Under the pieces are notes generated by a model, which saw nothing but the letters and a program-made list of their open reading frames with translations, ran no database searches and was not told the DNA's origin. A stretch of 64,000 nt of DNA from Candidatus Heimdallarchaeum aukensis (lineage in GTDB: Archaea > Asgardarchaeota > Heimdallarchaeia > Heimdallarchaeales > Heimdallarchaeaceae), in contig CP084166.1 of NCBI GenBank assembly GCA_021513695.1, forward strand, positions 2,624,001 through 2,688,000, in the 5' to 3' direction. Positions 1-64,000 of the stretch are shown here, piece by piece (the first letter of the stretch is position 1; every line of letters begins with the position of its first letter). Position numbers and translations under genes: made by a program.

Positions 1-619
1 TTTTTATAGTCCTTTTTTTATCTACTGTCCAGGTAACAACTTTCTTGTTTAGTTTTTTGAAGTATTGCATATTTGATTTGTTAAGAAAACGGTAGTATGG
101 ATTTACAGTGTCTATATATTCTCTTTTGATAAACTCTTTCACTTTTTTATTTGGAAATAGAAAAAGAAAAGCGAGAGAAAACCCTAATTTCCTATTTTTT
201 AATTCTTCAATGACCTCAGGATGAAATGAACTGACCATTATTTTAGAATAATCGATATCAATTTCTCGAAGACAATCGTAAAATTGCTCTTTTTTAATTT
301 TACATTTTATTTCTACATTAATACTAATCGAAGGAATAAATTGTTGCAAAACATCCTTGAGTAATGGTATCCTCTCATTGTTAGGCAGTTTAATCTTCTT
401 CAATTCTTCAAATGTAGTTTCTTTTATTAAATAAGAACGGTTATTGTATTTTATCTCTGGATCATGATGGACAATAAAAAACCCATCTTTCGTTAAATGT
501 GTATCTAACTCAATCATATCTGCTTTTTGTTCAACAGCTAACTTAAAAGCTGAAAAGCTATTTTCATACGCTTCTGCTGAAGCACCTCTATGTGCAATGA
601 TAAGTGGTTTATTTGTCAT
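1..619 (-). CDS. Glycerophosphodiester phosphodiesterase (GDPD/UgpQ family). The C-terminus runs off the window edge. Not in the supplied ORF track.
   Basis: Reverse-strand translation from the ATG at 617-619 reads MTNKPLIIAHRGASAEAYENSFSAFKLAVEQKADMIELDTHLTKDGFFIVHHD..., the GDPD catalytic N-terminus (HRG...E.D.H motif). The frame stays open to position 2. Confidence 0.6.
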   Translation of the reverse strand, partial: MTNKPLIIAHRGASAEAYENSFSAFKLAVEQKADMIELDTHLTKDGFFIVHHDPEIKYNNRSYLIKETTFEELKKIKLPNNERIPLLKDVLQQFIPSISINVEIKCKIKKEQFYDCLREIDIDYSKIMVSSFHPEVIEELKNRKLGFSLAFLFLFPNKKVKEFIKREYIDTVNPYYRFLNKSNMQYFKKLNKKVVTWTVDKKRTIK

Positions 620-720
620 CAAGTCTTCTAACTTTTCATTCAATTAAATGCTTTTCCCCTTTTTTTAATTATAAAGAAACACACTTAAAAACGTAAATAA
701 AAATAGTTCTTGAGAAAGAA

Positions 721-1974
721 ATGGCATATAAAATTAAAAATATTGATCTTGCAGAAGAAGGGAGAAGGAAAATCGAATGGGCAGAAAGTAGAATGCCTGT
801 AATGATGAAATTAAGAGAAGAATTTTCTAAAACTAAGCCTTTAGAAGGAATGAGAATAGCAGGTTGTCTTCATGTAACAAAAGAGACCGCTGTCTTAGTT
901 GAAACACTTGTTCTTGCTGGAGCAGAGGTTTCTTGGAGTGGATGTAATCCGCTATCTACTAAAGATGATATAGCAGCAGCTTTAGCTGCAAATGGAACAT
1001 CAATTTTCGCTTGGCATGGAATGACAACGGAAGAATTTTACTGGGCAATAGATAAAACACTTGAATTTAAACCCACACTAACTCTAGATGATGGAGCAGA
1101 TTTAATATTTAGAGTTCATTCTGAGTTCCCACACTTAGCAGAAAACATCATTGGTGGAACTGAAGAGACGACTACAGGAGTCCACCGTCTAAGAGCAATG
1201 GAAAAAGCAAATAAACTGCTGTATCCCATCATTGCTGTTAATGATACACCTACTAAGTGGCAATTTGATAATGTATATGGAACAGGACAATCAACTATTG
1301 ATGGAATATTAAGGGCAACAAATATTCTTATTGCAGGTAAAACTTTAGTTGTGGCGGGTTATGGACATTGTGGAAGAGGAGTTGCAAAAAGGGCAGCTGG
1401 TTTAGGTGCGAATGTAATTGTTACTGAAATAGATCCAGTTGAAGCACTAAAGGCCACATTAGAAGGTTTTAGAGTAATGAAAATGATCGATGCTGCAGAA
1501 ATAGGAGATATTTTTGTAACTGCAACTGGAATGAAAGATGTAATAACAAAGCCCCACTTTGAAAAAATGAAAGATGGTGCAATAATTTGTAATACAGGAC
1601 ATTATGATGTAGAGATAAATATTAATCACTTAGAAGAGTTAGCCGTAGAAAAAAGAGAACTAAGAGCAAATAATGAAGAATATAAGTTGAAAGACGGAAG
1701 AAGATTATATTTACTTGCAAAAGGAAGACTTGTAAATCTTGCCTCTGCAGAAGGACACCCATCAGAAGTTATGGATATGTCTTTTGCTAATCAACTGTTA
1801 AGTTTGATTTATCTTAAAGAAAATGGAGAAAACTTAAAGAAAAAAGTATATGATGTCTCAGAAGAACAAGACAAAAGAGTTGCCAGTTTGAAATTGCAAT
1901 TAATGGGTTATGAGATTGACGAATTGACAGAAGAACAGAAGCAATATAGAGATGCTTTCTTTGAAGGAACATAG
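721..1974 (+). CDS. ahcY: S-adenosyl-L-homocysteine hydrolase (adenosylhomocysteinase)
   Basis: 417 aa. Contains HVTKETAVLVETL, GCNPLSTKDD and the NAD-binding GYGHCGRGVA Rossmann motif typical of SAHH. Confidence 0.9.
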   Translation: MAYKIKNIDLAEEGRRKIEWAESRMPVMMKLREEFSKTKPLEGMRIAGCLHVTKETAVLVETLVLAGAEVSWSGCNPLSTKDDIAAALAANGTSIFAWHGMTTEEFYWAIDKTLEFKPTLTLDDGADLIFRVHSEFPHLAENIIGGTEETTTGVHRLRAMEKANKLLYPIIAVNDTPTKWQFDNVYGTGQSTIDGILRATNILIAGKTLVVAGYGHCGRGVAKRAAGLGANVIVTEIDPVEALKATLEGFRVMKMIDAAEIGDIFVTATGMKDVITKPHFEKMKDGAIICNTGHYDVEININHLEELAVEKRELRANNEEYKLKDGRRLYLLAKGRLVNLASAEGHPSEVMDMSFANQLLSLIYLKENGENLKKKVYDVSEEQDKRVASLKLQLMGYEIDELTEEQKQYRDAFFEGT

Positions 1975-2046
1975 AATCAGAGACAAATCGACGGAAGATT
2001 TTTAGACTAGAAATAAGTATCTCAATATATAGGAAGAGGTATAGAA

Positions 2047-3333
2047 TTGATAAAGCATCTACTTATCCTAACAACATATGGGCAAATATTTTATAGTCAA
2101 GAATTTGGAACAGAAGAAACAGTGGATGTCGCTTTAACAGGAGGGCTAATGTCTGCAATATACTCCATGGCTACAGAAACTCAAAGAGAAAATATCACTG
2201 AATTTGAAATGATGACATCCAGAATCAAATTTAGAGAAGAAGAAAATGATCTATTATTTGTCCTTACTGTTGATAAGCGTATGGATGAAAAAGATGTAGA
2301 AGACTTACTTGATATGATCTCCAAAAGATTTTTTGAAAAATACGGAGAACTTCGAGTAGATGGACTTATTTTGAGTGATTTTGAAGAAGATGTCACTGAA
2401 ATTATAAATAAAAAATTATGGTACCTTGAAACCTCAAAAAGAAAGTTCAGGTTCTTTGATTACTTAGCTTTAATTGCTACTTCAGTAATATTAGGTTGGT
2501 ATATTTACTTATTGTTCAATATTCCCGGTTTTGTATGGTCCCCCTTGTTGAAAAGGTTATCTCAACCTGTAGACTTCGTACTGTATCTCTTAATTTTGAT
2601 GGCTTCTTTTTCTTTACCAGGATTAGCGTTGTATTTTATCTTGAAATATTCACACATTAAGGATATATTCAGGTTCTCAAAGGATTATTTAACAAGACCA
2701 ACAAGAGCAAGCTATGCAGAACTTTTACCAAACTACTTTTTACTAAGTATAGTCATTTCATATGTTATTTACTTTAGTTTTATGATATTCAGCAAGGCCT
2801 ACTTTTCAGAAATTACTGCTTTTCCGATGTACCCTGGAGCATTATTAGGTTCAGATTATGCACAACCTTTCTCCTTTAGTAATATTAGTAACTCTGATAT
2901 AGGTGATCAAGTGTTAGTAGGTTCGTTCACTTGGTTTAGCTGGGTTTTCTTATGTCCCCTTATCTATTCTTTGATTCTTGGAGAAAAAGAAAGGTGGAAA
3001 CTACTCAGAAATAGCATCTTTATTGCATCATTAGCTATAACTGTATTAATTGGCTGTTTAGTTGTAGGAGGAGTAATTTACCTACAAGCGGTTGGTTTTC
3101 ACCCAACAAATCCTGTTCTTTTTGCAGAAGATGTTTCATCTCTATTATATCAATTCGTTGCTCGTTTTCCATTGAACATCTTTTTCTATGGGTTTCTTTT
3201 ATTCCTAGGTGTTGGAATAAATAGAGTTACACCACCAAAGACAAAAGTTTCTTCACTTCTCGCTATTTGGGTATCAATTTACCTTACACTTATCATTCAA
3301 CGCTTATTCTCTGATCTATGGGCTGGAAGCTAG
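2047..3333 (+). CDS. Roadblock/longin-like N-terminal domain fused to a polytopic (~8 TM) membrane domain
   Basis: TTG start. The first ~100 aa (LLILTTYGQIFYSQEF...GGLMSAIYSMATE...LLFVLTVDK...) have a beta-alpha-beta-beta-alpha pattern typical of the Roadblock/LC7/MglB fold. The remainder is hydrophobic helices. Confidence 0.45.
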   Translation: MIKHLLILTTYGQIFYSQEFGTEETVDVALTGGLMSAIYSMATETQRENITEFEMMTSRIKFREEENDLLFVLTVDKRMDEKDVEDLLDMISKRFFEKYGELRVDGLILSDFEEDVTEIINKKLWYLETSKRKFRFFDYLALIATSVILGWYIYLLFNIPGFVWSPLLKRLSQPVDFVLYLLILMASFSLPGLALYFILKYSHIKDIFRFSKDYLTRPTRASYAELLPNYFLLSIVISYVIYFSFMIFSKAYFSEITAFPMYPGALLGSDYAQPFSFSNISNSDIGDQVLVGSFTWFSWVFLCPLIYSLILGEKERWKLLRNSIFIASLAITVLIGCLVVGGVIYLQAVGFHPTNPVLFAEDVSSLLYQFVARFPLNIFFYGFLLFLGVGINRVTPPKTKVSSLLAIWVSIYLTLIIQRLFSDLWAGS

Positions 3334-3399
3334 TCTCTCTCTTTTCTCTTTCTACAAAGAATTTTTAAATTCATAAGATAGAAGGTAGATGAAGTTACA

Positions 3400-4554
3400 A
3401 TGCTCTCATTTAGTGTTCTATTCTTTTTCCATAATAAAAAAAGAACTTACCAAGCAATATTAGTACTCTCTCTTTCCTTAGTAATCTATATTTCAACTAC
3501 TCTTCTGGTGAGAGGTTATTCTTCAAATCTTTCAGGAATGGCTAATATTATTGCTCCATCAGATGAATATATTATAATAGAAAAGGAAAAGTCACTATCT
3601 GAAAGTAGAATTGAAAATCAAACTATTGATTTTCTTCATGATTATGCAGAAAAAACTCCAAATATAAAAGCAATTGTCGCATACAAATATGTACCGATAA
3701 TTATAGAAGGAGAAAATGGTAGAATTAAGGAAACTTATCTTCGTTTATTGAATTTTACTTATTTTAATTCGTATTATCCTCGGGAGTATGTTTATTCGTT
3801 TGAAAATCCAGGTTCTGATGAGCTTATTTTAGGAAGATACTTAGCTTCTTTGTTATCTGCTGATAAAAACTCAGTAGTTGATGTTTATCTTCCAACCATC
3901 AATTTTAACACATCTCTTGTAATTTCTAATATAATAACTAACAGCGATGAATTTGAACTCGAAATAATTGCGAGCTTTAACAGCATTTTGAACTCACACT
4001 TTGATTATTTCTCTTTTGTTGAAATAAAAATTAAAGACCCTTCAACTATTTCTGCTATTCAAGAGGATATTAAAGAAAAGTATCCTGAGCTTGATGTAAT
4101 AAGTGAAAAGCAAACTCAAGAATTTATTATTTATGGCACAAATGATATCATACAAACTCTTACTCTATTACAATCCTTATTTTTCATTTTAATGCTTGTT
4201 TCAATTACGTATAGCATTTATACGTTAGTAAAAGAAAGTGAAAAAGAAATTTTTATTCTCCGTTCTATAGGGGCCACCAATTTAAATATTATTAGCCTTT
4301 TTCTTCTCCAATCATTGTATATAGGAATAATTTCAGCATTCTTGGCTTTAATTGGTGGATTTTTATTTATTGTTTCCATTGTTTCGGCAGTAACAGCTTT
4401 TTCTCATCTTCCTTATATTTCTGTCACAATATATTCAAAGTTAATTGTAATTATTTTTGGTTTTTCAATAGGTTTGTCAATATTATCAGGAATAATACCT
4501 TCTTTCCTTGCGTCAAAAATAAGATTACTTAAGGAGGATGAAATTGTTGTTTAA
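3400..4554 (+). CDS. MacB/FtsX-family permease-like membrane protein (N-terminal TM, extracytoplasmic domain, C-terminal 4-TM FtsX-type domain)
   Basis: C-terminal ILRSIGATNLNIISLFLLQSLYIGIISAFLALIGG... matches the FtsX/MacB permease core (R/K-x-IG-A motif). Overlaps the next gene by 17 nt. Confidence 0.55.
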   Translation: MLSFSVLFFFHNKKRTYQAILVLSLSLVIYISTTLLVRGYSSNLSGMANIIAPSDEYIIIEKEKSLSESRIENQTIDFLHDYAEKTPNIKAIVAYKYVPIIIEGENGRIKETYLRLLNFTYFNSYYPREYVYSFENPGSDELILGRYLASLLSADKNSVVDVYLPTINFNTSLVISNIITNSDEFELEIIASFNSILNSHFDYFSFVEIKIKDPSTISAIQEDIKEKYPELDVISEKQTQEFIIYGTNDIIQTLTLLQSLFFILMLVSITYSIYTLVKESEKEIFILRSIGATNLNIISLFLLQSLYIGIISAFLALIGGFLFIVSIVSAVTAFSHLPYISVTIYSKLIVIIFGFSIGLSILSGIIPSFLASKIRLLKEDEIVV

Positions 4555-7500
4555 CCTTAGACATACTTTCCTATACAATATCTTACCAAAAAAGAGATTA
4601 CTAATAGCTTTTATTGGTTTTTTCATTAGTTCAGTAGTTATATCTGGTGGATCAATATTAATGTATAGTATTGTTTCTTCTACTACAACGTACCTTGGTG
4701 AGAGTGATGATGTCCTTATAATAACGAAAGAAGGTTCTACAACTCCCTATACAAGCCAATTGCCTTTAGACTTTGTTGAAGCAGTGAAATTTGTACCTGG
4801 AGTAGTTGAAGTGTGTCCAGAGGTTTTAACTGCAGCAGTATATAAAAATAAGGCTATTTATTTTAGGGGAGTAGATACATATAGTTTTTGGAATTTTACT
4901 CCTTATACTTTAATTGATGGAGTATTATTAGATGACAAAGATACCTTTAATGTTACGATTGGATTAAATTTTGCAAAAAAGCATAAATTGGAGGTTGGAG
5001 ATTTCATAACTATTTATTCTACAAAAACAACTTCAGCTATTGAATTAAGAGTAAAATCTATTATTTACACGGGCACACTTCTAGATGATGAACTAGTAGC
5101 TCCATTAGCAATTGGACAATTTTTAACTTTTAATTCTTTCAACTATATTACTCATGTAAGAGTAAGAATTGATTTATTAAAAACTACAAAAGAAAAAGTG
5201 AAAAGTATAGTATCGAATAGTTATAAAATTAAAGTTGGAGTACGAACCTTTAATGAAACACAAGAGCTTAATGCTACTGTTTTCGTTCAAGATTTGCGTG
5301 GACAAAAAATTAACACAACTGAAATTGTAAACTCAAATTCTATGATGTTTGAACTCCCATTTAGGATGTATGAAATTTATGCACAGATAGGAAATTTCAA
5401 GTCAAATAAAACACAAATATTACCTGGAATCGACTTAGAGGTTAACCTTCTTATTCCTTATTTAGAAAGAGTTCTGAATTTTACTATTTTAACTGAAGAA
5501 AAAGAACCCATAGAAAACGCAAAAATAAGCTTAACTAGCGAAGATTTTGATGTTTATTCTTATACTGATGAAATAGTATTGTATTCAAATTCTAAAGGAA
5601 AAGCAGTTGTCACTGTCAGTAATGGTACGTATTCTGCTGTTATCTCTTATAAAAGATTCAATAAGAAAATCAGTTTTGCAACTCAGGAAAATAATGAATT
5701 TGAAATAACATTAATAAAGAAACATCCAGACTTACAAGTTAAATTTCCACAAAATAACTCTATAATACATGGTACAACACTTAATCTCTCTTTTGTTAGT
5801 TCTCCTGGTTATTCAATATATTATTACTTTGATGGCGATGGATCCAACACTTATACTTATTATAGTGAGTATACTAATCTACTAGTTCCTGATTTTATTT
5901 TACACAAATTTTCAGGAGAAGCAGGAGAACACACGCTTACGGTTTATACAAAAAATTCTTATTATTCAGGAAACGTGTCAGAATATTTTAATTCAACAAT
6001 TATTTATTTCACTATAATTGACCCACCTGAAACTTTAGAATTTGAAAATGTTTCAGATATGTCTAATTTAGAGCCCAATCAAGTACTGAAAGTAAACTTA
6101 CCATTTAACTATTCATATTATACCCCTTCTTATAGATGGGACGATAAAGAGTGGATAAGTATGAATAATAATCAGATCGTTGCAGAAACAACAATAGGAT
6201 TGCATAAGTTAGAAATTAAACTTAAAACGAATACTAAGCAAAAGAGCTATTTCTATTATTTCTCTATTTCAGAAAACAATTACAATTTTGGATTGTATAA
6301 CTTATCGTATCATAAAAGAATAAAACCAAATTCAATTTTTAAGGTTTGGTTTAATAATCTAACAGAACCACTCTTCTATAGTTGGGATAATCGTAGTTCA
6401 AATAATTTATTTGAACACGAATATATTTTAACAACAGGTTTATCAGAAGGGAGCCATTCATTAACCATTGGATTCCAAAAAGATGGGCTATGGAACAATA
6501 GAAGTTACAATGTAATTATTGACGCTAGTATTCCAAATGTTTCTCTTTCAGTAACAAATAATTCTATTCTAAATTCAGGAGAGTTTTTGAGCGTTTTTTC
6601 AAATGAAACAATTAATAATCTTGCATTTTCATGGGATAATCAAAAATATTCTCTATCTTATGGCAACAAAATCCCAACCCCTTATACAAACGGTACGCAT
6701 ACTCTAAGTTTGATTGGTTATGATTTAGCAGGTAATAAATTTAGTTTATTTTACAATTTCATTATTGTTAATCAAACAACTGTCAATCTATATGACTTCT
6801 TTTTGTCAAACGAATATTCAGGGTTGATCAATCAAACATTTATTGAACTCGAAATTTATTCTCCACCTAGTGTTTCAACTATAACCTATGAATTAGAAGG
6901 AATGCTAAATATTTCAGGAAATTACACAGAAAAACAACTATTTCATCTTTATTCTGGAAAATATAATTTAACAATTAAACTCTTCAACAACTCTCAGATT
7001 ATAGGTTACAGAAATTGGTCTTTTTATGTAATGGATGGATACAACAAATCATTCATTTCTTACTATGATTTACCACAAAATAATGATTTAGAAGATGTTG
7101 TGATCTACTTCCCAGAATTCGATGTTTCATATAAATTAGATGAATCATCAACAATATTTATTACAGATAATATATGGTCTTCAATTATTTTGTCTAACAA
7201 TTCCACTAACAACTTATTTTCATATTTGTTTGTTGATACACAACCACCTAGTGTTTCTATACTTTCACCAGATAAAGGGTCTGATCTTGCAAATATATGG
7301 TTGGATTTAAAAACAGAAGCTGTAGAAGTTTTTTACAAAATTGATTCTTTAACAACATTTACTAAATATTACTCTCCCGTAGTTATATCTAATTTATCAA
7401 TAGGAGAACACAAATTATATTTAACTTTGTATGATAGTTTGAAGAATAAGAAGGAACTTACATATACTTTTTCTATAGGAATCGAATATTCTCTCGTTAA

Positions 7501-8752
7501 TTTAACTTTTGTTTATTCTGAAATAGGAAATATTACTCTAGCCCCAAATTATGAATTTAAAGTTCGTTCTATTTGGAATAAAACTTTAATTTCTCTACAA
7601 TCAAATAACAATGGAACTTCACTATTTAAAATTTTGAAAGGACAATTTTATTTGTACATCACTTATGATAATACAACATTTGTATTTACAATCAATGCAA
7701 TAAGTAATATTAAAAAAACTATATTTCTTGGAAAAACAAATTTGACATTATCGTTTATTGATGTCTATGCGAATCTGCCAATATCACACCAGTACTTCAA
7801 TATTTACGATTATACAGGATTACTAATAAAAAGACTAAAAACAAATAGTACAGGAGAAACAGAAGTGTCTTTGGACACAGGCATTTATTCTGTGGAATAT
7901 GAAGTGCTTGATAATATTTATTCTTTTTATATTTATGTTTTTGAGGGAACGCAATCTTATACTTTTTATGTACCTTCACAGCCTGAAGCAATTAGTTTAA
8001 CTTTTATATTTAGCAATAACACTCAGGCCAAAAACTTGCCAATAATTGTTGAAACTGAGTTTTTTGGAAATATTAGTTTTTATACAGATATTAACGGAGA
8101 ATACATTTTGTTGCTACCTTATCAAAAAATAGTTATACATGTTTTTTCACCTTCAGGAAGAAGATTAATATCTTTAACTAGATATATCGAACCAGGTATT
8201 TCCTCTCTTAAAATCGTTATTCCTAGTGAAAAGAGTTCTACTTATCAAGAATTGCCCTTTCAGAATATAGGTGGATCTTTTGAAATACTTGTAAGTTTAT
8301 CTTCAGAGTATATGGAACATTATCTAAAGGGTTCTCTGCTTTTTACATATACTTTGGCTTATGCTGAAATTATCCTAATTGTATTAATTGTAAGTGCTAA
8401 CTTATACGCTATTTTGAGAAATATAAACACAGAAAGTAGAAAAGAAATAAGAATTGCTGAAATGATAGGTGCTACTCATTCTCATATTATGTTTTCTATT
8501 TTTTCCAGATTGGTTATTTTAACCTCTTTCTCCTATATTATCGGTTATTTTGTGGGGAACGAAATTCTTAAATTGTTAGCTATGAAGAACAAAACCGTAT
8601 TCTTTGGTCATACATTTATCCCAAAAGGTAACTTATATATTTTTGTTATATGTTATTTCTTAATTTTAATAATTGTAAGTGTAACAACATTATTCTTGGT
8701 TGTCTTACATAGAAAAAATGAGAAAAATAGAAAGGAAAAACATAAACTCTAA
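4538..8752 (+). CDS. Giant (1404 aa) FtsX/MacB-family membrane protein with a very large extracellular beta-rich region carrying >40 N-x-S/T sequons. Probable N-glycosylated surface protein.
   Basis: Perfect SD AAGGAGG at 4531-4537. N-terminal TM plus a MacB-periplasmic-like segment. Long middle region with Ig/CarboxypepD_reg-like beta repeats and dozens of NxT/NxS. C-terminal RIAEMIGATHSHIMFSIFSRL... is a 4-TM FtsX motif. Confidence 0.55.
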   Translation: MKLLFNLRHTFLYNILPKKRLLIAFIGFFISSVVISGGSILMYSIVSSTTTYLGESDDVLIITKEGSTTPYTSQLPLDFVEAVKFVPGVVEVCPEVLTAAVYKNKAIYFRGVDTYSFWNFTPYTLIDGVLLDDKDTFNVTIGLNFAKKHKLEVGDFITIYSTKTTSAIELRVKSIIYTGTLLDDELVAPLAIGQFLTFNSFNYITHVRVRIDLLKTTKEKVKSIVSNSYKIKVGVRTFNETQELNATVFVQDLRGQKINTTEIVNSNSMMFELPFRMYEIYAQIGNFKSNKTQILPGIDLEVNLLIPYLERVLNFTILTEEKEPIENAKISLTSEDFDVYSYTDEIVLYSNSKGKAVVTVSNGTYSAVISYKRFNKKISFATQENNEFEITLIKKHPDLQVKFPQNNSIIHGTTLNLSFVSSPGYSIYYYFDGDGSNTYTYYSEYTNLLVPDFILHKFSGEAGEHTLTVYTKNSYYSGNVSEYFNSTIIYFTIIDPPETLEFENVSDMSNLEPNQVLKVNLPFNYSYYTPSYRWDDKEWISMNNNQIVAETTIGLHKLEIKLKTNTKQKSYFYYFSISENNYNFGLYNLSYHKRIKPNSIFKVWFNNLTEPLFYSWDNRSSNNLFEHEYILTTGLSEGSHSLTIGFQKDGLWNNRSYNVIIDASIPNVSLSVTNNSILNSGEFLSVFSNETINNLAFSWDNQKYSLSYGNKIPTPYTNGTHTLSLIGYDLAGNKFSLFYNFIIVNQTTVNLYDFFLSNEYSGLINQTFIELEIYSPPSVSTITYELEGMLNISGNYTEKQLFHLYSGKYNLTIKLFNNSQIIGYRNWSFYVMDGYNKSFISYYDLPQNNDLEDVVIYFPEFDVSYKLDESSTIFITDNIWSSIILSNNSTNNLFSYLFVDTQPPSVSILSPDKGSDLANIWLDLKTEAVEVFYKIDSLTTFTKYYSPVVISNLSIGEHKLYLTLYDSLKNKKELTYTFSIGIEYSLVNLTFVYSEIGNITLAPNYEFKVRSIWNKTLISLQSNNNGTSLFKILKGQFYLYITYDNTTFVFTINAISNIKKTIFLGKTNLTLSFIDVYANLPISHQYFNIYDYTGLLIKRLKTNSTGETEVSLDTGIYSVEYEVLDNIYSFYIYVFEGTQSYTFYVPSQPEAISLTFIFSNNTQAKNLPIIVETEFFGNISFYTDINGEYILLLPYQKIVIHVFSPSGRRLISLTRYIEPGISSLKIVIPSEKSSTYQELPFQNIGGSFEILVSLSSEYMEHYLKGSLLFTYTLAYAEIILIVLIVSANLYAILRNINTESRKEIRIAEMIGATHSHIMFSIFSRLVILTSFSYIIGYFVGNEILKLLAMKNKTVFFGHTFIPKGNLYIFVICYFLILIIVSVTTLFLVVLHRKNEKNRKEKHKL

Positions 8753-8764
8753 AAACTAATTTCC

Positions 8765-11563
8765 TTACTTTATAACAAATCCATTTATCCCATAAGTAAA
8801 CCAACTATTATTGTAATAATATATGTTCAATCCATTTGTTGAAAGAGTTGAAACATGGTAATTAAGTTTTTCAATTTCATTTGTATATGAGTGGAAATAG
8901 GATATGGAAATATCGATCGAGTATATTGTGTAAGAACTCTGTTCCAATGATAAAAGTGTAAATTGGTTGAATGTTTCTCCTTCTGGTTTTTCCATTGAAT
9001 AATTTAGCACGGAGAATCGCCTAGTATGATTTGAAAAAGTAGAATATTTTGTAGAAATTGTGATATTAAAAGGCTGATTTGTTGGTATTGCTGTGAAGTC
9101 TTGAATGAGGTTAATTTGAGCATAACTGCCGTCTATGGGCGTATTATGGAAATTATTGGTGAATAAGCTCGTTTTACTATTATTGTTCATTAGAAGAAAA
9201 TCCACGGGTCCGATATAGGGATTGTTAAAATCGTAATCATTGAATGTGTATAATAAATACTCGTCATTATAAAAATTCAAAGTAAATAATTTGTTGTTTG
9301 CTAGTATTCTAAAGATATAATACTTCCAATAAATTTTTTCTATAAAGGCCTTGTACCAATCATTTTTTTGATTATGTGAAACAAAAATTGAAACATTGTA
9401 TTTATTGAAGAAATCAAAGAGTTTTGTTACATTTTCTCTATCTAAATATATTTTTTCTCCTATTTCTGAATTTTCTATGAAACTAAGAACAAAAACATCT
9501 ATTGTTGGTTGAGAAACATAGTATTCCAAGCCTGGAGTGTTAATTGATAATATTGTTTCCCAATCTGAAGACCCAAGTCTGTTAATAGCATCTTTCAATT
9601 CTTCATAGTTTGTTCTAGTGTAGTAGCTATAGCGAAGTTGATATTCATTAATATCAAATTTACAATAAGTAATCAGTGCAGCTTGAGCAGCCATTGGAAC
9701 AAATATTAATACAAAAAGTAAAAAGGTTGTAGCCATTCTCTGAATACGTTTTTTCTTTTTAAAACTTTTACTAAAACTAAGATTCCAACTTTTTTCTTTC
9801 CAAATAAACAAAAACACTATCAAAGTCAATAATAAAGAAAACGCAATAATAGTTCCAATGTGTGTGTGAGCTTTATACCAACGCTCATGAAAATTAGTAA
9901 TTACGCTAACTTCAAAAGGGAGGACTGGATAGAGCGATAAAAAGGCTGTTAAAGCAAAGAAAATAAAAGCAAAAAATCCATCACTTTGAAGTTTAAACTT
10001 TTCATTGAAGAAATTAATTATTTCTTTGAAACCAAACACTACAATTATCGTTAGTGGTACAACGATTGGGGAAAGATAGCGAATAGAGCCTAAAGCAAAA
10101 AAACCTTGCCAGAAAATATAGAAGAATATTAACCAGATGATTAATCCATTCTTTTTATCTTTATGAGTTTTATATAATCCTATAAGCTTTACAAATAACC
10201 ATGAAGGAGCAAACATTGTTGCAATTAAAATAGCAAATGTTGAAGTTACAAAAGTTGCAGAATGAGCATTTTCTAGGTAAGTTTCAACCAAAGGAAGACC
10301 TATACCTTCCCAATTAAGATTAAAAGAAGCGTTTTTAGGGTCCCAATAAGTGCTTCTTAGCATTTGTTCAACACCAGCTATTTTTAACATGTGTCGAGCC
10401 CAAAAATAACCTACAAAAATAGGGAAAGAAAAGATTACTGCAGTAAAAAGCCATCTTTTATATGAAAAAATTAATGTTTTAGATTGGATGATTACTGTTA
10501 CACAATAAATTGCAGCTAATACAATAAAAATTGATGTACCTACATAAATATCAAATAACGATTTTCTTACTATCTGAACGACAAACCCAAAAACAAGTAA
10601 AACTCTTAAAACTTTCCCGATTTTATCTGAATCCATCGCAGTAAAAATAATTAGGGGAATTACAAATCCACTCATTTTACTTAAAACACAACCAGCAAAA
10701 GATACAGACGTCAAAAGAGTATATAGGATTTGATCTTTATTTTCAGTGCTTTTTAAAAATTTCTTGTAATAGTAATAGGAAGAAGTAGTAAAGAACATGA
10801 TGTAAATTTCTTGGTAATATTGATATTCATAAATAAGAAAATACACAAAAGGAGTTACTAAAAAAGCAATCGTAGCCATATTTGAGTATTTTTCATTTAA
10901 TCCCTCAATTTTAGCAATTTTGTAACATAGATAAACAGTTAAACTAAAGAATAACATAGGAACTAATTGTATCATTTCAGTTAATGTGATGAAAAATGTA
11001 AAGGAATAAAGCATTACATTTAGTGGTGGTTTAAACATTGGAAGAAAGTTTAGTTCATTGATTTTTCCTAACTCACCTGTAGCAAAGATTCTAAAAGCAT
11101 TAGGGAGATAAAAGTGGAGTGCATCCCACCCTCTAATTGGTGAAACAAGTGCTTGAAAAGTGTAAGCACCAAGCATTAGACAAATAACCACAATTAGAAT
11201 TTTATTAATACTCTTCTCATACTTATATTGCCCTCTTAAAACTGTTTTAGGAAGAACCTTTATTATGAAATAAAACAAATAATAAAGGAAAACTGCAATA
11301 CTTATAGTTAGAAAAGTGTAAACGAAATTACTCATTAATTGTTTTGTTAGTTGACTAGGATAATAATAAGCTAAAAGACCACAAAAAATCATAGGGCCAA
11401 CGAGAGAGATTGATCCTAATACCGTTGAATCAAGGATATGTTCAAAAAATGTCTGTTTTTTTTCATTTTTTAGTAGTTTGTTGATAATTGATACTTCGAT
11501 TGAACCAAATGAAATTATAGAAATAACAGGTAAAATAACTCTGATGTCAAGCATAAATGTCAT
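8765..11563 (-). CDS. Large polytopic membrane protein (~13 TM N-terminal half, ~300-aa sequon-rich extracytoplasmic C-terminal half). Candidate GT-C-fold glycosyltransferase or oligosaccharyltransferase-like.
   Basis: 932 aa with many TM helices followed by a soluble NxS/T-rich domain. Its start overlaps the stop of the upstream GT2 gene (ATGA). No canonical WWDYG motif was seen, so the GT-C/AglB assignment is inference only. Confidence 0.3.
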   Translation of the reverse strand: MTFMLDIRVILPVISIISFGSIEVSIINKLLKNEKKQTFFEHILDSTVLGSISLVGPMIFCGLLAYYYPSQLTKQLMSNFVYTFLTISIAVFLYYLFYFIIKVLPKTVLRGQYKYEKSINKILIVVICLMLGAYTFQALVSPIRGWDALHFYLPNAFRIFATGELGKINELNFLPMFKPPLNVMLYSFTFFITLTEMIQLVPMLFFSLTVYLCYKIAKIEGLNEKYSNMATIAFLVTPFVYFLIYEYQYYQEIYIMFFTTSSYYYYKKFLKSTENKDQILYTLLTSVSFAGCVLSKMSGFVIPLIIFTAMDSDKIGKVLRVLLVFGFVVQIVRKSLFDIYVGTSIFIVLAAIYCVTVIIQSKTLIFSYKRWLFTAVIFSFPIFVGYFWARHMLKIAGVEQMLRSTYWDPKNASFNLNWEGIGLPLVETYLENAHSATFVTSTFAILIATMFAPSWLFVKLIGLYKTHKDKKNGLIIWLIFFYIFWQGFFALGSIRYLSPIVVPLTIIVVFGFKEIINFFNEKFKLQSDGFFAFIFFALTAFLSLYPVLPFEVSVITNFHERWYKAHTHIGTIIAFSLLLTLIVFLFIWKEKSWNLSFSKSFKKKKRIQRMATTFLLFVLIFVPMAAQAALITYCKFDINEYQLRYSYYTRTNYEELKDAINRLGSSDWETILSINTPGLEYYVSQPTIDVFVLSFIENSEIGEKIYLDRENVTKLFDFFNKYNVSIFVSHNQKNDWYKAFIEKIYWKYYIFRILANNKLFTLNFYNDEYLLYTFNDYDFNNPYIGPVDFLLMNNNSKTSLFTNNFHNTPIDGSYAQINLIQDFTAIPTNQPFNITISTKYSTFSNHTRRFSVLNYSMEKPEGETFNQFTLLSLEQSSYTIYSIDISISYFHSYTNEIEKLNYHVSTLSTNGLNIYYYNNSWFTYGINGFVIK

Positions 11564-13224
11564 TTTTTCTCTCCTTCATATTCTTTAATAACATCTGCAG
11601 CGCTTTTGGTAGATCTTGCCTTTTTAAGGAATTCTAATTCTTTGAAGTATGTGACAGTTATTATTGCAGGTACTGATAAAGATATTGCTGACATGATAAA
11701 CCAGCCAACTAAAGGATCGGGTGGAAAAGATAAGAATGATTGAACAATAGCATAATAAAATGGGATAGAAAGTAATAAGAGAACAAAAGACCAAATAGAA
11801 TATTTTATCTTTTCACTCATCTTACCTAATGTTTTAGGTTTTTTCTTAATTGTTCTTCTGAACTCTTTCTTTATTCCCAGAAAAGCACTAATTACAGCCC
11901 ATAAAAGAAAAGATTGTGCAGTTAACATTAAAATATAAAAAGCAGTAATTGTCCAAATTCCACCCCAAAATCCCCTCAAACGTATCATTCGGTCTTCTTT
12001 TTCTTCTCTTATCCAAGTAACGATCCCCATAACTAAATTTGCAAAAGCAACAAGAATAGGTGCCAAAATAAGTAAAGGAATAACTTCTGCAATGTTTGAC
12101 CTAATAAAGGGAACTTTCAAGAAGTAATTACATAAGAGAATAAAGAAATTAGCAAACCACATGCTTACTCCAATAGCAGGAAGAACAGAGGTTACTACCA
12201 TATCTATTTTGTTTAAAAATGAACCTTTACCTCGTAGAACGAATATTGTTCTTTTCACAAAAATCTGTGAAATCCCATAAGTCCATCTCCACACTTGATT
12301 TATCATTCCTATAGGTGTCCAGGGTACTAAACCATTACTACATATTTCATGAATGTAATTGGATTTGTAACCTTTTGCAATAAGAACGAATGATGTATCT
12401 GTATCTTCTGCAAGGGTATCTTCTAAAAATCCTCCAACTTCTTTAACTAACTTAGTTTTGAATACTCCAGTTGTTCCTGCAAAAACTACTCCATGACGTG
12501 TGGCACGACTTTTTTGCATTATGTGAAAAAATTGACTGTGAATAAATGCACTGCTTCTTTGCATGTAATTATCTTGATTAACAAACATAGGTTTTCCTTG
12601 AACAAAAATAATTTTTTCATCAGTAAAACCAGATAAACAAGTTTTCAAAAAATTCTCTGTTGGAATATGATCAGAATCTAACAAAGCAATATAGTCACTT
12701 GAAATTTGTTTTAAAGCATTATTAATTGCTCCAGCCTTGAACCCTTTTCTGTTTTCTCTATGTATATATTTTACATTCTTTTTTTGGCAAAAATCTCTTA
12801 ATTCGTTATTTTCTCCTTCTGGTGTATCATCTGCTATAATAACCTCAAAAAAGTTTTTAGGGTAATCAACATTTAATGCTCCCTCTATTGTTTGAGATAA
12901 AACTACTAAAGGTTCCTTATATGCAGGAATAATTATTGAAACAGAAGGTATTTTCTCTTTTTCAGAAAAAGAAAAACTTCCAGTAATCGGAATTTTATAG
13001 TCAGAAGAAGAACCAATATAATAATAAATGAAAATAGAATAAAAGGCACTAAATAATTCTATAAACAGTATAGCGAAATTTTCGATAACGATAAGAATAT
13101 TTTTTGTTCCTCCATTCATCTTTGCATATTGAACAATAAGAATTGAACTTGAAATAATATAGTATAATAGAAATCCAAATAGTAAATAAAACAAAATATA
13201 CCAAATTACTTTTACTTTAGACAT
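11560..13224 (-). CDS. Processive family-2 glycosyltransferase (cellulose/chitin-synthase-like beta-glycan synthase) with N- and C-terminal TM helices
   Basis: Contains IIIPAYKEP...IIADDT (DxD), LLDSDHIP, LAEDTDT (TED) and QVWRWTYG (QxxRW), the hallmark motifs of processive GT2 synthases. Flanked by TM segments. Confidence 0.7.
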   Translation of the reverse strand: MSKVKVIWYILFYLLFGFLLYYIISSSILIVQYAKMNGGTKNILIVIENFAILFIELFSAFYSIFIYYYIGSSSDYKIPITGSFSFSEKEKIPSVSIIIPAYKEPLVVLSQTIEGALNVDYPKNFFEVIIADDTPEGENNELRDFCQKKNVKYIHRENRKGFKAGAINNALKQISSDYIALLDSDHIPTENFLKTCLSGFTDEKIIFVQGKPMFVNQDNYMQRSSAFIHSQFFHIMQKSRATRHGVVFAGTTGVFKTKLVKEVGGFLEDTLAEDTDTSFVLIAKGYKSNYIHEICSNGLVPWTPIGMINQVWRWTYGISQIFVKRTIFVLRGKGSFLNKIDMVVTSVLPAIGVSMWFANFFILLCNYFLKVPFIRSNIAEVIPLLILAPILVAFANLVMGIVTWIREEKEDRMIRLRGFWGGIWTITAFYILMLTAQSFLLWAVISAFLGIKKEFRRTIKKKPKTLGKMSEKIKYSIWSFVLLLLSIPFYYAIVQSFLSFPPDPLVGWFIMSAISLSVPAIITVTYFKELEFLKKARSTKSAADVIKEYEGEKK

Positions 13225-13250
13225 TTAACACACTTTAATTCCAACTTACT

Positions 13251-14849
13251 TTAATTAATTTCATAAATATTATTCTTTTTAGTTTTACTCATAAAATAAA
13301 GAGATAAAGGTGTAGTTAATAACATCGAAGAACCTAATACACCTAATCCTAGCCAGAAGGCCCCACTAAAAGAGTTGTTGAGGAAGTCTAGCACAGAACA
13401 GGCAATCATTATTCCTCCAACAATGGTAACAAAAACAAGATAAGAATAAATTGGGACTCTCTCATTCCACTTGTCTTTCCCCTTAATAGGTTCTCTATTG
13501 GATATAAGAGATTTAAAAGAAGCATAAATTGTAAAAGGATTAAAAACAAGTGCGAATAAATAAAAGTAAATTAAATCTCTATATCTATAATTCATGTGAT
13601 TTCTATTTGCAAAGCTTATTGAAAGAATACCTGAAAGATAATATGATAGGCTAAAGGACACTGGTATTATTAATAAAGGTAAGAAATCTTGAATTGGCGG
13701 ACGTATTAACGATATGTTGAAGAAAAACATAATTATATAGACAAATCCAGAGAAATAAAGAATAGAAGCCACTAAGAAAAGTGAGATGCTGAATAATAGG
13801 TCAATTTTGTCAAAAATTCCTAAATCAGAGCGTAATATTTCTCTCCATTTTTTAGTAAGAACCCTAAATTGACCTTTGGCCCACCTGATAATCTGTGAAA
13901 TGAGCACATCAAACTTTGCAGGAACAAGACCCAAACTTCCATATTCGTCTAAAAGCACACCCTTGTATTTTTCTTTAAGTATTTCAACAGTAGTGGCGAC
14001 ATCTTCAGTGAAAGAATAGATAGGAATTCCTCCAATCTCTTTAAGAACCTTTGTTCTAAAGCATGCAGATGAACCGTTGAAAATAGTTGTGTTTCTAACA
14101 CTTTTAGATCTGCCAAATATTTCGAAAAATTGGGTATACATCACAGATTCCCATAATTGTAATTTGGACTTAATTTCTCTAAAATTAACTTTTGTCTGGA
14201 CATATGCAATTTTATTATCTTTTTCTAGTATTCGTACACACTTTGAAAGAATACTTGGAAAAATTACATGATCATAATCTAAGAAAAAGATGAAATCTGT
14301 TTCTATGGTTTTTAAAATTTCGTTTAACATTCCCGCTTTGAAATACTTATTTGAAGACGAGAAAAAGTAATTAGCATTATAATGTTCAGCTAAATTCTTA
14401 ATTTTTAGCGCAAGTTCTTCGTTTAACGTATCATCGCCTATTATAATTTTAATCTTTGATTTTGGATAATCCATTTCATTAAGTGAGACTAGTGTTTCTT
14501 TTAACACGTCTATTATTGGGTTATGAACTGGAACAACTATTGTTACTTTGGGTAGTTCCTTGTTTTCGCTTTCTTGAGTTTCAAGATTGATTAATTGAGT
14601 GTGAAAACAACTATTTGCCATATGATAAAATAATAGTGTGGTATAAAAAATACCAAAAGTTTCAAAGAAAAGAGAAATAAAATTAAATATAATTTGAAAA
14701 GTTAAATTTGTAGTAATTTTTGAAACAAATAATGGATAAATATTTAGATACATTGACCATATAAGGTAAAAGCAACCTAGAACTAATGATGTTAATGTGA
14801 AAAAGTAGAGTAAAATTCCAACAAATTTCCATTTTTTACTAGGTTTCAT
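13251..14849 (-). CDS. Processive family-2 glycosyltransferase, paralog of the adjacent gene
   Basis: Contains TIVVPVHNP...IIIGDDT, FFLDYDH, FTEDVATT (TED) and QIIRWAKGQ (QxxRW). N-terminal and C-terminal TM helices. Confidence 0.7.
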   Translation of the reverse strand: MKPSKKWKFVGILLYFFTLTSLVLGCFYLIWSMYLNIYPLFVSKITTNLTFQIIFNFISLFFETFGIFYTTLLFYHMANSCFHTQLINLETQESENKELPKVTIVVPVHNPIIDVLKETLVSLNEMDYPKSKIKIIIGDDTLNEELALKIKNLAEHYNANYFFSSSNKYFKAGMLNEILKTIETDFIFFLDYDHVIFPSILSKCVRILEKDNKIAYVQTKVNFREIKSKLQLWESVMYTQFFEIFGRSKSVRNTTIFNGSSACFRTKVLKEIGGIPIYSFTEDVATTVEILKEKYKGVLLDEYGSLGLVPAKFDVLISQIIRWAKGQFRVLTKKWREILRSDLGIFDKIDLLFSISLFLVASILYFSGFVYIIMFFFNISLIRPPIQDFLPLLIIPVSFSLSYYLSGILSISFANRNHMNYRYRDLIYFYLFALVFNPFTIYASFKSLISNREPIKGKDKWNERVPIYSYLVFVTIVGGIMIACSVLDFLNNSFSGAFWLGLGVLGSSMLLTTPLSLYFMSKTKKNNIYEIN

Positions 14850-15035
14850 CTAATCCCGTACATCGCTTTTTAATTCGGATATTTATAGAGTTTCTTAAAT
14901 ATTTTGAAAAGACTTATTGAGAATAAAAGATCAGGGTGAGCTAGGCTCATCACTATTCAGCGGTTGTAATTCTTCGTCATCTCTATTATTCTCAAAAACA
15001 TTTTAATTATACTGTTATAATTTTTCTTATTGTTC

Positions 15036-16070
15036 TTATTCTTCTTTTTCTTCTTCAAAAGGAACTTCTTCTATTTGTTCCTCTTTATCCTCATCTATCA
15101 TCTCTATTTTCTCATCTTCAGTCAGCCTTTTTTGTATTAATTGTTCAGGAGGTAAAAGAGCTTCTATTTGGTTTTTAGGAACTGGAGGTGGTACAAATCT
15201 TTTTACAAGATTTTGTATTTTTTCTTTTTCTTCAGTTAATTTTAGTTTATCACAGATTTCATAAAATTGTTCTTCAAATAAATATAATTCTTCGAGTAAA
15301 TCCTTATAGATTGTATTTAATTCTTTATCGCTCAATTTTGCTATTTCGTCAGAACATATTTCCTGAATATATTCCTTAAGAAAATCGTCGTCTTTTGTTT
15401 CTTCAGCAATGAAGAACATAAATTTGGAGATGTTAGGTTGAGTACCATGTACGGCAGTCTGAATGATTATTTTCTTATACTTTTTAGTTAAATATTCTCT
15501 AAATTCACCTTTTTCTATTTTTAAAGCATCTGATAATTCATCTTCCCAATTTTCATCCAATTTGGAAAAATTAAATGCTATTGCTGGTATAGTGTGTTTA
15601 ATAATAACTTCTCGATGCTTTGTTAAATCCTCTTCTGGTATAGCTTTTATATTTTTTAGAAATAAGTTGTAATATTGTATATTTCCTGAAATTTCGAAGT
15701 ATTTTAGTAATGGAATAACAACTTGTTGAGGTTCTAAATCTTTAAAATATAGTTTTAGTAAATATGGTCTAAAAATATAAGGAGCAACCATTAAAAGCAA
15801 CAATGGAATAAATAGATAAGAAATTGGGAATCTTAAAGCAAGTAAAATTACACTTACAACAATGATAATTGCGTATAGTCCATAATTAAAAAGTCTTAAT
15901 GTCTTTTTTGCATTATATCTATTAGCACAAATAGGACAAATTCGTTCTTGTTTCATATTATAATGTTGATCTAAATCACAAATTGCTAATTTACATTCAG
16001 TACACTTTTCAGTAGATTCATTATGAATATGAAAAGCACAATTTTCTTTTATTTCTCCATCAAAACTCAT
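15036..16070 (-). CDS. Hypothetical membrane protein with an N-terminal Cys/His zinc-ribbon (B-box-like), 2 TM helices and an acidic Glu-rich C-terminal tail
   Basis: CAFHIH...CTECKLAICDLDQH...CPICANRY cysteine/histidine pattern, then hydrophobic LYAIIIVVSVILLAL..LFIPLLLLMVAPYIF, ending EEVPFEEEKEE. Confidence 0.3.
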   Translation of the reverse strand: MSFDGEIKENCAFHIHNESTEKCTECKLAICDLDQHYNMKQERICPICANRYNAKKTLRLFNYGLYAIIIVVSVILLALRFPISYLFIPLLLLMVAPYIFRPYLLKLYFKDLEPQQVVIPLLKYFEISGNIQYYNLFLKNIKAIPEEDLTKHREVIIKHTIPAIAFNFSKLDENWEDELSDALKIEKGEFREYLTKKYKKIIIQTAVHGTQPNISKFMFFIAEETKDDDFLKEYIQEICSDEIAKLSDKELNTIYKDLLEELYLFEEQFYEICDKLKLTEEKEKIQNLVKRFVPPPVPKNQIEALLPPEQLIQKRLTEDEKIEMIDEDKEEQIEEVPFEEEKEE

Positions 16071-16204
16071 TTCATTACAAAATTCTAGAGAAGTTTTTTA
16101 ACTTTATCTATTGCTTGAAATTTATAATAATTTATCCGAAACTATAACAAATGTTTCCCTCAGATAATAAGTCTTAAAATAATAACAATAAATGTTGAAC
16201 TGAA

Positions 16205-17842
16205 ATGAATAATCCTTATGAAATTGAAGAACGCGAGTATAAACATTGGGCAACAGTTGTAAGTGAACAAGCAATTCAATTGTTTGGTAATGATCAAGTT
16301 GTAGCAACTGGTTGGGCTCCTAGCGGCTATTATCACATAGGTAATTTTAAAGAAGCAGTAACTTGTCGTGCAATTTATAATGAGTTGAAAAACTTGGGTG
16401 CAAAAACACGCTTTATTCTAAACATCGATGATGTTGACCCTTTCGACAAAGTACCTTCTTTTTTCAAAAAGGATTATGGAAAAGAGCTTCACAAATATAT
16501 TGGTTTTCCAATCAATCAAGTACCTGATCCACTAGGTTGTCATAAATCATATGCAGAGCATTTTATAGCTAATGCTTTAAGTATTATGGAATCGTTCGAT
16601 GTTAACCCAGAAAATCTTAGTACTGCAGAACTTTATAAAAAAGGTGAATATGATAAATATGCAAAGTTGTTTTTAGAGAAGAAAGAACAAGTATATGAGC
16701 TAACAGAACAAATTACTGGCTCTAGAATGGAAGATTTCATGCTTATTCAATGTCCAAAATGTGGTAATCTCGCAGCTCCTAAGATGACAGATTTCAGTAT
16801 CGAAAAAGAAAAAATATTTGTTGATATTGAGTGTAGAAAGGAAAAAAGAGGTTGCGGTGAAAAAAGTTCAATTCAACTAGGTGAAACAACATGGAAACTG
16901 AAATGGCGTCTAGATTGGGCGTCTAGACAAGATTTCTTGGGAGTAACTGTTGAATCATCAGGAAAGGATCATGGGGTGGCTGGAGGATCAATTGACACCT
17001 CTTTAGCAGTCCATAAAGACATATTTCAAAAAGAAAAGCTCCCTCTTCTAATTCAACATGGTTTCTTAACTTTTGGCGGGAAAAAGTTGAGCGGGAGCTC
17101 TGGCAGTGGTATGCCTGTTACTGAATTCCCAAAAATTCTAGATCCAACAGTCTTTTTATATAAAATATATAGACAAAACCTAAGGACTGATTTTGATTTT
17201 AATGTAAGCATAGATGTACCTAAAGTGGCTGCAGAATTTGATCAAGCTGAGAAACTATACTTCAGTAAAGAAACAATAGAAAAGGATAAAGCTGCTAAAA
17301 AGATAATTAAGGCATACGAGTTGTCGCTTATAGGCGAACCTATATCTGAACCTGTAATTAGGATTGATTATGGTCATCTCTCTACAATTATGCAAGTATG
17401 TCTGTTTGATCAAGACTTAACTTTACAAAAATTGTATGAAACAAATTACATTCCAAGGAAATTGACAGAATATGAATATGAACTCTTTAAGAAACGATTT
17501 GAAAGAGCAAAGTATTGGTTAGAAAATTATGCAGATGAGAGAATTCGTTTTAAAATACTTGATAAACCAGAGTGCTCTCAGGTACAAAAATGCACCGCAG
17601 AAATTATTTCATCTTTAAGTAAAGCAATAGAAAGTTTAACTGAAGATTTACATGGAGATAACATTACACAATTCTTGTATGAACAAGCTAAAATGAATAA
17701 AATTAAGCCTAAAGACTTTTTCAAAGCTTTATATCTTGTAATATTAGGTAGAACTTCAGGACCAAGAGCTGGGACACTTATAGAAGCAATAGGGAAAGAA
17801 AAAGTAATATCAATGATGAAAGAAGCTTTATCTTGCTTTTAG
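16205..17842 (+). CDS. lysK: Lysine--tRNA ligase, class I (archaeal type)
   Basis: Contains WAPSGYYHIGNFKE (HIGH region), FPINQVPDPLGCHKSYAEHF, KLKWRLDWASRQDFLGVTVESSGKDH and KLSGSSGSGM (KMSKS-like). Collinear with Pyrococcus class I LysRS. Confidence 0.85.
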   Translation: MNNPYEIEEREYKHWATVVSEQAIQLFGNDQVVATGWAPSGYYHIGNFKEAVTCRAIYNELKNLGAKTRFILNIDDVDPFDKVPSFFKKDYGKELHKYIGFPINQVPDPLGCHKSYAEHFIANALSIMESFDVNPENLSTAELYKKGEYDKYAKLFLEKKEQVYELTEQITGSRMEDFMLIQCPKCGNLAAPKMTDFSIEKEKIFVDIECRKEKRGCGEKSSIQLGETTWKLKWRLDWASRQDFLGVTVESSGKDHGVAGGSIDTSLAVHKDIFQKEKLPLLIQHGFLTFGGKKLSGSSGSGMPVTEFPKILDPTVFLYKIYRQNLRTDFDFNVSIDVPKVAAEFDQAEKLYFSKETIEKDKAAKKIIKAYELSLIGEPISEPVIRIDYGHLSTIMQVCLFDQDLTLQKLYETNYIPRKLTEYEYELFKKRFERAKYWLENYADERIRFKILDKPECSQVQKCTAEIISSLSKAIESLTEDLHGDNITQFLYEQAKMNKIKPKDFFKALYLVILGRTSGPRAGTLIEAIGKEKVISMMKEALSCF

Positions 17843-17894
17843 TTTAGCTGTCGGTAACGAAACATATACATAGTTTGTTTTTTTTTACTAAATA

Positions 17895-18770
17895 ATGAGT
17901 GATATACTTAATATTGTCCTTCTTGGCTTGGAAAACGCAGGGAAAACAACTCTTCTAAACACTTTAAAAGGAGAACAATTTAGAGACACAAGTACAACAA
18001 TTGGAATTAATGTAGACCTTATTAATTATAATGGATATAAATTTCAAGCAATTGATGTAGGAGGACAAAGAGTATTTCGAGACACATTATGGCCGCAATA
18101 TACGAAACTTGCTAGTGGAGTAATCTTTATTTTTGATATATTTGATAAAGGAAAGTTAAGCGAAGCAAAAAAATGGTTTGATGAAATCCAGACATGGGTA
18201 ACAAAAAAGGCTGTTTTTCTTTTTTTAGCAAATAAGATAGATCTAAAAGAAGAAAGAAAAGATTTTATGTCACTTGATGATGTAATAAAGAGCTTCAACT
18301 TAGAAAGATTTTCTCTTTATCCTGAGCAAAGTTTCAGAATTTTTGAAGTTTCAGCAAAAACTGGAGAAAATGTGGATGTGGCAATTAAATGGTTGTTTGA
18401 GAAATTGTCAGAGCAAGTTAGAAAACAAACAAATCTTTCTTTCATATTCGTCCATAATAGTGATTTTGAATTAATATATGTTAATTCTGAAAAAGTGAAG
18501 GTTTTAGAAAAACTACTGTTAAAACATGTTTCTCAACTTAGAAAAAATAACATGAAAACTTCATTTCTAAATGTCGATGAGTATAAATTATTTTTTTATG
18601 TTGAACCTCAATTCAGCATTATTTTTGGGGCAAAAAATATATACAAACAGTTCTTCCTAAATGTAGCCTTAGAAATAGCTAATGAGCTTAAAACAAACCA
18701 TCTGCCATTAACTGAATATAAACCAGAACTTGATGGAATAATAAGTAGAATTTTAATAAAGGAAAAATAA
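17895..18770 (+). CDS. Small Ras/Arf-superfamily GTPase fused to a C-terminal roadblock/longin-like domain
   Basis: G1 GLENAGKTTLLN, G3 DVGGQ, G4 ANKIDL and G5 SAKTG fall in the first ~170 aa. The last ~120 aa (FIFVHNSDFELIYVN...KLFFYVEP...FLNVALEIANEL) show a beta-alpha-beta-beta-alpha pattern. Confidence 0.6.
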   Translation: MSDILNIVLLGLENAGKTTLLNTLKGEQFRDTSTTIGINVDLINYNGYKFQAIDVGGQRVFRDTLWPQYTKLASGVIFIFDIFDKGKLSEAKKWFDEIQTWVTKKAVFLFLANKIDLKEERKDFMSLDDVIKSFNLERFSLYPEQSFRIFEVSAKTGENVDVAIKWLFEKLSEQVRKQTNLSFIFVHNSDFELIYVNSEKVKVLEKLLLKHVSQLRKNNMKTSFLNVDEYKLFFYVEPQFSIIFGAKNIYKQFFLNVALEIANELKTNHLPLTEYKPELDGIISRILIKEK

Positions 18771-18844
18771 TTGAGGAACTCCTGTTATCTAAAATTACAT
18801 CTCAATAAATTATAAGTTAAAAAAACATTGAAATCAGTTTAAAC

Positions 18845-20404
18845 TTATTCTGGTAAGCGTATCAAGTCTCGAAAGACCTCTGATTTTTTCTCTAAAACTT
18901 CCTTTTCTCCTTGACCATTAACGAAAATAGAGAATGTTTCTAACATTGGAGAAGAATCTCCACTAATCTTTAGATATATTCTCTGCTCTTCATTTTCTTT
19001 GAGAACATCTAAAATCAAAGTCATTTTTTTGTAGTCGTCTTTGTTTTCTTCAATTATTTGTATGTATTCTGGTTCCTTTCTAGTTATAACGTGCATTAGG
19101 GGTATTTTGTCTTCAATTGAAATTGCTCCTTCTAAATTCTTTGTAGGCTTGAATACGTAAAGAATAGTATATCCTGATTCTGTACTTTTAAGGTAAATGA
19201 ATTTAGCGCTTTTAATGATTGTTTCTCCATTTTCATTCTCAACAACTTTTTTAGCTCTAAATAGATAAGGATAATAGTCAAGTTGGTAGGTTTTAGTTAG
19301 AATCTGTCCCATGTTGACATTCTTATGCTGCCAGCGGACAGTTGTTCCTTTCATTTTTGCTTTTTCAATTGTTCCGGTAGGAGGAATTACATCAGGATTG
19401 CTTCTTTGAATTTCAAATTCAGGAGGAATGTCATCTGTAATATACAATTCATCGATGCTGCGATTATGAATGTTCAAATATTTTGTCTCTGATACAAACT
19501 GTAATCCTTCTGTTTTAATTGTTTCAAATACGTTTAATATGTTAATGACTTTTTTATCCATTACTTCGAGAATTGTTCTATTAATTCTCCTCCTAAAGTA
19601 ATATTTTGCTTGAAATTTTTGTTTTGGGGCAAGTTCTGGTATGTTCCAAATAATTTCCAAAAATTCATCTTTCTTGTTTTTTAATGGATCCACTTCTGCA
19701 CCGTGAATATCAATTTTGTTGATTTTAAAACAATAAGGAATCTGATCAACGATTTTTATATCCTTTATTGGTGCATCATACTCATTTTCTAATTCTGATT
19801 CGATAACAAAATCTCCTATTCCTTCTCCAACAAGTATGCTGTTATCTTTCTCTGTTGTAACTAGTTTTCCGTCGGGTGTTCTAAAACTATTTGTACTTTT
19901 AATCTTTTCAGGATATTGATACTTGTTATCCTCTATTATTTTGAAGATTAGCTCTTTTTTTGCATATTCATCATCAGGAAGTTCGGAAAGAGTGTTTTCT
20001 TTTCCAATCACACGAGTGTCTTCTTCAATTTCCCAATTTTCTTCTTGTTTTCTTGTATCAAGTGGTTTTGTATCTACAATTAAATCTTCAATAGGTTTTT
20101 CTAATATAGTATCAGTTTTTAAAAGTCGAAGAATTAGTCTATAGTCTGCATTTATTCCCAACTCTTGCAAAAATTCTTCTATCCATCGAGCAACTCGAGT
20201 TTCGTGAGGAGCTAGAATTGTAGCCCAAAACTCAAAAACTGTTTTAACCACTTCATGCAGGTTTTTGCATACTCTTTCATTTATTAACCCAGACTTATCA
20301 TGAAAAGAAACAGTTCCACCTAAAGCAGTAGAAAATAAATTTGTGTTTGGTTCAATGTTGATAAAATATCGAGTAGAGCCCCAAAGAAGTTTTCCCGTAG
20401 TCAT
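18845..20404 (-). CDS. Hypothetical protein (519 aa, beta-rich, no recognised motif)
   Basis: Long uninterrupted ORF with a proper ATG. Its start overlaps the stop of the upstream gene (ATGA). Confidence 0.3.
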   Translation of the reverse strand: MTTGKLLWGSTRYFINIEPNTNLFSTALGGTVSFHDKSGLINERVCKNLHEVVKTVFEFWATILAPHETRVARWIEEFLQELGINADYRLILRLLKTDTILEKPIEDLIVDTKPLDTRKQEENWEIEEDTRVIGKENTLSELPDDEYAKKELIFKIIEDNKYQYPEKIKSTNSFRTPDGKLVTTEKDNSILVGEGIGDFVIESELENEYDAPIKDIKIVDQIPYCFKINKIDIHGAEVDPLKNKKDEFLEIIWNIPELAPKQKFQAKYYFRRRINRTILEVMDKKVINILNVFETIKTEGLQFVSETKYLNIHNRSIDELYITDDIPPEFEIQRSNPDVIPPTGTIEKAKMKGTTVRWQHKNVNMGQILTKTYQLDYYPYLFRAKKVVENENGETIIKSAKFIYLKSTESGYTILYVFKPTKNLEGAISIEDKIPLMHVITRKEPEYIQIIEENKDDYKKMTLILDVLKENEEQRIYLKISGDSSPMLETFSIFVNGQGEKEVLEKKSEVFRDLIRLPE

Positions 20405-21012
20405 TGTGTCACCTCTCCTATAACAATGCGTTCATTTATAGAAATAACTTGGTACTCGACAGTTTTCTCTGTTGAAACCTCGATTTCTTCAATTGTGTCA
20501 GAACTATAATTGTAAACACTTAATTTGTAAGTACCTTCTTCTAATGATTCAGTAACATATTTTTTAATTTGAGTAAGAGAATTAAACATAACTGAAGGAG
20601 AACTTAAAACTGGGACATAATCTCCAAAAACATCTCTTTTTAAAATTTCTATTATCTCTCTATTCTCCTTTTTTCCTAATTTTTCTTTATAGAGCCTTTT
20701 TGCAGTATGTAAATGAAAGTTTACTATCTCCTCACTTTCAGCTAAATCATAAATCTCTTTTGCTTTTTCCAATTCATTTAGATACAAGTATCTAGTTATC
20801 AATTTTGCTAAAGCGAAAGCGTATAAGTCTTCATAATCCTCTTTTGAAATATCAGCTAGAAAATTCCACAAAATTGTTGATTCTAAATATTTTTCATTTT
20901 TTTCTAATTCTAAAGATTTTTTTGTTATTGCTTCTAACACTTCATTTATCTTGTCTTGATTGAATAATTCCTTTACTTCTCTAATGATTTCTTGAATAGA
21001 ACCTTCGCTCAT
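20401..21012 (-). CDS. Hypothetical protein (helical N-terminal half, beta-rich C-terminal half), co-translated with the 519-aa ORF
   Basis: The ORF runs to 21021 with a GTG start. The first ATG is at 21010-21012. Confidence 0.3.
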   Translation of the reverse strand: MSEGSIQEIIREVKELFNQDKINEVLEAITKKSLELEKNEKYLESTILWNFLADISKEDYEDLYAFALAKLITRYLYLNELEKAKEIYDLAESEEIVNFHLHTAKRLYKEKLGKKENREIIEILKRDVFGDYVPVLSSPSVMFNSLTQIKKYVTESLEEGTYKLSVYNYSSDTIEEIEVSTEKTVEYQVISINERIVIGEVTQ

Positions 21013-21131
21013 AATAGCCACTCTTTCTTCACCTAAGTTTGTTTAACTAACTATATAATTGTTACTCTCGCCAAATCTTTTCTTATAATTCTATTTGTGA
21101 TTTTTGCTCTTCCTAATTATAAATGTTGAAA

Positions 21132-22479
21132 TTAAATGAATCTTTGGTAAATTAATTCCATTTTCCTTTTCCAATTTTCATATTCCCTATAATCATTAGG
21201 AAACTGATAGCAGATATTCTTTATCTGTTTTGTAGCACTAAGAGCTTTTTTCATTAATAACAGTAAATACATTTTTGGGAAACAACGTATAACTCTGGCT
21301 AATAAAGAAAAAATGCTTTCTTTTTTACTTAATCCTTCAACTGATAAATCGGATTGTTTGATTACTCTTTTTCTAATTAAAAACTCTAAATCTTCAGCTC
21401 CAATTCTCTTTAAAACAACAGCTAAAATTTTATAAAGAGAATTATCGCTCCCAAATTCTTTCATAACTTCAACATTATACTGCCACAAGTTGTTAATGTC
21501 ATATTCTCCTTTTTCTATTGCTTGTTTAGCTACTTTTCCAGCTATTGTTCCTGCAAGTAGAGCTGGACCGTGACCCTCTGCGGTTAGAGGATCAGCATGA
21601 AAAGCAGCATCTCCTACAACAATTAAACCTGGTGCAACAGCATTCCATAGAGGTGGTTGTACTGGAACAACATCTCCTCTTCCGTCAATAACATTATAAT
21701 CTGAATAATATTTCTTCATAGCATTGAAGTAAACTTGTTTAACACTAAGTTGTTCATTTTTTCCAATTTTTTGAAAGCCTGTTCCACAATTTAGTCTTTG
21801 TTTTCCATCTCCAAAAAACCAAATATATCCAGGCTCTGGAATGTCTTTTTCGTATTGTAACACAATTTTACCATGTAAATCATGATCCTCTTTTAATTCT
21901 ATTATTTCCCGAAAACAAGAGGCATAATCGTTTTTTGTTAGCTTCTTATATAATCTTGGAGAAAAGTCTTCAGGTAAATTCGTCCTTATAACAGCACGGC
22001 ATCCACTAGCATCAATAGTTATTTTTGCTCTAAATTCTTCTTCTTTATCAGCTTTTTTTGCGATAACACCTACTACTCTGCCTTTTTCAATTATGGGTGT
22101 TGATACTTTACAATTATCTACTAATTTGACATTTCTTGAGAGAGCTTCTTTGAGTAATCTCTGCCCATAGATATGGCGGTTGATCATAAAACCAATAGCT
22201 GGTAACTCTATGTTTATTTCAGGGTCTCCAGTTCTAACTACCATTGTTTCTATTTTTGCATTAATTTCTTCTTCTCTTGGAGGGTCAATGTCTAACATTT
22301 TTGAAACTTTTAGAACAGTTTTCTTAGATAATGCTTCTCCGCACACTTTATCTCCAATTCTCTCCTTAGACTTAGAGTCGATTAGTATTACATTCAACCC
22401 TTGATTGGCCGCACTAATAGCTGCAGCAACACCTGCAGGACCTGCTCCAACAATAACAACATCACTAGTGTTAACCATT
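21132..22479 (-). CDS. Geranylgeranyl reductase family FAD-dependent oxidoreductase (digeranylgeranylglycerophospholipid reductase-like) with a C-terminal extension
   Basis: DVVIVGAGPAGVAAAISAANQGLNVILIDSK dinucleotide-binding motif and overall GGR-like layout. The ORF begins with TTG at 22502, the likely ATG is at 22479. About 60 aa longer than typical GGR. Confidence 0.7.
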
Positions 22480-22686
22480 AAATCAGAACGAGAATAGAGC
22501 AATAAAAGACTTTCTCTCCTTCTACTAGTAGATACACCAATTATATATTTAATACAATTAAGATATATATCTGATTATATCTATATTATTTTGGAAAGAG
22601 CTATACTATAATTGATTTTAGCTAAATAATCTTCTTCCTATGAAACAAATTTTAAATAGATATATGATTTTTTAAAGTAGAAGAAA

Positions 22687-23790
22687 ATGGAAAATGTAAA
22701 AATAGTCTTTTCAGTATTTGATGATACAGTGGGTTCAAGAGTTCTTCTATCTCAGAATGTTTCTGAAGAAGAAGCTCAAAAAGTATCTGTAAGAATGTTG
22801 ATGGGAGCAGCAGCTACAGACATGTTAAAAGAAAGTTCTGCAGTTTTACCCCTTCATGACATGAGTGATGTGGCATATTCATTTTTCTTTGGTATCCCGT
22901 GTAAATCAAAGAGATCTCCTGTTACAATGGCTTGTTTGACATTTATAATTCCAGAAGATCTTCAAGCTAAGCTTTATACGAAGGTGCCTGTTTTTAATTA
23001 TCATTCTAGTACAGTGGCAAAACAGATATCTGGTCTTATTTTGTATGAACCTAGTTACAACTTAGATGAATCACTTAAACAGAGAGTGCTAAAATGGGCT
23101 GAAAATCTGAATTCAATTATGGAAGCTAAACAAGAACAAATGGGTGGTGTTCAAACAGTTGATATATTGAGATCTGCAGCAACACCGTATTTCTTCATGA
23201 GGCTCGTAAACAAAGGACAAGAATCAGTTGTACGAGAACTGATGCTAGGTCGCCCAATTGTAGTCGTGTGTTCTAAAGAAATGGTTAAACCATTTTTATC
23301 CTCGCTTCAGTCATTCCAACCTAGAAGAGAATTACTTGTTTCGCTCTATCCTGCAGAATATGTTCCTCCAGATCAATTTGATGTCCTTTTCGCAACTCCT
23401 GAACTACTATCTTCCTATCCTGATACATTAATAGTAGATCTAACAACAGGTGTAGCAAAAAATGGTCAAAATTGCCAATTCTGTAAAGAATTACTAAATA
23501 AACTACAACAAGATGCAGAAGCTGAAAAATATAATCACAAAGAAATAATAGATGATGCAATAAGAAAAATGGAAGAGGAAGTAAGCAAAATACTTCGATA
23601 CTCTGGTTCTTCTATTATTAGTCAATATTATGCACTAACAACAAATCCAAAACAACAGTTCGCTAATCTTACAGATAGTGAAATCGATATGGCTTTTACA
23701 ATTGCTTTAGCTAGATATCCAGAATATACCCAAAAAATCGACAAATTATACCAAGAATTAACTGGTAAGAAACGAAAATTCACTGTTTAA
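22687..23790 (+). CDS. Hypothetical protein with an N-terminal longin-like fold followed by an alpha/beta (Rossmann-like) domain. Possible longin-DENN/folliculin-like regulator.
   Basis: The predicted secondary-structure pattern of residues 1-120 (IVFSVFDD / SRVLLSQ / helix / AVLPLHD / VAYSFFFGI / TMACLTFIIPE / two helices) fits a longin domain. Downstream PIVVVCS...VLFATPELL...LIVDLTTG suggests a three-layer alpha/beta domain. Inference only. Confidence 0.3.
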   Translation: MENVKIVFSVFDDTVGSRVLLSQNVSEEEAQKVSVRMLMGAAATDMLKESSAVLPLHDMSDVAYSFFFGIPCKSKRSPVTMACLTFIIPEDLQAKLYTKVPVFNYHSSTVAKQISGLILYEPSYNLDESLKQRVLKWAENLNSIMEAKQEQMGGVQTVDILRSAATPYFFMRLVNKGQESVVRELMLGRPIVVVCSKEMVKPFLSSLQSFQPRRELLVSLYPAEYVPPDQFDVLFATPELLSSYPDTLIVDLTTGVAKNGQNCQFCKELLNKLQQDAEAEKYNHKEIIDDAIRKMEEEVSKILRYSGSSIISQYYALTTNPKQQFANLTDSEIDMAFTIALARYPEYTQKIDKLYQELTGKKRKFTV

Positions 23791-23913
23791 AAATAATAAT
23801 TACTTTTAATTTTTTTTGCTTTTTAAATTATTATCGTTGACTTTAGGCAAAAATAAGCTTTTTCAAGTATTTTTTTGAATAAATTTTAAATCTCTAAAGC
23901 TTATTAGTTGAAT

Positions 23914-24693
23914 ATGAACATTTCTGAGATTGTAGAAAAAATTGATGTGGAAAGGTTAAAAATAGTCTCTATTGTCGGGGCGGGGATTTCAAAAGCTTCT
24001 GGTATGCCTACTTTCAGAGGAGAAGATGGAATGTGGGATAATTATAGTGCAATGGAACTGGCTACGCCCCAAGCATTTGCAAAAGATCCTCAATTAGTAT
24101 GGAATTGGTACAAAGCAAGAATGAGGATTTTACTTGAAGCAAAGCCCAATAATGCTCATTTTGCTCTTACTGAATTAGAAGAGGAGGGTTTAAGTTTAGG
24201 TATCATAACTCAAAATGTTGATGGATTACACGAAATAGCAGGAAGTAAAAATATTATTGAGATTCATGGTAGAATCAGATATGCTCGTTGTACAAGTTGC
24301 AATCATATCCAAAGATGGGATAACCATAAGATTGCAAATGAAAGAGATTCTCTTCTTTATTGCCCAAAGTGCAAAAACAGTTTGTTAAGGCCCGATGTTG
24401 TGTGGTTTGGAGAACCTTTAGACCCTTTAAAAAGTGAAAAGGCATTAGATTGGTTATCACAGTGTAATCTCGTTCTGGTGATTGGAACAAGTGGAGTTGT
24501 TTATCCTGTAGCATCTTTCCCTTCTTTTGCAAAAAAAAGTGGAGCTAAAATTATAGAATTTAATATTGAATCTACTCCATTAACACCAATTTGTGATTTT
24601 TCAATATTTGGAAAGTGTGAGGAAACCTTACCAGTGTTTGTAAAAGAGTTAATAAGAAAAGTTGAGAAAAGAAAAAGTGAGAAAAATGAATAA
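23914..24693 (+). CDS. cobB: NAD-dependent protein deacylase, Sir2/sirtuin family
   Basis: GAGISKASGMPTFRG, QNVDGLH, the zinc ribbon CTSCNH...CPKC and VVWFGE. The ORF opens with TTG at 23908, the ATG at 23914 is the likely start. Confidence 0.85.
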   Translation: MNISEIVEKIDVERLKIVSIVGAGISKASGMPTFRGEDGMWDNYSAMELATPQAFAKDPQLVWNWYKARMRILLEAKPNNAHFALTELEEEGLSLGIITQNVDGLHEIAGSKNIIEIHGRIRYARCTSCNHIQRWDNHKIANERDSLLYCPKCKNSLLRPDVVWFGEPLDPLKSEKALDWLSQCNLVLVIGTSGVVYPVASFPSFAKKSGAKIIEFNIESTPLTPICDFSIFGKCEETLPVFVKELIRKVEKRKSEKNE

Positions 24694-24961
24694 AAGAATA
24701 GAAGTAAAGGTTACAGGAATAGTCCAGGGAGTATGCTTTAGGGCTTATACCAGAGATTTCGCAAAAAGAATAGGTGTAAATGGATACGTGAGAAATCTCG
24801 TTGATGGTTCCGTAGAAATAGTAGCTGAAGGTGAAGAGGAAAAATTGTGGGAATTAATTAAATTTGCAAAAAGAGGTCCCCCCTCAGCTCGAGTATATAA
24901 CATTGATGTAAAGTGGACTGAAGCTTCAAATCAATACAACAATTTTACAATAAAGTATTGA
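24686..24961 (+). CDS. acyP: Acylphosphatase
   Basis: VTGIVQGVCFRAYTRDFAKRIGVNGYVRNLVDGSVEIVAEGEE matches the acylphosphatase signatures (V.G.VQGV.FR and G.V.N..DGSV). The ATG at 24686 overlaps the sirtuin stop by 8 nt. The track ORF starts earlier at a TTG. Confidence 0.8.
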   Translation: MNKRIEVKVTGIVQGVCFRAYTRDFAKRIGVNGYVRNLVDGSVEIVAEGEEEKLWELIKFAKRGPPSARVYNIDVKWTEASNQYNNFTIKY

Positions 24962-24990
24962 AAAATAAAAATGAGGAAAATAGGAAACAC

Positions 24991-25773
24991 CTATTCATTT
25001 TTTTCAGAAGATGTGTCTTTTTCTTCTTCTTTTTCCCCCTTTGATTTTGCTAGTAACTCATCTATTTTTTTCCTATCCTCCTCTGATAGTTGTTCCATAG
25101 CCTCTTGACTCTTTTTCATAATATGACCAAGTATAAGACCATATAATATCGATAAAACACCCATTGTTGAACCTTGAGAGTTGAAATGCTCTTGTGCTCT
25201 TGATTTACATGTATTCAACCATTCTTTGGTCATTTTTCCGTTTCCTAATCCTGGGCATTCTTCCTTATCTGCTAAAAAGTATTTTTGCCCGTTAAAAGCT
25301 AAAGGATAAGCACTACAGTGAATGGGCATACTGTAGTAAAGGTTACATATTTTGTTTTCATGATCATAGAGAGGACACCCAGAGGGGTTAGTGTCATTTT
25401 CTTCCTTATTACGCTTCAAAACTAACTGAACACTAAATTGGTTAATCTCTTTTATTTGAAGAAATGGTAATACATAATTAAGAGAACCATCTCTAATCCA
25501 TCTTTGGATGTCAGAAATATAAACTGGTACCTCGTCCCAACGTTCGCAACACTTACCACAGCCTTTTATACAATTAAAAACAAATCTTGGGGGCTTTTTT
25601 TCTTTTGTTTCTTGTTTTTCTTCTTCACTCTTTTTTACTTCTTGTTTTTCCTCTTGCTTCATTTCTTCTTTATCTTGCTGGTTTTCCTGCTGTTCTTGGT
25701 TTTTTTCTTCTTGTTTTTCTTCTTGCTCTCTTCTTTCCTCTGTAACGTCTACGTTCTCTTCATTTTCAAACAT
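24991..25773 (-). CDS. Cys-rich YkgJ/UPF0153-like putative Fe-S/zinc-binding protein with a Glu/Lys/Gln-rich low-complexity N-terminus
   Basis: CIKGCGKCCERW (CxxCxxCC) pattern plus additional Cys. N-terminal EEKQEEKNQEQQENQQDKEEMKQEEKQEVKKSEEEKQETKEKK. Confidence 0.4.
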   Translation of the reverse strand: MFENEENVDVTEERREQEEKQEEKNQEQQENQQDKEEMKQEEKQEVKKSEEEKQETKEKKPPRFVFNCIKGCGKCCERWDEVPVYISDIQRWIRDGSLNYVLPFLQIKEINQFSVQLVLKRNKEENDTNPSGCPLYDHENKICNLYYSMPIHCSAYPLAFNGQKYFLADKEECPGLGNGKMTKEWLNTCKSRAQEHFNSQGSTMGVLSILYGLILGHIMKKSQEAMEQLSEEDRKKIDELLAKSKGEKEEEKDTSSEKNE

Positions 25774-25851
25774 TGTATCACCAAATATTAAGCCTACAAG
25801 ATAAAATAAAATTTTTCGGTATAATATAAAAATAAAAAATAAAACAAGAGT

Positions 25852-26490
25852 CTAATCATACAACTCTCGTTTAATAGTCTCAAAGATTCCATCTATTCTG
25901 TCGTACATTTCCTCTCCGCCTTTTAAAGCAGAGATAGCTTCCCAACCATGAAATGATTTCGGATAACGTTCTTTTAGATGTTCCCAAGCAGCTTTGAAGT
26001 TTTCTCTCAAGTATTCATCTGCTTTTGCCTTGCTAAAATCGAGTAAGTCAATTTTATTGACTACTAGGAAAAAGATAGCTTTGATTTTTCTTGCCTTGCG
26101 CTCAGCTTTGACAATATCATCATCTAAAGTCATAAGAAAATAATTGCTAACTTGAGTTAAAGCATCAATTTGAACTTTAGTGTCTTGAGTGGGATCAATC
26201 ATAAAGATTATACCATTAGTTTTATAGTCTTGCATTGCTTTTTTCCAATAAGGCCATAAAGACATATCTCCAGGACAGTCTACTGCCATAACTTTGTAAG
26301 TTCTGTATTTTTCTAAGCTCAAAGAAGATTTGTATTGTTGGCTTTTTAGCTTTATACGCTTAGAATGCACTTCAATTTGCGTAGTTGGACTTATATCTTC
26401 TATTTCTTCTCCCTTGATTCTTTTAATTAGAGTAGTTTTACCCACTCCTGTTGCACCTAAAACTGTGATTGATAATTCACGAGTTAACAT
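25852..26490 (-). CDS. Small GTPase (Arf/Rag-like, Ras superfamily)
   Basis: G1 GATGVGKTTLIKR, DCPGD, the LWPYW switch-II region resembling Arf's LWRHY, and NKIDLL (NKxD). Confidence 0.65.
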   Translation of the reverse strand: MLTRELSITVLGATGVGKTTLIKRIKGEEIEDISPTTQIEVHSKRIKLKSQQYKSSLSLEKYRTYKVMAVDCPGDMSLWPYWKKAMQDYKTNGIIFMIDPTQDTKVQIDALTQVSNYFLMTLDDDIVKAERKARKIKAIFFLVVNKIDLLDFSKAKADEYLRENFKAAWEHLKERYPKSFHGWEAISALKGGEEMYDRIDGIFETIKRELYD

Positions 26491-26904
26491 TGTTATTCAA
26501 CTGAATATTTAGTTTAATCAGTATATCAATCTTTTGTAAAGATTAAGTAAACACTTTATTCAAAAAATCAAAAGAATCAAATAATAGATGAAAAAAATCA
26601 ATAATTAGATATAATTAGCTTCTTAAGTATGATGAAAAAATCAAAAAGATATTTTTTTATTAATTATTGTTGGTGACTAAAAAAGCTAAAAACAAGTTTA
26701 ATTCGGTCTTAAATTTATTTTTTTTTAATTATTATTTTTTTTAAATTTTTGTATTTTTCACACTGAAAAAAACATTATTCTAAAGTGTTTTTTTAACGCT
26801 TCTAACTTGATTTTTTATAGGTTCCAATATTTGAGAAAAGTTTATAAGGAGACTGTTGGTGTTCTTGTAGATTATTTAAAATTAAGTTAATATGTGAATA
26901 GTAT
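26491..26904. promoter_or_regulatory. 414-bp extremely AT-rich divergent intergenic region (small GTPase on the minus strand, oxidoreductase-hydrogenase cluster on the plus strand) with TATA-like tttaaaatt at ~26875-26883, about 25 nt upstream of the korD ATG
   Basis: Longest non-coding stretch in the window. T/A runs and a TATA-box-like element close to the start codon suggest a short-leader archaeal promoter. Not verified. Confidence 0.3.
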
Positions 26905-27237
26905 ATGAATTATACTGTCGATTATGATAAAAAAAAGAAAAAAGCGGAGTGGCCCGCTTTCATAAATATAAGTGAATGGAAACAAGAACACCCCGTAATA
27001 TATCTAATCCCAGAACGTTGCAAAGCTTGTAGTTTCTGCATAAATTACTGCCCTGAACAGATTCTTGAATTTTCTCCAGATATTAATCAAAAGGGCTATC
27101 ATCTTCCCAAACTTAAAGAGGGTAAAGACTTTTCTAACTGTGCAGAGTGTCATTTTTGTGAATTAATTTGTCCTGAATTCGCTATTTTTGTGAAGGTTCC
27201 GGAAAAACAAGACGAGGAGGAGAAACCAAGTGAGTGA
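26905..27237 (+). CDS. 2-oxoacid:ferredoxin oxidoreductase, delta (2x[4Fe-4S] ferredoxin) subunit
   Basis: Two CxxCxxCxxxCP motifs (CKACSFCINYCP, CAECHFCELICP). First gene of a D-A-B-G set. Substrate specificity (2-oxoglutarate vs pyruvate/2-ketoisovalerate) is not decidable by eye. Confidence 0.75.
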   Translation: MNYTVDYDKKKKKAEWPAFINISEWKQEHPVIYLIPERCKACSFCINYCPEQILEFSPDINQKGYHLPKLKEGKDFSNCAECHFCELICPEFAIFVKVPEKQDEEEKPSE

Positions 27238-28402
27238 AACAATTCAGAAAGAAGAAGATAGAACTGTTTTAACTGGTGAATATTTCACAACTGGAAACCT
27301 AGCTGCGGCAGAAGGCGCTTTAGCTGCTGGATGTAAGTTCTTCGGCGGTTATCCCATTACTCCCAGTTCAGAGATTGCAGAACACATGTCTTATCGTCTT
27401 CCCCAAGTTGGAGGTCATTTCCTTCAATTCGAGGATGAAATAGCTTCTATCGTATCAATTCTTGGAGCAAGTTGGGGCGGATGGAAATCTATGACTGCAA
27501 CTTCTGGTCCAGGTTACTCTTTAATGTTGGAAAATATAGGTCTAGGAATAATGACTGAAACTCCTTGTGTTATAGTTAATGTTCAACGAGGAGGTCCTTC
27601 TACTGGTTTACCAACACTAGTAGGCCAACAAGATATCCAACAAACAAGGTGGGGGTCTCATGGAGATTATGAAGTAATCGCTTTAGCACCAAATAGTGTT
27701 CAAGAATGCTTTGATTTAACTATTGTTGCTTTTAATTATGCTGAAAAATATAGGTTGCCAGTAACCTTGCTAATGGATGAAACACTTGGTCATATGAGTG
27801 AAAAGTTGATTATTCCAACAAAAGATGAAATCAAGGTTATTAATAGAAAAAAACCCAAAGATGATCCATCGATACACCTTCCCTATAAAGCAGATGACGA
27901 TCTAGTTCCTCCCATGGCTACTGCAGGGGAAGGATATCGTGTAATGACTACAGGATTAACACATGATGAACGAGGATATCCTGTTTTAAATGCGGAAACC
28001 CAAGAAAAACTTATACGAAGATTAATCGACAAAATAAGAAAAAATAAAGATGATATAATCCTGCTCGAGGAATATAAGCTCGAGGACGCAGAAATAGCGC
28101 TAATCTCTTTTGGTATAAGCGCACGTGCTTCAAAGGGTGCAATTGAGCTTGCAAGAAAGAAAGGAATAAAGGTTGGCCTTTTAAGACTTATTACTATTTG
28201 GCCGTTTGCAGATGAACAAATAGAGAAACTTGCTGAACAAGTGGGTAATATTTTTGTTGTTGAAATTAATGCAGGACAAGTTACAAGAGAGGTTCAGAGA
28301 GCTGTAAAAGGTAAAGCAGAAGTTCATGGTGTATTTAAGTATGGTGGAGCCATTCACACACCAGAAGAAATTTTGTCTGAAATCGAGAGGAGAATAAAAT
28401 GA
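27230..28402 (+). CDS. 2-oxoacid:ferredoxin oxidoreductase, alpha subunit
   Basis: GTG start preceded by GAGGAGGAG. GGYPITPSSEI and the overall PorA/KorA layout. Overlaps korD by 8 nt. Confidence 0.8.
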   Translation: MSETIQKEEDRTVLTGEYFTTGNLAAAEGALAAGCKFFGGYPITPSSEIAEHMSYRLPQVGGHFLQFEDEIASIVSILGASWGGWKSMTATSGPGYSLMLENIGLGIMTETPCVIVNVQRGGPSTGLPTLVGQQDIQQTRWGSHGDYEVIALAPNSVQECFDLTIVAFNYAEKYRLPVTLLMDETLGHMSEKLIIPTKDEIKVINRKKPKDDPSIHLPYKADDDLVPPMATAGEGYRVMTTGLTHDERGYPVLNAETQEKLIRRLIDKIRKNKDDIILLEEYKLEDAEIALISFGISARASKGAIELARKKGIKVGLLRLITIWPFADEQIEKLAEQVGNIFVVEINAGQVTREVQRAVKGKAEVHGVFKYGGAIHTPEEILSEIERRIK

Positions 28403-29259
28403 CAGATAAATTATTAAAAGCAGTAGAACATCCTTCTGATGTATTTTTAAGACCAGGGAGAATACCACATATTTGGTGTCCTGGGTGCAGTTTAGGTTCA
28501 GTAACGAACGTGATTATTGAAGCAATAAAACAAAGTGGAATTGATTCCAAAAAAATATCTATTATCTCTGGAATTGGTTGTACTGGAAGAGCTGCAGGAT
28601 ACCTAAACTTTGATTCCTTTCACACTACACATGGTAGAGCTATTCCCTTCGCAATAGGCTTAAGTGTAACTGATCCTGAAAGAAAAGTTATTGTTATTTC
28701 AGGAGATGGTGATCTAGCTTCTATCGGAGGTAATCATCTAATTCATGGAGCTAGAAGAAATGCAGATATTACAGTTATTTGTGTAAATAACTTTCAATAT
28801 GGAATGACAGGGGGGCAAGTAGGTCCTACCTCCTATGAGGGACAATTTCAAACTACTGCACCATATGGAAATGTTGAACATCCATTTGACCTACCGGGTT
28901 TGGCTTATTCATGTGGAGCAACTTTTGTAGCAAGGTGGACAGCTCTTGATGTCAGAAGAATGAAAGAGACAATTATTGAAGCAATTCTACATAAAGGATT
29001 TTCTTTTGTAGAAATATTGGGCTCATGTCCTACAACTTATGGACGAAGAAATCAATTAAGAGAAGGTTTAGAGATTTTAGAAAATTTCAGAAAGAGAACA
29101 GTATTGAAACACGGAGCTGACCCAACAAAAACAGAAATTTCCAAGGATGGACCTATAATTGTTGGAAAATTTGTTGAAATCAAAGATAAATCGACTTTAA
29201 CTGATAATTTGCTTAAAGTTCAAAGAATAGCAAAAGCGACAAAGGCAAGGGGGTTATAA
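28399..29259 (+). CDS. 2-oxoacid:ferredoxin oxidoreductase, beta (TPP-binding) subunit
   Basis: Cys ligands CPGCSLG...GIGCTGRA, and the TPP motif GDGDLASIGGNHLIHGARRNADITVICVNNFQYGMTGGQ. ATGA overlap with the alpha subunit. Confidence 0.85.
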   Translation: MTDKLLKAVEHPSDVFLRPGRIPHIWCPGCSLGSVTNVIIEAIKQSGIDSKKISIISGIGCTGRAAGYLNFDSFHTTHGRAIPFAIGLSVTDPERKVIVISGDGDLASIGGNHLIHGARRNADITVICVNNFQYGMTGGQVGPTSYEGQFQTTAPYGNVEHPFDLPGLAYSCGATFVARWTALDVRRMKETIIEAILHKGFSFVEILGSCPTTYGRRNQLREGLEILENFRKRTVLKHGADPTKTEISKDGPIIVGKFVEIKDKSTLTDNLLKVQRIAKATKARGL

Positions 29260-29262
29260 AAA

Positions 29263-29802
29263 GTGCCAAGAGTAGAAATACGTTTTGCTGGTTTTGGAGG
29301 ACAAGGTATTGGTCTTCTAGGGCGATTAGTAGGAGAGGCAATTGCTTTGTATATGGAAGGAAAAAATGCAATAATGACACAGAGCTATGGACCTGAAAGT
29401 AGAGGTGGAGCGAGTAGTTCTGATGTTGTGATTGACGAAGGAGAGATAGCCTACCCTAAAGCGACACATTACGATTATTTAGTTGTTATGTCAGAGGAAG
29501 CCTATCACAAATATATCCCAAATTTAAAAGAAGGAGGAACATTATTTGTAGAAGAGAATCTAGTTATCCTCGATGAACACGCTAAAAAAGCTGGAAAAAT
29601 CTTCAAAATTCCCGCAACTAAAATAGCAGAAGAAATAGGAAGTAGTTTATATGCTAATATAGCAATGTTGGGTTTTTTCTGTGCAAACACTGATATCGTA
29701 TCTGAGGATGCGCTAAAGAAGGTAATAAGAGAAAAAGTGAAGGCGCGGTTTGTTAAGAACAATCTTATTGCTTTCGAAAAAGGGAAAAACTATAAGGGAT
29801 GA
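29263..29802 (+). CDS. 2-oxoacid:ferredoxin oxidoreductase, gamma subunit
   Basis: 179 aa, FAGFGGQGIGLLG motif typical of the gamma subunits. GTG start. Confidence 0.75.
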   Translation: MPRVEIRFAGFGGQGIGLLGRLVGEAIALYMEGKNAIMTQSYGPESRGGASSSDVVIDEGEIAYPKATHYDYLVVMSEEAYHKYIPNLKEGGTLFVEENLVILDEHAKKAGKIFKIPATKIAEEIGSSLYANIAMLGFFCANTDIVSEDALKKVIREKVKARFVKNNLIAFEKGKNYKG

Positions 29803-31772
29803 AAAAAGAAATGGATGAGAAAAAGAAAGTTGGAGTATTTATTTGTCATTGCGGAAGAAATATCGCTCAAACTGTTGATATAGAAAAACTAATGGAAGAA
29901 GTTAGAGAAAAGTATGATGTTGAGTTTGTAGAAGATAATATGTACATGTGTTCTGATCCTGGACAAAATCTGTTAAAAGAATCAATTCAAGCAAAGAATT
30001 TAGATCGAGTAATTGTTGCTGCTTGCTCTAGAGATATGCATGAACCAACATTTAGAAGTGCAGCACAAGAAGCTGGTTTAAATCCGTATTTAGTCGAAAT
30101 TGCTAATATTAGAGAACAAGTCAGTTGGGTTCATGATGATAAAGAAAAAGCCACAGAAAAAGCTTCAAAGATTATCGGTTCAACAATCGAAAAAGTAGTA
30201 AGAGATGAACCTTTAGAACCTCTACAAATTCCAGTTGTTCAAAGAGCATTAGTTATTGGTGGTGGAATAGCAGGAATTCAAGCTGCTCTTGACATCGCTG
30301 ATGCAGGATATGAAGTGACTCTAGTTGAAAAATCTCCTACTATTGGAGGACACATGGCACAATTAGCTGAAACATTTCCCACTTTGGATTGTAGTCAATG
30401 TATTTTAACACCAAAAATGGTTGCATTAAGTCGCCATCCAAAAATTAATTTGCTGACAACCAGTGAAGTTGTAAGTGTAGAAGGTTATGTGGGAAATTTC
30501 AAAGTACAGATAAGAAAAAATCCAAGGTATGTTGATGTTGATAAATGTAATCTCTGTGATGATTGTACAGCTGTATGTCCTGTAGTTGTTCATGATGAAT
30601 ACAATCAGGGTTTAGCTCCAAGGAAAGCTATCTACATTCCATTTCCGCAAGCTGTTCCTGCATCATATGTGATTGACGAAGCAACTTGTTTGGGAATTGA
30701 CCCTCTAATTTGTTCTAAATGTAAAGATGTTTGTTTAGTTGAAGCAATAGACTTTGATATGCAACCAGAAATTATTGAAGAAGAATTTGGCGCCATAGTT
30801 GTAGCTACTGGGTATGATATCTATCCAATAGAAAATATAGGAGAATATGGGTATGGTTCCCATCCAGATATTATATCTGGATTAGATTTTGAAAGGTTAT
30901 TATCTGCAAATGGACCTACACAAGGAGTTATAAGAAGACCTTCAGACGGAAAGATTCCAAAAACCGTAGTTTTTGTTCATTGTGCTGGTTCAAGAGACCC
31001 TGCTAAACATTTACCTTATTGTTCCAAGATTTGTTGTATGTATTCTACTAAACACGCTTTGCAGTATAAACATCTTGTTCATGATGGTACTGCAATCAAC
31101 TTTTATATTGATGTAAGAACAGCAGGAAAAGATTACGAAGAATTCTATAAACGAGCAGCAGAAGAAGAGCAAGTGATTTATGTTCGAGGAAAAGTCTCAG
31201 AGATAATAGAAGATGGAGATCAGCTTCTAGTTAAAGGTGTGGATACATTATTAGGGGAAGCAGTAGAAGTTCATGCTGATCTAGTGGTTCTAGCTACAGG
31301 ACTAGTTCCAAGTAAAGGAACACAGGAAATCTCACATCTTTTGAAGTTATCTTGTGATAGTAAAGGATTTCTAAAAGAAGCACATCCAAAGTTAAAACCT
31401 GTTGAATCAGCTCTATCGGGTATTTTTATTGCTGGAACTGCTTCCGGACCAAAAGATATCCCCGAGACTGTTGCCCAAGCTTCTGGAGCGGCAGCAAAAG
31501 CTGCAACGATTCTGGCCTCTGAATATCTTGAACGAGAACCTCAAATTGCTCAAGTAGACCCAACAACCTGTGGTGTATGTCATACTTGTATTCATGTTTG
31601 TCCATATGGCGCAATTTATCTAGATGAGGTTGTAGGAAGAATAACTGTTCGAGAAGCATTATGCGAAGGATGTGGAAGTTGTGCAGCAGCTTGTCCTTCT
31701 GGTAGCATTGAATTAAAGAACTCTACTTCTGAAGGAATTAGAGCGAGAATTAAAGCATTATTGCAAGGGTGA
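29799..31772 (+). CDS. hdrA: Heterodisulfide reductase subunit A (FAD, multiple [4Fe-4S])
   Basis: FICHCGRNIA N-terminal Cys cluster, FAD-binding GGGIAGIQAALDIADAGYEVTLVEKSPTIGG and four CxxCxxCxxxCP ferredoxin motifs. ATGA overlap with the preceding gene. Confidence 0.85.
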   Translation: MKKEMDEKKKVGVFICHCGRNIAQTVDIEKLMEEVREKYDVEFVEDNMYMCSDPGQNLLKESIQAKNLDRVIVAACSRDMHEPTFRSAAQEAGLNPYLVEIANIREQVSWVHDDKEKATEKASKIIGSTIEKVVRDEPLEPLQIPVVQRALVIGGGIAGIQAALDIADAGYEVTLVEKSPTIGGHMAQLAETFPTLDCSQCILTPKMVALSRHPKINLLTTSEVVSVEGYVGNFKVQIRKNPRYVDVDKCNLCDDCTAVCPVVVHDEYNQGLAPRKAIYIPFPQAVPASYVIDEATCLGIDPLICSKCKDVCLVEAIDFDMQPEIIEEEFGAIVVATGYDIYPIENIGEYGYGSHPDIISGLDFERLLSANGPTQGVIRRPSDGKIPKTVVFVHCAGSRDPAKHLPYCSKICCMYSTKHALQYKHLVHDGTAINFYIDVRTAGKDYEEFYKRAAEEEQVIYVRGKVSEIIEDGDQLLVKGVDTLLGEAVEVHADLVVLATGLVPSKGTQEISHLLKLSCDSKGFLKEAHPKLKPVESALSGIFIAGTASGPKDIPETVAQASGAAAKAATILASEYLEREPQIAQVDPTTCGVCHTCIHVCPYGAIYLDEVVGRITVREALCEGCGSCAAACPSGSIELKNSTSEGIRARIKALLQG

Positions 31773-31777
31773 GAATA

Positions 31778-32242
31778 ATGAGTACATCAAAGCAAGAACA
31801 AGAATCAGGTATAAAAAACCCAGATCCTAAGATTGTCCTTTTCTTATGCCGATGGTGTTCAGGAAAGGGAGCAGATCTAGCAGGAACGTCAAGATTAAGT
31901 TATCCTCCCAATGTTTTACCAATAATGGTAAATTGTACATCAAGAATTGATCCAAGATTTGTAGTAGAAGCTTTTCTTGATGGAGCTGATGGTGTTCTAG
32001 TGACTGGCTGTCACTTTGGTGATTGTCACTATAAGACTGGTAATTACAAAGCATATAGACGTCTTTCGCTAGTCGCAAAGTTGTTAAAACAAGTTGGGGT
32101 AAATCCTAAGAGATTTAGATTGACTTGGATATCAGCTACAGAAGCAGCAAAATTCGTAGAAGTGACTACAGAGATGGTAAATGATCTGAAAAAACTTCCT
32201 CCTTACTGGAGAAATGGAAATGGAGGTAATACCAATGAATAA
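31778..32242 (+). CDS. mvhD: Methyl-viologen-reducing hydrogenase delta subunit
   Basis: ILFLCRWCSGKGADLAG...VTGCHFGDCHY, the MvhD/FlpD family Cys pattern. The ATG at 31778 lies downstream of the track's GTG. Confidence 0.8.
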   Translation: MSTSKQEQESGIKNPDPKIVLFLCRWCSGKGADLAGTSRLSYPPNVLPIMVNCTSRIDPRFVVEAFLDGADGVLVTGCHFGDCHYKTGNYKAYRRLSLVAKLLKQVGVNPKRFRLTWISATEAAKFVEVTTEMVNDLKKLPPYWRNGNGGNTNE

Positions 32243-33233
32243 ATTAAAGGTTGCAGTGGCTCTTGGCGCAACTTGTGCAGGTTGTGACGTGGCTATCTTA
32301 GATTTGAATGAAAAAATACTAGATGTTATAGAGATAGTAGATTTTGTTTTCTGGCCAACAGCTATGGATTTCAAGCTTGAAGATCTAAAGGCATTAAAAG
32401 ATGGTGAAGTAGACGTAGGTTTATACCATGGAGCTATAGGTACAGAAGAAGATGAAGAAATAGCAAAAATATTAAGAAAGAAGTCGAAAGTAGTAGTGGC
32501 CTTTGGAGCTTGTGCTAATTTTGGTGGGATACCAAGTCTAACAAATATGCCTTATGAATCAAAAATATTCGATGTGGTTTATAAGGAAAGTCCATCTACT
32601 TCAAATCCTGAAGGAACTGTACCTCTAAAAGAAACAGAGGTAGAAGGAACAAAGTTGACTTTACCTGGAATTAGAAAAAGAGCAGATTCTTTGAATAGTG
32701 TTATCGATGTAGATTATTACGTTCCAGGCTGTCCTCCTATGGTTCCTTTGATAGAACAAGTGGTAGACATTTTGAGAGTTTTTGTTGAAAAAGGAACTTT
32801 ACCTCCTAAAGGAGCTGTTATCGCTGGGCAAGATACACTATGTAAGGAATGCGGAAGAACTAAACCAGAAACCATCTCTTACACAGAGTTTCTCTCTCCA
32901 CAAGAAGTGAAAGAGATTGACCCTGACCTTTGTCTTCTATCACAAGGAATTTTGTGTTTAGGACCAGCAACACGTTCTGGTTGTGGAGGATTATGCACAA
33001 GCATGAATGTTGGTTGTAGAGGATGTTTAGGACCAACAGATAAAGTTGATGATCATGGTCTAAAAATGATTTCAGCTCTAACATCACTTTTGGACGTAGA
33101 GCATGAAGAAGAGTATACAGAAGAGGAACTAGATAAATTAATAGAAAAAATCCCAGACCCATTAGGAACATTTTATCGATTTACTTATGGAGTCTCCATG
33201 ATCTCTAAATTACATCCTGATATGGAGGAATAA
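32235..33233 (+). CDS. mvhG: [NiFe] hydrogenase small subunit (F420-non-reducing, Mvh-type)
   Basis: VAVALGATCAGCDVAILD proximal-cluster Cys motif and further Cys clusters. GGAGGT SD 7 nt upstream of the ATG at 32235. The track ORF starts at an in-frame ATG at 32214. Confidence 0.8.
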   Translation: MNKLKVAVALGATCAGCDVAILDLNEKILDVIEIVDFVFWPTAMDFKLEDLKALKDGEVDVGLYHGAIGTEEDEEIAKILRKKSKVVVAFGACANFGGIPSLTNMPYESKIFDVVYKESPSTSNPEGTVPLKETEVEGTKLTLPGIRKRADSLNSVIDVDYYVPGCPPMVPLIEQVVDILRVFVEKGTLPPKGAVIAGQDTLCKECGRTKPETISYTEFLSPQEVKEIDPDLCLLSQGILCLGPATRSGCGGLCTSMNVGCRGCLGPTDKVDDHGLKMISALTSLLDVEHEEEYTEEELDKLIEKIPDPLGTFYRFTYGVSMISKLHPDMEE

Positions 33234-33235
33234 AA

Positions 33236-34723
33236 ATGAATCAAAAATTAAATCCAAATATCGTGACTATTGAGCCAGTCACAAGATTAGAAGGATTAGC
33301 AAAAATAACAGTACTTCTTAATGATGAAGGAAATGTAAAAGATGCTTTTTATCAAGTAGTAGAACTCAGAGGTTTTGAGCGTTTTGTTCAAGGAAGACCA
33401 ATTGAGGAAGTATTGAGAATCACACCAAGAATATGTGGTGTATGCCCCATACCTCATCATCTTGCACCAGCAAAAGCAGCAGATAGGGTATATGGGGTCG
33501 ACCCTCCTAAAACTGCAAAATTATTAAGAGAAATGCTAGCTTTGGGACATATTGTTCATAGCCATATTTTGCATTTCTATGCTTTTGCTCTTCCTGATTT
33601 TGTACTAGGAGAAAAGAAAGAACCAGGAACGCATAACATAATTGGTATAGCAAAAGCATTTCCTGATGTGGCGAAAGCTGCCATTAAAGCAAGAGGAGAT
33701 GCCCAAAAAATACAAGCAATGATTGGTGCAAAAGCAACTCATCCTGTTACTGTAATTCCAGGAGGAATAAGTAAAGGAGTAACGAAGGAAGATACAGAAA
33801 AGATATTAGAAATGAGCAAGAATATCGTTGAATTCGGTAAACTGGGTCTTAAGGTCTTTGAAGATTTAGTAGTTAAAAATAAAGATCAAATGGATCTTAT
33901 AAACAGTGACGCCTATCAGATGGATACCTATTATATGTCAATTGTAGGCCCCGATAATACGCTCGATTTCTATAATAGTCAAACAGTTAGAGTAATTGAC
34001 AGTAAAGGAAAAGAATTTGCAAAATTTGAAGCAGAAGATTATTTAGACCATTTAGATGAACATGTTGAACCATGGACATATCTCAAGTTCCCCTATTTGA
34101 AAAAGGTAGGTTGGAAGGGACTTGTTGATGGACCGGATAGTGGTATGTATAGAGTAAATGCTTTAGCACGATTGAACGTTATAGATAAGATAACAACACC
34201 TCTCGCCCAAGAAGCAATGGAAATTATGTATGAAGGTCTAGGTGGAAAACCTGCTCATCACACTTTAGGTTTTAACTGGGCTAGGTTAGTGGAAATACTA
34301 TACAGCGGTGAGAGAATGGTTGAACTAGCTGAAGATCCTGACTTTTATGGTACAAAGTTCAGAGAACAGCTAACCAAGGATATGATTACAGGTGAAGGGG
34401 TGGGAGCCATAGAAGCACCAAGAGGAACTTTATATCATCACTATAAGACTGATAAAGAAGGAAAAGTAACCAAAGCTAATATCATAGTAGCAACCACCAA
34501 CAATAATGCTGCGATTTGTTTAAGTGTGAAAAAAGCCGCTCAAGAAATGATTAAAAACGGTCAGTATAATGAGGATGGCTTAAATAAAATAGAGATGGCT
34601 TTTAGAGCTTATGACCCTTGTTTAGCATGTGCTACCCACGCCATGGTTGGACAAATGCCACTGAAAGTAGAAATATATGATTCTAAGAAAAATAAGATTA
34701 GAGAGTTGACACGTAAACTATGA
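33236..34723 (+). CDS. mvhA: [NiFe] hydrogenase large subunit (group 3c, Mvh-type)
   Basis: N-terminal RICGVCPIPHH (RxCGxC) and C-terminal DPCLACATH (DPCxxCxxH) nickel-binding motifs. A C-terminal extension after the His is consistent with protease processing. Confidence 0.85.
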   Translation: MNQKLNPNIVTIEPVTRLEGLAKITVLLNDEGNVKDAFYQVVELRGFERFVQGRPIEEVLRITPRICGVCPIPHHLAPAKAADRVYGVDPPKTAKLLREMLALGHIVHSHILHFYAFALPDFVLGEKKEPGTHNIIGIAKAFPDVAKAAIKARGDAQKIQAMIGAKATHPVTVIPGGISKGVTKEDTEKILEMSKNIVEFGKLGLKVFEDLVVKNKDQMDLINSDAYQMDTYYMSIVGPDNTLDFYNSQTVRVIDSKGKEFAKFEAEDYLDHLDEHVEPWTYLKFPYLKKVGWKGLVDGPDSGMYRVNALARLNVIDKITTPLAQEAMEIMYEGLGGKPAHHTLGFNWARLVEILYSGERMVELAEDPDFYGTKFREQLTKDMITGEGVGAIEAPRGTLYHHYKTDKEGKVTKANIIVATTNNNAAICLSVKKAAQEMIKNGQYNEDGLNKIEMAFRAYDPCLACATHAMVGQMPLKVEIYDSKKNKIRELTRKL

Positions 34724-35226
34724 AAATAGCAATTATCGGCCTGGGAAACCCCATTGTTGGGGATGATGCTGTCGGAATAAGAGTCTTAGATTACATAAAA
34801 GAGAATAAGACTCTTCCTTCCTTTGTAGACATAATGGTCGATGTAAGCCTTTCTGGAATAGGTTTAGTTGAACTATTCAGAGGATATGACAAAGTGATAA
34901 TAATTGATTCTATGCAATCTAATCAATTTGAACCAGGTACAGTTCTAAGACTCAACCCTGACCAATTTGTAAGTGCATTACACGTTTCAGATTATCATAA
35001 TATGGACTTTTTTACTGCTTACGAATTCGGTAAAGAGATATATGATGATTTACCACCAAATGAACAAATTGTTATCCTCGGAATTGAGATTAATTATATT
35101 ACTGAATTTAGCGATCAGCTATCTCCAGAAATAAAGTCAAAATTTGATGATATTGTAAATGATGTTTATCAATTTATTAAAAAAGAAATAAATCAAGAGA
35201 AGGAGATTATACGCAATGTCCTTTGA
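34720..35226 (+). CDS. Hydrogenase maturation endopeptidase (HycI/HybD/FrhD family)
   Basis: IAIIGLGNPIVGDDAVGIRV N-terminal motif. 168 aa. ATGA overlap with mvhA. Confidence 0.7.
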   Translation: MKIAIIGLGNPIVGDDAVGIRVLDYIKENKTLPSFVDIMVDVSLSGIGLVELFRGYDKVIIIDSMQSNQFEPGTVLRLNPDQFVSALHVSDYHNMDFFTAYEFGKEIYDDLPPNEQIVILGIEINYITEFSDQLSPEIKSKFDDIVNDVYQFIKKEINQEKEIIRNVL

Positions 35227-35629
35227 ATATATAAAAATAGGAAAAGAAGAAAAAGAATTCATTAGTAAAATAGAAGATATCAGCGGACAGAATCTATATG
35301 CATGTTATCAATGTGGAAAATGTACCGCTGGATGTTCTTTTAGTAATCAGATGGATCTTACAGTAAACCAAGTTATTCATAGATTACAACTTGGGCAAAA
35401 AGAAAAAGTGCTGAGTGCAAAGAGTCCTTGGGTATGTGCGAGTTGTTTGACTTGTACAGTTAGATGCCCACGAGATATTGACGTAGCTGCAATAATGGAG
35501 TCAGTAAGAGAATACATTCTACGTTATGAACCTGAGAGAATAGAAAGAATGAAAGTTACAGGAGAAAAAGCTAAAAACTTGCCTAACATTGCCCTCGTAG
35601 GTAGTTTTAGGAAGAATACTGAATTATAA
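35216..35629 (+). CDS. hdrC: Heterodisulfide reductase subunit C-like (2x[4Fe-4S])
   Basis: CYQCGKCTAGCSF and CASCLTCTVRCP motifs. Confidence 0.7.
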   Translation: MSFEYIKIGKEEKEFISKIEDISGQNLYACYQCGKCTAGCSFSNQMDLTVNQVIHRLQLGQKEKVLSAKSPWVCASCLTCTVRCPRDIDVAAIMESVREYILRYEPERIERMKVTGEKAKNLPNIALVGSFRKNTEL

Positions 35630-35641
35630 TAGGTGAATTAA

Positions 35642-36532
35642 ATGAAATATTCATATTTTCCAGGATGTAATCTCAAAACAAATGCAAAGGAATATGAACA
35701 TACAGCTGTTGAAGTTTCTAAAATATTAGATGCTGAACTTGTAGAAATGCCAGTGTTTAATTGCTGTGGGACAGTTCATAGTATGGCTTCAGATAATACT
35801 ATGAGGAGAATCGCCCCTGTACGTATTCTTTCAAGATCAGAAGAGCACCAAAAAGAGTTGGAAGATACAAATAACACAGTTGTAACTCTATGTTCCATGT
35901 GTAGTTCAACACTTAAAGTAGTAAATGAAGAAGTAAAAGAAGATGAAGAAATGCTACAGAAAATAAACTGGCAGCTAGAAAGAGATAACTTAAAATATTC
36001 TGGCCATTCGGAAGTCAAACACTATTTAGAAATACTTAGAGATGAAGTTGGTTTTGAAGAAATTGTTAAAAAGGTTAAAAAACAACTTAAAGGAATGAAA
36101 GTTGCTTCTTATTACGGTTGCATGCTGTTACACCCAGATAAAGCTAAAATTGATGACAGCGAAACACCAACAGTGATGGAAACCCTTACCCTTGCACTCG
36201 GAGCAGAAGTAGTTGATTGGCCTTATTTTAAAACTTGTTGCGGTTCTTACCATGTAGTAGACAAAGAAGATATCGTAAACAATCAAATTCTAAAAATAAC
36301 GGAGGGTGCTAAAAAAAGAGGAGCTAATGCTATAATTACTGCTTGTCCTTTATGTGCCTATAATCTTGATAGTCAGCAAGTATTTTTACAGAAAAAAGGA
36401 ATAATAAAAGAAACTATACCTATCTTCTACTTTACTCAACTTATGGCAATAGCTCTAGGAATAAAATTAGAAAATTTTGAAGATCATCATGTAGATCCTA
36501 AACCTTTACTAAAAAGTCTAGGATTAATTTAA
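35642..36532 (+). CDS. hdrB: Heterodisulfide reductase subunit B-like (two CCG domains)
   Basis: PGC...NCCGT and YYGC...CCGS...CPLC arrangement characteristic of the HdrB/GlpC/SdhE CCG domain. Confidence 0.75.
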   Translation: MKYSYFPGCNLKTNAKEYEHTAVEVSKILDAELVEMPVFNCCGTVHSMASDNTMRRIAPVRILSRSEEHQKELEDTNNTVVTLCSMCSSTLKVVNEEVKEDEEMLQKINWQLERDNLKYSGHSEVKHYLEILRDEVGFEEIVKKVKKQLKGMKVASYYGCMLLHPDKAKIDDSETPTVMETLTLALGAEVVDWPYFKTCCGSYHVVDKEDIVNNQILKITEGAKKRGANAIITACPLCAYNLDSQQVFLQKKGIIKETIPIFYFTQLMAIALGIKLENFEDHHVDPKPLLKSLGLI

Positions 36533-36549
36533 AAAAAAGAGGAATAAAA

Positions 36550-37272
36550 ATGGCAAAAGCAATATCAATGAGAGAAAAAAAGGAAAAACTTGACACAGTA
36601 ACCATATATATTATGGGTCAAGGATACAAAGTTCCTTCTTCTTTAACCATAATGAAAGCAATGGAATATGCTGGTTTTAAACTTAAAAGAGGAGTCGGTT
36701 GTCGTGCAGGTTTTTGTGGAGCATGTGCAACCGTTTATAGAAAATTAGGTGATTACAAAATATATGCTAACTTAGCATGTCAAACTAAAGTCGAAGATGG
36801 GATGTATCTCACACAATTACCTTTTGTTCCTGCTAATAAAGCAGAATACAATCTTGACGAGATTAAACCTTCAGCTTCAACAATGCTCCGTTTCTATCCA
36901 GAAATAGCAAGATGCTTAAGCTGTAATGCTTGTTCAAGAGTGTGCCCACAAGATATACAAGTAATGGACTATGTTCAATACAGCTTGCAAGGGCAAATAG
37001 AAAAAGCAGCAGAACTAGCTTTTGATTGTATTCAATGCGGTCTTTGCGCAATTCGTTGCCCAGCAGAGATTCCTCAATATCATGTGGCGACATTGGCACG
37101 AAGATTACATGGTAAATATCATATGATTGCTCCTGATACTCTAGAACAAAGAGTAAAGGAAATAGAAGAAGGAAAATACGAAAAAGGATTTGAAGAGTTG
37201 ATGTCTCTATCTGAAGAAGAATTGAAGAAACGATACGTTGCAAGAGACTTTATTGATCAGAAAAAGGCGTGA
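36550..37272 (+). CDS. Succinate dehydrogenase/fumarate reductase iron-sulfur subunit-like protein (2Fe-2S plus 2x[4Fe-4S])
   Basis: GCRAGFCGACA (plant-ferredoxin-like cluster as in SdhB), then CLSCNACSRVCP and CIQCGLCAIRCP. Confidence 0.65.
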   Translation: MAKAISMREKKEKLDTVTIYIMGQGYKVPSSLTIMKAMEYAGFKLKRGVGCRAGFCGACATVYRKLGDYKIYANLACQTKVEDGMYLTQLPFVPANKAEYNLDEIKPSASTMLRFYPEIARCLSCNACSRVCPQDIQVMDYVQYSLQGQIEKAAELAFDCIQCGLCAIRCPAEIPQYHVATLARRLHGKYHMIAPDTLEQRVKEIEEGKYEKGFEELMSLSEEELKKRYVARDFIDQKKA

Positions 37273-37277
37273 GAAAA

Positions 37278-38936
37278 ATGATTAGAGGATATCCAGAAAG
37301 TATGAGAAAAAGTATTGACAAAGTCAATAAAACAAGAGATAAGAGAATCGACCAAATTATGAAAGATTTGACTCTTGAAGAACGTGAGAAAGTATTAAAG
37401 GAATTTCACCCTGATTATAATCCAGCATATAAAAGAACTATAAGTTGGGGACAAAATAAAGGCGATTATGTTCCTAATGAAGTCGCAGATATACTGGAAT
37501 CATACCCAATCTATGATCCAGATGAGATAGATTTAAGTCAAATAGATTACGATGTTGGAATATTAATTATTGGTGCAGGAGGAGCTGGAACAGCTGCTGC
37601 TTTATGGTCTGTTTATTCTGGAGTGCCAAATGATAAGATCCTTCTAACAACTAAATTAAGGCTGGGAGACTGTAATACAGTTATGGCACAAGGAGGGATA
37701 CAAGCTGCTGATAGACCAGAAGATTCACCTTTAATTCATTATTTAGATGCTATGGGTGGAGGACACTTCAAAAATAAACCAGAGTTAGTAAAAGCACTTG
37801 TTTCAGATGGTCCCAAAATAATCAAATGGCATAAAGAACTAGGTTTAATGTACGATCAGAATGAAGATGGAAGTTTTGTAGAAAATGCTGGAGGAGGAAC
37901 ATCTAGAAACAGAATGCACTGCGCAAAAGATTATACAGGAATGGAAATTTTCAGAAATCTAAAAGATGAAGTTATTAACAATGAGATACCTTTATTGGAA
38001 TTTTCACCTGCAGTAGAATTGCTAAAAGATGAAAATGGAAGAGTAGCTGGTGCATTGTTATATAATCTAGAAACAAAAGAATATTCCGTCGTAAGAGCAA
38101 AAACAACCATTTTAACAACAGGAGGTTTTGGAAGATTACACATCGCAGGATTTGCAACAACAAATCACTATGGGGCAACAGGAGACGGAATAGTTATGGC
38201 TTATAGAGCAGGAGCTAAACTAAGAGATTTAGACTCAACACAGTTCCACCCAACAGGAGCAGCTTTCCCTGAACAAATAGTAGGTCTGTTAATTACTGAA
38301 AAAGTAAGAAGTTTAGGAGCACAAGTTTTAGGAAAGAATGGAGAACAAATCTGCTATCCACTAGAACCAAGAGATGTAGAGGCTGCTTCAATAATAAGAG
38401 TAACAAAAAGTACAGATAATTATGTTGAAACTCCAACAGGAATGAGAGGAGTCTGGTTAGATAGTCCATTAATTGAAGAAATCAGAGGAAAGGGAACAAT
38501 TGATAAGAATCTTGCTGCAATGAAAAGAATGTTTGCAAGGTTTGATATTGACATGACAGAAGATCCCATACTTGTTCATCCAACCCTTCATTATCAGAAT
38601 GGAGGAGTGGAACTCGATGAAAATGGATATACTTCTGTACCAGGTTTACTAGGCGCAGGTGAAATAAGCGGAGGAGTACATGGAAAGAATCGTCTTATGG
38701 GTAACTCTCTGCTTGAGGTCAATGTTTTCGGTAGACGAGCAGGTATAACTGCTGCTAAAGAATATAAACGAGGTAAAAAACCAGGCAAACTTACTTTATC
38801 ACATGTAAAGAAAACTATTGAGCAATTAGATGCTCTAAACATTAAGAAAAAACGCTTTTCACCTATCATTCTTCCAGAATATCGTAGTGAAGCAGTAAGA
38901 GACAGATTAATTCAACTATTTGAATCTAGTCTCTAA
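37278..38936 (+). CDS. Fumarate reductase/succinate dehydrogenase flavoprotein-family FAD oxidoreductase (TfrA/L-aspartate-oxidase-like), probably non-covalent FAD
   Basis: GILIIGAGGAGTAAAL dinucleotide fold. CNTVMAQGG sits where SdhA has the His that binds FAD covalently (Cys here). HYQNGGV active-site region. ~90-aa N-terminal extension. The ATG at 37278 lies downstream of the track's GTG. Confidence 0.75.
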   Translation: MIRGYPESMRKSIDKVNKTRDKRIDQIMKDLTLEEREKVLKEFHPDYNPAYKRTISWGQNKGDYVPNEVADILESYPIYDPDEIDLSQIDYDVGILIIGAGGAGTAAALWSVYSGVPNDKILLTTKLRLGDCNTVMAQGGIQAADRPEDSPLIHYLDAMGGGHFKNKPELVKALVSDGPKIIKWHKELGLMYDQNEDGSFVENAGGGTSRNRMHCAKDYTGMEIFRNLKDEVINNEIPLLEFSPAVELLKDENGRVAGALLYNLETKEYSVVRAKTTILTTGGFGRLHIAGFATTNHYGATGDGIVMAYRAGAKLRDLDSTQFHPTGAAFPEQIVGLLITEKVRSLGAQVLGKNGEQICYPLEPRDVEAASIIRVTKSTDNYVETPTGMRGVWLDSPLIEEIRGKGTIDKNLAAMKRMFARFDIDMTEDPILVHPTLHYQNGGVELDENGYTSVPGLLGAGEISGGVHGKNRLMGNSLLEVNVFGRRAGITAAKEYKRGKKPGKLTLSHVKKTIEQLDALNIKKKRFSPIILPEYRSEAVRDRLIQLFESSL

Positions 38937-39642
38937 AGTCTTTAACGACTATTTTCTTTTTTTCCATCTCTTTTTCTAATAATCTTATTGGAAATATTTT
39001 TCCATGTGAAGGATAAAGCCATTTTACACCTTCATCTATTAGTTTTTTCCAACTTTCGTATATCTTTTCCTTTTTATTTGCGACTATAGGAAAATAGCTT
39101 CTTCCTGAAAGCAAAGGAAACTTCATAACTATGTCTCCTACAAAAGCATGTTTTTGTTTAAAAATTAATGAAATTGAACCATCAGTATGACCTAATGTAT
39201 GAATTATCTTAGCATCAAATCCATATTCTTTTAGGGAAAATTCATCACTTACTTTAATATCAACAGAAAAAGGAGCTATCTCACGCTTTGTAGAAGAAAA
39301 AATCTTCTTAAGCAATTTATTAGTTAAAACTGCTTCTGGTGTATCTCCCTTTTCCACTAATTCAGCCTCTATTTTGTGCATTAAGACTTTTGCTCCTGTA
39401 ATCTCTTTTATCTCTTTTACAGAACCAATATGGTCTATATGTGCATGTGTAATGATAATTAGCTTGATATTTTCTGGTTGAATAGAATTTTTTTGTAAAA
39501 AATGAACTATCTTTTTATGACTTTTTGGCATTCCTGTATCAACTAAAATACAATTATTATTCTCTTTTATTAGAAAACTATTGACATAACCCAATTTTAT
39601 TCTATGGATAGAAACCATACTTACCAAAGAAAGTTCTTGCAT
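38926..39642 (-). CDS. Metallo-beta-lactamase-fold hydrolase
   Basis: IIITHAHIDHIG (HxHxDH) motif and further His/Asp ligands. 3' end overlaps the flavoprotein gene convergently by 11 nt. Confidence 0.65.
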   Translation of the reverse strand: MQELSLVSMVSIHRIKLGYVNSFLIKENNNCILVDTGMPKSHKKIVHFLQKNSIQPENIKLIIITHAHIDHIGSVKEIKEITGAKVLMHKIEAELVEKGDTPEAVLTNKLLKKIFSSTKREIAPFSVDIKVSDEFSLKEYGFDAKIIHTLGHTDGSISLIFKQKHAFVGDIVMKFPLLSGRSYFPIVANKKEKIYESWKKLIDEGVKWLYPSHGKIFPIRLLEKEMEKKKIVVKDFRD

Positions 39643-41310
<1,668 letters not shown>

Positions 41311-41345
41311 ATTCTTTAATTTCTTTTTTCTCTTTTTTAAAAATA
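41311..41345 (+). terminator. Oligo-T tracts downstream of gdhA (candidate archaeal intrinsic terminator)
   Basis: taaattctttaatttcttttttctcttttttaaaaa immediately after the gdhA stop. Archaeal termination typically occurs at T-runs. Confidence 0.3.
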
Positions 41346-41394
41346 TCAAAAATGCTTTTTTATTATAATCAAATTATTATAATCAAAAAGAAGA

Positions 41395-42801
41395 TTAGAT
41401 AAAATCTCCCGTTTCTATTTTCTGTGGGAGGTAGAAGTTTGTAATAAATTGTGGGTCACGTGCATTTAATGCTTGTATTTCTGCTTTATAACCTGTATTT
41501 ATTAGGATTTCAAGTTGTTCTTGCCATTTTGGTTTTCTCTTTACGAACTCTTCTTCAAGCATTAACTTTGATCTTCTTATGTCTTTTTGAGTCATTTTGA
41601 TTAGTGCTTCTCTAGGAATATCAAATCCACTTTCAGGTTTTAGATCACTTGGGAGCAAACCTAACCATTTAATATTTGGCACTGCAAGATGGGTTGATTC
41701 GAAACTAAGAGCTTTACTTCCAACGCTATATACTCTCATGATTTCGAATCCGTAAGGGTCAGCATCCATAATGGCAAGAATAGGTAATTGTAAGTCATCA
41801 TTTATTTTCTTTAGAAACTGTCTTGTTGCCATGTCAGGTTGACCTTTAGCTGTAACTAAAATGCTTGGTACATAATCGTAAAAATGGTCTTCTGCTAACC
41901 TGTTAAAAATAGCATCTTTTTCAATAACTAAACAAAATTCAGCATCACTTTCTAAATCTTCGATGTCATCTATATTTGGTGAAATAGCTTTTCCTGAACC
42001 GATAGCTCTACAATCTATAAGATCACCCTTTTCCTTGAATTGTAACTTTCCTACAACAATACCTTTAGACGATGCACTAACATTTAGTGAAGTCCTCGTA
42101 GCTTGTATCATTGCTCCTAAATCTTCAATAAGAGAGTCTGATACTGCTTGTTTCTTAAACGCATTCACATTCATGTAGAAAATATCTCTTTTTGTACTGT
42201 GAATATCACGTGATAGTATGTCATGAAGAAGTCTCATTAATATTGACATTTGTTCAATCGTGCTTACAGAGGATAAACTCCTAAATTGGCGTTCTATCAT
42301 TTGTCTACCAATAAGTACTAATTCTTGTTCTTCATCAAAACCAATATTTCTCTTTCCTCTTGAAGGAATTTTAAAACTAGCTTCATCAGGTTTGTTAAGT
42401 GCTTCATTCAAAAATAATAATGCTGCTTCAACAATTTTATTTTTAGCTTTTTCCGAAGACATTGTTTCTACATTAGTTACACCATAAGGTAACTCATAAT
42501 CCTGCAATAAAGTAAGTTCGTTTCTAAGTTTCCTTATTTTATCAACTGGAACTTTTCTTTTTATTTCAATTCTCATTAATTCTTTCTTAAGAGGATAATT
42601 ACCTAAGGTTTTACCTTTCTCTAGAGGATACCACTTCTTTCCGCTTCTCAAAAAGAGTACAAAAGATCCTTTTTTAAGTTCAAATTCTTCTTGTAATATT
42701 TGAAATAATTCATTTATCTGAATACTGTTATCAAAACTCATTTTTACTTCAGTTGAAGGCAATATTGTTGCATTTTTTACTAAAAAATTATAGTTTACCA
42801 T
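41395..42801 (-). CDS. top6A: DNA topoisomerase VI subunit A (Spo11/Top6A family)
   Basis: Winged-helix region with the RDIFY tyrosine, and the Toprim domain CLVIEKDAIF...ILVTAKGQPDMATRQFL...LPILAIMDADPYGFEIM. Starts 9 nt after the top6B stop with a GGTGG SD. Confidence 0.85.
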   Translation of the reverse strand: MVNYNFLVKNATILPSTEVKMSFDNSIQINELFQILQEEFELKKGSFVLFLRSGKKWYPLEKGKTLGNYPLKKELMRIEIKRKVPVDKIRKLRNELTLLQDYELPYGVTNVETMSSEKAKNKIVEAALLFLNEALNKPDEASFKIPSRGKRNIGFDEEQELVLIGRQMIERQFRSLSSVSTIEQMSILMRLLHDILSRDIHSTKRDIFYMNVNAFKKQAVSDSLIEDLGAMIQATRTSLNVSASSKGIVVGKLQFKEKGDLIDCRAIGSGKAISPNIDDIEDLESDAEFCLVIEKDAIFNRLAEDHFYDYVPSILVTAKGQPDMATRQFLKKINDDLQLPILAIMDADPYGFEIMRVYSVGSKALSFESTHLAVPNIKWLGLLPSDLKPESGFDIPREALIKMTQKDIRRSKLMLEEEFVKRKPKWQEQLEILINTGYKAEIQALNARDPQFITNFYLPQKIETGDFI

Positions 42802-42810
42802 TTTTCCACC

Positions 42811-45800
42811 TCATTTTGTACTCCTTTTTTTGGTTTCAATTTTTGTATCAGCTGAAATTTCATCTAAAGTTGTTTGTTTTGTTCGCTTTGAAGTTGTTGT
42901 TTTCTTTGTTGTTGTACTTGGTCTCTTTGTTTTAGTAGTCGTTGTTTTCTTTGTTGTTGTACTTGGTCTCTTTGTTTTAGTAGTCGTTGTTTTCTTTGTT
43001 GTTGTACTTGGTCTCTTTGCTTTGGTAGTCGTTGTTTTTACAAAAGGAATTGTCTGTTTGATCTTCTTTATATCATTATAAGTCATCTCTAGCTTTCCTT
43101 CAAGCTGAGATGTCGGATAAGCAATAAATTCTCCAATTGTATTAATTCCAAGTGAGTTCAACTTATTTCGTATTTGCTGTTTAACATCTAATTTTTCTAT
43201 TGGCTCTTCTATTAACTTTAGTAATTTTTGAACATTTTTGTTTTTGAAAATATCTTTTCTCTTCGTACGATTATCAGCAAATATCAACTCTTCAAACGAA
43301 GATATCCCTATTTCTTTTAATTTTGATATAATCTCACTGCTCATAAATGGTGTACTTTTCACTATTTGCGTTTTACCCTTCTTTGCAATTTTTAGAGATT
43401 GAGGAGTTAAAGTTGCAAAATAGTTTCTTAACTGCCTTTCTGTTATATTAGTAATTTCAGTCAGTTCGTTAATTTTTGTATTAAAAACATCCCAGAGAGA
43501 ATACTTCTGTTTATGGTATAATTTAAAGATACTGTTTGGTTTATCCTGCATTAGTGCATAGAATGAGTAAATTGGGTATGAAAGAAGTTCTTTTAATGTG
43601 GATATCTGTCTGATTGATAACTCTGTTTGTTCTTTAATTCTCTTATCAGAAACTGATAAATGTATAATGTGGGAATACCCACCGTTTTCCAATATGGATT
43701 TTTCAGTATCTGAAAATAGACCTAAATCTTTAATCCTATAGCTATTTAGTTCTAATTGCTCTTTCACTTTAGTCATGTTAAGAGAGTTAAGAAGTTCAGT
43801 AAATTCTGCACGTTGTTTTTCTGTAAATTTAATCTGTAAATCATCTATATTTTGTAGGAAGAAAAGATCATAAACTTGTTCATAACCTCTTTTTGCTAGT
43901 TGAAAAAGTATATTCTTTTGACGTATAAATAATGCTAATGATGCTCTAAAACAAGAAAGAACATCTTTTACTTTCATGGATAAGTCGCTGATATTTTTCT
44001 CTTCAAACAAAGCAATTAGTTCACCTAATGAATTTATATCATTTTCATTTAGCTCGTTAATTATTTCTTTATCGTTTACAAAATCTATAAGTTTAGAATT
44101 GCTTTGAGATGCTAATGAATCTAGATCATGGAACGGAATTTGAGATAAAAGGTTTTTAAGGACAGTTATGTTTGAAGATTTATTTAATAATAGTAAATCA
44201 TAAACTGTTTTTGTATTACTTTTTAGTAGAAGCCTAAATGTTTCCTTACTCTCAAAGACAAGTGGAAGAGAGTAAATTTTTTGTTCAATTCTTAAACGGA
44301 GTTTTTCCGTGATCTTCCATCTCTTTGAAGTTTTTGATTTTGATACAATATTAAACACGTAAGCCTCTTCTATAGAGAAAATGTGACCTTGACTTAAAAC
44401 ATCTAATTCAGTTTTATCCAAAATTGTTTCAGGAATGGGGGTTAACTTAGATGCTAGAGTACGTAATGTTTCTAGTGATAGATTTCGAATCTGACGTATT
44501 AGTCTATTATCGTCGATTATCTGACTTAACTGGTATCTAGGTTTTAAAATTAAATCTCCTATTGTTAAGTTGCCATATTGTTTGAATTTCTCTTTATTTT
44601 CAAAACTTTCATTGACTAGCAAAATAACATGCCTATTTAGAAATTGTAAGTATTCATTAAAGTGTAAAGTTATGGTCTCTGGGAAAGAACTTGTAATTTT
44701 GTCAAATTGCTTTTTATCATATTTCTCCAAGAGAAGTAAGGATTCAAGGGTATATTGGACTTTTAGTTCATCTTTTTCAGGAAGATTCAACTTTTCTTCG
44801 AATTTGGTTGGTTTTGAGAAAATAAATGAGTAAATATCAAGTAGTCTCTTGGATACTTGAGAATTTACTTTTAGAGAATCATGATGTATATTGAAGAAAA
44901 CTAATTGTTGAAAACTTAAGTCTGGGAGTTTTTCGTCAAAATATCGCGAAGAGAGTTTTTGTAAAAGTCCAATTTTTGTTCTTAATGAAGGTGAAAGGTT
45001 AGAAACAACATCAGTGTTTTCAAAGAGATCAAGATAATTCTTAATACCATTTTCTCTCAATTCAGCAATATCAAAATCTTGTAGAACAATGTTTGTTTTT
45101 AGAGCAGGGGGGTTGCTTATTCTAGAAATAGTAATCTTACTAAGAAAAGTGTCAACTTCACTAATGTTTGTGCTTATAATTTTTGCAAGAGCTGGCTTAG
45201 ATAACAAAAGCATTTCTTGTAGAGTACTTACTTTGGATAAAAGTTTTAACCAATTTTCGAGAGGAAGTTGTGGGAAAGAAATCAGATAAATAGATTTGTT
45301 TAATATCTTTTGAACATTATTTCGTAATTTACTTCTCAATTTACAGTGTTTTTTTGATAAATCATAAACCAAATCGTCAATAACTGTATAATATTTCAGT
45401 AATTTTTTCTTTGTTTCACTATCAAACAGCATAATATTGGAAAGTTGAACTCTTTTATCTCTCAATTTTTTAATTGTTTTAACATTCAAAGTTGAGAGAA
45501 CATGATTAACTTTCTCAAGTTGTTTTTCTGATAAGAATGAAGAATATGAAATAGGTTTAATTAGTAAATCCTTTAGTGTTTCGATTTTATGTTCATTCAG
45601 TTTTTCTACTTCTTTTTCAGTGAAATCTGTTATTATAGAGACAGAACTGTTAAGGAGGTTTAGAATCTCTAATCCTGTTTTAGTAAGAAACTCTTTGTTC
45701 ATGTATAAAACAGAAATAAAATCAATGATATTTGAGATCTCTGGAATTTCAATGTTTTTGCTGAATAAGTTTTTTGAATTAATAGTACCAAGAAAATCTT

Positions 45801-48800
45801 TTGTCTTTAACGTAAGAGATAATGTTTTCTTTTTATCTTTAATCAGATTACTAATTATGGTGTTATAATCACCAAAGCTGACTAGTTGATCGTTTTTAAC
45901 AAGATCTCTGATGGTGAAAAGATTGTTGTCAAAGTATTTTGTTTCAATCTCTTCAAATTTTAAGGAGTTAATAGAGCTTAAGAATAGGATTGATGTATCT
46001 AAAATTTGTTTTATTTTTGTTCTTATTTTTTCTATCTTTTTAATATCATAAAGCCAGTTGTATATTGAATTCTCTTCTAAATCTGAAAAACTATAGAATC
46101 CATAAGATAACAAAGTAGATTTTTCTTTTTCACTAAGAAATGGTAAATCTACAAAATGATTTGGCTTATCTTTTTCAATTGTTTTCTTGATTTTATCAAT
46201 CTTTATTGATGAGCGTAGTTTCAATATTTGATCAAGTTTAATCCTTGATTCTTTTGCGACTGTTTTATACGGAATAAGCAGTAGATCTGCGATAGTGTAT
46301 GTTCCACCTTTTTTAAGGTTAGTTTCTATTTTCTCTTCTAGTCCTAAATATCGAATATTGGCTAGTAAATATGGGCTAATTTCTGCAAATATGCTCTTAT
46401 CTTTTAGATTAACATCTCCAAGTAATTCTTGATAAGATAAGTACCCAAGTTTCATTGCTTTTTCTTCATATGAACCTAAAGGAGGAATAAAACTTTCAAG
46501 ATGTAGATTTTTTAACATTGATAGACTTGATAAAATTTCATCAACCATTGCATCATCTAGATTTTGGATAGAGGAAATAACATCTATAATGTAAACTAAC
46601 TTCTTGTTATAACAAGATTTTATTGTATCTAATGTCAATATAGGTAGATTGTTTATGTTTCTACTTAATTTCATTCTAATATCTTTAATTTCTTCAATGT
46701 ATGAATCTGGTAGGCTTAAGAAAAACTCTTCAGGGAAGTAATATAGATATTCAATTGAGAAAACTCCCAAACTGTATAGCTTTTGAACTAATGACTTATT
46801 TAACTTTAAGTTTGCAATATCAAGAGTAGAGAATTGAAGGGAAGATAGATTCCTAATGAAAAGAGAATTGTTCTCTTTTATGGCTTTATCCAATTTTGGG
46901 AGAAGGGTTTCCCACAGGTGAATAGGAATATGAAGGTAGTCATAATATGTTTTTTTATTTTTTAAAGATTCATTAATATTTTTTGTTGAAATCCCGAGTA
47001 TACGCTCAATTGTCTTTATTGGTGTAAAGAGAATAGGTATATTCACTATCAACTTTTCTTTTTCATCTTTGTTTATTTCTAATTGATCTACATCATGATA
47101 AAATAGTTGAATTAAAGAGTAAATCTCATTTTCATTAAGATATTCGATTGTAGAAACCTCGGGTTTTTTGATTGTTTTTGGACTAGTACCTTCTTTAGCT
47201 TCACGTTTTTTAATAAGTGGAAGTTTACCCTCTTTTGTTAGTTCTTTTTCAGTTAAGGATGGTAAAAGGTTTAAGTCGATTCCATAGAGTTTAAGTTCAG
47301 AAACAATATTTCTTTTACTAATCTGTAATTTAATAGTGTTTATCTCTTTATACTCTATTTCAAATAATTTACCCAAAGAAACTGATGGAATAGATAAAAA
47401 TTCAAGTATAGTGTTAATCTTATTTTCAAAGAGAATAGAGTTTTGTTGCAATGAAAGTGAACTTAAGAAGGAAATTGGAGTTGTTCCAAACAATGAGAGA
47501 GTCTTTTTTATTGATGATAAATTCTTATCTTCTGAACTGTAATCCTGTAAACAAAGAAGTTGATCTAAATACTCAATATTAATCTTTTTTAGATATAGCT
47601 TCTGTTGTTTGGACAAAAATTTTACATCACGTAACTTAATTGCCCATTTAGGTATTTGAAAATCAGATAAAGAACTTACTACATATTCTGCTAGTTCTAT
47701 GTCAATATTGTCTGGAGGAAGAAGTAATAAATCAAGAATAAGTTTTTTATCTTCCTTCATCAAATTTCTCAAAAACTCAAGCTGATCTATTTGAGAAAAT
47801 TTATCTAACCAAATAATTGGATATTTTACCATACTTGTAAGAGAATTAGAATTACTAAAGAGAATTTGAGAACTTATGACAAATGGTTGAGGAAGCAGAT
47901 CTAGTAGATTAATAACATCGGGAGAGGTCTTAATGTCTAGTTTATCACTTTTATTTGATAGAATGTCCAGATGATCTTTGGGAATTAAGTTAACTAATTT
48001 TTCTTTAGAAAATTCTTTTACAAAACGGATAATCTCACTTCTAGCATTTGATGGAATAGTTCTCTTTTCTTCAGAGCTAAGAGTAAGAAGTTCAATAATA
48101 TTTTTAACTCCATTTTTCCATAAATCAAGTTTGACGTCTAAACTCATGTCTGAGATAGAAAAAATATTTAGACATAAACCATAGATTAGTTCTTCAAGTT
48201 TAGCAATACTACTCGCTTTTTCTATTTTTTCACTTTCTGAGAATATAAGCAAGTATTCTGGTACCAACCCAAAGATATCTTCAAATGATGCTTTTGAAAG
48301 GTTGAATTTAAAGTCTGTGAGTGTACTTATTAATTCTTTATCTTCTTCAAGAATAGGTATGCCTGAACTAAGGCTTATGTTTCCCTTTCTTTTATCTTTT
48401 AACTCTTCAGGAATGGAATTGAATATCTTCTTAAGATCTTTTTCTCTAACTATAAAGAGGTCAATAACTCGTAGAATGCGGTTTTTTGCAAGACTACGTT
48501 TAATAAAGCGTGAAAGGTTTGAAATTCTGAAGACTGAAGAGTTACAAAGAGAGAGAAAATTATCAATATTTTCCTTAAATTCTTCAGAAAATGATTTTAT
48601 TTGATAACAAAGACCATAAAGATCTTGAACTGTGTCCTTATTCAGTTTTTGTAAGCTAAGAAGATTTCTCTTTGACAATAACGCAAGAGATTCAAGTTTT
48701 ATTCCTTTTTCTTCAACTTCATTTAGTATTTTTTTAACTGAAATATTTTCTTTTATTTTGATAATTTCAGTTTCAGGTATGTCTAAAATTAATGATATCG

Positions 48801-51800
48801 TAGTGATGTCTTCTGTTAAGAAGGTGAGTATATCCCCGACGCCAGAATAAACAAGTTTTAACATTTGTTCTAACTCTAAATCCAAGAAGAATACAGATGA
48901 GAGATACAACTTTGCTTCTTTAAATACATTCATGTTCACTAGATATGGGTATGATTTTCTGATTTCAGACATTCTAGAAATGAAGTCTTGAATTGAATAA
49001 ATCCCTAATTCATGTAATTTTTCTACATATTCACTTGTTATTGATGGACAATTTTCTAGAGGAATTGCAAAACGAAGTCTTTTCTCTTTTAATTCATCTA
49101 AAGATAACAAGTCAAATATATGAAATTCATCATAAATAGGATTGTTTAGAATTTGTGATAATTGTCCTTTTTCAAAAAGAGACAAATCGATTACTGAGTG
49201 AATATCCTGTAATTCTAGTTTCTTTATTTCTTCAAAAGACAAGAAACTAAGAAAAGTTATTGAACCTGATAATATTTCTTTAAATTCTCTATATTTCTCT
49301 TGCTTTAAGATACTGGATGCACCCATTCTTACTCCAGCATAGTACAAAGTTTCTATGTCTGATATTCCTATATCTCGTAATTTAGAAATTTCAGTTTCCG
49401 TGATGAGAGAAGAAGGCATAATAGGGTGAGATCTTGCTTTGTGTAATTCAACAATTTCACTATAAGATAGATTTTCCTTTATTTCATTAATCCTTTTTTG
49501 TGTTTCATTAGATATTTCAGAAAGTTTTTTGGTTGGTGTTGAATAAAAGTCTATTAATGTTGTAATTGAAGATCTGCTAAGAGGAAGAGCAAGATTAACG
49601 TCCAAGTTTAGTGAAGAAATAGGAATAGACAAATCACCTATAAGTTTATCTAAACTATTTTCTTCACCTAGTTTGTTTTTAATTTCCAAGAGAGGAGAGT
49701 TCTCCTCGAATTCAAGTTCAAATAAGCTCCCTAAAGTAATTATAAAGTATTTATTCCTCATATCTTCACTTAAAAGATTGAGAAAAGGTGTAATTCCAAG
49801 TGGTAATTCAAAAACTGAACGAATAAGTGTAATGTTACATTTTTCAAAAGCTAATTGTCTTTCAAATTCGCTGAGGGTTTTTATCAAATCTGTGCTGGAA
49901 ATAACATCAAGTAATGTTAACTCTTCAATATCTTCCAGAATAGTAGAAAAGAAGTCTTTATTGTAAGCAGTTGCAGAAAGAAAATCAAAGTAGTGATAAG
50001 CTCTCAAGTCAATTAATTTAGAAGAATAGTCTGAAACAGTTCTAAATAGCGTTCTATCCGTTAAATCGCTATCTAATATGAATATTAAATGGTAAAGGTG
50101 GGTTATTTGGTTTTGATTAAAAATAGTCAAAGAATAATCTGAAATCTCCTGAAAAATCCGTAAAGGAAGTGATAATATTTTCTTTAATGTGAAAACTTTT
50201 CTCCAGATTGATGAGTTTCTGTCGATGAAAACTTCATCGGGACAGTAGAAAAGTTCTTGAATTGATTGAAATCCTTCATAACTGTAAATTGTTTCTCTAC
50301 TTAGCGTTCTTTGTTCATTTTTGTCAAAAAGTCTAGTTTCATATGCATAGATTGCTCGCGCCTCATATTCTTCTCTTATTCTCTGTGATGTTAAAATGTC
50401 AATTATTTCCTTTGTTTCTTTTGTTGTAATGTTTAGGATATTACTGAGTTTAACAGATGAAGTAGAAACGAAATCAACTATAGTTAATATACCCGCTTTT
50501 CTCAATTCTTCAGTTTGTGAAAAAGAGATATTTGGTAAGAAATAAACAGGGAGACTGAAAAAGTAAAAAATTTCACCAAGATCTAGACTTCTCTTAATAT
50601 TATCAAAACGTTCGTCGGGAATCCCTGTTCTTTCCATTAGAACTTTAGATGACGTAAGTAGAAAACCTAACAATGTATTTATTTTGTTTTTCTTTAAGAG
50701 CTTAATTATATCTGGATCTAACATGTCTGACAAGTGCTTAAATCGTAAATTTAGCACATTTTTTAAATTCTGAACTATCTCCCATGGAATTGTTCTTATT
50801 GCCCATTTTTCTTGCTGAGTAGAAAAGTATAGGTCCTCAATGGTAAAGATGTTGTTAGTTTCTAAAATTTCTACTATCGATGGTCTAAAGATATCAAGTT
50901 CAGAAATATCTGTTCCAGTTTCACTAATCCTGATATTTTTCTTGTATTTTTTAGCTTCTTCTAAATCAATTTTTAAAATAGAAGCGATTGTTTCATCACT
51001 AACAAGGAAAAAGTCAATGATTCTTCTGATTCCAGTTTTTCTTAGAGCATTCAGCTGTTCATGGGATAAGCTTGTTATTTCAATTTCTTCAATTTCTTCC
51101 TCTTGTTTTGTTTCTTCATTTAATATCTTCTTCTTTGTGGTTTTTTCCCAAGTAACTAGCGTCAGGGGAGAACGCAATAGTTTCTTGAATTTTTCAATTA
51201 CACCCCATTTTATTATGGGAGCACCAAAAGTGTAAGGGTGTGTTAAATAAAATAGCTGGTCTATAGAATTGTAACCAATAACAAGTAAAGAACGGATTTC
51301 TTCAGGTGAAAAACGTTCTGAATTTTCAAAATCAAAGGAGATTATTGATTCATACTTACCACTAGATACTTTCTCGTAGAATGGTTGTCCATCTCTATTT
51401 ACATCAAAATTGTTTATTAACTCATCAAAATTCTTCTTTGAAAAATTAAGTATCGTGCTTAATTCATCAAAACTGTAATTTAAAAATTGGTGCAGAGAGT
51501 AAATCTTTTTTGAAGCTAATACTTCATAATCTTTAAGTTTCAAGCTTTTTATACGAGTGATTGGTAATTGCAAAAACTGATAGAAATCAATTATTTCGTG
51601 AGATAACAAAACTTTTTCTGCAAACTCATCAGTATCTTTAAGATTTTTACTATTTATATTGTCGTAGAGTTCAAGTAAAATTTTTTTGTCTTTATTTTTT
51701 GAAATTTCTGTCTCAATAAATACAGGTGTAAGTTGAAGGAAATCTCTTATTGTATTTACATCCTTGGTTTTGAGCTTAAGAAGAGCATCATTCAATGACT

Positions 51801-54800
51801 TTGCTTTAGATTTTGTTGGGGCTAACTTTGCTAAAAATATTAGATCTTCATTCATGAATTCTCTAAAGTTATTCATCTTAGTTAAAAGATCTGAAATCGA
51901 CGGAAGTTCTTCTTCAATATAAAAGTAAAACAACTCTTGTATTGTTGTTTGTTGTTCATTGAATTGCTTAACCAATCTTGGAAAGTGTTTTTTTATTATT
52001 TTTAAATTTCCTTTGTATCTTTCTTTATTTTTTGTAATCTTGTTAGCAGATATACTTTGTTTTAGACGTATAATTTCTTGTTCGTTAAGGTTTAATACCA
52101 AAGAGAGTTCTTTATTACTCCATATTAGAAACCTGCCTATACAGTTTACTCCAATTTCATTCAAAACGTTAATTTTCTCGTTTAGTTCAGGAAAAGCAAA
52201 AATCAAGGGAGTTCGTAATAGTAAGTAATCTGAAACATATTGTTTCTTTGTTTGTTCATCTTTAAATTCAAAATTCTCTGGTTGAGAATATAGAATGTCC
52301 TCTACTGTATAAATTTCATATTTACTTGCTTTGTTCTTCAAAGATAGAAAGTTAGGAATGGGCGTACCTATCTTTTTCTTTATTCTTGCAATCTCGCTTT
52401 TTAATAAACCCATTTCGCGTAATTTTTTCGATGGTGTAATCAAGAATGATGTGGAAGTAAATATCTTGTTTTCTAGCAATTTTTCTTCAGCTTTTTCACT
52501 AATCACTTTTAAGTGTGATAGGTCAAGGTCTTTATTTACTTCATTAAGATGAGAAAGAATGCGAAACTTTGATTCTTCTAATAGACTATCAACAAAAACA
52601 CTTAGTTCTTTTTTCATTAACGTTCTTAATTTAGCGTTTGCATATTGTGCTAAGGTTTCTATATTCGCTGATTTAAGACTGTCTAGTATGTTTTTTCTTA
52701 TATTGTCATCTATGGTTGATATTAGTCCTAGTTTGTTAAGAGGGATAGATCTCTCGCTGTTAGCTAGAATAGTGAAAAATCTAGTATAAATAGAACGCTC
52801 TAATTCTTTGATTTCTAAAAGGTCTTTAGTTGGCGTTTTAAGAAAATTATCTATTGTCTCTATCTTTCTTCTATGAAAAGCATTTTTAGAATATCCATCT
52901 ATCCAATCAGGTTTCATTTTTGTAATGTTGACCTTTAGAAAATCAGGAAACTTTTCTGAAACATGTGAAAATACCTTTTTAACGTAATCAATCAACATTT
53001 CTGTTAAATCATTATCATATTTAAACGAAAAAGGCTCATTGAACTTATAAATAAAATCCTCTAACCCCTTAAACTTATTTGAAAAGTTGGGATAACTTGT
53101 TTTTATATAATTGAAATCTGGATACAGAAATTCTTCTTTTAACTCTGAATAATCAGACATAGTTTCTAAATTAAATTTAAATTCTTCGATAAAGATCGAC
53201 AACTCTACTGTTTCTTGGCCATCTTGAGATTTTGTAACTTCGTTAATTAGCTTAAATTTGTTATCTTCTATTAGACGTTCTACTAAACCTTCAACTAAAC
53301 GCAATTGTGTAGCTTCTGTAGCTAAATAATGATAGCTATTTTGAATCCATCTTTGATATAATGCTTCATTGAAACTACTACTAGTTCCTTGACGTGCAAA
53401 CCTCTTATCTATCATTTTATTTGTTAATGCTTTTAGTGGGAGTTCAGGGCTCAACTTAGACCTGTCTAGTTCATAAATTGTTCTTTGTTTTATTCTTGAA
53501 ACTTCTTTTTTTGAAAGATTCAAAATAGGAGCTAGTTCTGAAACAGGTATGGAAAGAAACTTTCCAATTGTTAAAATATCACTTTTAGCACAACTTTTCT
53601 TGTATTTATCAGGGCACCACACATTAAGTTCAAAAATGGGTGTCCCTAAAGGAACAAAATTTCTAATTTTCTTTTTTGCTCCGTGAGCTAGAGCTGCTGC
53701 AACTTTATATTTTTCTTTATTTATGTTTGTATAAACTATTTTTTCATTCTCTAAAATTCTTGCGAGGTTATCAATTACAACAGGTGCTGATCGTACAAAA
53801 CGGGATAATCGTGCATGTTCTCTTTTCCTTCTTTTTGCTCTACTAAGGAATGTTTTAAGTCTTCTACCAAGTTGTTGTAAAGCTAACCTAATCTCTTCTT
53901 CAATTTCTGGGACGGTTGAGATATACTCCTTACTCGTTTCAGGAAAAGGTATTTTTGTACTTACAATTGATACTGCAATCGCGAGAGGATCTGATTGTCT
54001 TGTAAGACCGTATTCACTCCAATTAAGCGAAGAAACTACTTTTGTAATAACGTCATTTCCCGCACCAAAAATTAAAGGAATTCTATTTGCATATCGATAA
54101 ATTATTTTGTTGTCGACTGACGTGCTTCCTTTTTGTTGAGCATATTTTGATACTCCCCCCCCATAACCTATTGCTGCTTCAACGATAAAAGGATGACCAG
54201 AATAAGCTTTTGGAGGACGAGAAATCGCTTCTACAAACTCTGGTTCAAGTTCTTTTTCTAAACCTTTTCTTAATCTTGCTGCTCCTAAAGGAGAAAGAGC
54301 ATCACCTTGTGGAGCATCAAATCTAAAGATTCTATCTCTTTTTCTTTTTATTTCTTTAGCCTCTTGGTAGGCTTTGATAAATCCTTCATGAACTATTCTT
54401 CTAATTTCTTTAGAAGTAAGGTCGCTAGGCTTTTTATTAGGGTCAATTTCTAAAATCTGAAAGAACTCTTCAGCTACTTCTTTTCTTACTCCCATAAAAT
54501 CTTTTGACAGAAAATCAACTAGATTTTCTGCAGAAGTAGCAGCAATTTTTGCTTTAAACTGAGTGATATCACATCCAAATGGGTGTAACTGAATTACTTT
54601 AGGAGGGTCGGGCATATCATCTACTACTTTTTGGAAAACTAATGTTTCACTTGTTCCTTCTTCATCTCCTGGAAGAACTACAGTAAAACTTGCATAGGGA
54701 GTAATTATAGCTAATTGTTTAAAATACTCCTTAATACTGTTCTTTGCTAGATTCCAAGCTCCAGTAAAAGTTATACTTATCTCAGTACCGCTAGTGTGCA

Positions 54801-55365
54801 AATATCCTGGGTCATCTGGATTATATTCGTGTTGTTCCATAATAACAGGTTCATTTTTTTCCAAGTTGATCATTAAATGAACTTCTGTAGTCATTTCTTC
54901 CATGAAGTATCTGCTCTTTATCCTTGCAGGAAGATCTACAGATGACATAGAATGTAGTAGACACATCTTGGCTCCTAAACCAAATCTGCCTCTAGTTTGA
55001 ATTACTCCATATTTTGTTCCTGTTAATACTCTACCAAAAAGATTTGGAATCTCATGACCAGGAACACCTACACCGTTATCTCTACATGTTAACTGAAGAA
55101 AATCAAGATGTTTTTCTAACTGTTTATATCTGGTAATATCTAATAATTCATTAATTTCAGAACTTGATAACTTCCTTAATTCAATATATATTTCAGGGTT
55201 CACACCTAGTTTTTCTGCTGCATCTAAGCCATTCTCGACCAATTCTCTAACAGAGGTAAAAACAGCTCGCATCGAGTTGCCAAAACCTGCAATGGCCTTA
55301 TTTTCATTGAAGAAAGCAGCTGCACTCATTTTTCGTGTTTTATTTTCTTCAGCCACAAAATTCAC
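42811..55365 (-). CDS. top6B: Giant (4184 aa) DNA topoisomerase VI subunit B fusion. The N-terminal ~540 aa carry the Top6B GHKL ATPase and transducer. They are followed by ~3,500 aa of tandem HhH-like repeats and a Lys/Thr-rich basic tail.
   Basis: Bergerat-fold motifs ELVENGLDA (N box), RDNGVGVP (G1) and GRFGLGAKM (G2), then a transducer-like region ending in a long basic helix. The rest is one uninterrupted ORF. A 12.5-kb stop-free frame in AT-rich DNA cannot arise by chance. SD GGAG 7 nt upstream of the ATG. Confidence 0.8.
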   Translation of the reverse strand: MNFVAEENKTRKMSAAAFFNENKAIAGFGNSMRAVFTSVRELVENGLDAAEKLGVNPEIYIELRKLSSSEINELLDITRYKQLEKHLDFLQLTCRDNGVGVPGHEIPNLFGRVLTGTKYGVIQTRGRFGLGAKMCLLHSMSSVDLPARIKSRYFMEEMTTEVHLMINLEKNEPVIMEQHEYNPDDPGYLHTSGTEISITFTGAWNLAKNSIKEYFKQLAIITPYASFTVVLPGDEEGTSETLVFQKVVDDMPDPPKVIQLHPFGCDITQFKAKIAATSAENLVDFLSKDFMGVRKEVAEEFFQILEIDPNKKPSDLTSKEIRRIVHEGFIKAYQEAKEIKRKRDRIFRFDAPQGDALSPLGAARLRKGLEKELEPEFVEAISRPPKAYSGHPFIVEAAIGYGGGVSKYAQQKGSTSVDNKIIYRYANRIPLIFGAGNDVITKVVSSLNWSEYGLTRQSDPLAIAVSIVSTKIPFPETSKEYISTVPEIEEEIRLALQQLGRRLKTFLSRAKRRKREHARLSRFVRSAPVVIDNLARILENEKIVYTNINKEKYKVAAALAHGAKKKIRNFVPLGTPIFELNVWCPDKYKKSCAKSDILTIGKFLSIPVSELAPILNLSKKEVSRIKQRTIYELDRSKLSPELPLKALTNKMIDKRFARQGTSSSFNEALYQRWIQNSYHYLATEATQLRLVEGLVERLIEDNKFKLINEVTKSQDGQETVELSIFIEEFKFNLETMSDYSELKEEFLYPDFNYIKTSYPNFSNKFKGLEDFIYKFNEPFSFKYDNDLTEMLIDYVKKVFSHVSEKFPDFLKVNITKMKPDWIDGYSKNAFHRRKIETIDNFLKTPTKDLLEIKELERSIYTRFFTILANSERSIPLNKLGLISTIDDNIRKNILDSLKSANIETLAQYANAKLRTLMKKELSVFVDSLLEESKFRILSHLNEVNKDLDLSHLKVISEKAEEKLLENKIFTSTSFLITPSKKLREMGLLKSEIARIKKKIGTPIPNFLSLKNKASKYEIYTVEDILYSQPENFEFKDEQTKKQYVSDYLLLRTPLIFAFPELNEKINVLNEIGVNCIGRFLIWSNKELSLVLNLNEQEIIRLKQSISANKITKNKERYKGNLKIIKKHFPRLVKQFNEQQTTIQELFYFYIEEELPSISDLLTKMNNFREFMNEDLIFLAKLAPTKSKAKSLNDALLKLKTKDVNTIRDFLQLTPVFIETEISKNKDKKILLELYDNINSKNLKDTDEFAEKVLLSHEIIDFYQFLQLPITRIKSLKLKDYEVLASKKIYSLHQFLNYSFDELSTILNFSKKNFDELINNFDVNRDGQPFYEKVSSGKYESIISFDFENSERFSPEEIRSLLVIGYNSIDQLFYLTHPYTFGAPIIKWGVIEKFKKLLRSPLTLVTWEKTTKKKILNEETKQEEEIEEIEITSLSHEQLNALRKTGIRRIIDFFLVSDETIASILKIDLEEAKKYKKNIRISETGTDISELDIFRPSIVEILETNNIFTIEDLYFSTQQEKWAIRTIPWEIVQNLKNVLNLRFKHLSDMLDPDIIKLLKKNKINTLLGFLLTSSKVLMERTGIPDERFDNIKRSLDLGEIFYFFSLPVYFLPNISFSQTEELRKAGILTIVDFVSTSSVKLSNILNITTKETKEIIDILTSQRIREEYEARAIYAYETRLFDKNEQRTLSRETIYSYEGFQSIQELFYCPDEVFIDRNSSIWRKVFTLKKILSLPLRIFQEISDYSLTIFNQNQITHLYHLIFILDSDLTDRTLFRTVSDYSSKLIDLRAYHYFDFLSATAYNKDFFSTILEDIEELTLLDVISSTDLIKTLSEFERQLAFEKCNITLIRSVFELPLGITPFLNLLSEDMRNKYFIITLGSLFELEFEENSPLLEIKNKLGEENSLDKLIGDLSIPISSLNLDVNLALPLSRSSITTLIDFYSTPTKKLSEISNETQKRINEIKENLSYSEIVELHKARSHPIMPSSLITETEISKLRDIGISDIETLYYAGVRMGASSILKQEKYREFKEILSGSITFLSFLSFEEIKKLELQDIHSVIDLSLFEKGQLSQILNNPIYDEFHIFDLLSLDELKEKRLRFAIPLENCPSITSEYVEKLHELGIYSIQDFISRMSEIRKSYPYLVNMNVFKEAKLYLSSVFFLDLELEQMLKLVYSGVGDILTFLTEDITTISLILDIPETEIIKIKENISVKKILNEVEEKGIKLESLALLSKRNLLSLQKLNKDTVQDLYGLCYQIKSFSEEFKENIDNFLSLCNSSVFRISNLSRFIKRSLAKNRILRVIDLFIVREKDLKKIFNSIPEELKDKRKGNISLSSGIPILEEDKELISTLTDFKFNLSKASFEDIFGLVPEYLLIFSESEKIEKASSIAKLEELIYGLCLNIFSISDMSLDVKLDLWKNGVKNIIELLTLSSEEKRTIPSNARSEIIRFVKEFSKEKLVNLIPKDHLDILSNKSDKLDIKTSPDVINLLDLLPQPFVISSQILFSNSNSLTSMVKYPIIWLDKFSQIDQLEFLRNLMKEDKKLILDLLLLPPDNIDIELAEYVVSSLSDFQIPKWAIKLRDVKFLSKQQKLYLKKINIEYLDQLLCLQDYSSEDKNLSSIKKTLSLFGTTPISFLSSLSLQQNSILFENKINTILEFLSIPSVSLGKLFEIEYKEINTIKLQISKRNIVSELKLYGIDLNLLPSLTEKELTKEGKLPLIKKREAKEGTSPKTIKKPEVSTIEYLNENEIYSLIQLFYHDVDQLEINKDEKEKLIVNIPILFTPIKTIERILGISTKNINESLKNKKTYYDYLHIPIHLWETLLPKLDKAIKENNSLFIRNLSSLQFSTLDIANLKLNKSLVQKLYSLGVFSIEYLYYFPEEFFLSLPDSYIEEIKDIRMKLSRNINNLPILTLDTIKSCYNKKLVYIIDVISSIQNLDDAMVDEILSSLSMLKNLHLESFIPPLGSYEEKAMKLGYLSYQELLGDVNLKDKSIFAEISPYLLANIRYLGLEEKIETNLKKGGTYTIADLLLIPYKTVAKESRIKLDQILKLRSSIKIDKIKKTIEKDKPNHFVDLPFLSEKEKSTLLSYGFYSFSDLEENSIYNWLYDIKKIEKIRTKIKQILDTSILFLSSINSLKFEEIETKYFDNNLFTIRDLVKNDQLVSFGDYNTIISNLIKDKKKTLSLTLKTKDFLGTINSKNLFSKNIEIPEISNIIDFISVLYMNKEFLTKTGLEILNLLNSSVSIITDFTEKEVEKLNEHKIETLKDLLIKPISYSSFLSEKQLEKVNHVLSTLNVKTIKKLRDKRVQLSNIMLFDSETKKKLLKYYTVIDDLVYDLSKKHCKLRSKLRNNVQKILNKSIYLISFPQLPLENWLKLLSKVSTLQEMLLLSKPALAKIISTNISEVDTFLSKITISRISNPPALKTNIVLQDFDIAELRENGIKNYLDLFENTDVVSNLSPSLRTKIGLLQKLSSRYFDEKLPDLSFQQLVFFNIHHDSLKVNSQVSKRLLDIYSFIFSKPTKFEEKLNLPEKDELKVQYTLESLLLLEKYDKKQFDKITSSFPETITLHFNEYLQFLNRHVILLVNESFENKEKFKQYGNLTIGDLILKPRYQLSQIIDDNRLIRQIRNLSLETLRTLASKLTPIPETILDKTELDVLSQGHIFSIEEAYVFNIVSKSKTSKRWKITEKLRLRIEQKIYSLPLVFESKETFRLLLKSNTKTVYDLLLLNKSSNITVLKNLLSQIPFHDLDSLASQSNSKLIDFVNDKEIINELNENDINSLGELIALFEEKNISDLSMKVKDVLSCFRASLALFIRQKNILFQLAKRGYEQVYDLFFLQNIDDLQIKFTEKQRAEFTELLNSLNMTKVKEQLELNSYRIKDLGLFSDTEKSILENGGYSHIIHLSVSDKRIKEQTELSIRQISTLKELLSYPIYSFYALMQDKPNSIFKLYHKQKYSLWDVFNTKINELTEITNITERQLRNYFATLTPQSLKIAKKGKTQIVKSTPFMSSEIISKLKEIGISSFEELIFADNRTKRKDIFKNKNVQKLLKLIEEPIEKLDVKQQIRNKLNSLGINTIGEFIAYPTSQLEGKLEMTYNDIKKIKQTIPFVKTTTTKAKRPSTTTKKTTTTKTKRPSTTTKKTTTTKTKRPSTTTKKTTTSKRTKQTTLDEISADTKIETKKRSTK
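42904..43038 (-). repeat. Three tandem copies of a 45-bp direct repeat at the 3' end of the giant top6B gene, encoding (KRPSTTTKKTTTTKT)x3
   Basis: The unit ctttgttgttgtacttggtctctttgttttagtagtcgttgtttt recurs at 42904, 42949 and 42994, the last copy with 2 mismatches. It reads in frame on the minus strand as KRPSTTTKKTTTTKT. Confidence 0.85.
43040..53580 (-). other. Region of the giant top6B gene encoding a tandem array of degenerate (HhH)2-type repeats (RpoA-alphaCTD/NusA/HhH_5-like). At least a dozen strong copies and many weaker ones.
   Basis: Recurring ~55-65-aa unit L..xGIxTIxDL...S..eL..ILNI[ST]xKE..EIK..L. Examples: LRKTGIRRIIDFFLVSDETIASILKIDLEEAKKY, LRKAGILTIVDFVSTSSVKLSNILNITTKETKEI, LNEIGVNCIGRFLIWSNKELSLVLNLNEQEIIRLKQ, LNSLGINTIGEFIAYPTSQLEGKLEMTYNDIKKIKQ, LHELGIYSIQDF, LRDIGISDIETL. 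Confidence 0.5.
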
Positions 55366-55503
55366 TCCTTATATTCCGAATTAATGTACAAACATACATT
55401 CTTTTTCTATTATTTAAAGATAAATTAACCGTTTTAATAATTTAGCGCTTTAGGATTGAAATACAAAAAGTGAAATAATAAAATAAAAAATAGAGAAAAT
55501 AGA

Positions 55504-58440
55504 TTATTTTTTCTTGCGGAACAATTGTTGTTTTACTGGTTCTGGATTAATTGTTAGAGAAGAAACAATTATACCAAGTGTTAGAATAAATAATGCTGCA
55601 AAAGCCCCTCCAGTTCTGTAAGAGTCAGCTCTTCCGATTATTGAGAGGAACTCATCTTCTATTTGTTTAGCAAGGTTATCTGTGGAATATAGGATATCTT
55701 CGAGCCAGAATAAGTTTGCCATGTCTGCAGTAAGTTTTGGATAAGTTTGATGCCATGTTCTGTATTTATATTGAATGTCTTCAGTATCTTCTACAACATC
55801 TTCATCAAGGAATGGATAGTACTCAATATATTGTCCTGCATAAGTGTTGTATTGTACTCTATCTCTTCGTTCAAGAATTGTACCAGTTGTTGGGTCAGTG
55901 AAGATCTGTTGGAAGTGGAATTCATCACGTATAGAACCTGGGAAGGTGTGAGTGATATAAATATCGTCATTCTTCCAATCGGTACCATGAATTTGGTTCC
56001 ATCTTCCTACATGGACGAAACTCTCGTTTAGGTAGTCTGCATACTCTTGCCAGTATAAATCGTATTGATCGACTTGTAGGTAAGGTTGTTGTGTATCTGC
56101 ATAATAAATGTAAGCATCTCTACCATACATGATTGTTTTATCTCTGGCTGAATCAAATATAAATGGACGATAGAAGTACTCAACCCATCTTTGTGTAAAT
56201 CCTCTTTCTGTGTTTGGAGGTAGGACATCTAATCCATAAGTTTCACTAAATGGTTCAAACTGTGTAGTCTTCATTGGCCAATTGTTTAATTGAACAAAAG
56301 AAGCTTTATCCCAAATTTCAACGAATGTTCTTAATTCGTCTCTATGTAAGACATCACTGAATGAACCTGAAGAATAGGTTATGTGTATTAATCCTTTTGA
56401 ACCATCTGCAAGGTAAATGTTTTCACCAGAAGCATAAATATCGTATGCTTCTCCGTCACTATCATAAGTTGCTAAACTTGTTAAGGAATTGACGTTAGAT
56501 GCATCAACTACAATCAAACCATTTTCTCCAGCAGTGAGATATAGCAGATCGTTGTTTTGGTATAGGTTGAAGAATCCACCAGAAACACCAAAGTCATATG
56601 TTCCTATTTGAGTTAAGGTGTTTCCACTAATGGAATAAACAACAAGTCCTAAGGTGTCATCAAGAACATACAGAGTTGTTCCATCTAATAATAACTGAGT
56701 TGCTCCAGTAAGAGAAACGTTTGCTAATGATTCTAATGTAACTGCATCAAAAACTTCTATTCCTCGTCCCTGTTCAACAGCATAGGCTTTTGTTCCATCA
56801 GTTACAACAGCTGTAACAGGAGATTCAGTCTCTTTAAGTGTGTTTAGTGATATGTCTCCTCCATTAGTAGTTGCTTTAGCTAATCCATATTGACCCATAG
56901 CGATGAGCATAAAAGTCTTTGTTGGATTATATTCAAGGTCTAAAGCGTTTATATCTCCTCCATTGGTCCAAACTGTAATTTGGTCAATTTCTGTAAGATC
57001 AGACATATCTAATGAAACTATTCCTTTTTCTCCTGCTGCTACGTATGCAAAATCGCCATATAAACTAGTTTCAAAAGCGATGTCTCTGAAGAAATAACCT
57101 TGTAATCTGTATCCACCAATACCCAAAAACAAGGGGCTGGATGTGTTTACTATTCTAAATCCTCTATTTCCTTCAATAACATAAGCGAATTCGTCATTCA
57201 TTTCAACCTTATAACTTTGAGATTCTTCGAAGGTTGGTATGTTGGCTATTCCAATGATTTCATCAACTTTTGTTATATTATCTCTTCCTGTTTTAACAGC
57301 GTATAATAGGTCTGTTGAAGGATCAACTGAGTCAACTGCAAATGACTGATTAACTAAGAAAGGATATTTTTTTCCGCCGAGGAGTGGATCTTCAACTCCT
57401 GTAACCCATTCTAAAGCTGTTCTTTCACATATGTATGATATCTTGTTTTCATATAACCAGTTTAAAGCAGGTGTACCAGTAAGATATCTGATGTATGCAG
57501 CAAAAGATTGAGCTTGTTCTAGTTCCTCTGGTGTATCGATGTCATAAATTTCTGCTAACTTTTGAGTTACATTAATTGTGAGGATTGAGGGGTCATAGCT
57601 TAACCCTTGGACTAAATCAAGGAAGTACTTCATAGAACCGGCTTCTCCAGTGAATAGAGAATAATCATGACCATCTGCAGTAATTGCATTAAAGAGAATT
57701 TTGTAGGCTGTAGCGCTATCAAAGTTAATATCAGTGTGGTCAGGACGTGAGTTGATCCACATGTGAGGGCTATATTTGATACTATAAATTAGGTCGTTAG
57801 TTTGAGCATATGCCTTATTTAGCACAAGTTTAGCAATCTCACTGTTGTTGTATCCTAAACCTTCTAACTCGCTTCGAATCATAAATCCTGCAACATAAGC
57901 TTGTAAACCATATTCTGAACCATTACCAAAATTTTTCACATAATATGGCCAGAGGTAGTTATAATTGATGATTTTCTCATTACCTGTTAATGTTGAAAGT
58001 GTTTTATTTAAAGTGTATTGTTTCCGTTCGGTGTAAACAACATAATCATTTTCTTCACTATAATCAATTACAAATTTCTTCACTTCTAAGTCAAATACTA
58101 GTTTTCCTGGAATACCTATGTAAGTAATTGGAGTGTTCTTGTACAAGTATGCGTTTCTATCACTTATGTTGTAAAATTCTATATACGTATGAGCGTAATA
58201 ATTACTATCATCAGAGTATTTAGCAACATACATCCAATCAGAGTAATTGTCGCTTCCTCCTTCATAAGGATCAAGATCGTCTTCTGTAATCATACCATAC
58301 TCATTTAGCTTCTCTTCTATTTGATTATTGATTTTAATAGTTTGAATTGGTAACATTACGCCAACTGCGATAGCTGATCCAGAAGTTAAAATTAAAATAA
58401 ATATTCCTAACATTACACGGAATTTTTTCTGCATAGTCAT
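55504..58440 (-). CDS. LVIVD-repeat (beta-propeller) surface protein with an N-terminal signal/TM and a C-terminal TM anchor
   Basis: Repeated GLIVVDASN, GLVVYSISG, GIEVFDAVT, GFRIVNTSS and GIVSLDMSD motifs of the LVIVD repeat. Hydrophobic N-terminus (MLGIFILILTSGSAIAVGV), C-terminal GGAFAALFILTLGIIVSSLTI followed by basic residues. Many NxS/T sequons. Confidence 0.6.
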   Translation of the reverse strand: MTMQKKFRVMLGIFILILTSGSAIAVGVMLPIQTIKINNQIEEKLNEYGMITEDDLDPYEGGSDNYSDWMYVAKYSDDSNYYAHTYIEFYNISDRNAYLYKNTPITYIGIPGKLVFDLEVKKFVIDYSEENDYVVYTERKQYTLNKTLSTLTGNEKIINYNYLWPYYVKNFGNGSEYGLQAYVAGFMIRSELEGLGYNNSEIAKLVLNKAYAQTNDLIYSIKYSPHMWINSRPDHTDINFDSATAYKILFNAITADGHDYSLFTGEAGSMKYFLDLVQGLSYDPSILTINVTQKLAEIYDIDTPEELEQAQSFAAYIRYLTGTPALNWLYENKISYICERTALEWVTGVEDPLLGGKKYPFLVNQSFAVDSVDPSTDLLYAVKTGRDNITKVDEIIGIANIPTFEESQSYKVEMNDEFAYVIEGNRGFRIVNTSSPLFLGIGGYRLQGYFFRDIAFETSLYGDFAYVAAGEKGIVSLDMSDLTEIDQITVWTNGGDINALDLEYNPTKTFMLIAMGQYGLAKATTNGGDISLNTLKETESPVTAVVTDGTKAYAVEQGRGIEVFDAVTLESLANVSLTGATQLLLDGTTLYVLDDTLGLVVYSISGNTLTQIGTYDFGVSGGFFNLYQNNDLLYLTAGENGLIVVDASNVNSLTSLATYDSDGEAYDIYASGENIYLADGSKGLIHITYSSGSFSDVLHRDELRTFVEIWDKASFVQLNNWPMKTTQFEPFSETYGLDVLPPNTERGFTQRWVEYFYRPFIFDSARDKTIMYGRDAYIYYADTQQPYLQVDQYDLYWQEYADYLNESFVHVGRWNQIHGTDWKNDDIYITHTFPGSIRDEFHFQQIFTDPTTGTILERRDRVQYNTYAGQYIEYYPFLDEDVVEDTEDIQYKYRTWHQTYPKLTADMANLFWLEDILYSTDNLAKQIEDEFLSIIGRADSYRTGGAFAALFILTLGIIVSSLTINPEPVKQQLFRKKK

Positions 58441-58672
58441 TTTCCTCGCAACAATATCTGTTTATGCTTCCGTCTCTTATGTCTATTTAAATGTAATGAC
58501 ATAATCACTAGACATATTGGACTAGAGACATTATCAGTGCAACAGAGAAATAAACAATTATATATTTTGCGTATGTGTTCTTTTTAAGGAATCATATATC
58601 TAGAAGATTTTTATCCAAAAACAAGTTGATGAAAAAAAGTATGTAAAAAGAAGGTATGTATCCATAGAAAGA

Positions 58673-59938
58673 TTATCCACTTTTCTTCTCTTCTTCATCC
58701 TCTTTTGAGATGTTCTCTTCTATTAGATAGTATTCCTTCTCAAATAAACTATCACACGAAGATAAGATGGAAGCTCCAATAAGTTCGCCGTCAGAATTGT
58801 ACTCTTTGACGATTATATTGTTTAATATATTAAATGAATCAACAATTTCCTGGGGAATACTAACAAAAGAGAATATTCCTCTAATGATTGTTCCTCTTCT
58901 CTTATCACCGTTTATTGCAAAAAATACATCCTTATTTGAGTACTTTTGTCTAAAAACCTTATAATTTGCAACTGATAGACCTTCGTCTGTTGTTTGAATA
59001 CTAATAAAACCTCTTAAAGGAGGATTGTCGATTTCTATACTTGATGCTAAATTTTCAACTTTCAACAGAACTGTAAAATCATTAATTTGCTCATAAATGT
59101 CATAAGCAACCAAAGAACAAAGACCCTTTGCTTCCTGAAAAATATACAGAAAGTCTGACAAATCATAGGAATAAAAGTCATTCTTTGAGATAGAAGCTGT
59201 TGTAATATCAATTATTATATTCATTACTCTATCTCTAAATTTGTTTTTCAACTCAAGATAATCATTGGAAGGGTTGTTTTCTATTAATTTATTATGATCT
59301 AGTAGGATAAATGGAATTAAGGTATTTTCTAAATTTATTAAATATGAAATGAAACTCAAGAACGAAACTTCAGCATTTAAGTCCTGTTTTCTTAATGGCT
59401 TTTCAAGGATAACTATTGGAGTTTTTCCTTTCTTTTTAATGATGGGTAAGAGATCCATTAACAAACCAAACAGAAAACCATCATTTCCTGCGAAAATAAA
59501 GATAATTGAAGAATTTCCTGTAACATTTTCGATTTTCTGCAAGACCTCAAACTGATTTTCCCTAAACCACTTTTTTCCCAAAGAAAAAGTAGAATTTATG
59601 ATCTCTCTACTAGGTAATCGAATAGAATGATTCTTGTTTTCATATTTGTTCAATATCTCTTCATTAGCTAATAGTAGGGAATTGCATTTTTTTATTCTTC
59701 TTGTAAGAGAAGGATAGAATTCACAGCTTTCTTCTAAAAATAGAAACGCAAAGTCCTTTAGTTTTTCTTCTCCTTCAAAAAACAGGGTATCAGATAACTC
59801 TGAACCAAAAAAAGGTTTTTCATCATTTCTACTATCTGAAATTATTCCCTGAAAATCAAATTTGTATAAAGGATTGAATTTTTGTTTCCTTGTCCCTAGA
59901 ATTGTTTTTTTCCTTTTTAATATTCTTTTCAAACTCAT
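58673..59938 (-). CDS. Highly divergent FtsZ/tubulin-superfamily protein with a degenerate GTP-binding signature (possible pseudo-GTPase)
   Basis: IIFIFAGNDGFLFGLLMDLLPIIKKKGKTPIVILEKPL...TLIPFILLDHNKLI aligns residue-for-residue in spacing with FtsZ [38 protein letters not shown]...TLIVIPNDKLL. GNDGFLFG replaces the GGGTGTG motif. The downstream DFYSYDLSDFLYIF region resembles FtsZ NVDFADVKTVM. Confidence 0.4.
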   Translation of the reverse strand: MSLKRILKRKKTILGTRKQKFNPLYKFDFQGIISDSRNDEKPFFGSELSDTLFFEGEEKLKDFAFLFLEESCEFYPSLTRRIKKCNSLLLANEEILNKYENKNHSIRLPSREIINSTFSLGKKWFRENQFEVLQKIENVTGNSSIIFIFAGNDGFLFGLLMDLLPIIKKKGKTPIVILEKPLRKQDLNAEVSFLSFISYLINLENTLIPFILLDHNKLIENNPSNDYLELKNKFRDRVMNIIIDITTASISKNDFYSYDLSDFLYIFQEAKGLCSLVAYDIYEQINDFTVLLKVENLASSIEIDNPPLRGFISIQTTDEGLSVANYKVFRQKYSNKDVFFAINGDKRRGTIIRGIFSFVSIPQEIVDSFNILNNIIVKEYNSDGELIGASILSSCDSLFEKEYYLIEENISKEDEEEKKSG

Positions 59939-60007
59939 TTTGCAACACTTAACGAAACTTCATTTTATATTTTATTTATTGCTTTTTATTTCTATCGAAA
60001 AGCAATT

Positions 60008-61414
60008 TTAATGTTTTCCCGCAAGTACTTCATTGGTGTTGAATACTTGGATTGTATTAGTTTTTCTTGGTATGCCTAAATAGCTTCCTCCTACTAATAC
60101 TACAGTGTCATCATCCTTCAAATGTTCCTCATTAATTAATCGTGAAATACAAGTGTAAACTAGTTGATCATAATCTGTTTCATATGTGTGGAAAATAGGC
60201 TTCACTCCCCAATAGAGTTGTACTCTTCTTAATGTCCTCTTTTCGGGTGTAGAGGCAAATATTGGTAAGTGCAATCTATATTTTGACACCATTTGCGAAC
60301 TATAACCTGTACGAGTAAGAGCAATTATAGCTTTAGCAGAAAGATTCTGAGCAATATCGACAGCTGCTTTTCCTATAGATTCTTCTATGTTTTTAGCTTT
60401 ATACCTTGGAATAAAAGTGAGATCGCTTTTTTCTGCTTCTCTAATAATTTGATCCATTACGTTGATTACAGTAATAGGATGAATTCCTGTAGCAGTTTCA
60501 GCGGACAACATCACTGCATCAGCACCATCAAAAACAGCATGGGCAACATCACTAGCCTCAGCACGAGTTGGGATAGGTTCAATTGTCATTGATTCGAGCA
60601 TCTGTGTAGCAACGATCACTGGTTTTCCAAGTTCCATTCCCATTTGAATATATTGTTTTTGTAAAACTGGCACTCTCTCAGGGCCTATTTCAATTCCTAG
60701 GTCTCCTCTTGCAACCATTAATCCATCACAATTCTTCATGATGGACTTAACGTTATTCACTGCATCAATATGCTCAATCTTTGCAATTATGGGAATATAT
60801 TGAGATGTTGAGGATTTTATTATCTCTTTTATCTTCTTAATGTCTTTGACATCTCTTACAAAACTTATGAAAAGATAATCGACTTCTAAATCACAAGCCT
60901 TTTCAATATCCTTTATGTCTTTTTTAGTTGGCACATGTAAAGTTAAATTTGAATCAGGAACATTCACTCCTTTTCTTGTTGATATTGTTCCGCCATCTCT
61001 AACTACGCATTTAATTAAACTCCCATCAATTTCTAAAACCTCTAGTTTTACTAAACCATCATTAATAAAAATAGGTGAACCCACTTTCACTTCTTTGTAT
61101 AAATCTTTGTAATTAACTGAAAAGTAATTTTTTGTACTTATTATTGATTCATCATTGGTTATTGTTACCTTTTCACCAATTTCTAGTGAAACTGCCTCTT
61201 TAAATTTTCCAATACGTATTTTGGGACCAGCTATATCAATTGCTATTGCAATATTAGGACAATTTTCTCTAATTCTATTAAAAATTGTTTCATGTTCGTT
61301 GTGAGTTCCATGAGAGAAATTTAATCTAGCTACATTCATTCCAGCTTTTTCCATCTTTTTCAGCATTTCTGCAGAATCAGATGATGGCCCAATAGTGCAA
61401 ACAATTTTAGTCAT
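60008..61414 (-). CDS. pyk: Pyruvate kinase
   Basis: MTKIVCTIGPSSDS...NVARLNFSHGTHNEH and MVARGDLGIEI motifs. The ORF opens with TTG at 61420, the ATG is at 61412-61414. Confidence 0.85.
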   Translation of the reverse strand: MTKIVCTIGPSSDSAEMLKKMEKAGMNVARLNFSHGTHNEHETIFNRIRENCPNIAIAIDIAGPKIRIGKFKEAVSLEIGEKVTITNDESIISTKNYFSVNYKDLYKEVKVGSPIFINDGLVKLEVLEIDGSLIKCVVRDGGTISTRKGVNVPDSNLTLHVPTKKDIKDIEKACDLEVDYLFISFVRDVKDIKKIKEIIKSSTSQYIPIIAKIEHIDAVNNVKSIMKNCDGLMVARGDLGIEIGPERVPVLQKQYIQMGMELGKPVIVATQMLESMTIEPIPTRAEASDVAHAVFDGADAVMLSAETATGIHPITVINVMDQIIREAEKSDLTFIPRYKAKNIEESIGKAAVDIAQNLSAKAIIALTRTGYSSQMVSKYRLHLPIFASTPEKRTLRRVQLYWGVKPIFHTYETDYDQLVYTCISRLINEEHLKDDDTVVLVGGSYLGIPRKTNTIQVFNTNEVLAGKH

Positions 61415-61637
61415 TCTCAACTTTAATCGTCTAAGTATTCGTATTTTTACTTAAAAGATTATGCTTGTGTTCTTTCTCCAAATTTGAAAAAACAACCTTT
61501 TTTTGCAAGTGTAACTGTTTCAAAGAATTGATTTTCCTATCTAGAGGACCAATCAGTTATTTTTTTTTAAGAAATCCTAATTTGTTATTGTTTCTCTTGC
61601 GAAAGTTTAAAAATGTAAATTTGCTCTTTTCATTGAA

Positions 61638-62948
61638 ATGGAAGAAAATTCAAAAACTCTTGTTAGTGGGATTAAAGCAAATTTAGTATATCCAGAATCT
61701 AAAGTAAAACCAGTCTTTAATTTTGAAAATATGATAGTTGAACATTATAAACGATTTCCACGAACTGCAGTTTTAATCGAAAATCCAAAATATGCAAAAG
61801 CTCTAATGAACCCTCTAAAATCATTTTATCTAGTACCTATTGCCATTTTCAAAGTCAAATTTAATACTGTTCTCTCAATGAAATTTTGGAATTATATCGC
61901 TTTGTGGTTATACATCCTTATTGTTTCTATTCCTAACTCTGTTTTTATGTATATAACGTTTAGTAGCAACAAAATTTTGGGAGACATAACTTTTTCAGTT
62001 ATTATACCCATGTTGGTTTCATCCCTAGTAGCTCTTTGGTATTTGAAATTTACTCATGATGGTTTCTTTGGATTGATTATAGAGAAAAAAGTTGAATGGT
62101 TAGAAAAGCCTGTAAAAGAATATTATGATAAATATTATGATAAAAAATTTAGCTTAAATATTGTTTTAGTTGTTTTAAGTGTCTTAACATCATTAGGAGT
62201 GGGAATTCCTGTATTAATTTATGCTTCAAGTCAAGGTTTACAATCTGCAATTATATTTGGAGTTATAGGAATGATTTGTAATTTCGTAGTTTTTTATATT
62301 TTCTACTTATCTTTACAATATACTATATTAAACACCAAAATCTATTCTAAAGTATTAAACGCAATAAAAAGTAGAATTGATATCTATCTCAATGAGTATG
62401 GAACTTTGTTAAATAGTGAAAATTACGAAATTATTTGGGCTCTAGGAGATACCCCTGGAAGATCAATAAGGCAGCTTGAAAATATACCCGTGGCTGGAGT
62501 GTTATCTGCGTTAATAGTAACAATTGCCATGTTGATGGGAACAATTAATCAAGCAGTCCTTGGAGTAGTCAAAGGGAATATGCCAACAGTGAATGTATTC
62601 AATTCGCAAATGAGTCTTAACGCAATAATAGCTGCAATCTCCCTAGTTATAGCTATCATAATAGTACTAATTGTTGTTCTTCCATTGTATATCTTCAGTG
62701 GAAAAATGAAGAAATTCAAAATTAAAGCTTTAATAGAACTTGATAACTATATTTTTGCAAATGTAATGGAATTTGAACAACGCTATTCTGAACTTGCAAA
62801 GCAAGAAACAGTAACAATATTTGCTCTCAGAGAGTATATATCGGGTATGAGAACAATTCCTATTTCAGCAGCAAAGATTATCAAAAGTTTAACAGCTGTT
62901 GCAGTATGGTTTGTAAATGTCCGAAAAATAATTAGAGCGTTTAATTAA
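61638..62948 (+). CDS. Hypothetical polytopic membrane protein
   Basis: 436 aa with ~8 hydrophobic helices. No recognised motif. Confidence 0.4.
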   Translation: MEENSKTLVSGIKANLVYPESKVKPVFNFENMIVEHYKRFPRTAVLIENPKYAKALMNPLKSFYLVPIAIFKVKFNTVLSMKFWNYIALWLYILIVSIPNSVFMYITFSSNKILGDITFSVIIPMLVSSLVALWYLKFTHDGFFGLIIEKKVEWLEKPVKEYYDKYYDKKFSLNIVLVVLSVLTSLGVGIPVLIYASSQGLQSAIIFGVIGMICNFVVFYIFYLSLQYTILNTKIYSKVLNAIKSRIDIYLNEYGTLLNSENYEIIWALGDTPGRSIRQLENIPVAGVLSALIVTIAMLMGTINQAVLGVVKGNMPTVNVFNSQMSLNAIIAAISLVIAIIIVLIVVLPLYIFSGKMKKFKIKALIELDNYIFANVMEFEQRYSELAKQETVTIFALREYISGMRTIPISAAKIIKSLTAVAVWFVNVRKIIRAFN

Positions 62949-62958
62949 GTGAGGAAAA

Positions 62959-64000
62959 ATGTCGTTCTTAAAGAAACTTAGAAAAAAATCAATAGATATC
63001 GCAGTAATTGCTGTTGGTGACGCAGCTTGTATAATAGGTGCTAAATTTATCCAAAATTTAAAAGAAAATAAGATTAATGTCAAATCTCTGGCAGTGAACA
63101 CAAAGAACAACTTTGGTTCTAAGATTTCTGATCCTTATAATGACAAGTTTTGGTTTGCTGAGCAATATTCTTCTACAAATCGTAATTTAGAATTTGCAAG
63201 AAAGCTTTTAGAAGAAAGAAAAGAGGTTCTAACTGATAAATTGAGGAATGTTGTCTTTTATCGTTTAGATGATAAAAAACGTAAAGAGAAACTCGCTTTA
63301 CATCTTATAATTGCTAGTGGAGGAGGAACTGGTTCAGCAGGTTCAATGATAATAAGTAAAATAATCAAGGATATAACTGGCGAATCTCCAACAATAATAT
63401 TTATTGTTCCTGAAAAGCATGAACCTTCTATTGTTCAATATAACACAGCAACAGCTTTGTTCTATCTAGGATTTGATAGTCTAGGTCCTAATTGTCCTAC
63501 TATTCTTTTTGACAATGAAAAATTAATTTCAGTTGATGAAACTTTGGATATTAAAAAGGCATTGGACTATTGTAATAACTATCTAGCTGATACTCTCTCT
63601 ACTACTATTTTAGCAGCTCTGCAAGAATCATCTCATGAAGAATTTAATGCTGGTTTAAATGATTTCTTCAAATCTTTTAGTTCTGAAGCAAAAGGAATAG
63701 GTGTTATTATCTCTGTCGATAAAACTTTTGAATCGTTAGAAAAAGCACAAAATATTAGGTTTTCTGACATATTCTTCAAAGAATTAGAACTAACATCAAG
63801 TTTAACTGCAGACATTACTAAAGCAAGGTTGGGCTTCCTATCTATTATCGCTCCTCATTCTTATCAGACAACTTTTGAAACCAAAAAGATAGTAAAAAGA
63901 TTCGAAAAAGGGTCAATTAAAGTCTCATTAACAGCTTTAGAAGAGCCTATACTTTTAATACGCGGTGTAATAACGGGGTTGCATCCTGATTTCATTGAGA
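62959..64000 (+). CDS. FtsZ/tubulin-superfamily GTPase, divergent (intact T4 signature, atypical T1 loop). The C-terminus runs off the window. Not in the supplied ORF track.
   Basis: Own translation from the ATG at 62959 (SD GTGAGGA upstream) gives MSFLKKLRKKSIDIAVIAVGDAACIIGAKF...LALHLIIASGGGTGSAGSMIISKIIKDITGESPTIIFIVPEK...PTILFDNEKLIS. SGGGTGSAG matches the tubulin/FtsZ signature [SAG]GGTG[ST]G. Spacing to the NEKL element is as in FtsZ. The frame stays open to 64000. Confidence 0.6.
   Translation, partial: MSFLKKLRKKSIDIAVIAVGDAACIIGAKFIQNLKENKINVKSLAVNTKNNFGSKISDPYNDKFWFAEQYSSTNRNLEFARKLLEERKEVLTDKLRNVVFYRLDDKKRKEKLALHLIIASGGGTGSAGSMIISKIIKDITGESPTIIFIVPEKHEPSIVQYNTATALFYLGFDSLGPNCPTILFDNEKLISVDETLDIKKALDYCNNYLADTLSTTILAALQESSHEEFNAGLNDFFKSFSSEAKGIGVIISVDKTFESLEKAQNIRFSDIFFKELELTSSLTADITKARLGFLSIIAPHSYQTTFETKKIVKRFEKGSIKVSLTALEEPILLIRGVITGLHPDFIE

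Follow-up and report, generated by a model that had tools for sequence, protein, structure and literature searches.

Gene A of “Candidatus Heimdallarchaeum aukensis” encodes a complete two-domain protein of the tubulin/FtsZ superfamily, of the CetZ/TubZ-like kind. Its positional ortholog in sister lineages of Heimdallarchaeia is a separate GTPase with intact motifs. The nucleotide pocket of A was lost in a single event at the root of a clade of Heimdallarchaeaceae, and the protein probably (we would put it at roughly 0.6) acts as a nucleotide-free accessory subunit of a membrane-associated filament system of the neighbouring paralog, gene B; the only tie of A to B and to the membrane protein encoded by gene M is gene linkage. 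Proteins of the tubulin superfamily are defined by GTP-driven assembly, and to our knowledge stand-alone tubulin-fold members without a nucleotide site are very rare. Our literature search found no description of an Asgard or archaeal tubulin homolog lacking the GTP site. The following features were recorded in the window, i.e. the whole analysed stretch of 64,000 nucleotides of contig CP084166.1:

55504 to 58440, minus strand: LVIVD-repeat protein, 978 aa, directly downstream of gene A
58673 to 59938, minus strand: gene A, tubulin/FtsZ-fold protein with a predicted dead nucleotide site, 421 aa, whose ATG-initiated ORF fills exactly these positions
58868 to 59017, minus strand: C-terminal-domain motifs (L)RGF.SIQ, N.DV and IIRGI of gene A (alignment, conservation)
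59150 to 59176, minus strand: T7/H8 motif FYSYDLSDF of gene A (motif table; HMMER alignment to 3zid)
59285 to 59305, minus strand: T6 region LLDHNKL of gene A (motif table)
59465 to 59488, minus strand: T4-loop remnant GNDGFLFG of gene A, residues 151-158, replacing the tubulin signature G(A/S)GGTGxG (alignment)
59555 to 59593, minus strand: T3/H3 region STFSLGKKWFREN of gene A (alignment, conservation)
59717 to 59740, minus strand: T1-loop remnant FLEESCEF of gene A, replacing G-G-A-G (motif table)
59765 to 59878, minus strand: N-terminal extension of gene A of about 40 aa, FNxLYxF...SDTLxxEGE, before strand S1 (alignment)
59879 to 59938, minus strand: N-terminal basic segment MSLKRILKRKKTILGTRKQK of gene A, net charge +9 over the first 20 residues
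60008 to 61420, minus strand: pyruvate kinase (PK; Pfam PK and PK_C), 69 nt upstream of gene A on the same strand
61638 to 62948, plus strand: gene M, polytopic membrane protein of no known family, 436 aa, about 6 TM
62959 to 64000, plus strand: gene B, GTPase-competent tubulin/CetZ-like paralog with ASGGGTGSAGS, DN and GLNDF motifs

The direct sequence similarity of gene A to known families is not above chance. A Pfam search with the protein gave no match at E <= 1, including PF00091, and the precomputed Pfam assignment is “-” for all degenerate A members; the best tubulin-family match in a PDB sequence search was CetZ 3zid at E 0.22. Pfam and PDB searches with a 2-sequence profile and a 16-sequence profile of the degenerate clade yielded nothing significant, nor did BLASTP against the neighbour B (E 0.32), though the two are collinear. 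A word-indexed homolog search returned only 2-3 proteins even with an alignment as query, so an exhaustive search over the representatives of a library of 1.84 billion sequences was needed. In it, a profile of gene A and a 74 %-identical homolog matched proteins with intact motifs (E 5e-12 to 2e-4). These relatives align G(A/S)GGTG(V/S)G on GNDGFLFG, GGAG on LEE-SCE and (I/V)DN on LLDH. The residue-by-residue register that the first-pass annotation had read from the letters (IIFIFAGNDGFLFG...EKPL, found at residues 145-182, and TLIPFILLDHNKLI, at residues 206-219) is therefore right, and far beyond chance once intermediate sequences are used. Pfam Tubulin is matched by 9 of the 25 aligned sequences, which is the number of intact-motif members; by sequence, gene A joins the superfamily by way of this intact clade, which does reach PF00091. 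Against the PDB, the intact clade finds CetZ 3zid over both domains (E 4e-12), TubZ/RepX (5e-10) and FtsZ (1e-9), and the combined family profile matches RepX at E 3.6e-15.

A comparison of the degenerate with the intact clade by hhalign gave 99.9 % probability (E 1.2e-32, 369 columns). The AlphaFold2 model of gene A, whose input alignment included intact homologs, reached pLDDT 88.6 and pTM 0.89 (with a two-sequence alignment it was unusable, pLDDT 34), and it predicts a Rossmann-like N-terminal domain, a long helix H7 and a C-terminal domain. Foldseek with this model retrieved TubZ, FtsZ and CetZ with E values from 1e-15 to 1e-13, with TubZ on top (1.6e-15). A failure of profile or structure searches to recover the tubulin/FtsZ fold had been named beforehand as what would disprove it, and both kinds of search recovered it. 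The proposed FtsZ/tubulin kinship holds at the level of the superfamily; neither FtsZ nor a bona fide tubulin is the nearest relative, the nearest structural ones being CetZ and TubZ. A bona fide Asgard or eukaryotic tubulin was ruled out, as tubulin, OdinTubulin and Atub are not the closest matches and tubulin-specific insertions are missing.

The decay of the GTP-binding signature, first noticed in T4, is real and wider than claimed: T1, T4 and the T6 Asn are lost, and the T7 acid is mostly lost. In T1 of gene A two glycines are gone, one residue is deleted and two Glu are present, and many members of the degenerate clade keep a G..G remnant there. The signature motif (G/A)GGTG(S/T)G is absent from T4 in all 16 degenerate-clade representatives, where (E/D)N(N/D)(G/A)F.. 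is found with its acidic and aromatic residues (16/16); such acidic and bulky side chains in place of the phosphate-binding glycines would make the site a dead one. T6 of gene A retains its Asp and has His for Asn, with Glu instead in most degenerate-clade members, and this Asn is invariant in B and present in 7/9 intact A proteins. The acidic catalytic residue of T7/H8 corresponds to FtsZ D212 and alpha-tubulin E254. D259 and D262 of gene A align with CetZ TDLGDF and also with DLNEF of intact A. Position 262 is Asp in gene A (DLSDF) and in P0002 (DVSDF), Asn in 12/14 of the other degenerate representatives with Thr in 1, and Glu in the intact clade. Throughout the degenerate clade D214 (T6), D244 (H7) and P181 (T5) are present; in its T3/H3 region F118, G121 and W124 never vary and N128 hardly varies, W124 being specific to this clade. 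The best-conserved part of degenerate A is the set of C-terminal-domain motifs, common to intact A and partly to B. Compared with the hallmarks of tubulin/FtsZ GTPases, gene A lacks the T4 signature, the T1 GxGxxG, the T6 Asn and the PF00091 match. With the fold kept, the motifs lost and purifying selection at work, it qualifies as a pseudo-GTPase with a predicted nucleotide-free state.

The extension of about 40 aa is found in A proteins, not in B, is modelled with pLDDT of about 94 and has a higher relative conservation in the degenerate than in the intact clade. Ahead of it, AlphaFold2 confidence is low across the basic segment; a MSxLK..KKK-like start also occurs in B, and this basic N-terminus may be a membrane- or partner-binding peptide.

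Gene A is more than a degenerate duplicate of its neighbour, namely the positional ortholog of a separate intact paralog A in sister lineages, found in MAGs labelled Hodarchaeota and Kariarchaeota (genomes were scanned with an alignment of 7 intact A sequences). Comparison of B by hhalign gave 99.6 % (E 4.6e-24) with intact A versus 95.8 % (E 7e-9) with degenerate A. In an approximate distance tree (NJ bootstrap in numpy) the degenerate clade is monophyletic with 100 % bootstrap, on a long stem within a monophyletic A group (99 %). The degenerate line shows the changes T1 GGAG to LEE-SCE, T4 GGTGxG to NDGFLFG and T6 Asn to His/Glu, and the catalytic T7 Glu was replaced, in most members by Asn and in gene A by Asp. 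The protein is nevertheless maintained: dN/dS is 0.16, i.e. purifying selection, at least 16 clusters formed at 50 % identity contain full-length intact ORFs, and 21 columns are invariant across 16 degenerate representatives that are 25-73 % identical to gene A. In the degenerate lineage, and only there, sequence change in A is 3-5 times faster than in B, M and PK (identity 37 % for A versus 62-68 % for B/M/PK; in intact lineages 44 % versus 41-46 %). Relative conservation fell from +0.30 in intact A to +0.05 in degenerate A for T4 and from +0.15 to -0.04 for T5, and its peaks moved from T4, T5 and H5 to S7-S10 of the C-terminal domain and T7/H8.

A, M and B are linked at every locus with enough flanking DNA (synteny including tblastn), M always lies directly upstream of B, and PK adjoins the cluster or lies within two genes of it in nearly every lineage examined. 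Counted as three, the gene orders are A>M>B, B<M<|A together with B<M<|PK>A, and M>B>A with a B-A gap of 30 nt. The A>M>B operon, with 1-nt overlaps or 4-nt gaps, occurs at nine loci of the intact lineages as far as contig ends permit, and three short contigs end before B. Orthology to this operon is backed by E 3e-25 for M and 1e-28 for B. In the window, the second tubulin-type gene noted at first pass is real; it continues past the window end to a full length of 379 aa. Its motifs are conserved in 55 clusters (T4 GGGTG; T6 DN 55/55; T7 acid 55/55), and one ortholog, in Heimdall AB_125, is annotated as “Tubulin-like protein CetZ”. Gene A lies on the opposite strand to M-B, behind pyruvate kinase, with a TATA-like box of its own and, past the stop codon, a tract rich in T, so co-expression with M-B is not guaranteed. 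Downstream of A, the LVIVD protein and then a Topo VI-B fusion of about 4200 aa follow in every degenerate-clade (Heimdallarchaeaceae) locus examined; in the synteny comparison neither was adjacent to intact A. The constant linkage to B and M in three gene orders indirectly backs the earlier idea of a non-catalytic paralog working with its neighbour, and A-M-B looks like a barely described archaeal cytoskeletal module with a natural “dead-enzyme” subunit.

From its sequence, A would no longer bind or hydrolyse GTP and would serve the filaments of B at the membrane as an accessory subunit that is itself non-catalytic. Its still conserved T7 and C-terminal-domain (“bottom”) face might dock on the nucleotide-bearing face of B, presenting a nucleotide-free top face to the next partner, and A could thus behave as a filament end-cap, nucleator, anchor or occasional co-polymer subunit that tunes B assembly instead of forming its own GTP-driven polymer. 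The shift of conservation from the pocket to the C-terminal domain and T7/H8 supports such a predicted asymmetry of faces. B keeps T4, T6 and T7 where the pocket of A is predicted to be dead, so its T7 would still act on B-bound nucleotide; these intact elements and the 3-5 times faster rate of A favour an accessory over an obligate alternating partner. F118, G121, W124 and N128 on the supposed free top face fit incorporation into the polymer or a new ligand equally well as capping. The role of A may also differ between species, because T7 has Asp in gene A and its nearest relative and Asn in most members. A wider scenario, which we put forward tentatively as possible rather than probable, is that PK-A-M-B forms a hitherto undescribed membrane-anchored, Heimdallarchaeia-wide two-paralog cytoskeleton in which the nucleotide-free pseudo-GTPase A caps or nucleates B in Heimdallarchaeaceae.

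Other readings of these data were weighed against the accessory subunit. An obligate A-B heterodimer, assembling into protofilaments in which the two subunits strictly alternate as they do in alpha/beta-tubulin, BtubA/B and AtubA/B, is unlikely; A would then be the permanently “non-exchangeable” half in an extreme case without any nucleotide. Such alternation fits the tight operon of both paralogs in intact lineages, an arrangement also reported for Heimdallarchaeales alpha/beta-tubulin (PMC13371889), the alpha-tubulin-like DLNEF in T7 of intact A, the equal rates of A and B in intact lineages and the invariant residues that degenerate A retains in the loops of either face. However, the T7 acid of B would then face solely the dead pocket of A, yet it is kept in 55/55 B clusters, B has a complete GTPase apparatus, and with Asn in most A proteins at T7 the GTP of B would never be hydrolysed. 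A rate 3-5 times that of B in the degenerate lineage would moreover be out of the ordinary for a structural partner held to B in an obligate 1:1 ratio. Quite improbable is a tubulin-fold scaffold repurposed independently of B filaments, either as an adaptor for M, the LVIVD surface protein or the Topo VI-B fusion or as a binder of a new ligand in a remodelled pocket. The promoter-like and terminator-like signals of A, the clade-specific conservation of W124 and the N-terminal extension, and the succession of LVIVD and Topo VI-B genes at every degenerate locus examined, not seen at intact A, all speak for it. This adjacency may, however, be plain lineage-specific synteny, with gaps of 232 nt and 138 nt and no such linkage elsewhere; M, B and PK alone stay close to A through all lineages and rearrangements, and the T7/H8 and C-domain motifs common to B and intact A stay most conserved, which points to a tubulin-type contact.

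We regard it as very improbable that A binds nucleotide in a non-canonical way and is still an active self-polymerising GTPase or ATPase: the G..G remnant in T1 of many members, the universal D214, D244 and P181 and both T7 aspartates of gene A are set against the acidic/aromatic T4 in 16/16, two Glu and a deletion in T1, the missing T6 Asn and the collapsed relative conservation of T4 and T5. The lack of Pfam and PDB sequence matches for the protein alone or the clade profile alone could hint at a decaying pseudogene or a chance resemblance, a reading of negligible probability that is ruled out by the full-length ORFs in at least 16 clusters, the dN/dS of 0.16 and the invariant columns.

The same four-gene neighbourhood in sister Heimdallarchaeia orders, with catalytically complete A in one and dead A in the other, offers a natural before-and-after series in which selection has measurably moved from the pocket towards the face formed by T7 and the C-domain. 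The question of how a polymer-forming NTPase becomes a non-catalytic partner, cap or regulator, which also underlies the alpha/beta-tubulin heterodimer and gamma-tubulin-type nucleators, thus becomes directly testable, and in a lineage central to eukaryogenesis. If the wider two-paralog scenario is true, A would repeat, independently and in more extreme form, the catalytic/non-catalytic specialisation behind alpha/beta-tubulin, and would be a naturally evolved tubulin-fold regulator binding filament ends among the closest archaeal relatives of eukaryotes.

Among the closest known systems are CetZ (PDB 4b45, 3zid), archaeal tubulin-superfamily cell-shape proteins: 3zid is the best PDB match of the intact sister clade (E 4e-12, both domains), and T7 DLSDF resembles CetZ DLGDF. 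This nearness is one of nearest neighbours in structure and sequence. Unlike CetZ, gene A lacks the T1/T4 GTP-binding motifs, has an extra N-terminal extension of about 60 aa, comes from Asgard archaea instead of Euryarchaeota and belongs to a conserved gene module that also encodes a membrane protein and another paralog. Asgard CetZ-like proteins are placed unstably between CetZ and tubulin in published work (PMC9871819). That study (Santana-Molina et al. 2023, PMC9871819) and bioRxiv 10.64898/2026.02.15.705738 describe “Asg.Tub” as a small CetZ-like group, only in Heimdallarchaeia and Lokiarchaeia, whose neighbours have no known function; B and/or intact A are probably members of it. Both surveys built on the Pfam Tubulin domain, for which degenerate A gives no match, and the sections consulted mention neither a motif-less member nor an A-M-B module. 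Because such surveys are blind to the degenerate A clade, Asgard tubulin-family gene counts are underestimates.

TubZ/RepX, the plasmid/phage partition tubulins (PDB 4ei7, 3m8k), provide the top Foldseek match (1.6e-15) and the RepX profile match (3.6e-15). A TubZ partition system was nevertheless ruled out: gene A is chromosomal with a dead nucleotide site (predicted), lacks a TubR or centromere partner and neighbours PK, M, B, LVIVD and Topo VI genes, i.e. a membrane protein and pyruvate kinase instead of partition genes. The closest functional analogy is ARC3 of plant chloroplasts, reportedly a tubulin-superfamily domain without GTPase function that regulates polymer assembly of bona fide FtsZ. 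Its FtsZ-like domain architecture is confirmed (PMC12232670). ARC3 is a eukaryotic protein of plastids to which unrelated domains, a middle domain and MORN, have been added, whereas gene A is a stand-alone, full two-domain protein, with no evolutionary link between them beyond the superfamily. The pairs of the alpha/beta-tubulin type (eukaryotic, BtubA/B, Loki AtubA/B, Heim-alpha/beta) likewise consist of co-encoded paralogs of which one loses catalytic competence. Their T7 specialisation is Glu versus Lys (PMC13371889), paralleled in A by Glu in the intact versus Asn in the degenerate protein. Both tubulins bind GTP, however, whereas one partner of the A-B module is predicted to have lost its pocket, and the conserved T7 acid of B speaks against strict alternation.

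The tubulin/FtsZ-fold gene A is a single open reading frame with an ATG start and lies beside genes for a pyruvate kinase (PK), a polytopic membrane protein (M) and a second tubulin-like protein (B):

55504-58440, minus strand: LVIVD-repeat protein, 978 aa, with hydrophobic N- and C-terminal segments
58673-59938, minus strand: A, 421 aa
60008-61420, minus strand: PK
61638-62948, plus strand: M, 436 aa, ~6 predicted TM segments
from 62959, plus strand: B, with ASGGGTGSAGS, continuing past the window end

As the first-pass annotation had quoted, A carries GNDGFLFG (residues 151-158, window 59465-59488) and LLDHNKL (residues 212-218), and the second FtsZ/tubulin gene reported nearby proved to be B, complete at 379 aa in a near-identical contig. 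The window protein belongs to a degenerate Heimdallarchaeaceae clade of A in which the GTP-binding loops T1, T4 and T6, found in the motif-bearing sister clade (intact A), are replaced. In window A, T1 holds no glycine, a one-residue deletion and two glutamates. The T7 sequence DLSDF resembles DLGDF of CetZ, while that of intact A resembles DLTEF of alpha-tubulin. Common to all A proteins, and partly to B, are D214 (T6), R237 and D244 (H7), Y256 and the C-domain motifs RGF..IQ, N.DV and IRGI.

Nucleotide-site elements (order: intact A; B; degenerate clade; window A)
T1: G(V/I)GGAG; G(N/D)AGC; G..G remnant only; FLEE-SCE
T4: G(A/S)GGTGxG; SGGGTGSAG; (E/D)N(N/D)(G/A)F..G; GNDGFLFG
T6: (I/V)DN; FDN; LD(E/H/D/Y); LLDH
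T7: DLNEF; (D/G)LNDF; D.SNF (12 of 14 other representatives); DLSDF

Taken alone, A resembles the tubulin family no more than by chance: it matched nothing in Pfam, its best tubulin-family match in the PDB was CetZ 3zid (E 0.22), profiles of 2 and 16 degenerate-clade sequences found no PDB match, and BLASTP against B gave E 0.32 with a collinear alignment. Through intermediate sequences the resemblance clearly exceeds chance. When 1.84 billion representatives were searched exhaustively with HMMER, the 2-sequence profile recovered only 28 proteins. Fourteen are full-length close relatives (E 1e-91 to 3e-30), not counting P0001, the window protein's own cluster, and nine are more distant (P0020, P0022-P0029; E 1e-15 to 2e-4), with GGAG and G(A/S)GGTG(V/S)G aligning exactly on LEE-SCE and GNDGFLFG of A. 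P0001 and P0002, ~100 % and 74 % identical to window A, are both labelled Candidatus Heimdallarchaeaceae by NCBI. The degenerate (A3) and intact (A4) clades were aligned by hhalign with 99.9 % probability (E 1.2e-32, 369 columns), and the intact clade in turn matches CetZ 3zid (4e-12), TubZ/RepX 4ei7 (5e-10) and many FtsZ (about 1e-9). Pfam Tubulin is matched by 9 of the 25 aligned proteins, as many as carry intact motifs (three verified individually). With this 25-sequence alignment AlphaFold2 modelled A at pLDDT 88.6 and pTM 0.89 (pLDDT 34 from two sequences), and the top Foldseek matches of the model in the PDB were TubZ (1.6e-15), FtsZ and CetZ over 315-360 columns. The predicted fold is that of a two-domain tubulin/FtsZ protein, nearest CetZ and TubZ. 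The first-pass annotation had proposed a tubulin/FtsZ fold with a decayed GTP-binding signature and conceded that the likeness would be coincidental should searches fail to recover it; with the outcome of AlphaFold2 and Foldseek, and the hhalign match, its interpretation of fold and motif decay therefore stands.

Degenerate A is a maintained gene whose pocket was lost once. In a B-rooted neighbour-joining tree, approximate as a distance method, A forms a single clade (99 %), within which the 16 degenerate proteins sit on a long stem as a clade of their own (100 %), with intact A as their sister group (75 %). Wherever a source is named, degenerate-clade members come without exception from Heimdallarchaeaceae or "Heimdallarchaeota" MAGs; the MAGs that carry intact A bear the labels Hodarchaeota, Kariarchaeota and Heimdallarchaeota. 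The 16 representatives, 25-73 % identical to the window protein, share 21 invariant columns, and dN/dS against the 74 % homolog is 0.16 (dN 0.14, dS 0.92). Only within the degenerate lineage does A evolve much faster than its neighbours, showing purifying but relaxed selection.

Divergence of A and its neighbours (order: A; B; M; PK)
Window type vs locus L001, % identity: 73; 94; 92; 93
Window type vs locus L006, % identity: 37; 62; 68; 67
L009 vs L011 (intact lineages), % identity: 44; 41; 46; 56
Window type vs L001, dN/dS: 0.16; 0.04; 0.06; 0.04

The linkage of A, M and B has survived repeated rearrangement. All nine intact-lineage loci have PK followed by A>M>B as far as the contig goes (three short contigs end before B), and at L011 a 1-nt overlap joins A to M and 4 nt separate M from B. 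Degenerate lineages show B<M<|A (L008), B<M<|PK>A (window, L001, L004, L006), with A on the strand opposite B in the window, and PK<|M>B>A (L022). In L022 (7641-11439), the most divergent degenerate-A lineage, the gaps are 1 nt (M-B) and 30 nt (B-A), and the dead A probably shares a transcript with B. In the window, an AT-rich TATA-like box (AAATATAAAA; 59939-60007) ~25-30 nt ahead of the start codon of A and T-rich tracts after its stop codon (58441-58672, minus strand) suggest that A could be transcribed on its own. Window M and B are orthologous to those of the intact-lineage operon (E 3e-25 and 1e-28). By hhalign, B has both A clades as relatives (99.6 %, E 4.6e-24 with intact A; 95.8 %, E 7e-9 with degenerate A) and the same genes are linked; this makes degenerate A the positional ortholog of an intact GTPase, and we reject its origin as a decayed copy of B. 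PK (also at L009, L011, L013, L016-L022) adjoins the cluster or lies within two genes of it in almost all lineages examined, a linkage that holds for three gene orders and for PK identities as low as 42 %; to explain it by local NTP regeneration would be pure speculation. The LVIVD-repeat gene lies directly downstream of degenerate A at every degenerate-clade locus examined and does not adjoin intact A elsewhere.

M is an unannotated family, without a Pfam match, tied to two tubulin-like genes; across loci it has ~440-490 aa and ~6 TM segments. Its motifs L(G/A)DTPG.SI..L.NIP, KF..KAL.ELD..I and F.LRE(Y/F)I..M look cytosolic and are strongly conserved across Heimdallarchaeia orders. A and B start similarly at most degenerate-clade loci, with a basic MS(L/F/W)LK..(K/R)KK (here 59879-59938, minus, and 62959-62995, plus); the first 20 residues of window-type A and B carry a net charge of +4 to +10, AlphaFold2 confidence is low there, and this start could be a membrane- or partner-binding peptide.

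Relative conservation in intact A peaks at the nucleotide site (T4, +0.30; T5 and H5, +0.15). In degenerate A, T4 and T5 are down to about 0, and the peaks lie in S7-S10 of the C-terminal domain (+0.10 to +0.17) and T7/H8 (+0.08). In tubulin-family protofilaments (FtsZ, tubulin) the face formed by T7/H8 and the C-terminal domain docks on the nucleotide face of the adjacent subunit. Read most simply, A would still dock onto the GTP-bearing face of B while presenting no nucleotide face itself. It might bind ends as a cap, nucleator or anchor, or be a sporadically incorporated non-catalytic subunit, and may work at the membrane together with M. We give this model, in which A contacts B and M in a capping or accessory role without binding nucleotide, a confidence of about 0.6.

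Among 55 full-length 90 %-identity clusters found with window-lineage B (named members Heimdallarchaeaceae/Heimdallarchaeota), GGGTG is retained, and DN and the T7 acid are present in 55 of 55, while the A pocket is dead and its T7 mostly has Asn. The conserved catalytic Asp of B would therefore be sensible only with B-B longitudinal contacts, which argues against a strictly alternating A-B polymer. Room is left for A being incorporated within the polymer or binding a new ligand, since invariant F118, G121 and W124 and near-invariant N128 in T3/H3, and a well-conserved N-terminal extension, fit a cap poorly.

Elsewhere, the window encodes the following:

3400-8752, plus strand: two neighbouring FtsX-like permease-domain proteins, one unusually large (1404 aa)
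17895-18770, plus strand: Arf/Ras-family small GTPase, 291 aa (Arf E 3e-33)
27230-38936, plus strand: co-directional cluster with strong positive GC skew
41395-42801, minus strand: Top6A/Spo11, 468 aa, 9 nt downstream of the next gene
42811-55365, minus strand: giant Topoisomerase VI subunit B, 4184 aa

The giant subunit, whose size is remarkable in itself, combines a GHKL HATPase_c domain (residues 38-135) and a Topo-VIb transducer (352-518, E 3.5e-57) with ~3600 aa of helix-hairpin-helix-like repeats (RAD51D_N and RNA_pol_A_CTD matches) and a terminal T/K/P-rich repeat; versions of 4172-4341 aa occur at L002, L006, L008 and L022. The Arf/Ras-family GTPase is a typical Asgard eukaryotic-signature protein, and L022 has another Arf-like gene near its A/M/B module. 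The cluster at 27230-38936 (pyruvate:ferredoxin oxidoreductase, FAD/4Fe-4S protein, NiFe-hydrogenase small and large subunits, CCG-domain protein, succinate dehydrogenase/fumarate reductase-like FAD-binding protein) looks like an Mvh/Hdr-type energy module.

By structure and profile, CetZ and TubZ are the families nearest to A. "Asg.Tub", reported as a small CetZ-like Asgard group from Heimdallarchaeia and Lokiarchaeia with neighbours of unknown function (Santana-Molina et al. 2023, PMC9871819), also appears as an outgroup in a 2026 preprint (bioRxiv 10.64898/2026.02.15.705738). One B ortholog, in Heimdall AB_125, is annotated "Tubulin-like protein CetZ"; thus B is likely to be in existing catalogues already, as probably is intact A. 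The Pfam domain on which those Asgard surveys relied does not detect degenerate A, and our literature search turned up no description of it or of the A-M-B module. The bona fide Heimdallarchaeales alpha/beta-tubulins (PMC13371889) are different proteins from A. Degenerate A is a tubulin/FtsZ-superfamily protein that selection maintains although its nucleotide site, judged by sequence, is dead, and it is placed in a conserved Heimdallarchaeia module of two paralogs and a membrane protein. Chloroplast ARC3 has an FtsZ-like domain that is not known to have GTPase function. This regulator of FtsZ assembly, its domain architecture displayed in PMC12232670, is the closest functional analogy for A, and the closest conceptual one is the catalytic/non-catalytic split of alpha/beta-tubulin.
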